From the NCBI RefSeq assembly GCF_964204645.1, contig NC_134030.1, forward strand, positions 16,740,110 through 16,804,109: a stretch of 64,000 nt of DNA. The letters run 5' to 3'. The notes beneath the pieces were generated by a model, which saw only the letters and a list, made by a program, of their open reading frames with translations, was not told the DNA's origin and made no database searches. This document shows, piece after piece, positions 1-64,000 of the stretch. Made by a program: the position numbers and the translations under genes. The first letter of the stretch is position 1; each line of letters starts with the position of its first letter. This DNA is from Tubulanus polymorphus (taxonomy: Eukaryota; Animalia; Nemertea).

Positions 1-7
1 TAAAGAT

Positions 8-634
8 ATGAGTTATAAATTATCGAATATATGTTTAGAATATGATACAGTTACTGATGAAAATATTTCAAGTATAATTCAAACTAAATACAATCAAGGA
101 TTTTCATTATTATATGATTATATTGATAAATTCAAAACTGTAACTATTAATGCAAATGATGAAATAATTAATGAGAATATTAACTTCCCAAGAAGATCTA
201 TTAAAGGTATATTAATATTTTTTACCATTGCAACATATACTAATGGTGCAATAAATGTTGATAATTATTATAATCCTGAAATAACTATCGAAGGAATAGC
301 AAATAAAATATTTTGTCAAGGAATGAGAATGATAGATCAATGGCCAGAAATTAGAAAACATTTTATGAATGAAAAAGTAAAATCATCTGAAAATTGTAAT
401 ATCAATCAAATTGATTATTATACCGGTAATAAATATGCATTATGGTTAGATTTTAGAACAACAGAGGAAAATTCATTACATGTTTCTGGAAAAAAATTAC
501 AAAACACTAAAGATGGAATACAATTATTCATGACAAAGAATAAAGGAATCAAAAATTTTAAAATGCACATTTATATTATATCTGACGCGCAATTAAATAT
601 TGTAAATTCTCAATTAAATAGTGTTATGTATTAA
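8..634 (+). CDS. P1 major capsid protein, C-terminal part
   Basis: Near-identical to the C-terminal part of 35618-36421 (KYALWLDFRT...SGKKLQNTKDGIQL). Confidence 0.7.
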   Translation: MSYKLSNICLEYDTVTDENISSIIQTKYNQGFSLLYDYIDKFKTVTINANDEIINENINFPRRSIKGILIFFTIATYTNGAINVDNYYNPEITIEGIANKIFCQGMRMIDQWPEIRKHFMNEKVKSSENCNINQIDYYTGNKYALWLDFRTTEENSLHVSGKKLQNTKDGIQLFMTKNKGIKNFKMHIYIISDAQLNIVNSQLNSVMY

Positions 635-666
635 AATTTTAACTTTAATAAAAATTTATATAATAA

Positions 667-1500
667 ATGGAAGGAGGTAAAGTATATAAACATATTCCAT
701 ACATCGATACACATGAAAATAATGATGGTTTATATTATGTAATACCTTGTAATATAGCTTTGATATTTGATCCTATTTTCGAAATTTATAAAACTAAACT
801 AATAGAAATCGATAATAATAAAAGTGAAGTTGTTGATAATTTAAGTAATGTAATTGATAATAATGTAATACCTTCTACATCTAATAATATAATACCTTCT
901 ACATCTAATAATGTAATACCTTCTACATCTAATAATGTAATACCTTCAACATCTAATAATGTAATACCTTCTACATCTAATAATGAAATAATATTAAATG
1001 TTAGTGAAAATAGAAATTATTGTGGATATTGTAAAAGTGAATTTTCAAACGCTACATCAAATTGGAATAAACATATGAATACAAGGGTACATATAAATAA
1101 TGTTATAGAACGTGTTGGTTTAAAAGAATTTATAGAACACCCATTTAGATATGTTACAAAGTTTGTTTCAAATCAAAAAGTAAATGGTGAAAAAATATAT
1201 GAAGATTTATTATTAGCAAATCCTAATAAAGATTAATTAGATTTAACCGATGCTAATGAAATATTAAAACCAAACACTGTAAATGAAATATTAGGAGCAA
1301 ACACTAATAAAGATTCTATGAAACATAAAGTAGAAAATAATGATAAATTTGATTGGATGAATAAGCATAACAATGAAACAACTATTGATGATGCGGTAAA
1401 AAAGGTGAAGAATAAGTATAAAAATAATAGAGAATTTGAAGAAGGAAATTCGGTAGAGAATTTGAATAAATTGTTAGAGTCTGATAGTGAAAGTGATTAA
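667..1500 (+). pseudogene. P1 Ser/Thr-repeat plus C2H2 zinc-finger protein, premature stop at 1234-1236
   Basis: Homolog of 36454-37431 with (VIPSTSNN)n repeats and CGYC..H..H; reading continues into ORF 1318-1500. Confidence 0.75.
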
Positions 1501-1898
1501 AATATTAATTATATTTAACACAAATAATAATATTGGTTGAAAATTGTATAAAATAGTAGTAAATAAAAAAGGGGGTTTTAAGTATTTAAGGTATTTAAGG
1601 TATCTAATACATATCTAATACAATCTAATACATAAAATATCTTATTTTATAAACTGATATTCATATTGAAATTGAAACCTCAGTAATAATAAATAACCTT
1701 TATTATTTTCAAACTTATTCATATATTAGTTGAAAAAATAAAACTAAATTGGTTGAAAATTGTATAAATAATATTTATTTAAAAAAGGGGTTTTAAGTAT
1801 TTAAGGTATCTAATAGGGTATCGGGTATTAGGGTATCTAATAGGGTATCAGGTATTAGGGTATCTAATAGGGTATCTAATACAAAGGTATATAAATTT

Positions 1899-2504
1899 TA
1901 TTTTATAAATTTATATTCATAGGGAAATTGTAATCTCAGTAATAATTTTGAGCCTTTATTATTCTTTAATTGATTCATATATTCATCATGTAATTCAGTA
2001 GATATAATTTGATTTTCTTCCAATGATTGTTGCATAGATTTTCTATCTTTATTGTAGAATAAAACTAGAAATCTAATGTTTTCTCTAAAGTCTTTAACAA
2101 TTGAATTATATTTTTTGATTTAAAACCCATGTTGTTATCCCGAAATGTCTTCCAGAGAAAGCTAGATAACATCTTTCTCTCACTTTTGAATCATGTAAAT
2201 TTGCGCAATCATCTATAATGAATAATGTATTTGATCCTTTATAAGTATCAATTGCTATTTTTATACAATTATCTAAATTTTCTTTTACTGTTTTAGGATT
2301 TAACATAATAAACTTTTTTATCTTAACTATATCTCTATTATATGTTTTATTCATTTCATAAGTAGGACAAAATAATATTATGTTATCAAAATGATTCTTA
2401 TAAATAGTTTCTAACAAATCTAATATGAAATGTGTTTTACCACAATTGCTTACACCAGTAACTAACATATTATGCGGTTCAAATATAAATAAATCTTTAT
2501 TCAT
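1899..2504 (-). pseudogene. P1 packaging ATPase (A32-like), frameshifted
   Basis: Walker A GVSNCGKT and Walker B FIIDD; homolog of 37571-38182. Confidence 0.85.
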
Positions 2505-3581
2505 TTATTCTTTTAATTTTACTAGATAAAATCCATTCATTAAATTTATCATCGTATCCTTTATATTTCACCAAAGAATACTTTTTTCCTTGAAGAGTTT
2601 TTCTTTTCAATACTTTTTCTATTTTGTATTCTATTTCATCTGGTTTGGTACAAGTGATAATTCTTGTTCATAGAAATAACCTAATATTTCTTCATCTTTT
2701 AGATCTTCTAGTTTATAAACAAAAGGTTTAGTTAATATTATCTTTTTAATTTTAAATATTTCTTCTGTAAAATTAGGGGTATAACCTTTATAAAATGTTT
2801 TTCTATATTTAGATATTCTAACGTGTTGTCCAATTTTGAATCTAGGTTCACCGAAATCATGTGTAACAAACGCGCCATATAAATTATTCCAAACTATTTC
2901 TGAATTATCTTCTTTTCTAGCTTGTATAGGTTTCATATTTATAGAACTATGTTTAGAATTATTATAACCTTTCACTAAATCATCTAATACATCGATATAT
3001 TTATATGTTTCATTAGCAGTAAAATATTTCCACATTCTAGTTTTCAATGTTTTATTAAATCTTTCTATAATAGATGCTTTTTTATATGAGTGTGTTGAAA
3101 AATATTTTACATCGTTATCAGATAATAGTTTTTTAAAATGTTTGTTATAAAATTCCTTACCTTCATCAAATTGTATCTTATCTGGAATAGCTTCTTTAAA
3201 TATAGATTTAAAAGCATTTGTAACTTCTATTCCAGTTTTATTTTTGATTGGAATTGACCATGCGTATCGACTGAATATGTCTATAACATTCAATATCCAG
3301 AAATATCCTTCGTTGTATTCCTCTAAGTTCTTCATGTCAATTAAATCTGCTTGCCATTGTTGATCGATATATGAAACCATAACTTTTCTTGTTAAATAAG
3401 TTTTATCCATTTTCTTGTGTATTTGATATGTTGGTTGATTTTGTAACCATGATTTTAATTCACTATATTTTATATTTTCATTATCAGATTTAATTTTATT
3501 CCATAATTCTGAAACGTTAGATTATGATACTTCACTTTCTGGGTTATAACATAACTCTCTTAAATATTCTTCTTTTTTCAT
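2497..3581 (-). pseudogene. P1 retroviral-type integrase with chromodomain, disrupted
   Basis: WQADL, IDIFSRYAW, D(E)GKEF and IERFNKTLK motifs; in-frame stop near the N-terminus and a frameshift near 2640. Confidence 0.9.
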
Positions 3582-3587
3582 CTTATT

Positions 3588-3956
3588 TTAATCCATTAAT
3601 AATAATTTGGATTTAGTTTCAATGGTTTTATGATTTGACTTATTTTCTGGTATGATAGGTTTATTGTCATTGGAATCATATTTATCATCAGATTTGAATT
3701 TTGATTTATATATTACACCGGATAATATAATAACTGTTACTAATCCAATTGTAATATATAAGTAATTATTACTTCCAGCATTAGAAGAATTAGATGGATT
3801 ATTATTTGAATCAACATCAGATAAAGTCTGTGATTCATTTATATTCAGTTCATTTCTTTTTCTTAGCTTTTTTAATTCTGAAGATCTTTTACCTAATTCT
3901 CTTGCCCATTTAATTTGTTTCTCGGATCTAGGCTTTTTCTTAACGCCATCACTCAT
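3588..3956 (-). CDS. P1 hypothetical single-TM protein
   Basis: Homolog of 39267-39650; hydrophobic stretch YLYITIGLVTVIILSGVIY. Confidence 0.7.
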   Translation of the reverse strand: MSDGVKKKPRSEKQIKWARELGKRSSELKKLRKRNELNINESQTLSDVDSNNNPSNSSNAGSNNYLYITIGLVTVIILSGVIYKSKFKSDDKYDSNDNKPIIPENKSNHKTIETKSKLLLMD

Positions 3957-4529
3957 TTATTTTAGTTAATTTTTGTTCTGATTCATTTTCTGTTTCGACG
4001 TTTGGTTGTAGTACATCTGTTTCGTTCTTACCTGATTTATATTCCATAGGCTTGATGTTCGAAAATGTTATGACGCCAGTAGAAATTAATGTCATAACCG
4101 ATCCTAATTGAAATGAAGCATATCCAACCCATTTTTGTAATTCAGTCATAACTAAATAGTCATTTTTCAAATCACTATATAATTTATTTTCATCAACAAT
4201 TGGTATTAACTGGTTACATAATTTAGAGTAACATAATCATTTATTCTAGCTAATCTTGCTTCTTCATAAATCTTAAAATATTTTATTACTTAATCAGGTT
4301 TCATAGCATCTAATTCTTGAAAAGTAATAGTCTAAGTTAAAAATTGTTTACACTTTCCGCTAGCAATTATTAATTCAAGATGGTGTTTACAATATAAGTA
4401 GTATTCATAATCAATATTACAATTAATATTATTTTCAATTTTGATTGGAATATCCTTATTATCACTAATGTCTAAATCATCTAATATTTTTTCAATGTTG
4501 GTATTATTCTTATTAGATTTCTTTGACAT
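3949..4529 (-). pseudogene. P1 hypothetical protein, frameshifted
   Basis: Two ORF pieces match 39643-40245. Confidence 0.75.
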
Positions 4530-5643
4530 TTATATTAGAGAAAAAAGCAAGAAAAATATTATAATATTTTAATACTAGCTAGTTAAGTTATTGATACTAA
4601 ATTGACTAGGTTAGTTAAAGTTATTGTTTTTTTATTTGAATCTATTCAAAATATAAAGTATTCTCTTTTGAAAAGAATTGCAAAAGAAAATATTAAAAAT
4701 ATAATAGAATTCACTAGCTAGTTGAAGTTATTGTTTTTTTATTATATTTTATTTAAATTAGGATTTAATATCTCACTACTATTGTCTATCTATTAGGAGC
4801 AGTAATTATAACTGTCCAGATAAGTCATTTCGGATTCTCGATAATAAATTCTAAAACTAACAATAAATTCAAAGAAACGATTGGTGGAATTACTATTTCA
4901 TAAACACATATATTTTATTTTGCAATCATTATCGATTTCCACATTCCAACCCGCGCATTTAATGCGCGGTAAGGTATGCGTGGAATGCAACAGCTTAATG
5001 ACGCAATTGAACAACAGCTTAATGACGCAATTGAAATTCCGAAAACGTAATGCATTGAAAGCCTATACAGTATGGCTAAACTGCTACAGTCTCATGAGTT
5101 GAAATATCCATTATTTCTGATTTCACATTCATCTATCTTCACTTTCATGATTCAATGGCCTTCATTTTGTTATCTAAAAGATAAATATCTAACGTAGAAT
5201 AAAACTAACTTGAAGTTGTAGTTGTAAAATATTAATTACAGCACTTAAACATAGCCATTCGTGGCGCATCTTACCAGGATAAGTTTTACATGTTTAACGT
5301 TTCCCAACGCCTTAATAACAACAAAAACAGTACTTACATTTATAACTGTAAACTCCTAAAATTGTGTTTATAGAGAGAATATCCTATACGTTCCTATGCT
5401 TATGTGCTGCGCGTTTATAACTGCCAGTTATTCACTATCTAAACACTGTCTGTGCAACAGATGTTCCTTTGTAATATAATTGATTAATCCTTTTCAACTG
5501 AAATAGCACATTCGATCAATATTCAAATGAGATACACCCTATTCAACTGAATATAACGTGCGACATATGCTTTTGTAAACAACCTAATACAATTACATAT
5601 AGGCGGTTTGACATAGATCGAGAGTAACCGGTTTTCTAAGCGC

Positions 5644-6297
5644 TTAAGCTTCAACGTATTTTTCATTATGTGTTGAGTTCCATAATTCAACAAATGTCTT
5701 TGCTTTATCCAGTTGATCTAAATATAACTGTAAATCTAGTTTATTAGATTTAATTATGTTTTCCTTCTTTTCTAATGGTCTTAAATTTTTCCAACTCCAA
5801 ATAAGTTTTTTATTGTATTCATCATTCATGTTAAATTTAGAAATCGGCAACACATGATCAATATGAAAGTATTCACCATAATTATCTATATTCATTTTAT
5901 CATCGAATTGATATATTATCCATGATATGAAAAATTCATCTGAACAACCCAATAAATTAAATAGTGTTTCTGAATGCGTTTCTTTGTTGAATAATTGTGT
6001 TAATCTAGATCTTAAGCATTGTTTCAATCTAAAATTAAGATCTGTTTGATAACTTTCTTACATATATTCTGTCATATAATCATTATAAGCTTCTCTATTA
6101 TCTTCTCGATATTGCTTGGTATATAGTTTAATACAAGTTTTGCAGCAATATTGAAAACCATCTTTGCTAATCTTACGCTTACTAAATTCTGTTATAGCTA
6201 ATTTATCTAATTCACATTTAGAACACTTCTTGTAGTATATATTTATAACACCAGTGTTATTTGTAATATTGATAGTTTGTGGTTGTTCTGGTTCCAT
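5644..6297 (-). pseudogene. P1 zinc-ribbon plus HNH endonuclease, frameshifted near 6057
   Basis: CSKC...CKTC, then HIDHVLP...NLRPL..EN..KSNK (HNH fold, typical of large-DNA-virus HNH/Endo VII-like genes). Confidence 0.75.
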
Positions 6298-6436
6298 TTA
6301 TTATATGTATTTTTTTACTAAATTGGTTAATATTTTAGAATCCTCTTCCATTTCTTCGACCAACGTCATCCTTTTTCATTCCTCGCTGCTTTTTATAAGT
6401 CAGTTTCGATTCCTTGATATCTAAATAATACCACTG

Positions 6437-6740
6437 GGCAAAACCGCTCTTATAGGAGCGCTTTTGCTTAATGCGCATGCGTTAATCATAATTTTTATTC
6501 ATTCTGTAAATTCTGTAAAATAGAAAACGACCGACATAAAATATCAAAACGTGTTCGCATTAGGCAAAACCGCTCTTATAGGAGCGGTTTTGATCAATGC
6601 GCATGCGCTAATCATAATTATATATTCATGCTGTAAAATAGAAACAACTGAACAAAGAAAATTCAAACGCATGTGCACTAGGCAAAACCGCTCTTATAGG
6701 AGCGTTTTTGCTTAATGCGCATGCGCTAATCATAATTGAA
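6437..6740. repeat. Three ~120-bp tandem units with palindromic cores
   Basis: GGCAAAACCGCTCTTATAGGAGCG(C/G/T)TTTTG...ATGCGCATGCG at 6437, 6563 and 6681. Confidence 0.85.
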
Positions 6741-7596
6741 ACGACCGAACATAGAACATTCACCAAGTAGATTTACACAATACATTATACAAGTTGTTCA
6801 GTCGTTTCTTCCAATACATCATTTGATTTCTATAAATACAATTTATAATTACAAACATTTTTTCAATTGCTGGTAAATATTTAACTACATCAACAAATGT
6901 TAAACTTAATCATTGGAGTCTTCGTCGATCTTTTGGCGATTCTTGTGTTTCTTGTGCTAATTTCTATTGGTTCGATATCCATTGCTGTTGATTCCTCAGT
7001 CAGAAAGAGTATCTTGAGTTTCTCTATCACTTCTTGATGCGTATGGCGTTTTATTAATCTAAAAGATATTAGCGGCAACTCTAGCCATCTAAAAGATATA
7101 CTAAATACACTTAAATATATCTAAAGGTTTCATATTTAATAGCCCTAATAACTACAAAAAACAGTACTTACATTAAGATTTAGAATTGTAAACTATAAAC
7201 TCCTAATTTCGTTTCGAGAGAATATCCTGAGCGTAATGTTACAGCGCCTGTTCATTTCCTGCCACGTCATCTGGTTCCGGCACACCTTTCTAGAATTTTC
7301 TCTACACGTTTGCAATATTATGTCTCATATGTCGCGGCGTCATAGTAACAGCTGTAACAGCTGTGAATTTTTAGATTTATTCCATAGCTCTTTACATGAA
7401 ATGTATATAGACTCAAATAGAATCATGTTCTAGTATAAACAGCTATAAATTATTTCAATCACACTTTACTAACACTTTTAATGTTTAAAAATCTAACTCA
7501 CACAAATATGAATATTGAAATAATGTTGTAAATATATACTTTTATATTGAATAATCTGTCAATTTAAATGTTATTCATGTATATGATTATTTTAAG

Positions 7597-8006
7597 AGTA
7601 ATAGGGGTAATGGGCTTTCAGGTTAAAGGTTGAATGGTCGAGTTCATAAAAAACAAATATTAAAAGTAATTTAAAACTATAATATATTTTCATAACCGTG
7701 TGTATTTCAGTTGAATAATAGAATAATTATTATTATTAGAATATATTTGATTATATGAATTTGTGTATTGTAAATAAATCAATTGGTCACGGAGCGGAGC
7801 GGTAGCGAAGTGGAGCGACCAATTGATTTAATACAATATGCTTTTTAAATTTAAATTATTGATATCTTAGAATAAATATTTAGTTATAATATAAAATACA
7901 CACGGTTATGAAAATATATTATAGTTTTAAATTACTTTTAATGTTTTGTTTTTAAATGAGCTCGACCGTTCGACCTTTGGCTTGAAAGCCCATTACCCCT
8001 ATTACT
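7597..8006. repeat. P1 terminal fold-back hairpin (410 nt)
   Basis: AGTAATAGGGGTAATGGGCTTTCA at 7597 and its reverse complement ending at 8006; ~110-nt outer arms plus an inner stem. Confidence 0.9.
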
Positions 8007-11000
8007 AACGCCTTGTACGTGCCCAGCTATCCGCAGAATATCTTTTCAGTACAGGCGGCAACTCAAGAAGGTGGAACTGTAATTTTCAATCCTAATTCGG
8101 CAATGTTGAAATATGCCGGTAGAGATTATGATATCCAAAAGAATGGTAGGTTGTATTATTTAAAGATGTTGTCTGATAAAATAGAGTATCAAACTGATTC
8201 GTTTAGTGTAACTCGTGACCTACAAAGCTGGCACGAGATTTTAGGTCATTGTAACCATAATGACGTATTACAACTTGAAAGTGTTGTTGAAGGGATGAAG
8301 ATTTCTGGTGAAACAAAAACCCCAATTGATTGTAATATATGTACCTTAGGTAAATTCACACAAATAGAGTCCCTGATGCTAGGGTAAAATCAAAATTCGA
8401 TCTGGTTCACACAGATCTAGCGGGACCAATCGAACCCATGTCCAAAGAGGGGTTCCAGTATGCAGTATCATTTACTGATGATTACACCGGAGCTGTATCT
8501 GTTTATTTCCTCAAGAGTTAAAGCGATACGGTAATCGCGACATAGAGATTAAATGAAAGATTAAATGTATACGTTCTGATAGAGGAACTGAGTTCATGTG
8601 TAAGAATTACAAAACCTTATTGATAGAGAATAAAATACGACATGATACCTCAGCCCCATACTCTCCCCATCACAATGGTACCGCTGAGCGCCATTGGCGA
8701 ACTTTATTTGAGATGGGAAGATGTATGTTTTTTCAAGCGAAACTGTCAAACGATTTGTGGCCGTATGCCGTCATGGCAGCGGCATATACTAGAAACCGTT
8801 GTTTCAACAAAAGGCTGAATAAAACGCCTTATCAAGCTATTACAGGGAGAAAACCGAATCTATCCAATTTGAGATTATTTGGGTCTGAATGTTATGCATA
8901 CCTCCAGAATAAATCAAAATTAGACCCAAGATGTACAAAAGGTATATTCGTAGGATATGATAGAAATAGCCCATCATATTTAGTTTACTTCCCACAGACG
9001 GGAAAAGTTATGAGGCACAGAGTTGTAAAGTTCAATCAGAAAATAGTCACTGAACAGCAAACGCAAATACCACATGTTGATATCCGAGCTTATGACGATG
9101 ATTCATTGTGCGCGTTTCCAAGGGAAAATTCTGAAAATAGGTCACAACCTAGCAGTCAAAAAGTACAAGTATCGGAAACTCACTCACATAATGACACTCG
9201 AAATTCTAGGTATCCTCAGCGAAATTGTCAACGTCCCGGATATTTGGACGACTATTTGTTAGAACCTAAGAATGAAATGTCAAACAGTGACAATTCATTT
9301 GGAAACATTGATTATCTGTGTAGAGTGAGTGACGATTGTCCGAAGAATTATCAAGAAGCTGTAGAATCATCTGAATCCAAACTTTGGCTAGCCGCGATGC
9401 AGGAAGAAATTGATTCCCTGCAGAGCAACGAAACCTATACACTGACCAGTTTACAAGCAGGTAGAACTGCAGTGGGGGGTAGGTGGGTGTACGCAGTGAA
9501 AACCAAACCCGATGGTTCTAAATTCTTCAAGGCTAGATACGTGGCCAAAGGCTACAGTCAAATTGAGGGTACTGACTATCAAGAGACATTTTCACCAACG
9601 GCTAAAATGTCTTCAGTTCACATTCTTATGCAGCTGGTGGCCTAATATGACTTAAATCTGGAGCAAATGGATGTCAAAACTGCATATTTAAATGCGCCAA
9701 TAGACTGTGAAATATTTGTTGAACAACCCGAAGGTTTCTGTCTAAAATCCCCAGACGGCGAAAAGTTTTACTGTAAGTTACATAAATCTTTGTACGGATT
9801 AAAACAAAGTGGTAGGAATTGGAATAATGTGTTACACGAACATCTTGAAAAACATGGATTCAAACAAAGTTTGGTTGATCAATGTTTGTATGTTATGAAT
9901 GTAGGAAATGAAATGGTTATTCTCTTAGTCTAGGTAGATGATGTAATCCCGGCGGCGAGTAGCAAAAAATTGATGTTAAAAACCAAAAATATGTTAAGCA
10001 ACAAGTTCAACATGAAGGACCTAGGAAAACTATCCTGGTTCTTGGGTATCGAGTTCAAACAGAACAATGGTGTTGTAACAATGAGTCAAAAATTGTATAT
10101 AGATAAATTGCTTCGCGGATTTGAAATGTTTGATTGTAAACCTAGAAAAACACCTTCAGAACAAAAATTGAAATTTAATGACAGTTCTGAGAAGTGTGAT
10201 CCAAAGAAATATAGAGAGTGCGTCGGTAGCCTGATATACGCCATGAGGTGTACCAGACCCGATATTGGTTTCGTTGTAACCAAGTTGTCACAGTATCCAG
10301 CGAATCCAACTGTTGAACATTGGACCTCGGCTAAGCATATGCTGCGATACTTAAAAGGGACAATTGATTACAAATTGGTGTCAGAAAGGATGATAGCTCA
10401 GGTTTAAAACTCACAGGCTTTAGTGATGCTGATTGGGCTTTGTCGATTGACGATAGGAAAAGCATTACGGGTTATTGTGTTAGTCGTAGTGGTAGTCGTA
10501 CTGAACTCTTTCCATGCGACTTCTCTAAAAACCAGATCCTGAGATTTTGCGACTTTTATTTCGAAAAAAAAATTTTTTCAAAAAATATTGGGTTCTCAAA
10601 CTTCTAGACGGTCTAATACGCTTCCCTACACTAAAATATGATGATTCAGCTTGTTTCTGATGATCTAGCTATTCTGGGGTCGTTAGGGGCCCCCAAAATG
10701 TCCAAAAAAAAATTATACCTACTTTCGGGTCATTCGGGTACCCCTACCCCTAACTGCAGCTTCATATTCTCTCTATATATCTTCATTATATCCACTGCGT
10801 CATGTATAGACACCGTATACCAGCCGCTGTGTCTATTTATAAAGCTTTCAATTTTGCCCTACTTTGTTTACACAACTTGACCTCTATTCACCGATAATGA
10901 CTTTCGTGACCTACATAGATTTTATTCATACACCCGCCAGCGAACTCGAACACAAACAAGTCCCCGGGGTTGCCAGGACTACCAGGCATACATACAAGCC

Positions 11001-11553
11001 GTATAAGCTTTATACATTGCCATTTAGGCAGTAAGGGGATAAGTAGGTCAAACACCTGTGACGTGGCGCCACACCGCGCAAAAACAAAGCGTTCTGGAGA
11101 CTGTGTCGTCCGGTCACAGTTAGCATTACGGGTTATTGTGTTAGTCGTAGTGGTAGTCGTACTGAAGGTAGTGAATTAATATCATGGAAATCCAAGAAGC
11201 AGCCAACAGTTGCGCTGTCATCATGCGAGGCGGAATAAATGGCATTAGCAGCCGCCACACAAGAAAACCTTTATTTGATACAAATCGTGGAAGATCTTGA
11301 TTATGTGAACACATGCATACTCCAGTTCTCACTCACGAAGATAACCAGGGAACTATTAACTTGTGTAAGAACCCAGTAAATCACCAGAGATCAAAACACA
11401 GACATACGGTACCACTTCATTAGATCTGAAATAAGTGCTGGGAAAATAAACATAGAGTACTGCCCAACAGATTCTATGTGTAGCAGATGCTTTTACAAAA
11501 CCAAGTCCCTGTTTCAAATTAGAACAATTCCATAGTTTTATTTTTGGAAATTA
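8007..11553 (+). pseudogene. pol: Copia pol (gag-pre-integrase, integrase, RT, RNase H), with multiple stops and frameshifts
   Basis: WHEILGHCN, HTDLAGP, NGTAER, ARYVAKGYSQ, MDVKTAYLN, LYGLKQSGRNW, FSDADWA...DRKSITGY. Confidence 0.92.
10506..11121. other. 616-bp unrelated insertion in Copia RNase H, flanked by a 45-bp direct duplication
   Basis: 10461-10505 is identical to 11122-11166. Confidence 0.8.
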
Positions 11554-11788
11554 AAGTGTAATTGTTAGTGCTATGAAAAACGGATTTGAGAGTGTTTTTT
11601 TTAAGTATTGTGGAAATATCTATAAGCTTAATATGTTGACCGCAGTGCTTGTATGCTCAACATGAAATTATGTCATGTATCACGTATCCTTATATATTCG
11701 ATATTTAGGTAATTGGTGAATTGAACTTCTTTTTGATTGTATTTGTCAAGTAGTATTTTTATTGTAAAAGGCTGAGATCAAGTGGGGG

Positions 11789-12019
11789 TGTTGAGAGATG
11801 ATCTCTACTATTAATAGAATAGTACTGGCGCGATATTTTCCCGCGCATTCTCTGTAACGCGCATGAAACCAGATGTTGACCTGATGTAAATAAAGTTTAG
11901 TTCACGAGTAGTTGTCAAAGAAAGAAGACGTGTTTTGTAGTTCCTTTCTTTGATCCTATGTCAGCAGACATAGATGGTGACTCGTCAGTTTTCCCGTCAT
12001 GGTAGACTCTAATTCAACA
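11789..12019 (+). repeat. Copia 3' LTR (~231 bp)
   Basis: TGTTGA...TCAACA termini, directly preceded by the purine tract AAGTGGGGG. Confidence 0.8.
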
Positions 12020-13074
12020 ACATGAATTTACATGGACTGGTTGCCTGTCCCATCTAATATGGGGCAGGTTAGCCCATCCCCCATCTTCTGCGAAATATAC
12101 GGATACGGATCCCGATTTCAGTCTTTCGTTTCGAGAATTATGTTACATGGCCGAACACGAAGTGTCTTGATTTTGTTTCACCCACCTTTTAGAAAGTCGT
12201 TTTTTTCTAACAATGAAGAAAGAAACTCCATTTAAACTGTCGAAACCGTATAGCGTGAATAGGGGCGAGGGTACACCGGAGTCCTGTTAGACGGAACAAA
12301 TCCAAACGACCACGTCTAACACCGTTGGTTACTATAGGATGAACTGAAGTGTATTGTCTCTAAAATGTGTTTGAACTACTACACATGGTTCGAGATCACC
12401 ATTGTTAACCAACCGGTTGTCTAAACGATTTTACAGTTGCTAGCACCTATTTTGTTAGGGTACTTTTGTCCTGTATGGATGGATAACTTTTTCTCTTTTT
12501 TCAAAAACTATCTGTAATGCGTGTTTTATCATATTTCATATGTTCCTGGATGGATTTTGACAATAAACGCCCCCTTTCACGTGAACTTTAAAATTTTGCG
12601 ATATCAGTTTTCATCATATGGCTCTTTAACTGCAGCGCGTGTATTGTCATTCTGAGTTTTGGCGCTGTTTTCTATACGTGATCTTGAGATCTGAAACGAT
12701 GAATTATAAACACACTCACGCTGTCGGTTTGGCGAACCCGACTGAATGTATCAGGCAACACTTGCAAGGATTCTGAAGCAACACTTGGATTTTAGGATAT
12801 ATAGGCACAATCATAAATGAAACACTTTGCAGTAATTTCATCAGGTAAATCGTTTATATGAGGCGCGTTCACATGACAACTATTTAGACCGGTCTTAATG
12901 GGTCCGTACCTGGTCCGTTCCAAATTAGACCAGTCCAAATTTTGGTGTGCGTCCACACGGCGTTTTGACACGCGTTGATGAAATCGCTTCAGATAGTTAT
13001 CATCGGGCACACAAGATGTCGCCATGAGTATTCTATGTTGAATAAAATTTGCTGTGTTGAATTGTTCACTTCCT

Positions 13075-16000
13075 GTTTAGCACCTCTATCATTGATATTA
13101 TATCCAGATCTTTCAAATATAGGTTTGAAATTATAAATATATTCATTATATTCTAAATTTTGTTTTACTAAATCTGGATTCTCATTTTCCGGATTTATTC
13201 TCGATTTAGTTCTTCTCTCAAATTCATCTGTTGATGGGCCTTTAGACCCACTATCTGCTAAATTAGAACTATATGCTGTTTCATCATCATTATCAATATT
13301 AGTTTCAGCATCATTATAATCATCATCAATATACCCATCATTATTATTTCCCACGTCTTCCATTTCATAATCTTCTCCACCTTCTACTTCCATTTATATC
13401 TTATAAAACAAATTAAAATTTAAAATATAATATTCCTCCTATTACAATTCCTATACAAGTTATAGCTAATTTAGTATTTTCATGTGAGATACTATCATTA
13501 TTAGTTTTAATTATATCATGTTGAATAATATCAGTTTTTAAATTTTCTGATGTATTGTAATCTTTTATTTTAGAATCATTATCCAATTTGATATTCTTAG
13601 TTTTAGTTTCTGTTGATTGAATATGTTTTTTAATTTTTTCACCTTCCATTAATTTTGGAGCAGTGATAATCTTTTTATTTATATCATTTAATCCAAACTT
13701 ATTATGTATTGTTGCAGTCTTAATTAGATTATCATAACCAATTATATTTTCCATTTCTAATATTAAATCATCAGAAATGATTAATAGATTAGGTCATATA
13801 CAATAATTTAATCTTACATGAGATTTATCTAAATAATTTTGGTACCTAACTATGTTTTCTGGAATCGATCTATTTTTATCATCAAGAATTGAATCTTCAA
13901 ATAATACTTTGAATTGTTTTTGTGTATCAAATGATGTATTTAAATTTCCAACTATTGGGGATCTTGTTTCAACTTGTGCACCTAGAATACATATCAAATA
14001 AGTTCTAATTGATTGATTTATTCTTTGTATACCAGCTTTAGTAAATCCTTCACTATTATCTAAAATAAAATAAACCCAACCATTATTGTTTTCTTTTTTT
14101 AAATTATCATAGAATTTCGGTAATTGATTGAAATTTAATGTTTCTAAATGCTTAGTTTCTATTTGACCATTACCTAATTTATTATTATAGATATTGTTAT
14201 AACTATTAATTGGCATGGGAATTGCACAATATTCTGCAATCTTTTTAGGGCAAGGAAGTGATCTTATTGTTCCAATTTTAGTTCTAAAATCAGAATTATT
14301 TATATTTATGTGAAATTCATTACAAATTTTATAAAACTTTGATAAATTAATATTATTATCTAATTCTTTAAAATATCTAGGTCCCGGTAAAGGAGTCTCT
14401 AATTCATTTAATATTAATCATATTTGAAAGTATGTATGAAATCTAAATAAACTTTGAATCAATTTATATTTTGAATTATTCAAATGATCATTCCAACTAA
14501 TTCCACATCCTGTTATTGCACAATAAACTGCAAAATTTAATTGGTTCTGCCAATACTTCATCTTAGATTTTAATAACCATTGTTTTTCATCTTTCAATTT
14601 TTAAAAATTAATTATATATACATGAAATATATTTTCCATCTTTGCATTAGAATTATTAGTTTCAGTAACATAAATACCTAAATTAATTAATTAATTTAAA
14701 ACTTCATTTCTATATGAAATATCTTTATGGAAATCTATTGCAGGAATATTATAAAAAAAATTAATAATTAATTAATTCTTTTAATAATTTATCTTGTTCT
14801 TCAACGGTTATATTACTATTTAAACTTATTATATAATCTAGTGTATTCTTTAATTTATTAATTTCTTTTATATTAGATTTTATTTTTTCTTTATTACCTT
14901 TTATATTTAATTTTGAACTTATTCCGGTTAATACACTTGATGATAATCCTAGCACGCCAATTGATATAGCTAAAGGTGTTTATAGCGAAAATATTGCTAA
15001 AAATGTTATTACAGAACTAATTGTAACTGAACCACTAATGATAAAATAATATATAATTTTAGATTTTAAATATTTTTTCTTTTTTATCTTTAAGTCACTT
15101 TCAAATTCTAATATTTGCTCTTCAAAATATGATTTTAATTTATTTTTATTTATATCATGAGGAATAATATCATTATTATCAACTTTATCATCCATTAATT
15201 TAAAAAAAAATTACTAATTAGTCAATTTATATGCTACAAATTATAACAATAACTGTTCCACCTAAAATCCAAATTATTTCATATTTTTGTTGTTCTTTAC
15301 TTGGGTTATAATAATCTGATAATTAAGTTTGAATAGATGTAATTTTTCTTGTATTTGTTACTGCGTTATATAAACTCACTGCATCATCGACTGATTAAAA
15401 ATCTATGTGTAATTTTCTGGTTATATAATTCTTTGTTAATATAATCCATATAGTTTTGTCTCTTTTCTCTATATTCTTCTGCAGCTATATTTCTCTAATG
15501 CTAAGTTATGTCTTCTTTGTTCTCCTAATGAACTATTTTTATCAATATAAATAACCACCAGTTTAAATAAATAACCACCACCAGTAAATGCTAAAGCGTT
15601 AACAATTGCCGATCCTATAATAGTTATAATTGCAGATGCCATTTATTAAGCAAAAAAATTACGCATTTATATAGGAGGAATATATTTTTGTTTTTCCAAA
15701 TAATCAATTGTTAAATTAGATAATGTAACTACTAATGTTAATTTTAAGATATCATTTATATCAAATCTATCAACATTAACACTTCCCATTCTTAATACTT
15801 TTTTTAACACCATTGTATAACCAACAGTTCCAACTGATAATAATGCTCCATTATATAACACAGTATCATCCACTTATTATCACTCATTTATTTATAAAAA
15901 AAATTACTATCTTCAAAATATTTAGTTAACTTAGTTAAAATTATTTCAACATTTATGTCATTACTTCTTGTATGATTATCATAAATATTAGATAACATAT

Positions 16001-16202
16001 CTTTAATATCATCGATAATTCCATCTTCATTTAATTCATAATATTCTAAAGGCGTTTTGATTAAATCAATTACTTTTTCTATATTATAATTAAATGATTT
16101 ACGTTTAATATCAGTAATTACATCATTTAGTTTAATTCTCATTACTTTACCATGTTTAAAATCAAACCCAAAACATATACTCGGTCCAACAGTTATATTC
16201 AT
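13075..16202 (-). pseudogene. P2 structural/membrane gene block (homologs of 30771-34000), fragmented
   Basis: ORF pieces 12989-13393, 13413-13754, 13794-14216, 14761-15195, 15667-15873 and 15888-16202 match P4 proteins. Confidence 0.8.
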
Positions 16203-16218
16203 TTATATATAAAAAAAA

Positions 16219-16979
16219 TTACTCTTTACATCTTATAAGTAATTCATATATCACAGGAAAGTTTTTCAAATAAATTAAGTATCCATTATGATTTCTAATA
16301 TTTCTAATCTAAAATTATTAAATTGAGGAATGCATAGTTTGAAATCACATTCTGTTAAATTATAATTTATTTGAGTTCCAAATTCTTTAACATTCTTCAA
16401 TGGTAGAATATTTAATAAACCAGAATTACAAATTGTATCTTTAGTTGCTTCAAATGTCTTAGTAGGATCAATTAAATTGCAATAAATATAAAAGTGCGTA
16501 AAAGGTATTAAGTTTGGTGTAGCACCAACATTTGTAAAAGATCTATCTTGAGGAAGTCCTTACAGTTTAGCTATAGGTTTTTTTACCATAAATTTATGTT
16601 TTTTAATATAAGACAACCTTATCTTTATTTTATCAGAACTCTCACTTTTTAAAAATCTAATACTAAACCCGGAATTACTACCTAATTTGTGCCCGGCTTT
16701 TCTATTAATTTCTTGTGATAATGTATCTAAATTATATAACCTCGGTTTTAAATATGTATAGGACCATTCATTTTTATTTTCATTACAAATTAAAAAGGCT
16801 CTATGTTCAATAGTTTTATTCGATATATTGTAAAATGAGTTACATAAACTAATATTTACTAATTTTAAATCTACACAATTTTTAAATTCTCTATCTAATT
16901 GTACTAGTAAATTATGTGATTTATAATTTGTAAGTCTTCTAGAATCAACAAATATTCTGTATTCTTTTAATTCTACCAT
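16219..16979 (-). pseudogene. P2 minor capsid protein (penton), disrupted
   Basis: Homolog of 23736-24494 with a stop at 16560. Confidence 0.75.
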
Positions 16980-17368
16980 TTATTTTACATATTTTATTCG
17001 AAATCTATATCATGGTGCCCTTTTTCATTCTTACCTTTGTATATGAAATAGAAATCACCAGAACATAATTCTTCTAAATCTTCACTTGATAATCTATGAA
17101 ATCTATCTGGTAAAAAAGTTCTGAATTTATATGTATTTCCTTTTAATCCATCATATTCTAAGTGGATAACTAATTTACTACCATATCTATCAGTAACTGT
17201 ATCAATATTTGTAATTAAATATTTCTTATGAATTGTTAACTCTGTTGAATTTATAATCTACTGATTTGACATTTGAAGTATCTTTGATTCTATCTAGAAA
17301 TGATTTGTTGTTCTCACTTTGTACTTGTTTACTCTCCATTTATAATACATATTTTTATTAAAATTTGA

Positions 17369-20300
17369 TTATCACGTTACAATCCTGTTCATTATTTCCC
17401 TCTCTTTTGTTTCTTCTCTTTTAGATTTTAAGTATTTATCTTAATTGCAACCATAAGCAACTGTGTGTATACCATCATCTAAAATATATCTTTTATCATC
17501 GAAAGGATTCAAACTCATCTTCTCTATCTCTTCAATAAACATTCCATGATCTTCTGATCTTAAACATTTCATCTTATGTTTGAAATGAATATTTTTTTCT
17601 ACTACACTTTTGGTAATTCCTTTAAACCTTTTATAGCTTCATGAGTTTTAGTTTTATATGAATACATTTTAGACCTAATACCTATAAATTCTATCATTTC
17701 TTCACCTCCTAATTAATCTTTGAATTTACCGGCGCCTTTTGTTAAAGAATTCATGATCTTTAGGATAATTACTAAAATCAAAATGATGTTTTAATGTTTT
17801 TAAATCATCCGTTATATTATTAGTTTTAATCTTTAATATGTACGCATCAGTATCAAAGTATAGAATTTCTATATGTTTTTCTCCGATGAGGTTGTAATAC
17901 ATTATAGTAAAATTCATACATTAGTAATTTTGATATTTCTAAAACTGAAACACCAACATAAATTGGTTTATTAAATTTCATAGAAGTTCTCCTCATTTTA
18001 ACTGCAGCTAAATTTTCATCAAATATTCTGTTACCGATTAATTTAGGATATGATTGTAAATGTCTAATTCTTTTACCATTACTAACTAACTCAATATAAT
18101 TTCTATTTCTAATATTTTCAAGTTTTTCCATAGAATGCATTATTCATTAGTTTGAAGAAATCTTTCTCAAAATCAATTTTAGCTTTAGTTCTCTGTTTGG
18201 TGTTAAAATCTATATATTTTTCTAACCATATAGATTGATTGAATGAAATAAATCTATGTACTTTTTTTAGAACCATTCCTTGATTCAAATAGAATTTTAA
18301 CATCCGATAATGTACTACATAATTATATTTATCTTCCTGAGTTACCATTAACTTTTCTGTATGATTATGATTTTCGGGTTTAATTCTTTTTTGGTAATTT
18401 GATAATTCTTCATGTGTTACAGTTTTATATTCGGGGCAGTATGCTAGATTTCTAGATTTAAAGTTAATGTTTTCAGGGTATTCTAAATCTACAACAAAGA
18501 AGTAACCAGAATCTGAATCATCTGCAATATCTAGAATTCTTTACTTCCAATCAAATTTATTATTATTTTCATGTTGTAAAACTTCACTTATTTCAAATAT
18601 CCCACAAGGCTGAGGCTCCATCTTTGCCCAACCATATAGATTATTTGCATCTATATATAATAACTTATAACCAGGGTTATCATTTACATTGAAATATCTA
18701 TCACCTTATACACTCGAAACTCCTCCTCTTATAGATTTTTCAAATAATAATAATTGATCTGTATTTGTTCACAAATCCATTTTTATATCTGTAAGTTTCA
18801 AACCACAGTCCCAGGTTAAACCTGGACTAGAATAACAATTGCATGGATCAATATTGAAATATTTTAGATTTACATCTCTAAACCTTTCAAATATATCAGT
18901 TAATAATAATACATCGGATTTTAGATATAAATCTACTAATTGTCCATGATTTTTCATTCCAAAATGATTCCAAATATTCAATGTTCTATTATAGACTTCA
19001 TCTTTAACATATTCATTTTTTAATTCATCATGGAATTGTTCTTTTAATAATTCAGTTATATTGAAATCATTATGTGATTTATAAAATGAATATGGAATTG
19101 CTCCTTTATATCTCATTAATTAAAAATCATCATTATTTGGATAGTGTTACTTTAATATTTTTAATTCATCATCAACTAATGATTTTGATAAATTATCTAA
19201 TGAACTACTTAAAAATCTATATGAATCTATAAATCTTAGACACACAAATTGGAAAGATATATAATTCTCAGATGTTTTAGCTAACATTTTGAATTTATAA
19301 GTTCGTATTTTATCTTTTGATCTATTTGAATTTAATCTTTCTATTTCATTATTGATTTCTTCTATTTTATGGCATAGCTGTTTGATAAATAAATGAGCAT
19401 CATACCCTGATAAATTATGAAATATAACTGGAACAAAATTGATTTTCTTAGCTTGTAAGTTACAATTCTCATGCGCCGCACCTCTAAACTTTCCATTCAA
19501 ATGATCATGGTCTCTAACTTTTTTATCTTTTAGATTAAATGTCTTTTCACAATAAAAACATTTTTATCTGCAAACTAAAATTCTTCTTTATCTTCTTCTG
19601 TCATAATTATTTCTTTATTTTCATTTAATAGTTTACTAAATTTGATTTTATACTCAATTAATAAGTCAAAAAACGATTCATAATATTTTCATTTCTATAA
19701 TTATAATATTCACTTTTGATTAGTTCTGGATAATCAGATTTTATATATAATCCAAAAGCTGCAGCTGATTGATGAATTTTTTTAATTGTATTTGTTATTG
19801 GAGGATCTGAATAATCAATGACACCAGAATTTAATGATTTTCATAATATAATATATCTATAAAACCATTTGAATCATAATATTTTGATAAATACAAAGGT
19901 TCTAATGTATAATGTTTAATTTTATCACCTTTTGTATTTGGTAATTTGATTAAATCAAATACATCTATTTTTAGATTATTATCTCTTTCTATTTGTGGTA
20001 TTTGTTTAATTCTAACAGGATAATTGTCTATCTTATAATTATTTTCAAATTGTTTATAATTTGATACTCTACAAATATTATCAGTTGCAGGATTTAAACA
20101 ACTTATAATTGTCCATAGAAAACATTTATCATCAGATTTTGTACATTTATAACGGCATTAGCTTTAAATAGTAGTTTGATATAACTCGATGCTTCAATAT
20201 CTGGTTCTTTATGATATGATAAATTATTTTCATCTATTGGTTTTGATTTAGTTAATTTATTATATTTTGTATTGTACACGTGTAAAGTCATAAATATTAT

Positions 20301-21043
20301 TTCATCAAATATTAAACCAGATCCTTCAAAATATTTCTCTTCTGTTTTACTTTTTATATCATTATAACATCTATTTAATTTTTCATCTATATGTTGTTTT
20401 GAAATAATATGTTGTGAATGAGAATTTGTATTATAAATTGGTTTATCTTCAGATTTTATAAATTTAACTTTAGAAGATATACTAATTTTAGGATATTCTA
20501 CGTCTGTCATTATTCTTATAATATTTTTCATATTTTCTAAATGTTTTTTATTTTCTTCTAATGTTTTACCTTTATGAAATTTAAACTCGATAGCAGCTGG
20601 GCCAATATCACTTGTAAATGCTTCAGTTATCTCGATTTCTTTTTTATTATCTAATGAATTAATATAATTTCTAACATCTTCCATGTATGGTCTTTTATTG
20701 TTTAATTCATTTTTATTCTATTAATTGTCTTCTGTTTCTTATCATTATCTTTATCAAAATAATCTTCACCTAAAATATCATTATTAATATTTCTAATATG
20801 ACTTTTAGATTTTAAATGTTCTTTATAATATCTTTTATCACTGAAAGATTGATTACATGTATCACATTTATATTTTTCTTTTTCATTCTTCAATTCATCT
20901 AATTTAGTTTCTAATCTATCTTCTTTATATTTTAACTTTAATTTATTTTCTAAGTGAGATTCAGTTTTATTATCACTTGCTTTTTGAGATTTATCTATAT
21001 TGATTTTACATGTCGGGCAGTAGTACTTCTTATTTGCTTCCAT
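17369..21043 (-). pseudogene. polB: P2 protein-primed family B DNA polymerase, fragmented
   Basis: Seven or more ORF fragments collinear with 25579-29610 (KLMNNAFYGKT, YFDTD). Confidence 0.92.
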
Positions 21044-21115
21044 TATGATATCAATTTTTTTATTAAAATTGATTTTAGAAGTTATTCATATATAAAATAT
21101 TCATTTATAAAAAAA

Positions 21116-21951
21116 TGACAGAGCGGATTCCTCGATTTGATTCATTAACGGCGACGAGAGCTGCTCCCTCCGCTTAACCGCAGCCTCAAAGATGGTCTCG
21201 TTTAATCAGTCGAAATTCTCCGCCGACGCCGTATATCACTGTCATAGACAGGTGTCTGGAAATGCCACCTGACCAGCTCCCCAGCTACCACTAAATAAAC
21301 GGAGTGAAATATTTCTATAATATAAAAACCAGTTCATTTTGCGCAAACAATAATTCGATCTCAACAGATCGAATCACATATAAATAATGATCATAATTCC
21401 ACAAAGTCTTAATATCTATTTTACTAGCCTTAGATACGATTATTTAACATTATCCTTAATAATAATAACCAGAGTAGTGCATTTCCTATATACAATCTAA
21501 TTCTATCATAATTATAGACATAATATGTATTTCACAAACCCCCATCTACCATACCCTAAAGCAACCATTTATTATATCAAGACACCATTTTGAAAGCCAA
21601 GGTCACACAAAACCCCGGGAAAACTCCGGAAAGTTTAACACAAAAGTAACTATAAATCCATAATATATTCCATAATACGACGGCCTCTATGAAAAACCAT
21701 ACACTTATATAACAGTTTATCATCATCACTTACCTAAATAAACGGAGTGAAATATTTCTATAATATAAAAACCAGTTTATTTTGCGCAAACAATAATTCG
21801 ATCTCAACAGATCGAATCACATATAAATAATGATAATAAACACGGGTTTCCGGTTGGCACGACGACAACCCCTAGGCCGGCGCCACTAGACAGTTCATAC
21901 AACTGAAAAACCAAACTCCGCATCGGAGAAGTCCACAACTCACCCTGTGAC
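21116..21951. other. Unclassified ~0.8-kb insertion between the P2 polB start and its terminal hairpin, with a ~100-bp internal direct repeat; possible LTR remnant
   Basis: Direct repeat at about 21291-21393 and 21734-21833; TGTCA at 21240 and TGACA ending at 21951; absent from P3 and P4. Confidence 0.4.
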
Positions 21952-21962
21952 AAAAATATTAG

Positions 21963-22081
21963 AGTAATTGTATAAATAGGGTTCCAGATTAAAGGTTGAG
22001 AGGGTGAGTGAGTAAAAAATGAAAAATTTTCATTTTTCATGAGCTCGACCTTTGATCTGAACCCCTATTTATACAATTACT
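21963..22081. repeat. P2 terminal fold-back hairpin (119 nt)
   Basis: AGTAATTGTATAAATAGGG...CCCTATTTATACAATTACT. Confidence 0.85.
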
Positions 22082-22189
22082 TATATATACGTAGTTACAC
22101 AAAATAAAAGTTAGGTAAAATAATTCAAATATTAGTTAGTTGAAAGGGATTTATTCGAGCTCATGAAAGAGGACATCATGGTTATAAAG

Positions 22190-22371
22190 TAACGTCATAC
22201 AAACGTTATTGGAACGTTTTATCAAGCTCAATGGTTGCAGAGAGGTTGTGAAGTAACGTTCAGTCAACGTTATCAAAAACGTTCTGTGAACCTTAAAATA
22301 CATTTACAAAAAAACATTATAAAAACGTTGCACGAACGTTCAACATTAACGTTAAAACGTTAGTGAAAAAC
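22190..22371. repeat. AACGTT-rich array, probably a non-autonomous DNA transposon fragment, at the P3 breakpoint
   Basis: About nine AACGTT hexamers within 180 bp. Confidence 0.5.
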
Positions 22372-23389
22372 TTTTATATTAGTTTTAATTTTTTCTTTAT
22401 TACTTTTTATATTTAATTTTGAACTTATACCAGTTAAAACACTTGAACTTAATCCTAACACACCAATTGATATAGCTAAAGGTGTTAATGGTGAAAATAT
22501 TGCTAAAAATGTTATTACAGAACTAATTGTAACCGAACCACTGATAATAAAATAATATATAATTTTACTTTTTAAATATTTTTTCTCTTTTATCTTTAAG
22601 TCACGTTCAAATTCTAATATTTGTTTTTCTAAATATATTTTCAATTTAGTTTTATTTATATCATGAGGAATAATATCAATATTATCAACTTTATCATCCA
22701 TTTATTTAGCAAAAAATTACTAATTAGTAAATTTATATGCTACAAATATAACAATAACTGTTCCGCCTAAAATCCATATTATTTCATATTTCTATTGTTC
22801 TTTACTCGGGGTATAAAAATCTGTTAATTTAGGTTTGTATAGATGTAATTTTTCTTTATTGGTTACCGCGTTATATAAACTCATTGCATCATCAACTGAT
22901 TGAAAATCTCTATGTGAAATCTTCTGATCATATAATTCTTTGTTAATATAATCCATATAGTTTTGTCTTTTTTCTCTATATTCTTCTGCTGCTTTATTGT
23001 ATTTTTCTAATGCTAAGTTATGTCTTCTTTGTTCTCCTAATGAACTATTTTTATCAATATGCTTAAATAAATAACCACCACCAGTAAATGCTAAAGCGTT
23101 TACAATTGCCGATCCTATAATAGTTATAATTGCAGAAGCCATTTATTTAGCAAAAAAAATTATGCATTTATATGGGAGGAATATATTTTTGTTTTTCCAA
23201 ATAATCAATTGTTAAATTAGATAAAGTAACTGCTAATAATAATTTTAAGATATCATTTATATCAAATCTATCAACATTAACACTTCCCATTTTAAATACT
23301 TTTTTTAATACCATTGAATAACCAACAGTTCCAACTGATAGTAATGCTCCATTATATAATCCAGTTATTATCCACTTATTATCACTCAT
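22372..23389 (-). CDS. P3 three small hydrophobic proteins (73 aa intact; 140-aa and 144-aa homologs disrupted or truncated)
   Basis: ORFs 23168-23389, 22792-23142 and 22360-22701 match P4 31127-32249. Confidence 0.75.
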
Positions 23390-23735
23390 TTATTTATCAA
23401 AAAAATTACTATCTTCAAAATATTTAGTTATCTTAGTGATGATTAATTCAACATTTATTTCATTACTAGTTTCATTTGTATATATTTCAATTATTATTTT
23501 TTTAATATCATCGATGATAGAATCTTCATCTAATTCATAAAATCTTGAAGATTCTCTAATTAAATTAGTAATCTATTGTTTTTTCATACTCAAATGTTGT
23601 TTCATTAGAAAATGCAATATTTTTAATATGTATAATTACATCATTAATGTTAAATTTCATTTCTTTCTCACGTTTAAAATCAAATCCAAAACATATGCTC
23701 GGTCCAACAGTTATATTCATTTATATATCAAAAAA

Positions 23736-24494
23736 TTACTCTTTACATCTTATAACTAATTCACAAATTACAGGAAAGTTATTCAAATCAATTAAATATC
23801 CATTGTGATTTCTTACTTCTAACTTAAAATTGTTAAAATGTGGAATACAAGGTTTAAAATCACACTCAGCTAAATTATAATTTATTTGAGTTCCAAATTG
23901 TTTAACATTCTTCAATGGTAAAATATTTAATATACTAGAATTACAAATTGTATCTTTAGTTGCTTCAAATGTTTTTGTAGGGTCAATTAAATTGCAATAA
24001 GTATAAAAGTGTGTAAAAGGTATTAAGTTTGAATTAGCGTCTACGTTTCCTGTAACAGTATCTGGTTTAATTCCTAACAGTTTAGCTATTGGTTTTTTTA
24101 CTAAAAATGCATGTTTGTTTTCATCATCTATCTTTATTCTAATTTTATCAGAACTATCACTTTTTATGAACCTAATTGAAAATTTATCTTCACTTCTAAT
24201 TTTTAATCGTGCTCTCCGATAAATTTCTTGGGCTAATGTTTCTAAATCATATAATCCTGGTTTTAGAAATAGATGAAACCATTTATCTATATTTCTAATA
24301 TGAATTAGAAAGACTCTATGTTCAAGAGTTTTATCCGATATATTATAAAAAGAATTACATAAACTTATTTTAACTAATTTTAAATCAACACAATTCTTAA
24401 ATTCTCTATCTAATTGTACTAGTAAATTATGAGATTTATAATTTGTAAGTTTTCTTGAATCAACAAATATTCTATATTCTTTTAATTCTACCAT
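23736..24494 (-). CDS. P3 minor capsid protein (penton), intact 252 aa
   Basis: IFVDSR...ISLCNSFYNI...PGLY...YCNLI...ILP...EVRNHNG.LIDLN pattern of Polinton/virophage single jelly-roll pentons. Confidence 0.72.
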   Translation of the reverse strand: MVELKEYRIFVDSRKLTNYKSHNLLVQLDREFKNCVDLKLVKISLCNSFYNISDKTLEHRVFLIHIRNIDKWFHLFLKPGLYDLETLAQEIYRRARLKIRSEDKFSIRFIKSDSSDKIRIKIDDENKHAFLVKKPIAKLLGIKPDTVTGNVDANSNLIPFTHFYTYCNLIDPTKTFEATKDTICNSSILNILPLKNVKQFGTQINYNLAECDFKPCIPHFNNFKLEVRNHNGYLIDLNNFPVICELVIRCKE

Positions 24495-24894
24495 TTATTT
24501 TACATATTTTCTTATTCGAAATCTATTTCATGGTGCCCTTTTTCATTCTTACCCTTATATATGAAATAGAAATCACCTGAACATAATTCTTCTAGGTCTT
24601 CACTTCATAATCTATGAAATCTATCCGGTAAATATGTTCTGAATTTATATATATTTCCTTTTAATCCTTCATATTCTAAATGTATAACTAATTTATCTCC
24701 ATATTTGTTAGTAACTGTAACAATATTTGTAAATAGATATTTCTTATGGATTATTAATTCTTTTAACTTCTTAAATTTATAATCTACTGATTTGACATTT
24801 GAAATATCTTTTATTCTATCTAGAAATAATTTGTTGTACTCACTGTTTGCTTGTTTACTCTCCATTTTAATAACATATTTTTATTAAAATTTGA

Positions 24895-25229
24895 TTAACA
24901 CGTTAGAATCCTGTTCATAATCTCATTCTCTTTTGTTTCTTCTCTTTTAAATTTTAAGTATTCATCTAAATTACAACCATAAGCAACTGTGTGTATACCA
25001 TCATCTAAAATATATCTTTTATCATCAAATGGGTTTAGACTTATCTTCTCTATCTCTTCAATAAGCATTTCATGATCTTCAGATCTTAAACATCTCATCT
25101 TATGTTTTCTAACTTCTTCTTTGAATATACAATTGATGTAATCTTTGAAATGAATATTCTTTTCTACTACACTTTTGGTTATTCCTTTTAACTTTTTAGC
25201 TTCATGTTCTTTAGTTTTATATGAATACA
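24895..25229 (-). pseudogene. polB: P3 polB, C-terminal piece
   Basis: YSYKTKEHEAKKLKGI...FDDKRY; continues exactly from IRSKMY at 43371. Confidence 0.92.
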
Positions 25230-25498
25230 AGTAATAGGGATAATGGGCTTTCAGGCCAAAGGTCGAACGGTCGAGCTCGTAAAAAATGAAAAAACATAAA
25301 AATAATAACAATTTCTACTTGAATTACTCGCAAAACTCATAAAAATGAAAAATAAATTCTCACACGCTCGAATTTATTTTTCATTTTTATGAGTTTCACT
25401 CCTAATTCAAGTAGAAATTGTTATTATTTTTATGTTTTTTCATTTTTACTCACCCGCCCGTTCAACCTTTAGCCTGAAAGCCCATTATCCCTATTACT
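25230..25498. repeat. P4 left terminal fold-back hairpin (269 nt), within the left TIR
   Basis: AGTAATAGGGATAATGGGCTTTCAGG...CCTGAAAGCCCATTATCCCTATTACT; palindromic along its whole length. Confidence 0.95.
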
Positions 25499-25578
25499 CT
25501 TAAAATATTCATATATATGAATAAAATATAAATCATTGAACTTCTAAAATCAATTTTAATAAAAAATATAGTATTAAA

Positions 25579-28500
25579 ATGGAAGCAAATAAGTACTACT
25601 GCCCAACATGTAATATCGATATAGATAAATCCCAAAAAGCAAGACACAATAAAACTACAACACATTTAGAGAATAGATTGAAACTAGAATATGAAGATGA
25701 TATATTAGAAAATAAATTAGAAGAATTAAAGGATGAAAAAGAAACATACAAATGTGATACATGTAATCAATCATTCAGTGATAAAAGATATTATAAAGAA
25801 CATTTAAAATCTATAAGTCATATTAGAAATAAGAATAATGATATTTTAGGTGAAGATTATTTTGATAATGATAACGATAAGAAACAGAAGACAATTAAAA
25901 GAATAAAAAATAAATTAAACAATAAAAGACCATACATGGAAGATGTAAGAAATTATATTAATTCATTAGATAATAAAAAAGATATAGAGATAACCGAAGC
26001 ATTTAAAAGTGATATTGGTCCAGCAGCTATCGAGTTTAAATTTCATAAAGGTAAAACATTAGAAGAAAATAAAAAACATTTAGAAAATATGAAAGAAATA
26101 ATAAAAATAATTACAAACGTAGAATATCCTAAAATAAGTATATCAGTTAAAGTAAAGTTTATAAAATCTGAAGATAAACCAATATATAATATAAATTCTC
26201 ATTCACAACATATTATATCTAAACAACATATAGATGATAAATTAAATAAATGTTATAATGAAATAAAAACTAAAATAGAAGAGAAATATTTTGAAGGATC
26301 TGGTTTAATATTTGATGAGATAATATTTATAACTTTACATGTTTATAACACAAAATATAATAAGTTAACTAAATCAAAACCAATTGATGAAAATAATTTA
26401 TCATATTATAAAGAACCAGATATTGAAGCATCAAGTTATATTAAACTACCATTTAAAACTAATGCTGTAATAAATGTACAAAATGAAGATGATAAATGTT
26501 TTCTATGGGCTATAATAAGTTGTTTACACCCAGTTGAAGATTATAATAAACATACTTATAGATTAACAAATTATAAACAATTTGAAAATAATTATAAGAT
26601 AGATAAGTATCCGGTTAGAATTAAAAATATTCCAAAAATAGAAAGAGATAATAATCTAAAAATAAATGGATTTGATTTAATTAAATTACCAAATACAAAA
26701 GGAAATAATATTAAACATTATACATTAGAACCTTTATACCTATCAAAAGATTATGATTCAAATGATGTTATAGATATACTATATTATGAGAATCATTATA
26801 TGTGGATTAAACAAATCGATTTATTTTTTAGAACAGAAAATGATCACCATAAAATATATCTATGTAGAAAATGTTTACATAGATTCAGTAATGAAAGTAC
26901 ATTATTAAATCATAAACAACTATGTGATAATCATGATTATTGTAAATTAGTTTTACCAAATGAAAAGGATAAAATATTAGAATTCAAAAAATATGATTAC
27001 AAAAATAAAGTACCATTTGTAATATATGGAGATTTTGAATCATTAAATAAAGAATTAACAGATAAAGATAGAAAAGATATATATTATAAAAGAAAGAAAT
27101 TAAATTCTAATGAAAGTGATTATTCAGATGAACCACCAATAACAAATACTATTAAAAAGATTCATCAATCAGCTGCAGCTTTCGGGTTATATATTAAATG
27201 TAATTATCCAGAACTAATTGAAAGTGAATATTATCATTATAGAAATGAAAATGTTATCAATCATTTTTGTGACTTATTAATTGAATATGAAATAAGATTT
27301 AGTAAATTATTGAATACAAATAATGAAATAATTATGACAGAAGAAGATAAAGAAGAATTTGAGTTTGCAGATAAATGTTATTATTGTGAAAAGATATTTA
27401 ATTATAAAGATAAAAAAGTAAGAGATCATGATCATTTGAATGGAAAGTTTAGAGGCGCTGCACATGAGAATTGTAACTTACAAGCTAAGAAAATTAACTT
27501 TGTACCAGTTATATTTCATAATCTATCAGGATATGATGCACATTTATTCATCAAACAGTTATGTCATAAAATAGAAGAAATCAATAATGAAATAGAAATA
27601 TTAAATTCAAATAGATCAAAAGATAAAATACCAACTTATAAATTTAGAATGTTAGCTAAAACATCTGAGAATTATATATCTTTCCAATTTGGATGCTTAA
27701 GATTTATAGATTCATATAGATTTTTAAGTAGTTCATTAGATAACTTATCAAAATCATTAGTTGATGATGAATTAAAGATATTAAAAGAATATTACCCAAA
27801 TAATGATGATTTTCAATTAATGAGATATAAAGGCGCAATTCCATATTCATTTTATAAATCACATAATGATTTTAAAATAACTGAATTATTAAAAGAACAA
27901 TTTTATGATGAATTAAAAAATGAATATGTTAAAGATGAAGTTTATAATAGAACATTGAATATTTGGAATCATTTCAAAATAGAAAATCATGGGCAATTAG
28001 TAGATTTATATTTAAAATCAGATGTATTATTATTAACCGATATATTCGAAAGGTTTAGAGATGTAAACCTAAAATATTTTAACATTGATCCTTGTCATTG
28101 TTATTCATCACCAGGATTAACATGGGATTGTGGATTAAAATTTACAGATATAAAAATGGATTTGTTAACAAATATAGATCAATTACTATTATTTGAAAAA
28201 TCTATAAGAGGAGGTGTTTCAGGTGTATTAGGTGATAGATATTTCAATGTAAATGATAATCCTGGATATAAATTATTATACATAGATGCAAATAATCTTT
28301 ATGGTTGGGCAATGATGGAACCACAACCTTATGGGATGTTTGAAATAACTGAAGTTTTACAAATTGATAAATTTGATTGGAAGAAAAGAATCCTAGATAT
28401 TGCAGATGATTCAGATATTGGTTACTTCTTCGTTGTAGATTTAGAATATCCTGAAAATATTAAATTCAAATCTAGAAATCTAGCATATTGTCCCGAACAT

Positions 28501-29610
28501 AAAACTGTTAAACATGAAGAATTATCAAATTATCAAAAAAGAATTAAACCCGATAATCATATTCATACTGAAAAGTTAATGGTAACTCAAGAAGATAAAT
28601 ATAATTACGTTGTGCATTATAGAATGTTGAAGTTTTATTTGAATCAAGGAATGATATTAAAAAAAGTACATAGATATATTTCATTCAGTCAATCTAAATG
28701 GTTAGAAAAATATATAGATTTTAATACTACACAGAGAACTAAATCTAAAACTGATTTTGAAAAAGATTTTTTTAAGTTAATGAACAATGCGTTCTATGGT
28801 AAGACTTGTGAAAACATAAGAAATAGAAATGATATTGAGTTAGTTAGTAATGGTAAAAGGATAAGGCATTTACAATCATATCCTAAGTTCATTGGTAACA
28901 GAATATTTGATGAAAATTTAGCTGCAGTTAAGATGAAGAGAACTTCAATGAAGTTCAATAAACCTATTTATGTTGGTGCTGCAGTTCTAGAAATTTCAAA
29001 ATTCCTAATGTATAAATTTTACTATAACATATTACAACCCCATTTTGGAGAAAAACACATAGAAATTCTATACTTTGATACTGACAGTTACATATTAAAG
29101 ATAAAAACTGATAACATAACAGATGATTTAAAAACATTAAAACATCATTTTGATTTAAGTAACTATCCTAAAGATCATGAATTGTTTAGCAATGATAATA
29201 AAAAAGTTCCAGGGAAGTTTAAGGATGAATTAGGTGGTGAAGAAATGATAGAGTTCATTGGTATTAGATCTAAAATGTATTCATATAAAACTAAAACTCA
29301 TGAAGCTAAAAAGTTAAAAGGAATTACCAAAAGCGTTGTTGAAAAGAATATTCATTTTAAAGATTACATCAATTGTATATTTAATGAAGAAGTTAGAAAA
29401 CATAAGATGAAATGTTTAAGATCTGAAGATCATGAAATGTATATTGAAGAAATAGAGAAGATAAGTCTAAACCCATTTGATGATAAAAGATATATTTTAG
29501 ATGATGGAATCCACACAGTCGCCTATGGTTGCAATTTAGATGAATATATAAAATTCAAAAGAGAAGAAACAAAAGAAAATGAGATTATGAAAAGGATTCT
29601 AGCGTGTTAA
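25579..29610 (+). CDS. polB: Protein-primed family B DNA polymerase (1343 aa), intact
   Basis: Exonuclease motifs YGDFES, FHNLSGYD and YLKSDV; polymerase motifs YIDANNLYG, KLMNNAFYGK and YFDTDS; N-terminal C2H2 fingers; CYYC...DHDH.NGKFRGAAHENCN insert. Confidence 0.97.
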   Translation: MEANKYYCPTCNIDIDKSQKARHNKTTTHLENRLKLEYEDDILENKLEELKDEKETYKCDTCNQSFSDKRYYKEHLKSISHIRNKNNDILGEDYFDNDNDKKQKTIKRIKNKLNNKRPYMEDVRNYINSLDNKKDIEITEAFKSDIGPAAIEFKFHKGKTLEENKKHLENMKEIIKIITNVEYPKISISVKVKFIKSEDKPIYNINSHSQHIISKQHIDDKLNKCYNEIKTKIEEKYFEGSGLIFDEIIFITLHVYNTKYNKLTKSKPIDENNLSYYKEPDIEASSYIKLPFKTNAVINVQNEDDKCFLWAIISCLHPVEDYNKHTYRLTNYKQFENNYKIDKYPVRIKNIPKIERDNNLKINGFDLIKLPNTKGNNIKHYTLEPLYLSKDYDSNDVIDILYYENHYMWIKQIDLFFRTENDHHKIYLCRKCLHRFSNESTLLNHKQLCDNHDYCKLVLPNEKDKILEFKKYDYKNKVPFVIYGDFESLNKELTDKDRKDIYYKRKKLNSNESDYSDEPPITNTIKKIHQSAAAFGLYIKCNYPELIESEYYHYRNENVINHFCDLLIEYEIRFSKLLNTNNEIIMTEEDKEEFEFADKCYYCEKIFNYKDKKVRDHDHLNGKFRGAAHENCNLQAKKINFVPVIFHNLSGYDAHLFIKQLCHKIEEINNEIEILNSNRSKDKIPTYKFRMLAKTSENYISFQFGCLRFIDSYRFLSSSLDNLSKSLVDDELKILKEYYPNNDDFQLMRYKGAIPYSFYKSHNDFKITELLKEQFYDELKNEYVKDEVYNRTLNIWNHFKIENHGQLVDLYLKSDVLLLTDIFERFRDVNLKYFNIDPCHCYSSPGLTWDCGLKFTDIKMDLLTNIDQLLLFEKSIRGGVSGVLGDRYFNVNDNPGYKLLYIDANNLYGWAMMEPQPYGMFEITEVLQIDKFDWKKRILDIADDSDIGYFFVVDLEYPENIKFKSRNLAYCPEHKTVKHEELSNYQKRIKPDNHIHTEKLMVTQEDKYNYVVHYRMLKFYLNQGMILKKVHRYISFSQSKWLEKYIDFNTTQRTKSKTDFEKDFFKLMNNAFYGKTCENIRNRNDIELVSNGKRIRHLQSYPKFIGNRIFDENLAAVKMKRTSMKFNKPIYVGAAVLEISKFLMYKFYYNILQPHFGEKHIEILYFDTDSYILKIKTDNITDDLKTLKHHFDLSNYPKDHELFSNDNKKVPGKFKDELGGEEMIEFIGIRSKMYSYKTKTHEAKKLKGITKSVVEKNIHFKDYINCIFNEEVRKHKMKCLRSEDHEMYIEEIEKISLNPFDDKRYILDDGIHTVAYGCNLDEYIKFKREETKENEIMKRILAC

Positions 29611-29639
29611 TCAAATTTCAATAAAAATTTGTATAATAA

Positions 29640-29981
29640 ATGGAGAGTAAACAAGTACACAGTGAATTCTTAGATAGAATTAAAGATACTTCAAGCGTCA
29701 AATCTGTAGATTATAAATTTAAAAAACTAACTGAGTTAACAATTCACAAGAAATATTTAATTACTAACATTGAAACAATTACTAATAAATATGGAGATAA
29801 ATTAGTAATTCATTTAGAATATGAAGGATTAAAAGGAAATACACATAAATTCAGAACTTATTTACCAGATAGATTTCATAGATTATCAAGTGAAGATCTA
29901 GAAGAATTATATTCTGGTGATTTCTATTTCGTATACAAAGGTAAGAATGAAAAAGGGCACCATGAAATAGATTTCGAATAA
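29640..29981 (+). CDS. Conserved Polinton small protein (possibly OB-fold ssDNA-binding)
   Basis: TNKYGDKLVI...YLPDRF; homologs in P2 and P3; function is inferred only. Confidence 0.55.
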   Translation: MESKQVHSEFLDRIKDTSSVKSVDYKFKKLTELTIHKKYLITNIETITNKYGDKLVIHLEYEGLKGNTHKFRTYLPDRFHRLSSEDLEELYSGDFYFVYKGKNEKGHHEIDFE

Positions 29982-29998
29982 GAAAATATATAAAATAA

Positions 29999-30754
29999 AT
30001 GGTGGAATTAAAAGAATATAGAATATTTGTTGATTCTAGAAAACTTACAAATTATAAATCACATAATTTACTAGTACAATTAGACAGAGAATTCAAAAAT
30101 TGTGTTGATTTAAAATTAGTAAATATAAGTTTATGTAATTCTTTTTATAATATATCGGATAAAACTTTTGAACATAGAGGGTTTATGATTTATATGAGAA
30201 ATAAAGATAAATGGTTTCATATATTTTTAAAACCAGGATTATATAATTTAGAATCATTAGCGCAGGAAATTAATAGAAGAGCTCGGTTGAAAATCGGGGG
30301 CACTTCTTTATTTGAAATTAAATTTAATAAAATTGATAGTACTAATAAAATTAGAATAAAGATATCTAATGAACAACATAAATTTATGGTAAACAAACCA
30401 CTGGCTAAAATGTTAGGAATTAAACCACTTACAGTTACTGGAAACGCAGAAGGCAGCTCAAATATAATACCTTTTACACATTTTTATATTTATTGCAATT
30501 TAATCGAGCCTACAAAAACTTTCGAAGCAACTAAAGAAACAATTTGTAGTTCTAGTATACTAAATATTTTACCGCTAAAAAATGTTAAACAATTTGGAAC
30601 TCAAATAAATTATAATTTAACAGAATGTGATTTTTAACCATGCATTCCTAAATTTAATAATTTTAAATTAGAAATAAGAAATCATAATGGATACTTAATT
30701 GATTTGAATAACTTTCCTGTGATATATCAATTAGTTATAAGATGTAAAGAGTAA
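29999..30754 (+). pseudogene. P4 minor capsid protein (penton) with in-frame stop at 30635-30637
   Basis: Collinear with the intact P3 copy; AAA changed to TAA. Confidence 0.72.
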
Positions 30755-30770
30755 TTTTTCACCTATATAA

Positions 30771-31148
30771 ATGAATATAACTGTTGGACCGAGTATATGT
30801 TTTGGATTTGATTTTAAACGTGAGAAAGAAATGAAATTTAATATTAATGATGTAATAACACATATCAAAAATACTGCATTTTCTAATGAAACAACATTTG
30901 AGTATGAAACAACAATAGATAAAGAAACTTTAAATGTAGAAAAGATTACTAATTTAATTAGAGAATCTTTAAGATTTTATGAATTAGATGAAGATTTTAT
31001 CATAGATGATATTAAAAAAATACTAATTGAAATATATACAAATGAAACTAGTAATAAAATAAATGTTGAATTAATCATCACTAAGTTAACTAAATATTTT
31101 GATGATAGTATTTTTTTAATAAATAAATTAGTGATAATAAGTGGATAA
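30771..31148 (+). CDS. Hypothetical protein
   Basis: Homologs in P2 (15888-16202) and P3. Confidence 0.7.
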   Translation: MNITVGPSICFGFDFKREKEMKFNINDVITHIKNTAFSNETTFEYETTIDKETLNVEKITNLIRESLRFYELDEDFIIDDIKKILIEIYTNETSNKINVELIITKLTKYFDDSIFLINKLVIISG

Positions 31149-31348
31149 TAACTGGATTATATAATGGCGCATTACTATCAGTTGGAACGGTTGGTTATTC
31201 AATGGTATTAAAAAAAGTATTCAAAATGGGAAGTGTTAATGTTGATAGATTTGATATAAATGATATTTTAAAGTTAACATTAGCAGTTACTTTATCTAAT
31301 TTAACTATTGATTATTTGGAAAAACAAAAATATATTCCTCCCATATAA
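31127..31348 (+). pseudogene. 73-aa hydrophobic protein, start codon ATG changed to ATT
   Basis: Otherwise an open-frame homolog of 23168-23389. Confidence 0.75.
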
Positions 31349-31372
31349 ATGCATAATTTTTTTGTTAAATAA

Positions 31373-31795
31373 ATGGCTTCTGCAATTATAACTATTATAG
31401 GATCGGCAATTGTTAACGCTTTAGCATTTACTGGTGGTGGTTATTTATTTAAACATATTGATAAAAATAGTTCATTAGGAGAACAAAGAAGACATAACTT
31501 AGCGTTAGAGAAATACAATAAAGCTGCAGAAGAATATAGAGAAAAGAGACAAAACTATACGGATTACATCAATAAAGAATTATATGATCAGAAGATTTCA
31601 CATAGAGATTTTCAATCAGTTGATGATGCAATGAGTTTATATAACACAGTAACAAATAAAGAAAAATTACATCTATACAAACCTAAATTATCAGATTATT
31701 ATACCCCAAGTAAAGAACAACAGAAATATGAAATAATATGGATTTTAGGTGGAACTGTTATTGTTATATTTGTTGCTTATAAGTTTACTAATTAG
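31373..31795 (+). CDS. Hypothetical membrane protein (hydrophobic N- and C-termini, central coiled coil)
   Basis: MASAIITIIGSAIVNALAFTGGGYLF and WILGGTVIVIFVAY. Confidence 0.75.
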   Translation: MASAIITIIGSAIVNALAFTGGGYLFKHIDKNSSLGEQRRHNLALEKYNKAAEEYREKRQNYTDYINKELYDQKISHRDFQSVDDAMSLYNTVTNKEKLHLYKPKLSDYYTPSKEQQKYEIIWILGGTVIVIFVAYKFTN

Positions 31796-31814
31796 TAATT
31801 TTTATTCTAAATAA

Positions 31815-32249
31815 ATGGAAGATAAAGTTGATAATATTGATATTATTCCTCATGATATAAATAAAACTAAATTAAAAACATATTTAGAAAAACAAATATT
31901 AGAATTTGAAAGTGACTTAAAGATAAAAAAGAAAAAATATTTAAAAAGTAAAATTATATATTATTTGATTATAAGTGGTTCGGTTACAATTAGTTCTGTA
32001 ATAACATTTTTAGCAATATTCAGTCCATTAACACCATTAGCTATATCAATTGGTGTATTAGGATTAAGTTCAAGTGTTTTAACTGGTATAAGTTCAAAAT
32101 TAAATATAAAAAGTAATAAAGAAAAAATTAAAACTAATATAAAAGAAATTAATAAATTGAAGAATACACTAGATTATATAATAAGTTTAAATGGTCATAT
32201 AACAGTTGAAGAACAAGATAAATTATTAAAAGAATTAATAAATTATTAA
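31815..32249 (+). CDS. Hypothetical two-TM-helix protein
   Basis: About 50-aa hydrophobic hairpin flanked by basic coiled segments. Confidence 0.75.
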   Translation: MEDKVDNIDIIPHDINKTKLKTYLEKQILEFESDLKIKKKKYLKSKIIYYLIISGSVTISSVITFLAIFSPLTPLAISIGVLGLSSSVLTGISSKLNIKSNKEKIKTNIKEINKLKNTLDYIISLNGHITVEEQDKLLKELINY

Positions 32250-32266
32250 TTTTTTTAATTATATAA

Positions 32267-33656
32267 ATGGTAGATAGTTTTCCAAAAGCTTTCCGATATA
32301 ATAAATCAATTAAATATAATATTCCAGCAATAGATTTTAATAAAGATATTACATATAGAAATGAAGTTTTAGATTCATTAATTGATTTATATATTTATGT
32401 TACTGAAACTAATAATTTTAATGCAAAGATGGAAAATATATTTCATGTATATTTAATTAATTTTAAAAAATTGGAAGATGAAAAACAATGGTTATTAAAA
32501 TCTAATATGAAGTATTGGCAGAATTAAATTAAATTTTGCTGTTTATTGTGCAACAACAGGATGTGGAATTAGTTGGAATGATCATTTGAATAATTCTAAA
32601 TATAAATTAATTCAAAGTTTATTTAGATTTCATACATACTTTCAAATAAGAATAATATTAAATGAATTAGAGTGCGCTTTACCAGGATCTAGGTATTTCA
32701 AAGAATTAGATAATAATATAAATTTATCTAAGTTTTATAAGATTTGTAATGAATTTAATATAGATATAAATAATTCTGATTTTAGAACAAAAATTGGAAC
32801 AATAAGATCACTTCCTTGCCCTAAAAAGATTGCAGAATATTGTGCACTTCCCATACCATCTAATAGTTTTTATAATATCTATAATAATAAATTAGGTTAT
32901 GGTAAAATAGAAACAAAGGATTTAGAAACATTAAATTTTAATAAATTACCGAAATTTTATGATAATTTAAAACAAGAAAACAATAATGGTTGGGTTTATT
33001 TTATTTTAGAAAATAGTGAAGGTTTTACTAAATCAGGTATAGAAAGAATAAATCAATCTATTAGAACTTATTTGATATGTATTTTAGGTGCGCAAGTTGA
33101 AACAAGATCACCGATAATTGGAAATTTGAATACATCATTCGATACACAAAAACAGTTTAAAGTATTATTTGAAGATTCAATTCATAATGATAAAAATAGA
33201 TCGATTCCAGAAAACAATATAAGATATCAAAATTATTTAGATAAATCTCATGTAAGACTTAATTATTGTATAGGCCCTAATCTATTAATTATTTCTAATG
33301 ATTTAGTATTGAAGATGGGAAATATAATTGGTTATAATAATCTAATTAAAACTGCAACAATAAATAATTCATTTGGATTGAATGATATAAATAAAAAGAT
33401 TATTACTGCTCCAAAATTAATGGAAGGTGAAAAAAATAAAAAACACATTCAATCAACTGAAACTAAAACTAAGAATATTAAATTAAATAATGATTCCAAA
33501 ATAAAAGATTACAATACATCAGAAAATAATAGAACTGATAAAATTCAACATGATATAATTAAACTAAATGATGATAATAAATCCCATGAAAATACTAAAT
33601 TAGCTATAACTTGTATAGGAATTGTAATCGGAGGAATATTATATTTTAAATTTTAA
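32267..33656 (+). pseudogene. ~460-aa hypothetical virion-module protein with C-terminal TM, split at about 32525
   Basis: The P2 sequence reads YWQNQLNFAVYCA through this point; P4 has a stop/frameshift there. Confidence 0.7.
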
Positions 33657-33671
33657 TTTTTTATTATGTAA

Positions 33672-35129
33672 ATGGAAGTAGAAGGTGTAGAAGATTATGA
33701 AATGGGAGAAATGGGAAATAATAATGAAGGATATATTGATGATGAACCACAACCTGATTTTAATGAAACTAATATTGATAATAATGATGAATCAGCATAT
33801 AATTCTAATTTAGCAGATAGTGGTTCTAAAGGCCCATCAACAGATGAATTTGATAGAAGAACTAGATCGAGAATAAATCCTGAAAATGAAAATCCAGATT
33901 TAGTAAAACAAAATTTAGAATATAATGAATATATTTATAATTTCAAACCTATATTTGAAAAATCTGGATATAATATCAATGTTAGAGGCGCTAGACTTTT
34001 AGTACAAGAATTAAAGTTTTTAGATGGTGAATATTATTATCGTTTGAAAGATGATTATTATATTGATATCTCTTATAAAAAACAAGAAAAAATATTAGCA
34101 GAATCAACTTTGCTTAAGTTAGACCTATCTAGAATTAAAAGAATAAGAAATAGTAATGAACCAGAAGATGTAACACAAGAAGAAATTATTAAAAATGAAA
34201 GAGTATTTAAACAAAGAATTAATGAATTATTTGAAACAATCGATAATAATTTAGAAACAGAAACAACTTCTGAACAGAATATAACTTCCAAAACTAGTAA
34301 ACTTAAATCAAATAAAGTTCCAATTGAAAAACTTTTACCGAATGGGTTACTTGATGCAACAGATCAAGAATTAGAAGATTTAGATATATTTTCTGATAAA
34401 GCAATTAGAGAAATTATTAGTATAAGACTTGCATCTGATAAAATTGCGCATGATAAAAGTATAAGAGATTTTAAAATTAGAACTTTAGAAAAAGAATTAA
34501 CTGATAAAAATAAAGAAATAGAACAATTAAAATTAGATAGAGATAATAAAGTTATTGAAGAAATTGAATTTAAAAAAAGAAATGCATATTTAGAAAAAGA
34601 AAAAGATGATTTAGAATATAACATAGAATTACAAAAAGAAGAAATTAAATTATTATTAAAATCATATGATTATAATATTAATAGATTAAAAGTTATTTTT
34701 AAAGATTTGTTGATTAAACCAAATTCTGAAATATCATTAAAAGATAGAATAAAGTTATTATTTAAATTAGAAGGAATAACAATTCTTTCAATTCTAACAT
34801 CTGTAACTATGTTATTTACAACAATTGGTTTAGCAATATCAAATGCTTTAAAATCTACTCCTACTCCCAATAAACCAGATAAACCTCCAGGTAATAATTC
34901 TATACAAGATAAAGTTAAAGATGGTTTAAAGAAATTAGCAAAATATTTATGGGAACTATCAAAGAAATCTGCTGCAGCTTTACCAGGAGTTATTGCTTCA
35001 ATTGTTGGTTTTATATTGAAATCTGCAGGAAACATTATTAACTTTGCTGCTGAACATATTATTTTATTTTTAATTACGGTTGTAAGTGCTATTATATTTG
35101 GGTTAGTGAATATGATAAAAAATAAATAA
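33672..35129 (+). CDS. 485-aa coiled-coil protein with C-terminal hydrophobic helices (putative membrane/entry protein)
   Basis: Acidic N-terminus, heptad region, then GITILSILTSVTMLFTTIGLAI, ALPGVIASIVGFIL and IILFLITVVSAIIFGLV. Confidence 0.7.
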   Translation: MEVEGVEDYEMGEMGNNNEGYIDDEPQPDFNETNIDNNDESAYNSNLADSGSKGPSTDEFDRRTRSRINPENENPDLVKQNLEYNEYIYNFKPIFEKSGYNINVRGARLLVQELKFLDGEYYYRLKDDYYIDISYKKQEKILAESTLLKLDLSRIKRIRNSNEPEDVTQEEIIKNERVFKQRINELFETIDNNLETETTSEQNITSKTSKLKSNKVPIEKLLPNGLLDATDQELEDLDIFSDKAIREIISIRLASDKIAHDKSIRDFKIRTLEKELTDKNKEIEQLKLDRDNKVIEEIEFKKRNAYLEKEKDDLEYNIELQKEEIKLLLKSYDYNINRLKVIFKDLLIKPNSEISLKDRIKLLFKLEGITILSILTSVTMLFTTIGLAISNALKSTPTPNKPDKPPGNNSIQDKVKDGLKKLAKYLWELSKKSAAALPGVIASIVGFILKSAGNIINFAAEHIILFLITVVSAIIFGLVNMIKNK

Positions 35130-35149
35130 TCAAATTTTTTGTTAAATAA

Positions 35150-36421
35150 ATGAGTGGGAATTATATCAATCCTTCTTCGAATTCTAGAATATCTAATGCT
35201 ATTAAAGCAGAAAGATCCCATCATATAATTACTCATAACCCTTCTAATATTAATCCCGATGAAACTTTATACGTTAGAATCCCTAGATTAACACAAAATA
35301 CTTTTTACGTTCCAAATAGTATCTATTTATCAGCCGATATAAAAGTAATCGGTAATAATAATAATTATGTTGTTGATAATGTTGGAAGATATTTGATTAA
35401 AAAGTTAACAATAAAGATTGGTCCGGAAACAGTTTTCTCATTAGATGATTATAATTTATTTATGCATTATAAAGATTTATGGTTAACTAAAGAAAATAGA
35501 AATAATATGATATTTCAGGGTATTCAATCAGAAAACCAAAATAAATTAAGATCAGATAAAAAAAAAATAAATTAAGATCAAGCTAATAGCGCAATATTAA
35601 CTAATGATGTAGATAAATTGATAAAAAGTATATATGGAAGCAAATATAAAATTCCATTAGACTTTGAATTGATAAATAATAATGCACCTTTATATAAATA
35701 CGCAATTCAAGAAGATATTATATTTGAGATAACATTTGCTCCTGTAAATGAAATTGTATTATCTAGCGTTAATAAAGATATGAGTTATAAATTATCGAAT
35801 ATATGTTTAGAATATGACACAGTAACTGATGAAAATATTTCAAGTATAATTCAAACCCAATACAATCAAGGGTTTTCATTATTATATGATTATATTGATA
35901 AATTTAAAACTGTAACTATTAATGCAAATGATGAAATAATTAATGAAAATATTAACTTTCCTGGAAGATCTATTAAAGGTATATTAATATTTTTTACTAT
36001 TGGAACGTATACTAATGGCGCAATAAATGTTGACAATTATTATAATCCTGAAATAACAAAAGTAGAAATAACTATCGAAGGTATAGCAAATAAAATATTT
36101 TGTCAAGGAATGAGAATGATTGATCAATGGGTAGAAATTAAAAAACATTTTATGAATGAAAAAATAAAATCATTTGAAAATTGCAACATTAATCAAATTG
36201 ATTATTATACCGGCAATAAATATGCATTATGGTTAGATTTTAGAACAACTGAAGATAATTCATTACATGGTTCTGGAAAAAAACTACAGAACACTAAAGA
36301 TGGAATACAATTATTCATGAAAGAGAATAAAGGAATCAAAAATTTTAAAATGCACATTTATATTATATCTGACGCACAATTAAATATTGTAAATTCACAA
36401 TTAGATAGTGTTATGTATTAA
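35150..36421 (+). pseudogene. Major capsid protein (double jelly-roll), frameshifted by a local duplication at 35538-35580
   Basis: ~420 aa, beta-rich; NPSNINPDETLYVRIP...VDNVGRYLIKKL...; size and position fit a Polinton MCP. Confidence 0.7.
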
Positions 36422-36453
36422 AATTTTAACTTTAATAAAAATATATATAATAA

Positions 36454-37431
36454 ATGGAAGGAGGTAAAGTATATAAACATATTCCATACATCGATACACA
36501 TGAAAATAATGATGGTTTATATTATGTAATACCTTGTAATATAGCATTGATATTTGATCCTATTTTTAAAAATTATAAAACTAAACTGATAGAAATCGAT
36601 AATAATAAAAGTGGTGTTGTTGATAATTTAAGTAATGTAATTGATAATAATGTAATACCTACTACACCTATAATACCTACTACTACACCTGTAATACCTA
36701 CTACTACATCTGTAATACCAACTACATCTGTAATACCTACTACATCTGTAATACCTTCTACATCTGTAATACCTTCTACATCTAATAATGTAATACCTTC
36801 TACATCTAATAATGCAATAATATTAAATGTTAGTGAAAATAGAAATTATTGTGGTTATTGTAATGGTGAATTTTCAAACGCTCCATCAAATTGGAATGAA
36901 CATATGAATACAAATTCACATATTACTAATGTTATAGAACGTGTTGGCAAAAAAGAATTTATAGAACACCCATTTAGATATGTTACAAAATTTGTTTCAA
37001 ATAAAAAAGTAAATGGTAAAGAATTATATAAAGATTTATTATTAGCAACACCTAATAACGATGAATTAGATTTAACCGATGCTAATGAAATATTAGGATC
37101 AAACACTGTAAATGAAATATTAGGAGCAAACACTAATAAAGATGATAATGAAAATGATGCCATACAGCACCCACATGGTGATATAGTTACAGATAAACAT
37201 ATTGATAATAAATATTCTATGAAACATAAAGAAGAAACTATTGATGATATAATAGAAAGGATGAATAAGCGTAATAATGAAACAACTATTGATGATTCGG
37301 TAAAAAAGGTGAAAAAGGTGAAAAAAAATTATAAAGATGTTGATGTAGATTCGGTAGAGCAGTTAAATATGTTGTTAGGGTCGTCTGATAGTGAAAGTGA
37401 TTCAGAAATTAATTATCTAACACTCGAATAA
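36454..37431 (+). CDS. Pro/Ser/Thr-repeat plus C2H2 zinc-finger protein
   Basis: (VIPTTS)n repeats and CGYC-x12-H-x5-H. Confidence 0.75.
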   Translation: MEGGKVYKHIPYIDTHENNDGLYYVIPCNIALIFDPIFKNYKTKLIEIDNNKSGVVDNLSNVIDNNVIPTTPIIPTTTPVIPTTTSVIPTTSVIPTTSVIPSTSVIPSTSNNVIPSTSNNAIILNVSENRNYCGYCNGEFSNAPSNWNEHMNTNSHITNVIERVGKKEFIEHPFRYVTKFVSNKKVNGKELYKDLLLATPNNDELDLTDANEILGSNTVNEILGANTNKDDNENDAIQHPHGDIVTDKHIDNKYSMKHKEETIDDIIERMNKRNNETTIDDSVKKVKKVKKNYKDVDVDSVEQLNMLLGSSDSESDSEINYLTLE

Positions 37432-37570
37432 TAAAGGTTGAAAATTGTATAAAATAATAGTAAATAAAAAAGGGTTTTAATTATTTAAGGTATCTAATAG
37501 GGTATCAGGTATTAGGGCATCTAATGGGGTATTAGGTATTAAGGTATCTAATACATAGGTATACAAATAG
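37432..37570. terminator. Convergent intergenic region with GGTAT(C/T)-based short repeats; putative bidirectional terminator
   Basis: Lies where both transcription directions meet; the same repeats occur in P1 at 1580-1630 and 1797-1885. Confidence 0.4.
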
Positions 37571-38182
37571 TTATTTTATAAATTTATATTCATATGGAAA
37601 TTGTAATCTCATAAGTAATTTGGAACCTTTATTATTCTTTAATTTATTCATATATTCATCATGTAATTCAGGAGGTATAATTTGATTTTCTTCCACTGAT
37701 TGTTGCATAGATTTTTTATCTTTGTTATAAAATAAAACTAGAAATCTTATATTCTCCCTAAAGTCTTTAACAATTGAATTATATTTTTGATTTAAAACCC
37801 ATGTTGTTATCCTAAAATGTCTACCAGAGAAAGCTAAATAACATAACTCACTTTCTCTAACTTTTGAATCATGTAAATTTGCGCAATCATCTATAATGAA
37901 TAATGTATTTGATCCTTTATAAGTATCAATTGCTATTTTTATACAATTATCTAAATTTTCTTTTACTGTTTTAGGATCTAATATAATAAACTTTTTTATC
38001 TTAACTATGTCTCTATTATATGTTTTATTCATTTCATAAGTAGGACAGAATAATATTATATTATCAAAATGATTCTTATAAATAGTTTCTAACAAATCTA
38101 ATATGAAATGTGTTTTACCACAGTTTGTTACTCCAGTAACTAACATATTATGCGGTTCAAATATAAATAAATCTTTATTCAT
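37571..38182 (-). CDS. DNA packaging ATPase (A32/FtsK-HerA family), intact
   Basis: GVTNCGKT, LFIIDD, SGRH...LNQ and FREN motifs. Confidence 0.92.
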   Translation of the reverse strand: MNKDLFIFEPHNMLVTGVTNCGKTHFILDLLETIYKNHFDNIILFCPTYEMNKTYNRDIVKIKKFIILDPKTVKENLDNCIKIAIDTYKGSNTLFIIDDCANLHDSKVRESELCYLAFSGRHFRITTWVLNQKYNSIVKDFRENIRFLVLFYNKDKKSMQQSVEENQIIPPELHDEYMNKLKNNKGSKLLMRLQFPYEYKFIK

Positions 38183-39260
38183 TTATTCTTTTAATTTTAC
38201 TAGATAAAATCCATTCATTAAATTTATCATCATATCCTTTATATTTCACCAAAGAATACTTTTTTCCTTTAAGAGTTTTTGTTATCAATACTTTTTCTAT
38301 TTTGTATTCTATTTCATCTGGATTTGGTACAAGTGATAATTCTTGTTCATAGAAATAACCTAATATTTCTTCATCTTTTAGATCTTCTAGTTTATAAACA
38401 AATGGTTTAGTTAATATTATCTTTTTAATTTTAAATATTTCTTCTGTAAAATTAGGGGTATAACCTTTATAAAATGTTTTTCGATATTTAGAAATTCTAA
38501 CATGTTGTCCAATTTTGAATTTAGGTTCTCCAAAATCATGTGTAACAAACGCGCCATATAAATTATTCCAAACTATTTCCGAATTATCTTCTTTTCTAGC
38601 TTGTATAGGTTTCATATTTATAGAACTATGTTTAGAATTATTATAACCTTTCACTAAATCATCTAACACATTGATATATTTATATGTTTCATTAGCGGTG
38701 AAATATTTCCACATTCTAGTTTTCAATGTTTTATTAAATCTTTCTATAACGGATGCTTTTTTATCTGAATGTGTTGAAAAATATTCTACATCGTTATCAG
38801 ATAATAGTTTTTTGAAATGTTCGTTATAAAATTCCTTACCTTCATCAAATTGTATTTTATCTGGGATAGCTTCTTTAAATATTAATTTGAAAGAATTTGT
38901 AACTTCTATACCAGTTTTATTTTTAATCGGGATACTCCATGCGTATCTACTGAATATATCTATAACATTTAGTATCCAAAAATATCCTTTGTTATATTCT
39001 TCTAAGTTTTTCATATCAATTAAATCAGCTTGCCATTGTTGGTCAATATATGAAACCATTACTTTTCTTGTTAAATATTTTTTATCCATCTTTTTATGAA
39101 TTTGATATGTGGGTTGATTTTGTAACCATGATTTTAATTCACTATATTTTATATTGCTATTATCAGATTTAATTTTATCCCATAATTCTGAAACGTTAGA
39201 AAATGATACTTCACTTTCTGGGTTGTAATATAACGCTCTTAAATATTGTTCTTTTTTCAT
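38175..39260 (-). CDS. Retroviral-type (rve) integrase with C-terminal chromodomain, intact
   Basis: WQADL, QFDEGKEF, IERFNKTLK; C-terminal YKIEKVL...LVKYKGYDDKFNEWI. Confidence 0.95.
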   Translation of the reverse strand: MKKEQYLRALYYNPESEVSFSNVSELWDKIKSDNSNIKYSELKSWLQNQPTYQIHKKMDKKYLTRKVMVSYIDQQWQADLIDMKNLEEYNKGYFWILNVIDIFSRYAWSIPIKNKTGIEVTNSFKLIFKEAIPDKIQFDEGKEFYNEHFKKLLSDNDVEYFSTHSDKKASVIERFNKTLKTRMWKYFTANETYKYINVLDDLVKGYNNSKHSSINMKPIQARKEDNSEIVWNNLYGAFVTHDFGEPKFKIGQHVRISKYRKTFYKGYTPNFTEEIFKIKKIILTKPFVYKLEDLKDEEILGYFYEQELSLVPNPDEIEYKIEKVLITKTLKGKKYSLVKYKGYDDKFNEWILSSKIKRINE

Positions 39261-39266
39261 CTTATT

Positions 39267-39650
39267 TTAATCCATTAATAATAATTTAGATTTAGTTTCA
39301 TTTGACTTATTTTCTGGTATAATAGGTTTATTGTCATTGGAATCATCTTTATCATCAGATTTGAATTTTGATTTATATATTACACCGGATAATATAATAA
39401 CTGTAACTAATCCAATTGTAATATATAATTTATAATTACTTCCAGCATTAGAAGAATTAGATGGATTATTATTTGAATCAATACCACCGTGTGGGTGCCG
39501 TACGGCACCATCAGATAAAGTCTGTGATTCATTTATATCAGTTAATTTCTTTTTCTTAGCTTTTTTTAATTCTGAAGATCTTTTACCTAATTCTCTTGCC
39601 CATATAATTTGTTTCTCGGATCTAGGCTTCTTCTTAACGCTATCACTCAT
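39267..39650 (-). CDS. Hypothetical single-TM protein with basic N-terminus
   Basis: Intact ORF with a homolog in P1. Confidence 0.7.
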   Translation of the reverse strand: MSDSVKKKPRSEKQIIWARELGKRSSELKKAKKKKLTDINESQTLSDGAVRHPHGGIDSNNNPSNSSNAGSNYKLYITIGLVTVIILSGVIYKSKFKSDDKDDSNDNKPIIPENKSNETKSKLLLMD

Positions 39651-40245
39651 TTATTTTAGTTAATTTTTGTTCTGATTCATTTTCTGTTTCGACGTTTGGT
39701 TGTAGTACATCTGTTTCGTTCTTACCTGATTTATATTCCATAGGTTTGATGTTCGAAAATGTAATAACTCCAGTAGAAATTAATGTCATAACCGATCCTA
39801 ATTGAAATGAAGCATATCCAACCCATTTTTGTAATTCAGTCATAACTAAATAGTCATTTTTCAAATCATTATATAATTTATTTTCATCATCAATTGGTAT
39901 TAACTGGTTACATAACTTAGAATAACATTTGACAATACCATCTGAAATAGAATCATTTATTCTAGCTAATCGAGCTTCTTCATAAATCTTAAAATATTTT
40001 ATTACTTGATCGGGTTTCATAGCATCTAGTTCTTGAAAAGTAATGATTCTATTTAAAAACTCCTTAGATTTCCCGCCAGCAATTAATAATTCAAGATGAT
40101 GCTTACAATATAAGTAGTATTCATAATCTATATTGTTATTAACTTGAATAGAATTAGTTACAACTGTATCTTTATTATCACTTATACCCAAATCATCTAA
40201 TGTTTTTTCAATATCAATACTATTCTTATTAGATTTCTTTGACAT
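39643..40245 (-). CDS. Hypothetical protein
   Basis: Intact ORF with a homolog in P1. Confidence 0.7.
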   Translation of the reverse strand: MSKKSNKNSIDIEKTLDDLGISDNKDTVVTNSIQVNNNIDYEYYLYCKHHLELLIAGGKSKEFLNRIITFQELDAMKPDQVIKYFKIYEEARLARINDSISDGIVKCYSKLCNQLIPIDDENKLYNDLKNDYLVMTELQKWVGYASFQLGSVMTLISTGVITFSNIKPMEYKSGKNETDVLQPNVETENESEQKLTKINE

Positions 40246-40657
40246 TTATATTAGAGAAATTTAATAAGAAAAATATTATAAGTATTCTTCAAATGATACT
40301 AGTATCTCTTTAGGTTAATACTAAATTGACTAGGTTAGTTAAAGTTAAAGAATTTCTATTCAAATCTATTCAAAATCTATTCAATCTAATGTCAATTAGA
40401 ATTAACAAAAGAAAATATTGAAAATATAATAGAATTGACTAGCTAGTTGAAGTTATTGTTTTTTTATTATATTTTATTTAAATTAGGATTTAGATTATCT
40501 CACTACTATTGTCTATCTATTAGGAGCAGTAACTATAACTGTCCAGATAAGTCATTTCGGATCCTCGATATCAAATCCTCAACTGAAAATAAATTCAAAG
40601 AAACGACTGGTGGAAATATTATTTCATAAACAGATATATTTATTATACACATTTTAG

Positions 40658-40881
40658 CGATCAATAGTAGAACAATGGAGAACAATAGAAATGCGGTCAT
40701 ATCGGACCGGTTATTGCGCAATACATAGTTATATTTTTATTCTGTAAACTACAACATTCAAACATAGAACTGTAACCAATCAATATTGAGCAGCTGTTTC
40801 AGTCAACAACGATCAATAGTAGAACAATGGAGAACAATAGAAATGCGGTCCAATCGGACCGGTTATTGCGCAATACACAGT
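40658..40881. repeat. Two ~70-bp direct repeats, ~152 bp apart
   Basis: CGATCAATAGTAGAACAATGGAGAACAATAGAAATGCGGTC..ATCGGACCGGTTATTGCGCAATACA occurs twice. Confidence 0.8.
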
Positions 40882-40949
40882 TAACAGTAAACAATACAAT
40901 ATTAAAACAGATATATACAATCGAGATCTAAGACCTTCAGTATCATAAT

Positions 40950-41678
40950 TTATAATTTTGTCCAGAATTCTTTAATTACTAGATTGTTTACAATCATTTC
41001 TTCAATTTCTGGTAAATGTCTTACTACTTCACTAAATGCTAATCCTAATATTTTGAATTTTTCATATTTTATTAATCTACCTACTCTTCTCAGTTTTCTT
41101 TCAAAACCGGCACTGATATCTATGTTCTTTTTAACCCACAGTCCCCAAGAAATCCCCTCAGTTTCTTTATCAAACATTGAAAACCCTATATTTAGATAAC
41201 CCCCGAAAATGATGTGGTCCCATAGGTGATTTGCTTTTCTATTTAATATGGTTTTATAACTTTTTTTTAAGATATCAGTAATTTCAGCAAATGAAATAAC
41301 TTCTATACTTCGTATTTCCGGAAAGTTTAAATGTCCTGTGTCAATGATTAATTTAGATTTTAAAAACTCGTTCAACTCTTCTCCACTCATTTTCTTAGTT
41401 TTCGATTCTTTGAGCCCCAACAGCAATTTGAGTCGCGTTGCTGGTAATTTTGGTAATTGTAGTTCGCGCGGTAATTGTTTATTATGTATTACATCACTCA
41501 GAATTTTCACCATTTCTTGATGATAGTCCAAATGTTCTTGTAATGTTTGTGAAGTTTGTTCGTCAATTACGAGAGTTTCATCCTCCATTTCTATTGATTC
41601 CTGAGTTTCACTATCCAGTAGCAATCGTTCCTCATCCGTTGGTTGGCTTAGAATTTCTGGTTGATCTTTGTGTTCCAT
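40950..41678 (-). CDS. P4-specific accessory protein (242 aa), unknown function
   Basis: Intact ORF absent from P1; preceded by a putative 5' UTR intron at 41685-41772. Confidence 0.7.
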   Translation of the reverse strand: MEHKDQPEILSQPTDEERLLLDSETQESIEMEDETLVIDEQTSQTLQEHLDYHQEMVKILSDVIHNKQLPRELQLPKLPATRLKLLLGLKESKTKKMSGEELNEFLKSKLIIDTGHLNFPEIRSIEVISFAEITDILKKSYKTILNRKANHLWDHIIFGGYLNIGFSMFDKETEGISWGLWVKKNIDISAGFERKLRRVGRLIKYEKFKILGLAFSEVVRHLPEIEEMIVNNLVIKEFWTKL

Positions 41679-42069
41679 TTTAATCTAAAATATATCGTGA
41701 AAATGAATTACTGTACTTAAATATGTTTAAAGGTTTCCCTACTTCATAATAACTACAAAAAACGGTACTTACATTTAGATTTAGAACTGTAAACTGTGTT
41801 TTGAGAGAGAATATCCAATACGTACTATGTATGTGAATGTTGATTTCTAACTGCCGACGTGGCGCACGTTCGACCAAACTAATTACTTCTGCACAGATGT
41901 TCTTTATGATGAAGTTAATTAATTCTTTAGAATTGAAAACAAGATATATTTGGCAACATATGTTTTAGTAGTAAGCAAAAGCTATGTATTATATACATAC
42001 AAAGCTCAAATAGAATTGCCAGCTTTCTAACCACTGATCGAAACCTCAGAATGCGGTTGATTCTGTGAA

Positions 42070-42691
42070 ATACTATTCCATAATTCAACAAATGTCTTTG
42101 CTTTATCCAGTTGATCTAAATATAACTGTAAATCTAGTTTATTGGATTTAATAATGTTTTCCTTCTTTTCTAAAGGTCTTAGATTCTTCCAATTCCAAAT
42201 AAGTTTTTTATTGTATTCATCATTCAGTCAAATTTAGAAATCGGCAACACATGATCAATATGAAAGTATTCACCATAATTATCTATATTCATTTTATCTT
42301 CGAATTGATATATTATCCATGATTTGAGAAATCCATCTGAACAACCCAATAGATTAGATAGTGTTTCTGAATGTGTTTCTTTGTTGAATAATTGTGTGAA
42401 TCTAGATCTTAAGCATTGTTTCAATCTAAAATTAAGATCTGTTTGATATCTTTCTCTCATATATTCTGTCATATAATCATTATAAGCTTCTCTATTATCT
42501 TCTCGGTATTGTTTGGTATATAGTTTAAAACAAGTTTTACAGCAATATTGAAAACCATCTTTGCTAATCTTACGCTTACTAAATTCTGTTAATGATTTAT
42601 CTAATTCACATTTAGAACACTTCTTGTAGTATATGTTTATAACGCTAGTGTTATTTGTAATATTAATAATTTGTGGTTGTTCTGGTTCCAT
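42070..42691 (-). pseudogene. Zinc-ribbon plus HNH endonuclease, frameshifted near 42225
   Basis: Homolog of P1 5644-6297. Confidence 0.75.
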
Positions 42692-42770
42692 TTATTATAC
42701 GTATTTTTTTACTAAATTGGTTAATAATTTTAGAATCCTCTTCCATTTCTTCGACCAACGTCATCCTTTT

Positions 42771-43022
42771 TCATTCCTCGCTGCTTTTGATAAGTTCTTT
42801 CGATTCCTTGATAATAAATTCCTCAACGTATTGTTCATTATTTGGATCATTATTCCATAATTCAATAAATTTCTTTCCCTTTGTTAACTGTTCTGAATAT
42901 AACTGTAAATATTCTAATTTCAATTTATTCTCTAAATGTGTTATAGTTTTATTGTGTCTTGCTTTTTGGGATTTATCTATATCGATATTACATGTTGGGC
43001 AGTAGTACTTATTTGCTTCCAT
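42771..43022 (-). CDS. Chimeric 83-aa ORF: polB N-terminal zinc finger (from the TIR) fused to an HNH-like C-terminal tail
   Basis: First 38 aa nearly identical to PolB; LQLYSEQLTKGKKFIELWN resembles the HNH tail LQLYLDQLDKAKTFVELWN. Confidence 0.55.
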   Translation of the reverse strand: MEANKYYCPTCNIDIDKSQKARHNKTITHLENKLKLEYLQLYSEQLTKGKKFIELWNNDPNNEQYVEEFIIKESKELIKSSEE

Positions 43023-43104
43023 TTTAATACTATATTTTTTATTAAAATTGATTTTAGAAGTTCAATGATTTAAATGTTATTCATATATATATGAATATTT
43101 TAAG

Positions 43105-43370
43105 AGTAATAGGGATAATGGGCTTTCAAGCTAAAGGTTGAACGGGCGGGTGAGTAAAAATGAAAAACATAAAAATAATAACAATTTCTACTTGAATTAG
43201 GAGTGAAACTCATAAAATGAAAAATAAATTCGAGCGTGTGAGAATTTATTTTTCATTTTTATGACTTTCGCGAGTAATTCAAGTAGAAATTGTTATTATT
43301 TTTATGTTTTTCATTTTTTACGAGCTCGACCGTTCGACCTTTGGCTTGAAAGCCCATTATCCCTATTACT
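43105..43370. repeat. P4 right terminal fold-back hairpin (266 nt), within the right TIR
   Basis: Reverse complement of the left hairpin, with a few differences. Confidence 0.95.
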
Positions 43371-43680
43371 AATACATTTTAGATCTAATACCAATGAATT
43401 CAATCATTTCTTCACCACCTAATTCATCTTTGAATTTACCGGGAACTTTTTTATTATCATTGCTAAACAATTCATGATCTTTAGGATAATTACTGAAATC
43501 AAAACGATGTTTTAATGTTTTTAAATCATCTGTTATGTTATAAGTTTTTATCTTTAATATGTAACTGTCGGTATCAAAATATAAGATTTCTATATGTTTT
43601 TCTCCAAAATGAGGTTGTAATACGTTATAATATAATTCATACATTAATAACATTGATAATTCTAAAACTGATGCTCCAAC

Positions 43681-44083
43681 GTAATCAGAGATGATACAAA
43701 CTAAAGGAAAATTAAGTGCCCCCTAGTTTGTCTTTCTTTTTACTACTGACTAAGTTTCATTTATATTTATACCCACTATTGTTGTTTATAATCACCCCTT
43801 AGTTTGCTTCCCTTTAATCTATTTTAGCGTGTAACTGTTTCTACGTTAATTTTCCTTTAGTTTGTATCATCTCTGATTACTTGAATTAGTCTCTTTGTCT
43901 CTGGATTGTATATATATCTCATAATTTCTGTAGTATCTCATTATTCCTGAAGATGACTATTAGGATATAGTCGAAACGTTGAAATAAACTACTATCTCGA
44001 AGTTTCATTTTCGGACTTTTTATTATCATTGTGGGATTCTCTCCTCATCGCGTCAACACGGATATAGTGTTATACCAATCGTG
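43681..44083 (+). mobile_element. Penelope-like element 3' fragment with a 35-bp inversion
   Basis: Perfect inverted repeat 43681-43715 / 43846-43880; hammerhead motif followed by AATAAA. Confidence 0.6.
43941..43987 (+). ncRNA. Minimal type I hammerhead ribozyme (Penelope type)
   Basis: UUAUUC-CUGAAGA-U-GACUAU(loop)AUAGUC-GAAA-CGUU-GAAAUAA: core boxes, stem II, palindromic short stem III and stem I are all present. Confidence 0.72.
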
Positions 44084-46611
44084 ATCATCATTATTTGGGT
44101 AGTGTTGTTTTAATATTTTTAATTCATCATCAACTAATGATTTTGATAAGTTATCTAATGAACTATTTAAAAATCTATATGAGTCTATGAATCTTAAGCA
44201 TCCAAATTGGAATGATATATATATATTTTATATATTTTAAATTTATAAGTTGGTATTTTATCTTTTGATCTATTTGAATTTAATCTTTCTATTTCATTAT
44301 TGATTTCTTATATTTGATGACATAACTGTTTGATAAATTAATGTGCATCATATCCTGATAGATTATGAAATATAACTGGTACAAAGTTAATTTTCTTAGC
44401 TTGTAAGTTACAATTCTCATGCGCTGCACCTCTAAACTTTCCATTCAAATGATCATGGTCTCTTACTTTTTTATCTTTATAATTAAATATCTTTTCACAA
44501 TAATAACATTTATCTGCAAACTCAAATGCTTCTTTATCTTCTACTGTCATTATAATTTCTATATTTGTATTCAATAATTTACTAAATCTTATTTCATATT
44601 CAATTAATAAGTTACAAAAATGATTGATAACATTTTCATTTCTATAATTATAATATTCACTTTTAATTAGTTCTGGATAATCAGATTTAATATATAACCC
44701 GAAAGCAGCAGCTGATTGATGAATCTTTTTGATAGTATTTGTTATTAGAGGATCTGAATAATCAATTATATCATTTTCATTAGAATTTAATTTCTTTCTT
44801 TTATAATATATTTCTTTTCTATCTTGATCAGTTAATTCTTTATTTAATGATTCAATATCTCCATATATAACAAATAGTATTTTATTTTTGTAATCATATT
44901 TTTTGAATTCTAATATTTTATCATTTTCATTTGGTAAAACTAATTTACAATAATCATGATTTTCACATAATTGTTTATGATTTAATAATGTACTTTCATT
45001 ACTGAATTTATGTAAACATTTTCTACATAGATATATTTTATTATGGTGATCACTTTCTGTTCTAAAGAATAAATCTATTTGTTTAATCCACATATAATGA
45101 TTCTCATAATATAATATATCTACAACACCATTTGAATCATAATCTTTTGATAGGTATAAAGGTTCTAATGTATAATGTTTTATATTGTTGCCTTTTGTTT
45201 TTGGTAATTTGATTAAATCAAATACATTTATTCTTAAATTATTATCTCTTTCTATTTTTGGGATATTTTTAATTCTAACAGGATACTTATCTATCTTATA
45301 ATTATTTTCAAATGGTTTATAATGAGTTAATCTACAAATATTATCAGTTGCAGGATGTAAGCAACTAATTATTGCCCATAGAAAACATTTATCATCAGAA
45401 TTTTGTACATTTATAACAGCATTAGTTTTAAATGGTAGTTTAATATAACTCGATGCTTCAATATCTGGTTCTTTATAATATGATACATTATTTTCATCTA
45501 TTGGTTTTGATTAAGTTAACTTATTATATTTTGTGTTATAAACATGTAAAGTCATAAATATTATTTCATCAAATATTAAACCAGATCCTTCGAAATATTT
45601 CTCTTCTATTTTAGTTTTTATTTCATTATAACATTTATCTAATTTATCATCTATATGTTGTTTAGATATAATATGTTGTGAATGAGAATTTATATTATAT
45701 ATTGGTTTATCTTCAGATTTTATAAATTTAACTTTAACTGATATGCTAATTTTAGGATATTCAACATCTGTGATTATTTTTATAATATTTTTCATATTTT
45801 CTAAATGTTTTTTATTTTCTTCTAATGTTTTTCCTTCATGAAATTTAAACTCAATAGATGCTGGGCCAATATCACTTTTAAATGCTTCGGTTATCTCTAT
45901 ATCTTTTTTATTATCTAATGAATTAATATAATTTCTTACATCTTCCATGTATGGTCTTTTATTGTTTCATTTATTTCTTATTCTTTTAATTGTTTTATGT
46001 TTCTTATCATTGTCATTATCAGAATAATCTTCACCTAAAATATCATTATTCATATTTCTAATATGACTTTTAGATTTTAAACGTTCATTATAATATCTTT
46101 TATCACTGAATGATTGATTACATGTATCACATTTGTATGTTTCTTTTTCATTCTTTAATTCATCTAATTTAGTTTCTAATATATCATCTTCATATTCTAA
46201 TTTCAATTTATTCTATAAATGTGTTTTAGTTTTATTGTGTCTTGCTTTTTGGGATTTATCTATATTGATTTTACATGTTGAACAGTAGTACTTATTTGCT
46301 TCCATTTTAATACTAATTTTTTTTTTAAATTGATTTTACACATTTTATTCATTTATATTTTATTCATTTATATGTTATTCATGTGTATATATATGAATTA
46401 TTTCAATCACACTTTACTAACACTTTTAATGTTCAAAAATCTAACACATACAAATATAAATATTGAAATATGTTTAAAATATATCTATTTATCTATTCTA
46501 TAAGAGCTCGTTAATTACTCGTTACTTTTTTATTAACACTTTTATATTGAGTAATCTATCAATTTATATGTTATTCATATATATTTTATTCATGTATATA
46601 AATATTTTAAG

Positions 46612-46880
46612 AGTAATAGGGATAATAGGCTTTCAGATTAAAGGTTGAAAGGGCGAGTGAGTAAAAAATGAAAAATATGAAAATAATAATAATTTCTATT
46701 TGAATTAGGAGTGAAACTCATATAAAATGAGAAATAAATTCGAGTGTGCGAGAATTATTTTTCATTTTTCATGAGTTTCGCTACTAATTCAAATAGAAAT
46801 TGCTATTATTTTCATATTTTTCATTTTTTATGAGCTCGACCTTTCGATCTTTGATCTGAAAGCCTATTATCCCTATTACT
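46612..46880. repeat. P3 terminal fold-back hairpin (269 nt)
   Basis: AGTAATAGGGATAATAGGCTTTCAGAT...ATCTGAAAGCCTATTATCCCTATTACT. Confidence 0.93.
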
Positions 46881-47047
46881 AATAGTCCTAATCTGGGCAG
46901 GCTAATATTCTAATATCATTTAAAATTCTAGCAAAGAAACGGATATGATATCAGATGATATCTATGAATTCATTTTCTATACTCGTATATATATTGTCAT
47001 TTTTATAGAAGAAATGGGAAAAGGGGGAGAAGAAAAGAAAGAGGAAA

Positions 47048-47260
47048 GATTTTAGCGGCGCGCCGGTAGCCCGCTAAAATCATCGTTTCGCCAAAGCAAT
47101 TTTAAATTTAGTAGTGCGCATAAATTCTCATCTTCACCCGTCAAGGGATTCGAACCCACTACGCTAAAGCTGTTCTCCAAACCCCTTGACCTCACGAGTC
47201 GTTGGAGTCGTTACTAGCCGACCAGAATCCGGTCGTACCAATCACAGCGCTTGTAACAAA
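47048..47260 (-). repeat. Possible tRNA-derived SINE-like repeat
   Basis: Pol III B-box GGTTCGAATCC on the minus strand near 47146-47156, plus a GC-rich hairpin at 47048-47081; no clear A-box or cloverleaf. Confidence 0.3.
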
Positions 47261-47265
47261 CCGTC

Positions 47266-49770
47266 AGTTCAAGTTCAAGTTCAAGTTCAAATTTATTTCA
47301 CAGAAAACATGACAGGCTGTGTACACAGGTTGATAGAAAACAAACAATAACATTTACAATTTTTTTAAACAAAGCAGAATTATAAAAAGAGAGAGAGAAC
47401 AGTAGCTTTCAGTGTGGGCCAAGCAAAGCCTTTAGGCCGCTGTCGCAAGCACCCAGGGAAAAAAAACGAAAGGGAAATGAAATAAAGGGGAAGGAAATGA
47501 AAGTTGATGATTTTTTATAATTTCAGGAGAGTTTATATGAGTAAGCTAGAGGGTTCAGGAGAGTGAGCAATTATAACAATTAGGGTTATTACATTGATGG
47601 ATATCATTGTAGGCGGAGAGGTGAGATATGGTCTGAGTTTACATTTTAAATTTTGAAAGAATGTTTTGAGGTGAATTTTGATGCGGGGTTGGCGGTGTTT
47701 GTTTCGAAAATAAAGAATGTGCGTGGTCTAAATATATGCTTTTTCTGATGTTGACTGAAGGAGATAAGTTTTCCGCGGTGAAGTAATTAGAAAAGTAATG
47801 GGGTGAAGATTTGATGGTGTTTTGAATAAAAAGTGCAGTTTTAAGGATGAGGACATCATTGATTTTGAGGATTTCAAGATTTTTAAAAAGTAGAGAGAAA
47901 GTAAATTTTGTGTGTCTAGGATGTTTTTAGTTTTGTTTATGATACCAGTAATTTGTGAAATTTTCTTGTGTATTTTGTCGATATGTGGTTTCCAGTTCAG
48001 ATTTTCATGTATTGTCAAGCCGAGGAAATCTATTTGTTTTACTCTTTCAAGTTCAAAGTTGCCTATTTTGATTTGTTGTATGTGGTTTATGAATGGTCTT
48101 CTCTGATAATTATGAAATATGATATATTTAGTTTTGTTTAGATTAGGGGTAAGTTTATTAGCGATAAGCCAGTCATTCAATATGTTTAGGTCATAATTAA
48201 TATACTGTATGAGTGTGTTGAGGTGTGTATGAGAAGCAATGCAATTTGTATCGTCAGCGAATAATATGTACTTCATGTTTACCGTGGAGGCATAGATATC
48301 ATTGATGTAAATTAGAAAGAGAAGTAGACCTAGGATGGAACCCTGGGGTACACCGATGTTTGAGGATAATGTAGAGGAGTTGTAGGATTTGTACGAAACG
48401 TATTGTTGACGATTAGAAAGATATGAGGAAAACCAATCTCTTGCTATTCCTCGGATGCCGTAATGTTCAAGTTTATCTAGTAGTATATCGTGGTTAAGAG
48501 TGTCAAAAGCCTTCGAAAGGTCCAGGAAAATGCTTATTGTCCATTCATTGTTATTTAGTGAGTTAGAAATTCTGTCTATGAGTTTGAGTATTGCATGTTC
48601 GTTTGAATGGCTGTGTCGGAAACCATATTGGTTAGGAAAAAAGGTGTTTGTCAATGAATTTAGATAGTCGTTTATGTACAAGTTTTTCGTAGATTTTGGA
48701 AAGTGAATTTAGTAGTGAAATGGGTCGATAATTTTCGATCAGGTTTATGTCACCTTTTTATGTAAAGGTGTTATTTTAGCTATTTTAAGTAAATCGGGGA
48801 ATTTGCCTGTTGAGAAGGATTGATTTAAAAGGCAAGTTAGAGGGTATGATATGTGGTTGATGATTCCCTGTAGGGTGTATGTGGAAATGTTGTCATGACC
48901 ACTTGAGTGTTTTGTTTTGAGATTATTTATAGTTTCTATGACTTCTCTTTCGCACACTGGCATGAGGAAGATGTTAGAGTCGGATCTAGGTAAATTGTTC
49001 AGTGTTGGTAGTGTTGGTAGTGTTGAGAAGGCATTTGAGATAAGGGAAGTTCATTTGCTAGATGTTCACCAATTTGATTGAAGTGATTGTTAAAAGAGTT
49101 GGCAATTTTGATTGGGTCGGTAGTCTTAATGTTGTTAATTTTGAATGAGTGTGTAATGTCTTGTTTATTATTAGTTTTCCCGATTACTTCCCTCAGGATT
49201 TTCCAGGTGTCTTTTATGTTGCCGTTTGCCATTTTTAAGGATTCTTGGTAGTGAAGTTTTTTGGAAAGTCTAATGATTGAGTTAAGTTTGTTTCTGTATG
49301 TTTTGAAGTTGTGTAGTTCGATAGCACGTAGGATTTCATTTTTTATAGACATTAGGTGTATGTATTTTTTATCTTTGTTCTGGATCGATTGAATTATGCC
49401 TTTAGTTATCCATGGGCTTCTTGGTGTGTTGTATTTGTTTCGTTTCAGTTTTTTTGAAGTGGTTTCTGAATTAATTATTGTGCTTAAGGTCGCTGAAAAT
49501 GATTCGAATGTTTCGTTTATTGAAAGGTTCTTGTTTAGGAGTGTTGGGAAGTCAATATCGCTGAGTTTATCACATATATTGTTAAATCCTTGTTCACTGA
49601 TAAAATTTTTTGTGTACGTTTGTTTACTATTGGGTTTTTGTTTTGTTCTGTGACTACACGCAAAAGTGATAAAATGGTCCGAGAGTGGTGTTGTAAGGAT
49701 GCCCGAGTAATAGTTATGTGAGTTAGTAAATATGTTGTCAATTAGAGTGGCAATTAGAGTAGACTTATAA
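47266..49770 (-). mobile_element. CR1/L2-group non-LTR retrotransposon, 5'-truncated and frameshifted
   Basis: RT motifs QYGFR, FLDLSKAFDT, GVPQGSILG and LFADDT; PWIT motif upstream; 3' end AATAAA followed by (TTGAAC)n. Confidence 0.92.
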
Positions 49771-50241
49771 TGGTTTTCCCGTTAAATGGACCAATCAGCG
49801 AACGTTTTACCGAACAAGGAAGTATTTCGCAAATCGATATATGACGTCATGCGCAACAGCGCCAGTAATGAAATCACGCTTCGTGAGGCCAGGGGGCTGG
49901 TGGAAGCGAGTTCGGGAGTGATACTGGACCCCTGGCAAGCGAGGATGATATATTCTCAGATGGCACGATTCCTATTCGGCACGCAACACCGGTACGCCAT
50001 ATGGTGCTGCCGCGTAGTGGAAACTTTCATACTTGAGCGCAAATCAATATGGCGCGTCGGTCGAATCGAGAGGCTTGTAATCGCAGTTATTTTGCCCTGG
50101 TTTCATCGTATCGAATGTTGTTCGTCAGACCAATGGTAAGTGACAATTTTGAAGGAAAAATCGGCCTTATGTAAATGTACATGCTCTCAGAGCATGTACG
50201 AGAGCATGTACATTGTCAAAACGTCGCACTGAGAGTCTCAG

Positions 50242-53200
50242 TAGGAATAGGAACCTTATTTTTAATATTCTTCACAGCTATGGCAAGTTGCATATCAAAT
50301 GAAAGATAAGGAAATACTTATTTAGAACAGAAAAAACTTTAAGATCGGTGGGTAGGTTAACAAGTTACGGATTGTTGAAGTATCCATGACAACTCGATCA
50401 TTCTGCCAAAACCTATTTTGGTTCGATGTTGGGGGGTTATGAAGCTGTATATGGTCTACTACACCGTGTAATATATCATATTAAAGGTATTTTGAAGGGG
50501 GATAGCTTCATTTATGAAAAAACTAACATATATTAGGCCTTACAAACATTGAGAGCCATTTATTATGATTTATGGATCTTTTGTTTGTTGGTGCGAAACT
50601 GATGTCGAAAAATTATCAATTCATTCTTTTGCCACAAACGTTTTTTTCAGTAATGGCTAATGCTGACCCTCGCTCCAAAGGTTTACTTACCAATTGTCTC
50701 AATTGCCTACCTATACTTTTACATTATTATTAACCTATAAATCCATAGTACCCAGGTCTTAACCCGCTAAACACAAGGTAATTTCACGCGTTTTTGAGAA
50801 GAGTGAGGACGTACAGCTTTTGATGACAAGTTTCATTGTTTTGACGAATAATGAGGTAAAGGTAAGAAAAAAATCATGATATACTTACCATTTAATAAAT
50901 CAGCCAAGTGATAATCCAGATAATCCACAAGTAATACTAACATGGTAAATTGTTTAATGCACAGTTCAGTTCCAATTCAATGATTCCGTAACGAAAAATA
51001 GTTTTTATGTACATATATATGAGTTAACTAATTATTGTTCAATTCGCATATTTCCTTCTTTGATTTCATTTTAAATGTTTTCCACGTATAAATCATCGTC
51101 ATTATCATACAGGATGTTGAACCACTGTGGATAACCGGGCACAGATGAAATTATAGTTGCCAAATAATCTTCTACGTGGCCTTCGTCATTTGGTAAGTCT
51201 TCATCTTTTACCAACATTGTGTGCCGAATGCGTTTGCCGATCATGCTATTTGGTGAGGGAGTATTGATTTCGATTTCATATGCATTGGTAATCAGTTTCT
51301 TCACATTAGCTGACAACTCTTCAATGGACAGGTTTCGTCTTTTGTTATCGTGAGTCTTCACCGAAAAACAGTATAAGGTGGCATCGGATACTTCTTGTTT
51401 GAGAACCTGTTGACGAAATCGAATCTGAGCTTTTAGTGCCATTTCACGATCTCCCTTTGTTTTCAGCACCTTAGTTATCATATTCTGCACCTGCTCAACA
51501 CTTTGCCATAAACCATAGAAGAGGATGTCTCTGGTAATTAATTCTTTTTCTTTCAGTTGTTTTTCTTGCTTTCTTTTTTCATCTCTGATTTGTCGCTCCT
51601 GGTTCTCTCTACGCTGTTTAATTATTTCTTCTCGTCTTTGCTGGTTTTTAATTTTGATTTTCTTGCTGTTCTTCGTTGCAGATCTTATGAGTTCATGTTG
51701 TTCCTGTGTTGTTTTGCTGTTCAGCCATTCTGTCGTATTATTGAGTGAAAACATGATATATGCCTCCATGCTGATGTGTTTCATATTGGGCTTACAACGT
51801 AGCAAGTTATCTGTATAAGCAAATACCCTTTCGGCAAACTTGTTGTGTTTTTGCACCGATTTTGTGACGTCTAGACTCACTGGAGTTGTTGTAGTACATT
51901 CCGCCCTCTAAAAACTGCATATAATGCTTGCTGAGGAGTTTCGAGATAGCAGGTAAAGAAACTGAGAGAATAACCTCACATTCGGTATCGTAGGTTGACG
52001 GCTGGATAAGGTAATCATAAACGGCGTCCATTTTAAGTTTTTCATCATCAAAGGGTTTCATTTTTCCGGTCATGAATTCTGCTGTGCTGGTACTTGCCCT
52101 TTGTAGAAATTGAATTAATTCAGTGATGTATTTTGTAAGTTCTAATATATGAATCTGTCTGTCTTCGATTACCCTCCAAAGGGGAGCAGTTACTAGTTTG
52201 CTGATCAATCCTAAGGCTTTGCAGCCTGCGATATTTTCGTTGATTTTGAGATCAGCGAGGTCAGATCTTTGGAGTCGATTTTTTGAGCCAGTTGATTGAA
52301 GATATTCAGTCATCTTTTTGTGTAGGAAATACACAAAACCTCCATTGAAGAATATAATATTGAATCTGTTGCCTCTAAATGGTACTATAGGTATTGACCG
52401 CATTCCGTTGTCTTTTAAGAAATCATCTACGAAAATCTTGAATTGCCCATACGCCCCAGACTTCTCATCTCTGCCACGAGAAAAAGCTTTCGCTGCTGTC
52501 CGTATTAAACGGATGACTCCAGGTTCATTTGGTTGGATTATTTGTGGGCCACATGTTAATTTATCTGGTGTTTTGGTATTTTCCAGTTCCATGATTGTTG
52601 TTTGAGTGACTTCAGCAACTTGAACAAAGCTGTGAAGTCCACAGAAGAAATTGTTTAGAGTTTCGATCGGTTTTCTGTCATCCGATGAAAGAGAATCCCA
52701 GTTACTGACCACGACAGGTAAAATATTCTTCCGGTAATTTTCTAGAAGTTCATGCCATTTTAATTCTGTTGCTGCTCTATCAGACATAGTATTCCTGATG
52801 TTACTTAATACTAGTTTTCCAGCGTTGTTGTTGGTTGCCGTACTCTGATCGTCTATATCTTGGAGGACTCCTTGGAATGCATAAAATGTGTCATTGGCTG
52901 ATTTTGTTGCCAGGTCTCTGACACCAAGAACCCAGTATCGTTGATCAGAGTCAGTTGCGTGATATCCGATATACTTTTCTCCAAATTTTGATGTTTCATC
53001 CGAGTACAGGGTAGTTTGAGATTTAGTCGAGAATTCTTCGCTTAGCTGTTTTTGTGAGAGCCCGAGTCGTTCAATGTTCATATTTCGAATTGTTTTTTCA
53101 GATGGTAATTTTGATGGAGTTTTATCGATGAATTGTAAACAGGCGGTTATGACTGGTCCGATATGGGTGATACCTACGTGTTCCTTCAATAGTTTGTATA

Positions 53201-54959
53201 TCAGTTGCCGAAATTTGGATGAAAAGCAGTTACTTTCCAGATCGTATGTTTTCACTGTGTCTTCATTGAATTCTTTGATTTGATCTTCTAGTTTCTTGAT
53301 TTTTTTCCGCGAGCTGTAAATTTTCTTCTTTCAGTTTTTCATTTTCTGATATAGCATTATCGAGGATTTCGTTTTGTATGATTGGTACAGTTGTTTCATT
53401 CGCATTCTTTGTATATTTACAACGATAGTATTGTTCCCGTGCGGCTGTTCTTTTTAGGGTTGACTTAGTTGACTGTAATCTGTATGTTAGGGACTTGTTT
53501 TCGTTTTCATAGATAGTGAGTTTCTTAACTGATTCATTTAGTTTCTCCTGTGTATTCAAACTTGATTGACGGGTTGAACATGGTAAGATTTTTTCTGATG
53601 ATGACACAGTGGTTGATGATGGGAATGATGCTGATGGGGCTATACCTGATGTGGTTGACGCTGATGGTGGAAGTTTGAATTCTTTTTCTAACCAGTCTTC
53701 ATACTCTAATTGATTTCCGACGCGATGTAAACTTTTTGCTCTGTCACTGTTCGATTTTATTAGTCTACGAATGGACGATTCTAAACTCTTGGTTGAACAC
53801 TGGTTAGCAGATGGAATCGTGTTCTGAATGTACAGTAGTGTAGTGTTGATTTTGCCATGATCTTTATAATGTTTGATAATGTCGTGAATTTTCAAAGCAC
53901 GGCCGGTATCCATATTACTGAAAAAAAGATAAAAGATCATTTATTAATATTTTCATCGTTTTTGTTTTTTATTTGGCACTGCTCATAGTATTTTTCTTTT
54001 TGGTTTGTTCGAAGGGCTTGTATAAGAATAATGTTTCCAGTCTTCAAGTCAATTTTATTAATCGTAGAAACACTTAGGCCTGATTAATTTGGTCTCAACA
54101 TGATTTGTATTAATGCCTAATTTCCTCGTAATTTCACTTTCTTGTGATATGATATAAATTTAAGAATGTCTGTAAATTTGTATATGTTTGAATATTATAT
54201 GTATGTGAAATAAAAGTGTGAGCTTGGGAGATTCAGAATGTGTAATTTGGTGGCTCTTTGTTTGAGTAATATCTGTGTGAATATTCCTGGAAATGTCAAA
54301 ATCCACGTGCAATTGTTTACGTTTGACGCGCCTATTATATTGATCGCGCGGCACCGACCGGCCTGTCAATATTGGCTTCGCGGAAAAATGCGCGACATTG
54401 GAACTTAAATTTGTTTCATTCGATGACTAAAAAACAATACAAAGATCAATATTTTTTGTGAAGTTTTAGCGAGGAAATATTAATTTCATTCAATTTTTCA
54501 TCTTAATTCCGAAAATAGTAGTGCAAAATGTACTCACCGTTCGTTGATGACCTATTTCTTGCATTGATTTTTGACGATTCGTTAAAATATCAGCCTAGAT
54601 TAGCAGACGCGTCATCTTTAACCTTGACATGTCAAAATATTTTCCCAGAATCCCTTTCGTAACATGCCTGAACCAATGGAATTGCCGTCGATTAAAAACG
54701 TAAACAAACAAAATGGCCGACAATGTGCGCGATCGACGTGGAATTTACCTTGTGTTTAACGGACTATAAATCTTAATAAAAGGAATACAAACGATTTGTG
54801 TACATTTAGACCGTAAGTTAAGATTGTATTCTATGATTAGTGACCTTTATTTTCATACAAATCTGGATAAACAGCCGGATGGAGACGGATTAAAATTTGG
54901 TCTCGCTCCATACTGGCAGAATATAAATCCAATATGGCGGACATCGGTTCCTATTCCTA
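50242..54959 (-). mobile_element. hAT-related DNA transposon (7-bp TSD type, hATw-like), 4.7 kb
   Basis: 14-bp TIR TAGGAATAGGAACC; TSD GTCTCAG at 50235-50241 and 54960-54966; encodes a transposase. Confidence 0.8.
51071..53940 (-). pseudogene. DDE transposase (hAT/P/MULE-like CxxH group) in three frameshifted pieces
   Basis: SDETSK, MSDRAATE, FFCGLH and NKFAERVFA; probable upstream exon, with donor near 54537 and acceptor near 53918. Confidence 0.75.
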
Positions 54960-55219
54960 GTCTCAGTGCGACGTTTTGAATGATCAATGAACCGTAACTT
55001 GTAAGCAATCAGGACGTCGATTGAAAGAGGGCCTACATTCACGGGGGTTTGGCGATGGGCTTGGATCGTGTTTTCTTATGTGGTTGGTTGGATTGTACTT
55101 CCGGGTTGTTGATAATCTCGCGAGAATGGCCCTAAAGTAAATATGAACTGCAAATAAATTCAAAATATCAAAGAAATACCTCGTGTTAATGTTGTTTATT
55201 TATCCGCTAGGCCTATTAA

Positions 55220-58083
55220 TAGGGATTTCAGGTCACGTGATCAAAATGTGTCATAATTAGCGTTTTCCACGCTTCAAATTTTCAATCGCTCATAAAAAAC
55301 GTATTCTATATCCGATTAAAGCCAAACTTGCTCAGTATACTCAATTTACCGGTTATTTGTTGTGGTGTAAGTTTCATGAGTGTATCTTGCATAGTTAGGG
55401 AGCAATAAGTCGTAGTTCAGCGCGAGTCGGCTCATTTCTAGGAAACAAGATGGCGGCCATGTTTGTTCATGCATTTTTCAAACACGTGAAAAACGCATGC
55501 AATTTTTTGGGTCAAACCCGCGAACCGGCTGCTGATTGGCTGGATATTTGACCTCAGAATATTTTAAGAACATGTTTCATGTAGAGCATGTCGGTGCGTG
55601 CAAGTTTTGGTAGGCCCTGTATCACTCGGAAAAAGTCGTAAACATAATTCAAAGTGCTCATACGCTAAAATTAATAATTTTAAAGGCCGACTTTAAGTAT
55701 AAAAGGCTCATCATCTGTCAGACATGGCAGTATCTGTGAACCCATGGAGCAGTCAAGAGCTCCGCCGTTGAAACTGGAATTTCCGTAATATCTCTGTCAG
55801 TTAACCGATTTGGACCCTCCTTTTTGTCAGGGATATGTGTAAACATGTAATATAGTCATATCTATGGTTTAAAATTTAGTTTAAGCCCTCCTTCATGCAT
55901 AAATTAGCAATTTACTTAGTGCATTCTTCAAATTTTCAAATCTTTGAATGACAAGCTGGGAGGAGTTACTCACATCACCACAGAGAGCACAGTGACCTGT
56001 AGTCATAAACCTATATAAACAAAACAGTTGCAGCTCTTTAGTGCGTAATTTTGGGGGTTAGAAAACTTTTGACCTGAAAGTTGTATCAAACTGAAAATTT
56101 ATATATCATCTTAACATCTCATCAGTAACAATGTGTGAAAATTTCATCAAAATTGAATAAATTGAAAATACAGATTTTATGTTCAACTCCATTATTACTG
56201 GAGGAATTCTTATAAAAAACATCTACAAAATCAGCGAATTCTAATTAAGAAGATTACTATGACCAAAATGATATCAAATGTATACGAAAAAAGTTTTTTT
56301 TTATGTGTCACTGTGATACTGTGTGATACTGGTGTGAGCCAGATGTGTTCCAGTAAACACTATAAACAAACTACCGCTTGCTAGTTGCTAGTGGGATGTG
56401 GCCTGCACTGCAAATCTCAAGTACCAACCGGTGGGTTTTTGGACCTCCATTTGAGTCGGCCTTTAACAACTTGCACTCTACTACACAATAAAATAAGATA
56501 CTTTATGTATTGTTTTCAATTATTACTCAGTAGTCTTTCGCGGATTTTGACCTAAAGTCGGCAAGGCACTTCAAATTGTTTACATCCGGGTCACTACCGG
56601 CTCCACACCGGCTGCCAGCTGATCAATCAAAACACTTCCTGGTTCATTTTTACCACTCTAAATGTCAATTTAGCAAGTAAAACACCACTTTCACTCAATA
56701 AACTCATACTTTATTACGAAATCGGCAATATATAAGACGAATAATGGTTAGGCCTACCCAATTTAAAAACTTTGAGTATTTTGCACAAGAATCCCAAGTT
56801 TTGTCTAAATTTTAGCTCATTTTTTGCTAAAAAGAAATTTTATTTTTCCTATCTGCTTCACCTCTAGTTAATCATCTCATCTTGAATACTAGGATATCCC
56901 TCGGAAAAGCAGTTGTTATTTATTTGTTCATGGTTTTTCAATTCCAATTGACCCTTTCGCTAAATAACTGCCGCTGCTAGGCCTAAAATACCCACCAACC
57001 AATGGTTAATCAAATAGATTCTAGACGATTATATTATCAATTTTCTTTTTCATTCGAATGACTTGCCTAGAAGCAAACCTTTAATTAGATACCAAACATG
57101 ACATACTTTTTTAAAATTGACTTTCCGATGAAATATCGACGCAAAACAAGATGGCCGCCATTCCTAGAGCCTCAATTTGAGATATCATGATATAGATATT
57201 TCATGGGTAAATCCGTTAGGGCCTAGGGATCTCTTAAGAAAAACAAAGGCTTTTCCATTCATTTCAATTTGATTTAATTTCGGAAAACCATGTAGTAGGC
57301 CTAGATCTCTTCAACGCTTTATCCTATTCTTCTGCGGCAAGTGAGTATCTGAAATATAATGATATTATTAGTATCTTTTATTTCAGAAGGCTTTAAAACA
57401 TTGAACTTATCCACTAAGATTAGTTATTTCAAATAATAAAGGTCTATAAGGCCATATCGAATCAACTAAAATACATTAAAGATGTAGTTAATTAGATTCA
57501 AGATGGCTGCCTTGCTACTTACCTTGTGGTTACCATGGTAATTGGTATCACCCTGATGCACGATATCTTCGGTATATTATCTCAAAATTGATATTCCGTG
57601 TCTTCAGTATCATTTATCTTGAGGAATAAACTATAGTATTGTGTGTTAATGGTTACAGTAGTGGGTATTAATTAGATAATTAGTATGCAAATTAGCCTAA
57701 TTTACATATTTGTGCAATTACTTACGTGAATCTAAACAAACTTTGTATAGACAACATACTGACCAAGTTTTGTTTTAAACGGATAAAAATTCTCGGAGTT
57801 ATATTGGTTTTAATGTTGAATTTAATTCCTTTATCTGGCTAAAAAGCAGCAAAACCTAGACACTTCCTGTCTGATAGTTTCATTGGAAATGAAACTAAAG
57901 TGTATTGCGCAATCGAATGACAAAAATACCCCAAATTTCCACCCTTAGATTGCTTATAACTTTTGAACCGCTTGACCAATTTTGATTCTGTAAAGTGCTG
58001 TATGCTTATGCTATCCCCTTCTTCATTTTAAGCTATTAGAACGACACATAGGACACATAGAAATTTTCAACCTGAAATCCCTA
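55220..58083. mobile_element. Non-autonomous DNA transposon with TAGG termini and a 7-bp TSD, 2.9 kb
   Basis: 14-bp TIR TAGGGATTTCAGGT; TSD CTATTAA at 55213-55219 and 58084-58090; no long ORF. Confidence 0.85.
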
Positions 58084-59100
58084 CTATTAAAAGTTCCAAT
58101 AAACAATTGGCTGTTAAGGATCTGTATCAGATGGTCGCGACGCTTTACTATATAAAATCACAAGGGATGAAACGCCAGGCCTCGTAAATTTCCAGCCAGA
58201 AAGTTCGGACAATCACGTGACATCCTGATGACGTCATCATGTTTAAAACTTCAACATGAAAAGTTAACACATTCACAGACCGATATTCATTGTCAGATTA
58301 TGATTCATATGAAATTAATAACTTATGAAGAATAACATATGATCAATTATATAATTCATAGATAAGAAATTGCATTTGAATGAAAGTTATTCTCAAATAT
58401 TTTCCGTATTATAGTTTTCATCGTCGATGCTTCAGATCTTTCCTACATTTGAGAACACGTAACTACAATTGTAACGCCAGGAGTCGCTACCTGACGGTGT
58501 ATTTTATTTATTTCGGGATTTTGATTTTTATAATTGCGCATGCGCCACTTTTGAATAATCCTTTGGATTTGTAACGGGATTTTTGAATGATGCAGCGCAC
58601 GAGGTGGTCGGTTGAGTCCAACAAGTTCAAACTCCACAAGTAATCGGTGTCCGAGGCAAGTCTATGAATATTTGAAAACGATGAATCAACTTTACCAAGT
58701 TTCAGCACTGTATGACATTACATGCCAACATGTGTAGGCCTGAACTTTGATTTAGAGAAATCCACTCCTCAACCTTTCAGCATCCTCATTTGATCTGTAT
58801 ATATATTGAAGTTCTATCAAAAGGTTTAACAAAAGAATTCGCATATCTTTATTTTCATCTTATTGTAAAACACAAGTTTGGATGAACCAAATGTAATCTA
58901 TAAGGAAGGCAGGCCATCAATCTCAATGACCAAATTCTATATGATAACAGCTTATTTTTGACATGATCCATTCATCATCAGGTAGGCCTACCATCAATGA
59001 TCACCACGGTTAAAAATGGACAATAAGGAGAACATCAATTGCATCAGTGATTCACAAATCGTGAAGTGGTAAGATTCGCATCCACCTGTCTGATGACTAA

Positions 59101-61082
59101 CAGGGGCGTAGCCACCGGTGCGACAACTGCGACATATATCGCACCAATAATTGAAAAACCCATTATGCTAAAACGTCATAAGAAACGTTATTCTGTGTTT
59201 ACATGAGGGGGGTGTCAAGTTCTATTGATGATGTCAGTGGTGCTAATACGGAAGCGTTGGTAATGCACTTGAGATTTTCGGTGTAGGCCACGTCCAAAGT
59301 GACTCCAACGAGTTTTGTTCATAGTGTTATTCATAGTGTTTACAGTATCACATCTGGACCATGCACCTGATCTGTCAGTATCAAAGTTGCCGAATTGAGA
59401 AAATTTTTTTAGCCCACTTTGGACTTTAGTCCCAGCGGGCTATTGCGTTCACTCATCCGTTGTCCGTCCGTTCGTAGACGGAATCCAGTTATTTTGGGAA
59501 GTTTTGAAGATGCTTCAAGGTTTTGTCTTGATATTTGGTTTATAGCCTACATGTATCTACCCTAGACACATCTTCAGCCCAAAAACTGGCCCTGTCAGAA
59601 TCAAGATGGCCGACTGGCAGCCATTGTTGTTCGCCAAAATCAGCACTTTTTACACATTTTCGAAGTTTTTGAGGGAAATTTTGAAGACGCTTTGATCAAT
59701 TACCTTGATCTTTCGTATATATTTGAATCTACCAAGGGCCCATCTGCATAAGAAAAATTGGGTCGATCTGACACAAGATGGCCGTCCTATGACCTTTTTA
59801 GTGCCCAAAAATGTCAATTTTGGCCAGAATTCTAGGTCCTGTAGCTTCCTACTGGTTTGCCATTTCTCATTGCAATTTGTGATGGGTATTCTTTGGAAAG
59901 GGATGCTTTATACCTGAGACAGGTATTTTTGATCAGCCAATTATGACGCATTTAGCGGCCATCTTGGTGTCATCAGTACTCATTCGTAGGTGGGAAAAAT
60001 TTTCCACATTAAATTGATACCTAAGCATATTGTGTTTCTATATTCAATTGGAAAGTTATAGCCCATAACTTGTTCTATGATATTGATGAGTTTCAAGGTC
60101 ATTGGTTTTTGTATGTGGCCACCAGGGGGCGTTGGATAATACAATAACTTAGTATTTCTATAGACACATTTGTACCTGTATGCATATTTTGTTACCACAA
60201 TCAATTGCAAAGTTTTAGCTCATGACATCTTCCATGATTTTGGTGAGTTTTAAGGACATTAGTGATTCTATATGGTCACCAGGGGGCGTTGAATAGTAGA
60301 ATAACTTGGTATTTCCTTATTAGATTGGTACCTAGGCATATTTTGTTACCATGATCAATTGCAAAGTTGTATTTCATGACATGTACTACGATTGTGGTGA
60401 GTTTTAAGGTCATTGGGATTTGCATATGGACACCAGGGGGCGTTGAATAGTAGAATAACTTAGTATTTTCACATTGAATTGGTAACGAGGCATATTTTGT
60501 TATCACAATCAATTACAAAATCGTAGCTGCTGACACGTTCTATGATTGTGGTGGGTTTCAAGGTCATTGGTTTTTGTAAATGGTCACCAGGGGGCATCGA
60601 ATATTGAAATTGTTAGATTGTTGAGCATTTGAAACCACTTCCCAAGTGGGCAAGGTGTCCCTGGACCCCTTGTTCATATTACTTTAGAGCGACTTAAAAC
60701 AGTATTCTTTGGGTTATATTTCACTGATTCTGTAGGTGTTTTTTATTCATGAAAAATGGACCATAATAAAGGATTTGACCAAAAAATTCTGGTCAAGTGC
60801 CGAGAGATGGAAACCGAGAAAATCGGGAGATTGAGAGTATTGATCAATAAGCTAACATAAGTTAACTATTCATCTACTACCACTTGTATCAAGGGGTACT
60901 CGATCAGGTTTGCCCATCTATTTTTCCAGTTCATGATTTTGACAGGCTCTTGTACAAACATGAATGTTTTTTTCCGGACCAAACCCCCCTTCGAGGTATC
61001 GCGCCTTCGGCGGTTATTTGGATGTGCGCACCTTCGCACTCCGGATTGTCGCACCATTGAATTTTAGGTGGCTACGCCCCTG
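59101..61082. mobile_element. Non-autonomous hAT-type element interrupted by a HINE
   Basis: 16-bp TIR CAGGGGCGTAGCCACC; flanks do not give a clean TSD. Confidence 0.65.
59404..60674 (+). mobile_element. Helentron-associated non-autonomous element (HINE/DINE-like) with central ~155-bp tandem repeats
   Basis: T-run plus AGCCCACTT, GTCC microsatellite, four units containing CACCAGGGGGC, then AAGTGGGC plus a 3' stem-loop and TTGTT; a second 3' end lies inverted at about 61814-61850. Confidence 0.75.
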
Positions 61083-61879
61083 ATTAAATCATAGACCTAT
61101 GCCTCGGTCTCAGCTTTTACAAATTGAGGGCTAAACTTAAATCGAAATAAGTTGGGAAAGATTCAAGATTTGAAAAAGATTACTCTATAAATTTGTTAAC
61201 CATGCACCTGGAATGGTGAAATTTTCATATGCATCAGAGCTAAAATAATAATTAATTATAAATTCAATAAAGCCAGTGACAATAAGCACAATGTCACATC
61301 CTCACTTTCCAGGATTTGATCACCTGCTGCTGTTAAAGCTCATGCCAACACGCCGCAGTTCATTCATTAATCTATTATACGGCTTACCGCTTTGCAGCCA
61401 CCAGGCATCGAGCCAATTTCCAATTAGTTTGATCAGTTGGATAACTAGCAATTGGAAATCGGAAGCCAGTGTTTGCCATGTTTGTGTTCGCATGATCTTC
61501 ATCAGCAGGCAATCTAACCCTGGCTAGTGAGGACGTATTGTCATAACAGGCTTTATCTCAGCTGGTTTTCTTTCCTGCACGAATACTTTTAAACAATTGC
61601 ATGTTCAAATCATACACGACTAACTCTGATTCCACTGTTGTTTGAAAATATGAATATCCATTCAATCAATTCAGTCAATTCGTTCAATCTCACAACTGTT
61701 GAACCAAGTAGGCGTATGATTTTGGTTCATTCATTTATTAGGCACACAAAAGATCATATAAAGTTCCGCTGCACTAGCTTGATCAGTGGGGGATCATTCA
61801 TTTATCACTATGCAAACTAGGGGTCCAGGGACACCATGCCCACTTGGAAAGGTTAAAAAATTAGAAACGTGATATTCGA

Positions 61880-62480
61880 ATGCAATCAGTGGAGCTCCCT
61901 GATGGATATTTTCTCTTCGAGAAAAAGGTCACCAATATGAAAATCGGAACTTTTTGTTGTGGAAATTCAACGAATGCAGCCAAAGTCTGCAAAGAAATCA
62001 ACATTCAGTCGGATTTCAAAGTAACTTCGACGGTATTGCATCGGACTATCAATCTAATAGAGTTCAAAATTAATGATCAGGTCGACACTGAAAATTCGTT
62101 ACATTTGATTTTATATCAAATCAAACTTTTGAAAATTTGTAATGGATTTCTACCTTCTTGCGAAAAATGTACATCGACCGACACTTCTTATAAAAGCATG
62201 ATTGATAAAACCCGATTAAGATCAATGAATTGTCGCATAATTCATTCGGACGTCAATACAAATTGTTCAACATGTAAATATTGTAAATACTACATGCTCA
62301 CTCAAAATGCTTTAAAAAAGACTTAGGCCTACTGGAATTAAGTGAAAAAGATAGCAATGACCTGATCAAGTTGCTGGACGACTTTTTGGAAAAAGTTCCT
62401 GACAATGAAGAACTGAAACTGTTCTTACGTGTCCAAAATGACAGTTTATCGTACCAAGACAAAAGACAGTGGAAATGGAA
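61880..62480 (+). pseudogene. Cys-rich ORF fragment, possibly the N-terminal region of a DNA transposase
   Basis: 148-aa ORF (RLRSMNC...CSTC) that appears to continue past a stop; no catalytic motif seen. Confidence 0.25.
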
Positions 62481-62500
62481 GTAAGTTCATACCACCGTTA

Positions 62501-62660
62501 GGGATCATTCATTTATTACGTATGGCTAAAATTAGAATTTTTCAACCCCCCTCCCCCTCTACGTAAAATCGGCCATTTATTCATATACATTAAGCATCAC
62601 AGTACACAATTGCACTGACCCCCCTTCCCCTAATGTGTACGTAATAAATGAATGACCCCC
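62501..62660. mobile_element. MITE with GGG(A/G)TCATTCATTTATTACGTA TIRs (Zator-like, TWA target)
   Basis: ~22-bp TIRs, preceded by TTA. Confidence 0.75.
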
Positions 62661-62965
62661 TAGCCCTAAGTGGGCTTTAAAAAATTAGTATCCTTTCTCA
62701 ATAATGACCTAAAAACCCTCACTTGCCAGGGTTTGATTTCCTCCCGCCAAAGCTCATTCATGCCAACATTAACCGAGGCCCCAGTTCCTGCATGAATCTT
62801 TTACATGGCACTGATTTCTTGGGCAGAAAAGTTGGAACTTGACTACCACCAGTCTATATATCTAGCCAATTAGATACATTGTTTGTATCGAGCCAATTTG
62901 ATAGTTTGATAAATTGTCCCTCTCATAAGATCATATAAAGTGCCGCAGCACTAGCTTGATTAGTT

Positions 62966-63307
62966 GGGGATCATTCATTTATTACGTACGCATAAAATAT
63001 GAATTTTTCAACCCCAGGCCCTCCCCCATGTATGCAAAATCGGCTATTTTTTCATATGCATTAAGCATTACAGTGACATGCAAATTTGCACTTAGGGGTC
63101 ATTCATTTATTACGTACGCATTAGGGGAGGGGGAAGGGGTCAGTGCAATTGCGTACTGTAATGCTTAATGTATATGAAAAAATGGCCGATTTTGCGTACA
63201 GAGGGGGAGGGGGGGTAAAAAAATTCAAATTTTATGCGTACGTAATAAATGAATGATCCCTTACGTCTCCCCCTCCCCTATTGCGTACGTAATAAATGAA
63301 TAAGCCC
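62966..63307. mobile_element. Same MITE family, with a second inverted copy (63095-63260) nested inside it
   Basis: The inner copy has TIRs and TTA on both sides (63092-63094 and 63261-63263). Confidence 0.8.
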
Positions 63308-64000
63308 TTAGCAATTGGAAATCAGAAGCCAGAGTTTGCCATAAACTTTAGTGGCAGGATGCATTCGATTGACTAAGTATATAGACTGGTAGCCACTCAG
63401 CGGCAATTTGTCTCCCTAAGAAATATTGGATAGTGTAATAGACTGATGAATGATCTGCAGCCACAGTTAGTGTGGGCATGATCTTCATCAGCAGGCAATA
63501 AAACCCTGGCAAGCCAGGATATCATATATGCAGGTACCAATCTTTTGCCTGTACTTTAAGGCTGGCTTATGTCAACAACCCACGCAACTGAGAGCAACCG
63601 CGATCGCAGCCCTGCTTATGTTGACTGTGCTCCGATTCGTAGCAACTGATAGGATTTCGGGATAGGATTTCCTCCCAGTTGCTTTCCTGCTTATGTCGGT
63701 TACGATTACTGGCAACTGCAATGGCTCAGATGGTCACGTGATAAGCATTTTGAGAATAGATTTGAATTATTGGGAAATATGTTTCTATTAGAAAAGCTAT
63801 TTCTTTAAGATCTTTATCTTTCTGATTCTGTTTTTAATACGATGTGCTAGCAACATCATATAAAGATGGCCTCTTACATCATAATTCTGCCAATTTCGTT
63901 TCTAGATCTTCGGTCCAGTCATCTGCCGTGCTGAAGGTTTGGTTTATATTTTGAACTACTTGAATTTGAAAGTTTATGACTAATTACGAATGGCGCTAAC

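Follow-up and report, generated by a model that had tools for sequence, protein, structure and literature searches.

Strand-specific terminal hairpins of Polintons as candidate structured 3' telomeres

The Polintons in the window (the whole 64,000-nucleotide stretch of Tubulanus polymorphus DNA analyzed here) end in palindromes that are flush with the terminus, fold better on one strand than on the other, have stems with compensatory changes, and occur in one orientation. Their DNA polymerase B (PolB), as judged from predicted structures and alignments, appears to keep a terminal-protein (TP) fold, a putative linking serine, and the catalytic pair of a vOTU protease. The reading favored here, with a probability of about 0.5, is that these fixed-orientation hairpins act as structured 3' single-strand telomeres, similar to those of Streptomyces, for protein priming and end repair. 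Such a strand-specific terminal fold would constitute sequence evidence that the 3' strand exists in single-stranded form and is under selection in that form.

Hairpin ends of a complete Polinton and its neighbors

Positions 25230–43370 contain a complete Polinton of 18.1 kb. Its terminal inverted repeats (TIRs; 25230–25692 and 42909–43370) are 97% identical over 465 aligned columns, and the left one holds the first 38 PolB codons. The element is bordered by two plus-strand copies of the 6-bp target-site duplication AATACA (25224–25229 and 43371–43376), and a sister copy near 17660 with a single AATACA provides the empty site. The plus strand encodes a protein-primed PolB of the pPolB2/Beta type (25579–29610; 1,343 amino acids, open frame). 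This protein has a predicted TP domain with an LF/PAD-like fold (residues ~145–261; 26011–26361) that includes Ser241 in the motif EGSG, a vOTU protease domain with Cys307 and His406 suggested by predicted structure and alignment (residues ~292–412; 26452–26814), and an HNH/endonuclease VII-like insert (residues 588–635; 27340–27483; PF02945, E 7e-5, 23.1 bits, under the 23.6 cut-off). The major capsid gene (35150–36421, plus strand) has homologs in relatives, is split into two ORFs in this copy, and has a weak Capsid_N match (PF16903, E 8.6e-4, below the cut-off). The minus strand encodes an A32-type packaging ATPase (37571–38182; PF04665, E 1.3e-12) and an rve integrase with a chromodomain (38175–39260; PF00665, E 1.9e-8, above the cut-off). 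No Pfam match to an adenovirus-like maturation protease was found among the 23 ORFs scanned. The AGTAAT terminus is one letter off (AGT)2, which is a Polinton end motif along with (AG)3 and (AC)3A (PMC8097293). The presence of PolB, rve integrase, A32 ATPase, TIRs with a 6-bp duplication, and the end motif identifies 25230–43370 as a bona fide Polinton.

Positions 1–46880 of the window contain a cluster of four Polinton copies. The complete element is inserted in the PolB gene of a same-family copy (22371–25229 and 43371–46880), and the three copies other than the complete one, partial or interrupted, provide the remaining hairpin ends. A Copia-type retrotransposon fragment (8596–9645; SH3_retrovirus, RVT_2) lies between two Polinton copies. 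Elsewhere in the window are three minus-strand ORFs (51071–53940; 237, 424, and 225 amino acids), the first of which alone has a weak Spin/Ssty match, and a tandem array of ~155-bp units (60001–60640).

As claimed by a first-pass annotation made from the sequence, five ends are long palindromes; they start with AGTAAT and finish with ATTACT. The complete Polinton has its right terminal hairpin at 43105–43370 (266 nt, 3'-terminal strand plus) and its left one at 25230–25498 (269 nt, 3'-terminal strand minus). The other three, all given as plus, are located at 7597–8006 (410 nt, another copy), 21963–22081 (a short hairpin of 119 nt), and 46612–46880 (269 nt, the copy that received the complete element). 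The hairpins starting at 7597 and 43105 mark PolB-distal ends, and those starting at 21963 and 46612 mark PolB-side ends of minus-strand copies. In the arm alignments of the window ends, the 3' terminus pairs flush and forms a true primer-template junction, which agrees with the earlier description.

The fold energy of 43105–43370 is -108.5 kcal/mol for the plus strand and -100.5 kcal/mol for the minus strand, and none of 200 shuffled sequences were as stable (z about -24). At all five ends, the 3'-terminal strand is more stable than its complement, as had been proposed, with margins of 2.0 to 14.0 kcal/mol. Mismatches on this strand, summed over the five ends, include 43 G-T versus 5 A-C and 29 G-A versus 3 C-T; these counts come from arm-to-arm alignments with strand-blind scoring, include loop bases, and refer to five related copies. 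The annotation that nearly all imperfections are T-G or G-A pairs is accurate for the hairpins at 25230, 43105, and 46612, but not for 7597–8006, whose AT-rich middle additionally contains T-T and A-A mismatches, or for 21963–22081, which has one T-C and one C-A mismatch. A strand gap alone is not diagnostic, because the unrelated foldback element at 62967–63260 also has one (7 kcal/mol; 7 G-T versus 2 A-C). This control element is MITE-like, with GGGATC ends and partial copies at 62496–62659 and 63265–63301. The diagnostic signal is that the favored strand is nearly always the 3'-terminal one, together with conserved motifs and mismatches, rather than the size of the gap. On its 3' strand, the inner TIR is skewed toward G+T (GC skew 0.17, TA skew 0.27), which PolB coding explains in part. 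An Rfam search over 42600–47200 gave no match.

The right hairpin has an outer 27-bp Watson-Crick stem (43105–43131 with 43344–43370), in which compensatory changes are found between copies. It is followed on the plus strand (43132–43139) by T-G wobbles 43132/43343 and 43139/43336. These two wobbles correspond to stem positions 28 and 35 and recur in all five ends, and Watson-Crick pairs 7, 9–12, 16, 19, 25–27, and 38 change on both sides. Further inward, the arm alignment places a tandem G-A block of TGAG (43151–43154) opposite CGAG (43321–43324) and a purine internal loop of GGA (43200–43202) opposite GAG (43272–43274), the latter being the tip in a shorter variant. At the tip itself (43231–43242), the arm alignment and reads support a CGAG/TGAG tandem G-A block that closes a 4-nt loop. 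The blocks at 43151 and at the tip (TGAG/CGAG) are in a pyrimidine-GA-purine context, and NMR data on this CGAG-type motif revealed sheared G:A tandems (PMC10085684). The tip of 7597–8006 carries words that resemble mini-hairpins (GCGGAGC, CGGTAGC, and GCGAAGT) on the 3' strand only, the first of which has been named as a sheared G:A triloop (PMC5449611).

Raw reads of the same species (run X4 of another study; ~12 in 100 sampled, 14,786 placed) contain variants that match across the stem. These are per-position counts, unphased per molecule: 43115 A>G (934/1,628) with 43360 T>C (1,488/2,912), 43120 G>A (618/1,482) with 43355 C>T (1,493/3,027), 43129 A>G (828/1,117) with 43346 T>C (1,465/3,642), and 43171 A>G (546/847) with 43303 T>C (736/1,652). 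A private C-C mismatch at 43265 is G in 1,192 of 1,220 reads, and the tip variant 43239 T>C, which creates a full CGAG/CGAG block, is present in 1,671 of 2,794. The two hairpins of the complete element differ by the whole pair 43129/43346; therefore, each hairpin is kept paired independently. Arm-to-arm copying can produce paired changes without selection, and the key point is that such correction spares the wobbles and the G-A blocks. An apex deletion with a joint from 43205 to 43269 is common (146 reads; also contigs of X1–X3) and turns the inner GAG loop into the new tip. These hairpins seem to grow and shrink by modules bounded by G-A pairs.

Terminal hairpins in distant Polintons

An alignment of 47 PolBs used as the query gave 179 loci (31, 80, and 68), with follow-up in five genome bins. 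Most of these loci stop before the element end, and 77 have at least 250 bases upstream of PolB. The presence of terminal hairpins is a possible reason why assemblies of such elements often fail to reach the termini. Ten flush terminal hairpins were found in relatives, namely at L121 (AGTAGT terminus, 35% PolB identity), both ends of a 19.4-kb element that sits in an AAT repeat (L112/L204), L074, L168, L241 169–282, L244, L245, and both ends of L241 291–15427. A target duplication (TAGGAA) was verified for L241 291–15427 only, and single ends were assigned by the (AC)3A or (AGT)2 motif together with adjacent genes or likeness to the inner TIR. The polymerase of L241 belongs to the other class (PF03175, E 5.7e-16).

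The strand bias extends beyond the window. The 3' strand folds better in nine of the ten ends, often by <1 kcal/mol, and L245 is the reverse case with a better 5' strand (-24.2 versus -21.8). Loop mismatches in 11 chosen ends include 12 G-T versus 1 A-C (p 0.003) and 12 G-A versus 2 C-T (p 0.013); this count misses mismatches in larger loops, the ends are partly related, and the p values are indicative only. The tips in relatives carry CGAG or GCGAAGC, and in L241 291–15427 the word GCGAAGC is on the 3' strand at both ends. Among the (AC)3A ends, CGA at the tip of the 3' strand is invariant in all seven at a mean column identity of 62%, and five of the seven have a bulged C on the same arm. 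Seven of 25 stem pairs in these ends change on both sides, a level seen in 0 of 500 shuffles with relatedness uncontrolled.

A TG-ended family in bin G003 has a single orientation in 20 of 20 distinct ends. Its stem begins 5–6 nt inside the end and leaves an unpaired 3' tail, which suits a template for protein priming rather than a self-primer. The family also includes a reverse case, as a G-T is found at one site of the 5' strand in six of the 20 ends. Loci L205–L234 of the same bin represent a 23–24 kb TG-ended family whose PolB is split into separate parts. In one of its subfamilies there is a subterminal hairpin of 59 nt, closed on the 3' strand by a GAAA loop, and the sister subfamily has a 9-bp stem only. 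No terminal hairpin was found at the ends of L047, L197/L198, L185/L186, and L189, and the short stem of L047 favors the 5' strand. The hairpins are dispensable in the group, and the design is shared by distant relatives yet not universal. The TIR of the hairpin-less L047 (140–175 and 442–670) contains telomeric TTAGGG runs.

In a PolB tree, hairpin ends are found in separate branches. The deep nodes of this tree (FastTree; 164 single-HSP rows of 192 matching loci plus the window, with duplicates and short matches dropped and L168 too short) are weak, and the tree is informative on scatter only, with no order of events. Within one bin, the capsid and ATPase regions of L241 291–15427 and L204/L112 are >90% identical (tblastx) and are combined with different polymerase classes and end motifs, which represents a swap of end and polymerase. 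The hairpin end of a further element (169–282) is 8 bp away from L241 291–15427.

Several other observations concern the same loci. Polinton-bearing contigs L193, L194, and L196 have large inverted duplications with arms of 2.6–3.4 kb, possibly as snap-back products. L019 has an intergenic 184-nt palindrome (4657–4840) located 141 bp upstream of PolB and away from the contig end or any known element end; the palindromes of L019, L023, and L043 were left out of all counts. Many prokaryote bins (L112–L179) have eukaryotic Polinton contigs, including 131 PolB matches in G003, most likely due to host contamination. The pattern AG|AGT at the inner boundary, which would make free ends 2 nt longer, is present in all five window ends and L121 but is not general, as L241 and the (AC)3A ends differ, and it is only a weak lead. 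A hairpin-motif scan of viral_contigs had two matches and no hairpin ends. A scan of the five bins for the AGTAGT pattern had three matches, namely L121 itself and two by chance, and a scan for the (AC)3A pattern found six places, of which L236 and L237 looked non-palindromic.

Priming machinery, mode of replication, and alternative explanations

The window PolB has 5,306 homologs, and a model of its N-terminal part matches adintovirus, bidnavirus-like, and mavirus PolBs. No match was found when it was compared with viral_contigs and with the phage collection. The TP model aligns with 4ir1 (Z 8.2, rmsd 2.6, 94 aligned) and the vOTU model with 6oar (Z 7.7, rmsd 3.3, 99 aligned). These Z values are middling alone, yet the two predicted folds occur in the order assigned to TP and vOTU in PMC11071308, which used the same reference structure. 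Across 47 PolB rows, Ser241 is conserved in 46, Cys307 in 46, and His406 in 45, and Ser241 is the probable TP-linking residue. The idea that this PolB lost its TP was rejected, as the predicted TP fold, Ser241, and the vOTU catalytic pair are all kept. The TP profile also matches the hairpin-ended relatives L121, L112, and L168, and L074 weakly; for the N-terminus of the L241 PolB, single-sequence modeling gave no usable structure (pLDDT 31.9). The sole Pfam match of the window PolB is PF02945, with none to PF03175, and its features (an OTU-PolB without PF03175 and with a nuclease insert) agree with the pPolB2/Beta-adintovirus class as defined in 10.1101/2023.08.22.554363 and PMC8502044. The idea that the HNH insert travels with hairpins was also rejected, given its presence in the hairpin-less L047, L126, L127, L197, and L198; no HNH match was found in the hairpin-ended L241 polymerase or L074.

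Adenovirus and phi29 replicate by protein-primed strand displacement. If Polintons do likewise, displacement would free a full-length single strand, the 3' end of which may fold locally rather than pair with the far end 15–19 kb away. Sheared G-A blocks and GNA loops could make this fold resistant to nucleases and mark a protein-binding site, and the folded 3' end would be the site where the TP domain of PolB begins the next strand. A trimmed 3' end may be re-extended on the inner arm, which would keep the outer stem perfect. Protein priming would copy the hairpin without inversion, such that the integrase would always receive the same orientation. Local folding would in this way replace or back up a long-range panhandle. 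The weak point of this model is that any B-family polymerase could readily use a flush 3' end as its primer, with no visible stop to run-on extension. We know of no test of the panhandle model, i.e., the pairing of the two distant TIRs, that lies behind Polinton replication. That replication model, attributed to Kapitonov and Jurka (2006) as cited in 10.64898/2026.07.28.741278, becomes directly testable on a short substrate. A hairpin is short and defined, and protein priming, self-priming, end repair, and nuclease cutting are separable on it in vitro.

The boundaries of the hairpin in the reads bear on whether it is part of the Polinton end. A total of 1,599 reads run past 43370 into diverse flanks (agreement 0.34), and the inner boundary at 43105 is absent among the six loose ends listed for X4, beyond which there are 536 others. 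The outer boundary is joined to many different host sites, and the inner one remains attached to the element; therefore, the hairpins are not free MITEs, and all five in the window are at element ends. At the level of sequence, the claim is supported that the 3' end has a strand-specific single-stranded structure and that this structure is part of the Polinton terminus.

AAV-type hairpin transfer inverts an imperfect palindrome in every round. The window ends have one orientation in five of five, and these orientation data come from integrated copies, which show just what the integrase accepted. Seven letters were defined that would mark a flipped inner arm, such as C at 43132 and 43139 and T at 43146. 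None of them is among the 40 variants listed, beyond which there are 241 others; the weakest listed variant has 182 X4 reads at a depth of ~1,100, making this a soft read-level bound on flipping. Likewise, none of the 15 joints listed (91 more exist) changes strand at the terminus. The flip and flop orientations of an AAV-type rolling-hairpin replicon were not observed, and no Pfam match to a HUH Rep was found among the 23 ORFs scanned. Of the two mechanisms offered in the first-pass annotation, rebuilding of a local duplex origin fits these results, but a rolling hairpin fits poorly and is disfavored because no flip/flop was seen and the predicted TP fold, linking serine, and vOTU are intact.

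Hairpin self-priming with a resolution that keeps the orientation is rather unlikely, yet the most probable of the alternatives. In this scenario, the fold-back 3' end primes synthesis and gives closed ends and head-to-head dimers, which a nuclease resolves asymmetrically, with protein priming as a second mode. The HNH insert of PolB (VSR in other lineages) would read the mismatches, leading to one orientation. VSR is an enzyme that nicks at T-G mismatches, and both mismatches and cruciforms are cleaved by endonuclease VII. The flush primer-template junction is what this scenario expects, pPolB2 lineages carry HNH or VSR inserts (10.1101/2023.08.22.554363), hairpin priming has been proposed for Halocafeteria elements (10.64898/2026.07.28.741278), and the inverted duplications inside L193, L194, and L196 may be related products. 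However, HNH does not track hairpins, neither a HUH Rep nor a strand switch at the terminus was detected within the ORFs scanned and joints listed, the TP and vOTU appear intact, and the 3' tail of the TG family is unpaired. Rolling-hairpin replication is still assumed for some parvoviral termini that exist in a single form (PMC8242256), and the orientations come from integrated copies; therefore, self-priming is only weakened by the orientation data.

The two start modes may also coexist. It is conceivable, although unlikely, that many Polintons have a single-stranded intermediate with structured 3' telomeres and start synthesis from either TP or a self-primer, with the HNH/VSR nucleases of pPolB2 reopening self-primed ends. 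If true, Polintons would link replicons primed by protein (adenovirus, tectivirus) with those that have hairpin ends (parvovirus, poxvirus).

It is quite improbable that the folded single-stranded or frayed end is a packaging or integration signal read by the ATPase, capsid, or integrase, with no role in priming. The left hairpin of MVM is reported to matter for packaging and transcription (PMC8242256), and the title of one paper gives vaccinia hairpin mismatches a role in virion maturation. Moreover, L241 and L204 are both hairpin-ended despite their different polymerase classes and share near-identical capsid and ATPase genes. Their end sequences nevertheless differ (AGTAGT versus ACACACA) despite these packaging genes, and a strand-specific fold would not be accessible in a duplex that is packaged.

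Finally, a functionless by-product of snap-back template switching, arm-to-arm correction, and deamination of an exposed single strand (C to T, A to G) that leaves a G-T excess is similarly improbable: although a similar G-T excess in the unrelated foldback element of the window, the variable length of 119–410 nt with common apex deletions, the many relatives without hairpins, the G+T skew of the inner TIR, and the accidental annealing named as an alternative in 10.64898/2026.07.28.741278 are compatible with it, deamination cannot yield tandem G-A blocks, GNA loops, or the GAAA loop, the wobbles persist while flanking pairs are corrected, the CGA tip is invariant across seven diverged ends, and both polymerase classes, as well as separate branches of the PolB tree, share these motifs.

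Comparison with known systems

The element at 25230–43370 resembles Polintons/Mavericks of the pPolB2/Beta type in its PolB with TP and vOTU, rve integrase, A32 ATPase, capsid gene, TIRs, 6-bp duplication, and near-(AGT)2 end, and some relatives carry the (AC)3A end motif known from Polintons (PMC8097293). Unlike described Polintons, each end is itself a strand-asymmetric hairpin of 119–410 nt. The words hairpin and palindrome are absent from the main text of PMC8097293, PMC8502044, 10.1101/2023.08.22.554363, and 10.1101/2023.10.06.561300.

A preprint of July 2026 (10.64898/2026.07.28.741278) reported palindromes beside the target duplication in Halocafeteria seosinensis virophages and PLV subtype 4; the palindromes lie within TIRs, and the preprint suggests priming by hairpins and asks for a survey on a global scale. 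The ends described here are similar in that the palindrome adjoins the target duplication. The Halocafeteria example is 52 nt long, and those elements mostly have non-pPolB replication genes, whereas the present ends occur with pPolB of both classes (pPolB2 in the window, L121, and L112; a PF03175 PolB in L241), and the window class appears to keep TP. Section 7 and related passages of the preprint's main text do not mention strand bias, G-A blocks, or orientation. Strand-specific G-T/G-A pairing or fixed orientation at Polinton ends was not found in the literature, mainly the open literature, and the preprint supplements may list pPolB palindromes. Terminal palindromes as such were already reported in virophages and PLVs; what appears to be new is strand-specific pairing together with fixed orientation.

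The hairpins are similar to those of parvoviruses (AAV ITR, MVM, and bocavirus left ends) in being terminal fold-backs of 110–270 nt in which the 3' end is flush and mismatches are conserved (PMC8242256). They differ from these in that no HUH Rep was found, no flip/flop was seen, the polymerase is the element's own and bears a TP, and integration produces a 6-bp duplication. Bidnaviruses acquired their PolB and TIRs from Polintons and, according to PMC4061559, do not form hairpins of this kind.

There is also a likeness in design with Streptomyces telomeres, in which TP priming takes place on folded 3' overhangs with sheared G:A loops, accompanied by fold-back repair (PMC5449611). Shared features include a folded 3' single strand, sheared G:A GNA loops, and a 3' end that can pair with an inner palindrome (PMC5449611), and for the Polinton ends the palindromes and sheared G:A motifs of the 3' strand are read from the nucleotide sequence only. 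Streptomyces telomeres, which are patched by Tpg and Tap, have several short palindromes, an internal origin, a Tap primase, and no B-family polymerase or integrase; the Polinton ends have one long stem. The likeness is thus one of analogy rather than homology. The occurrence of the same design in separate branches and with both polymerase classes suggests a recurrent solution for end protection that is convergent with Streptomyces telomeres.
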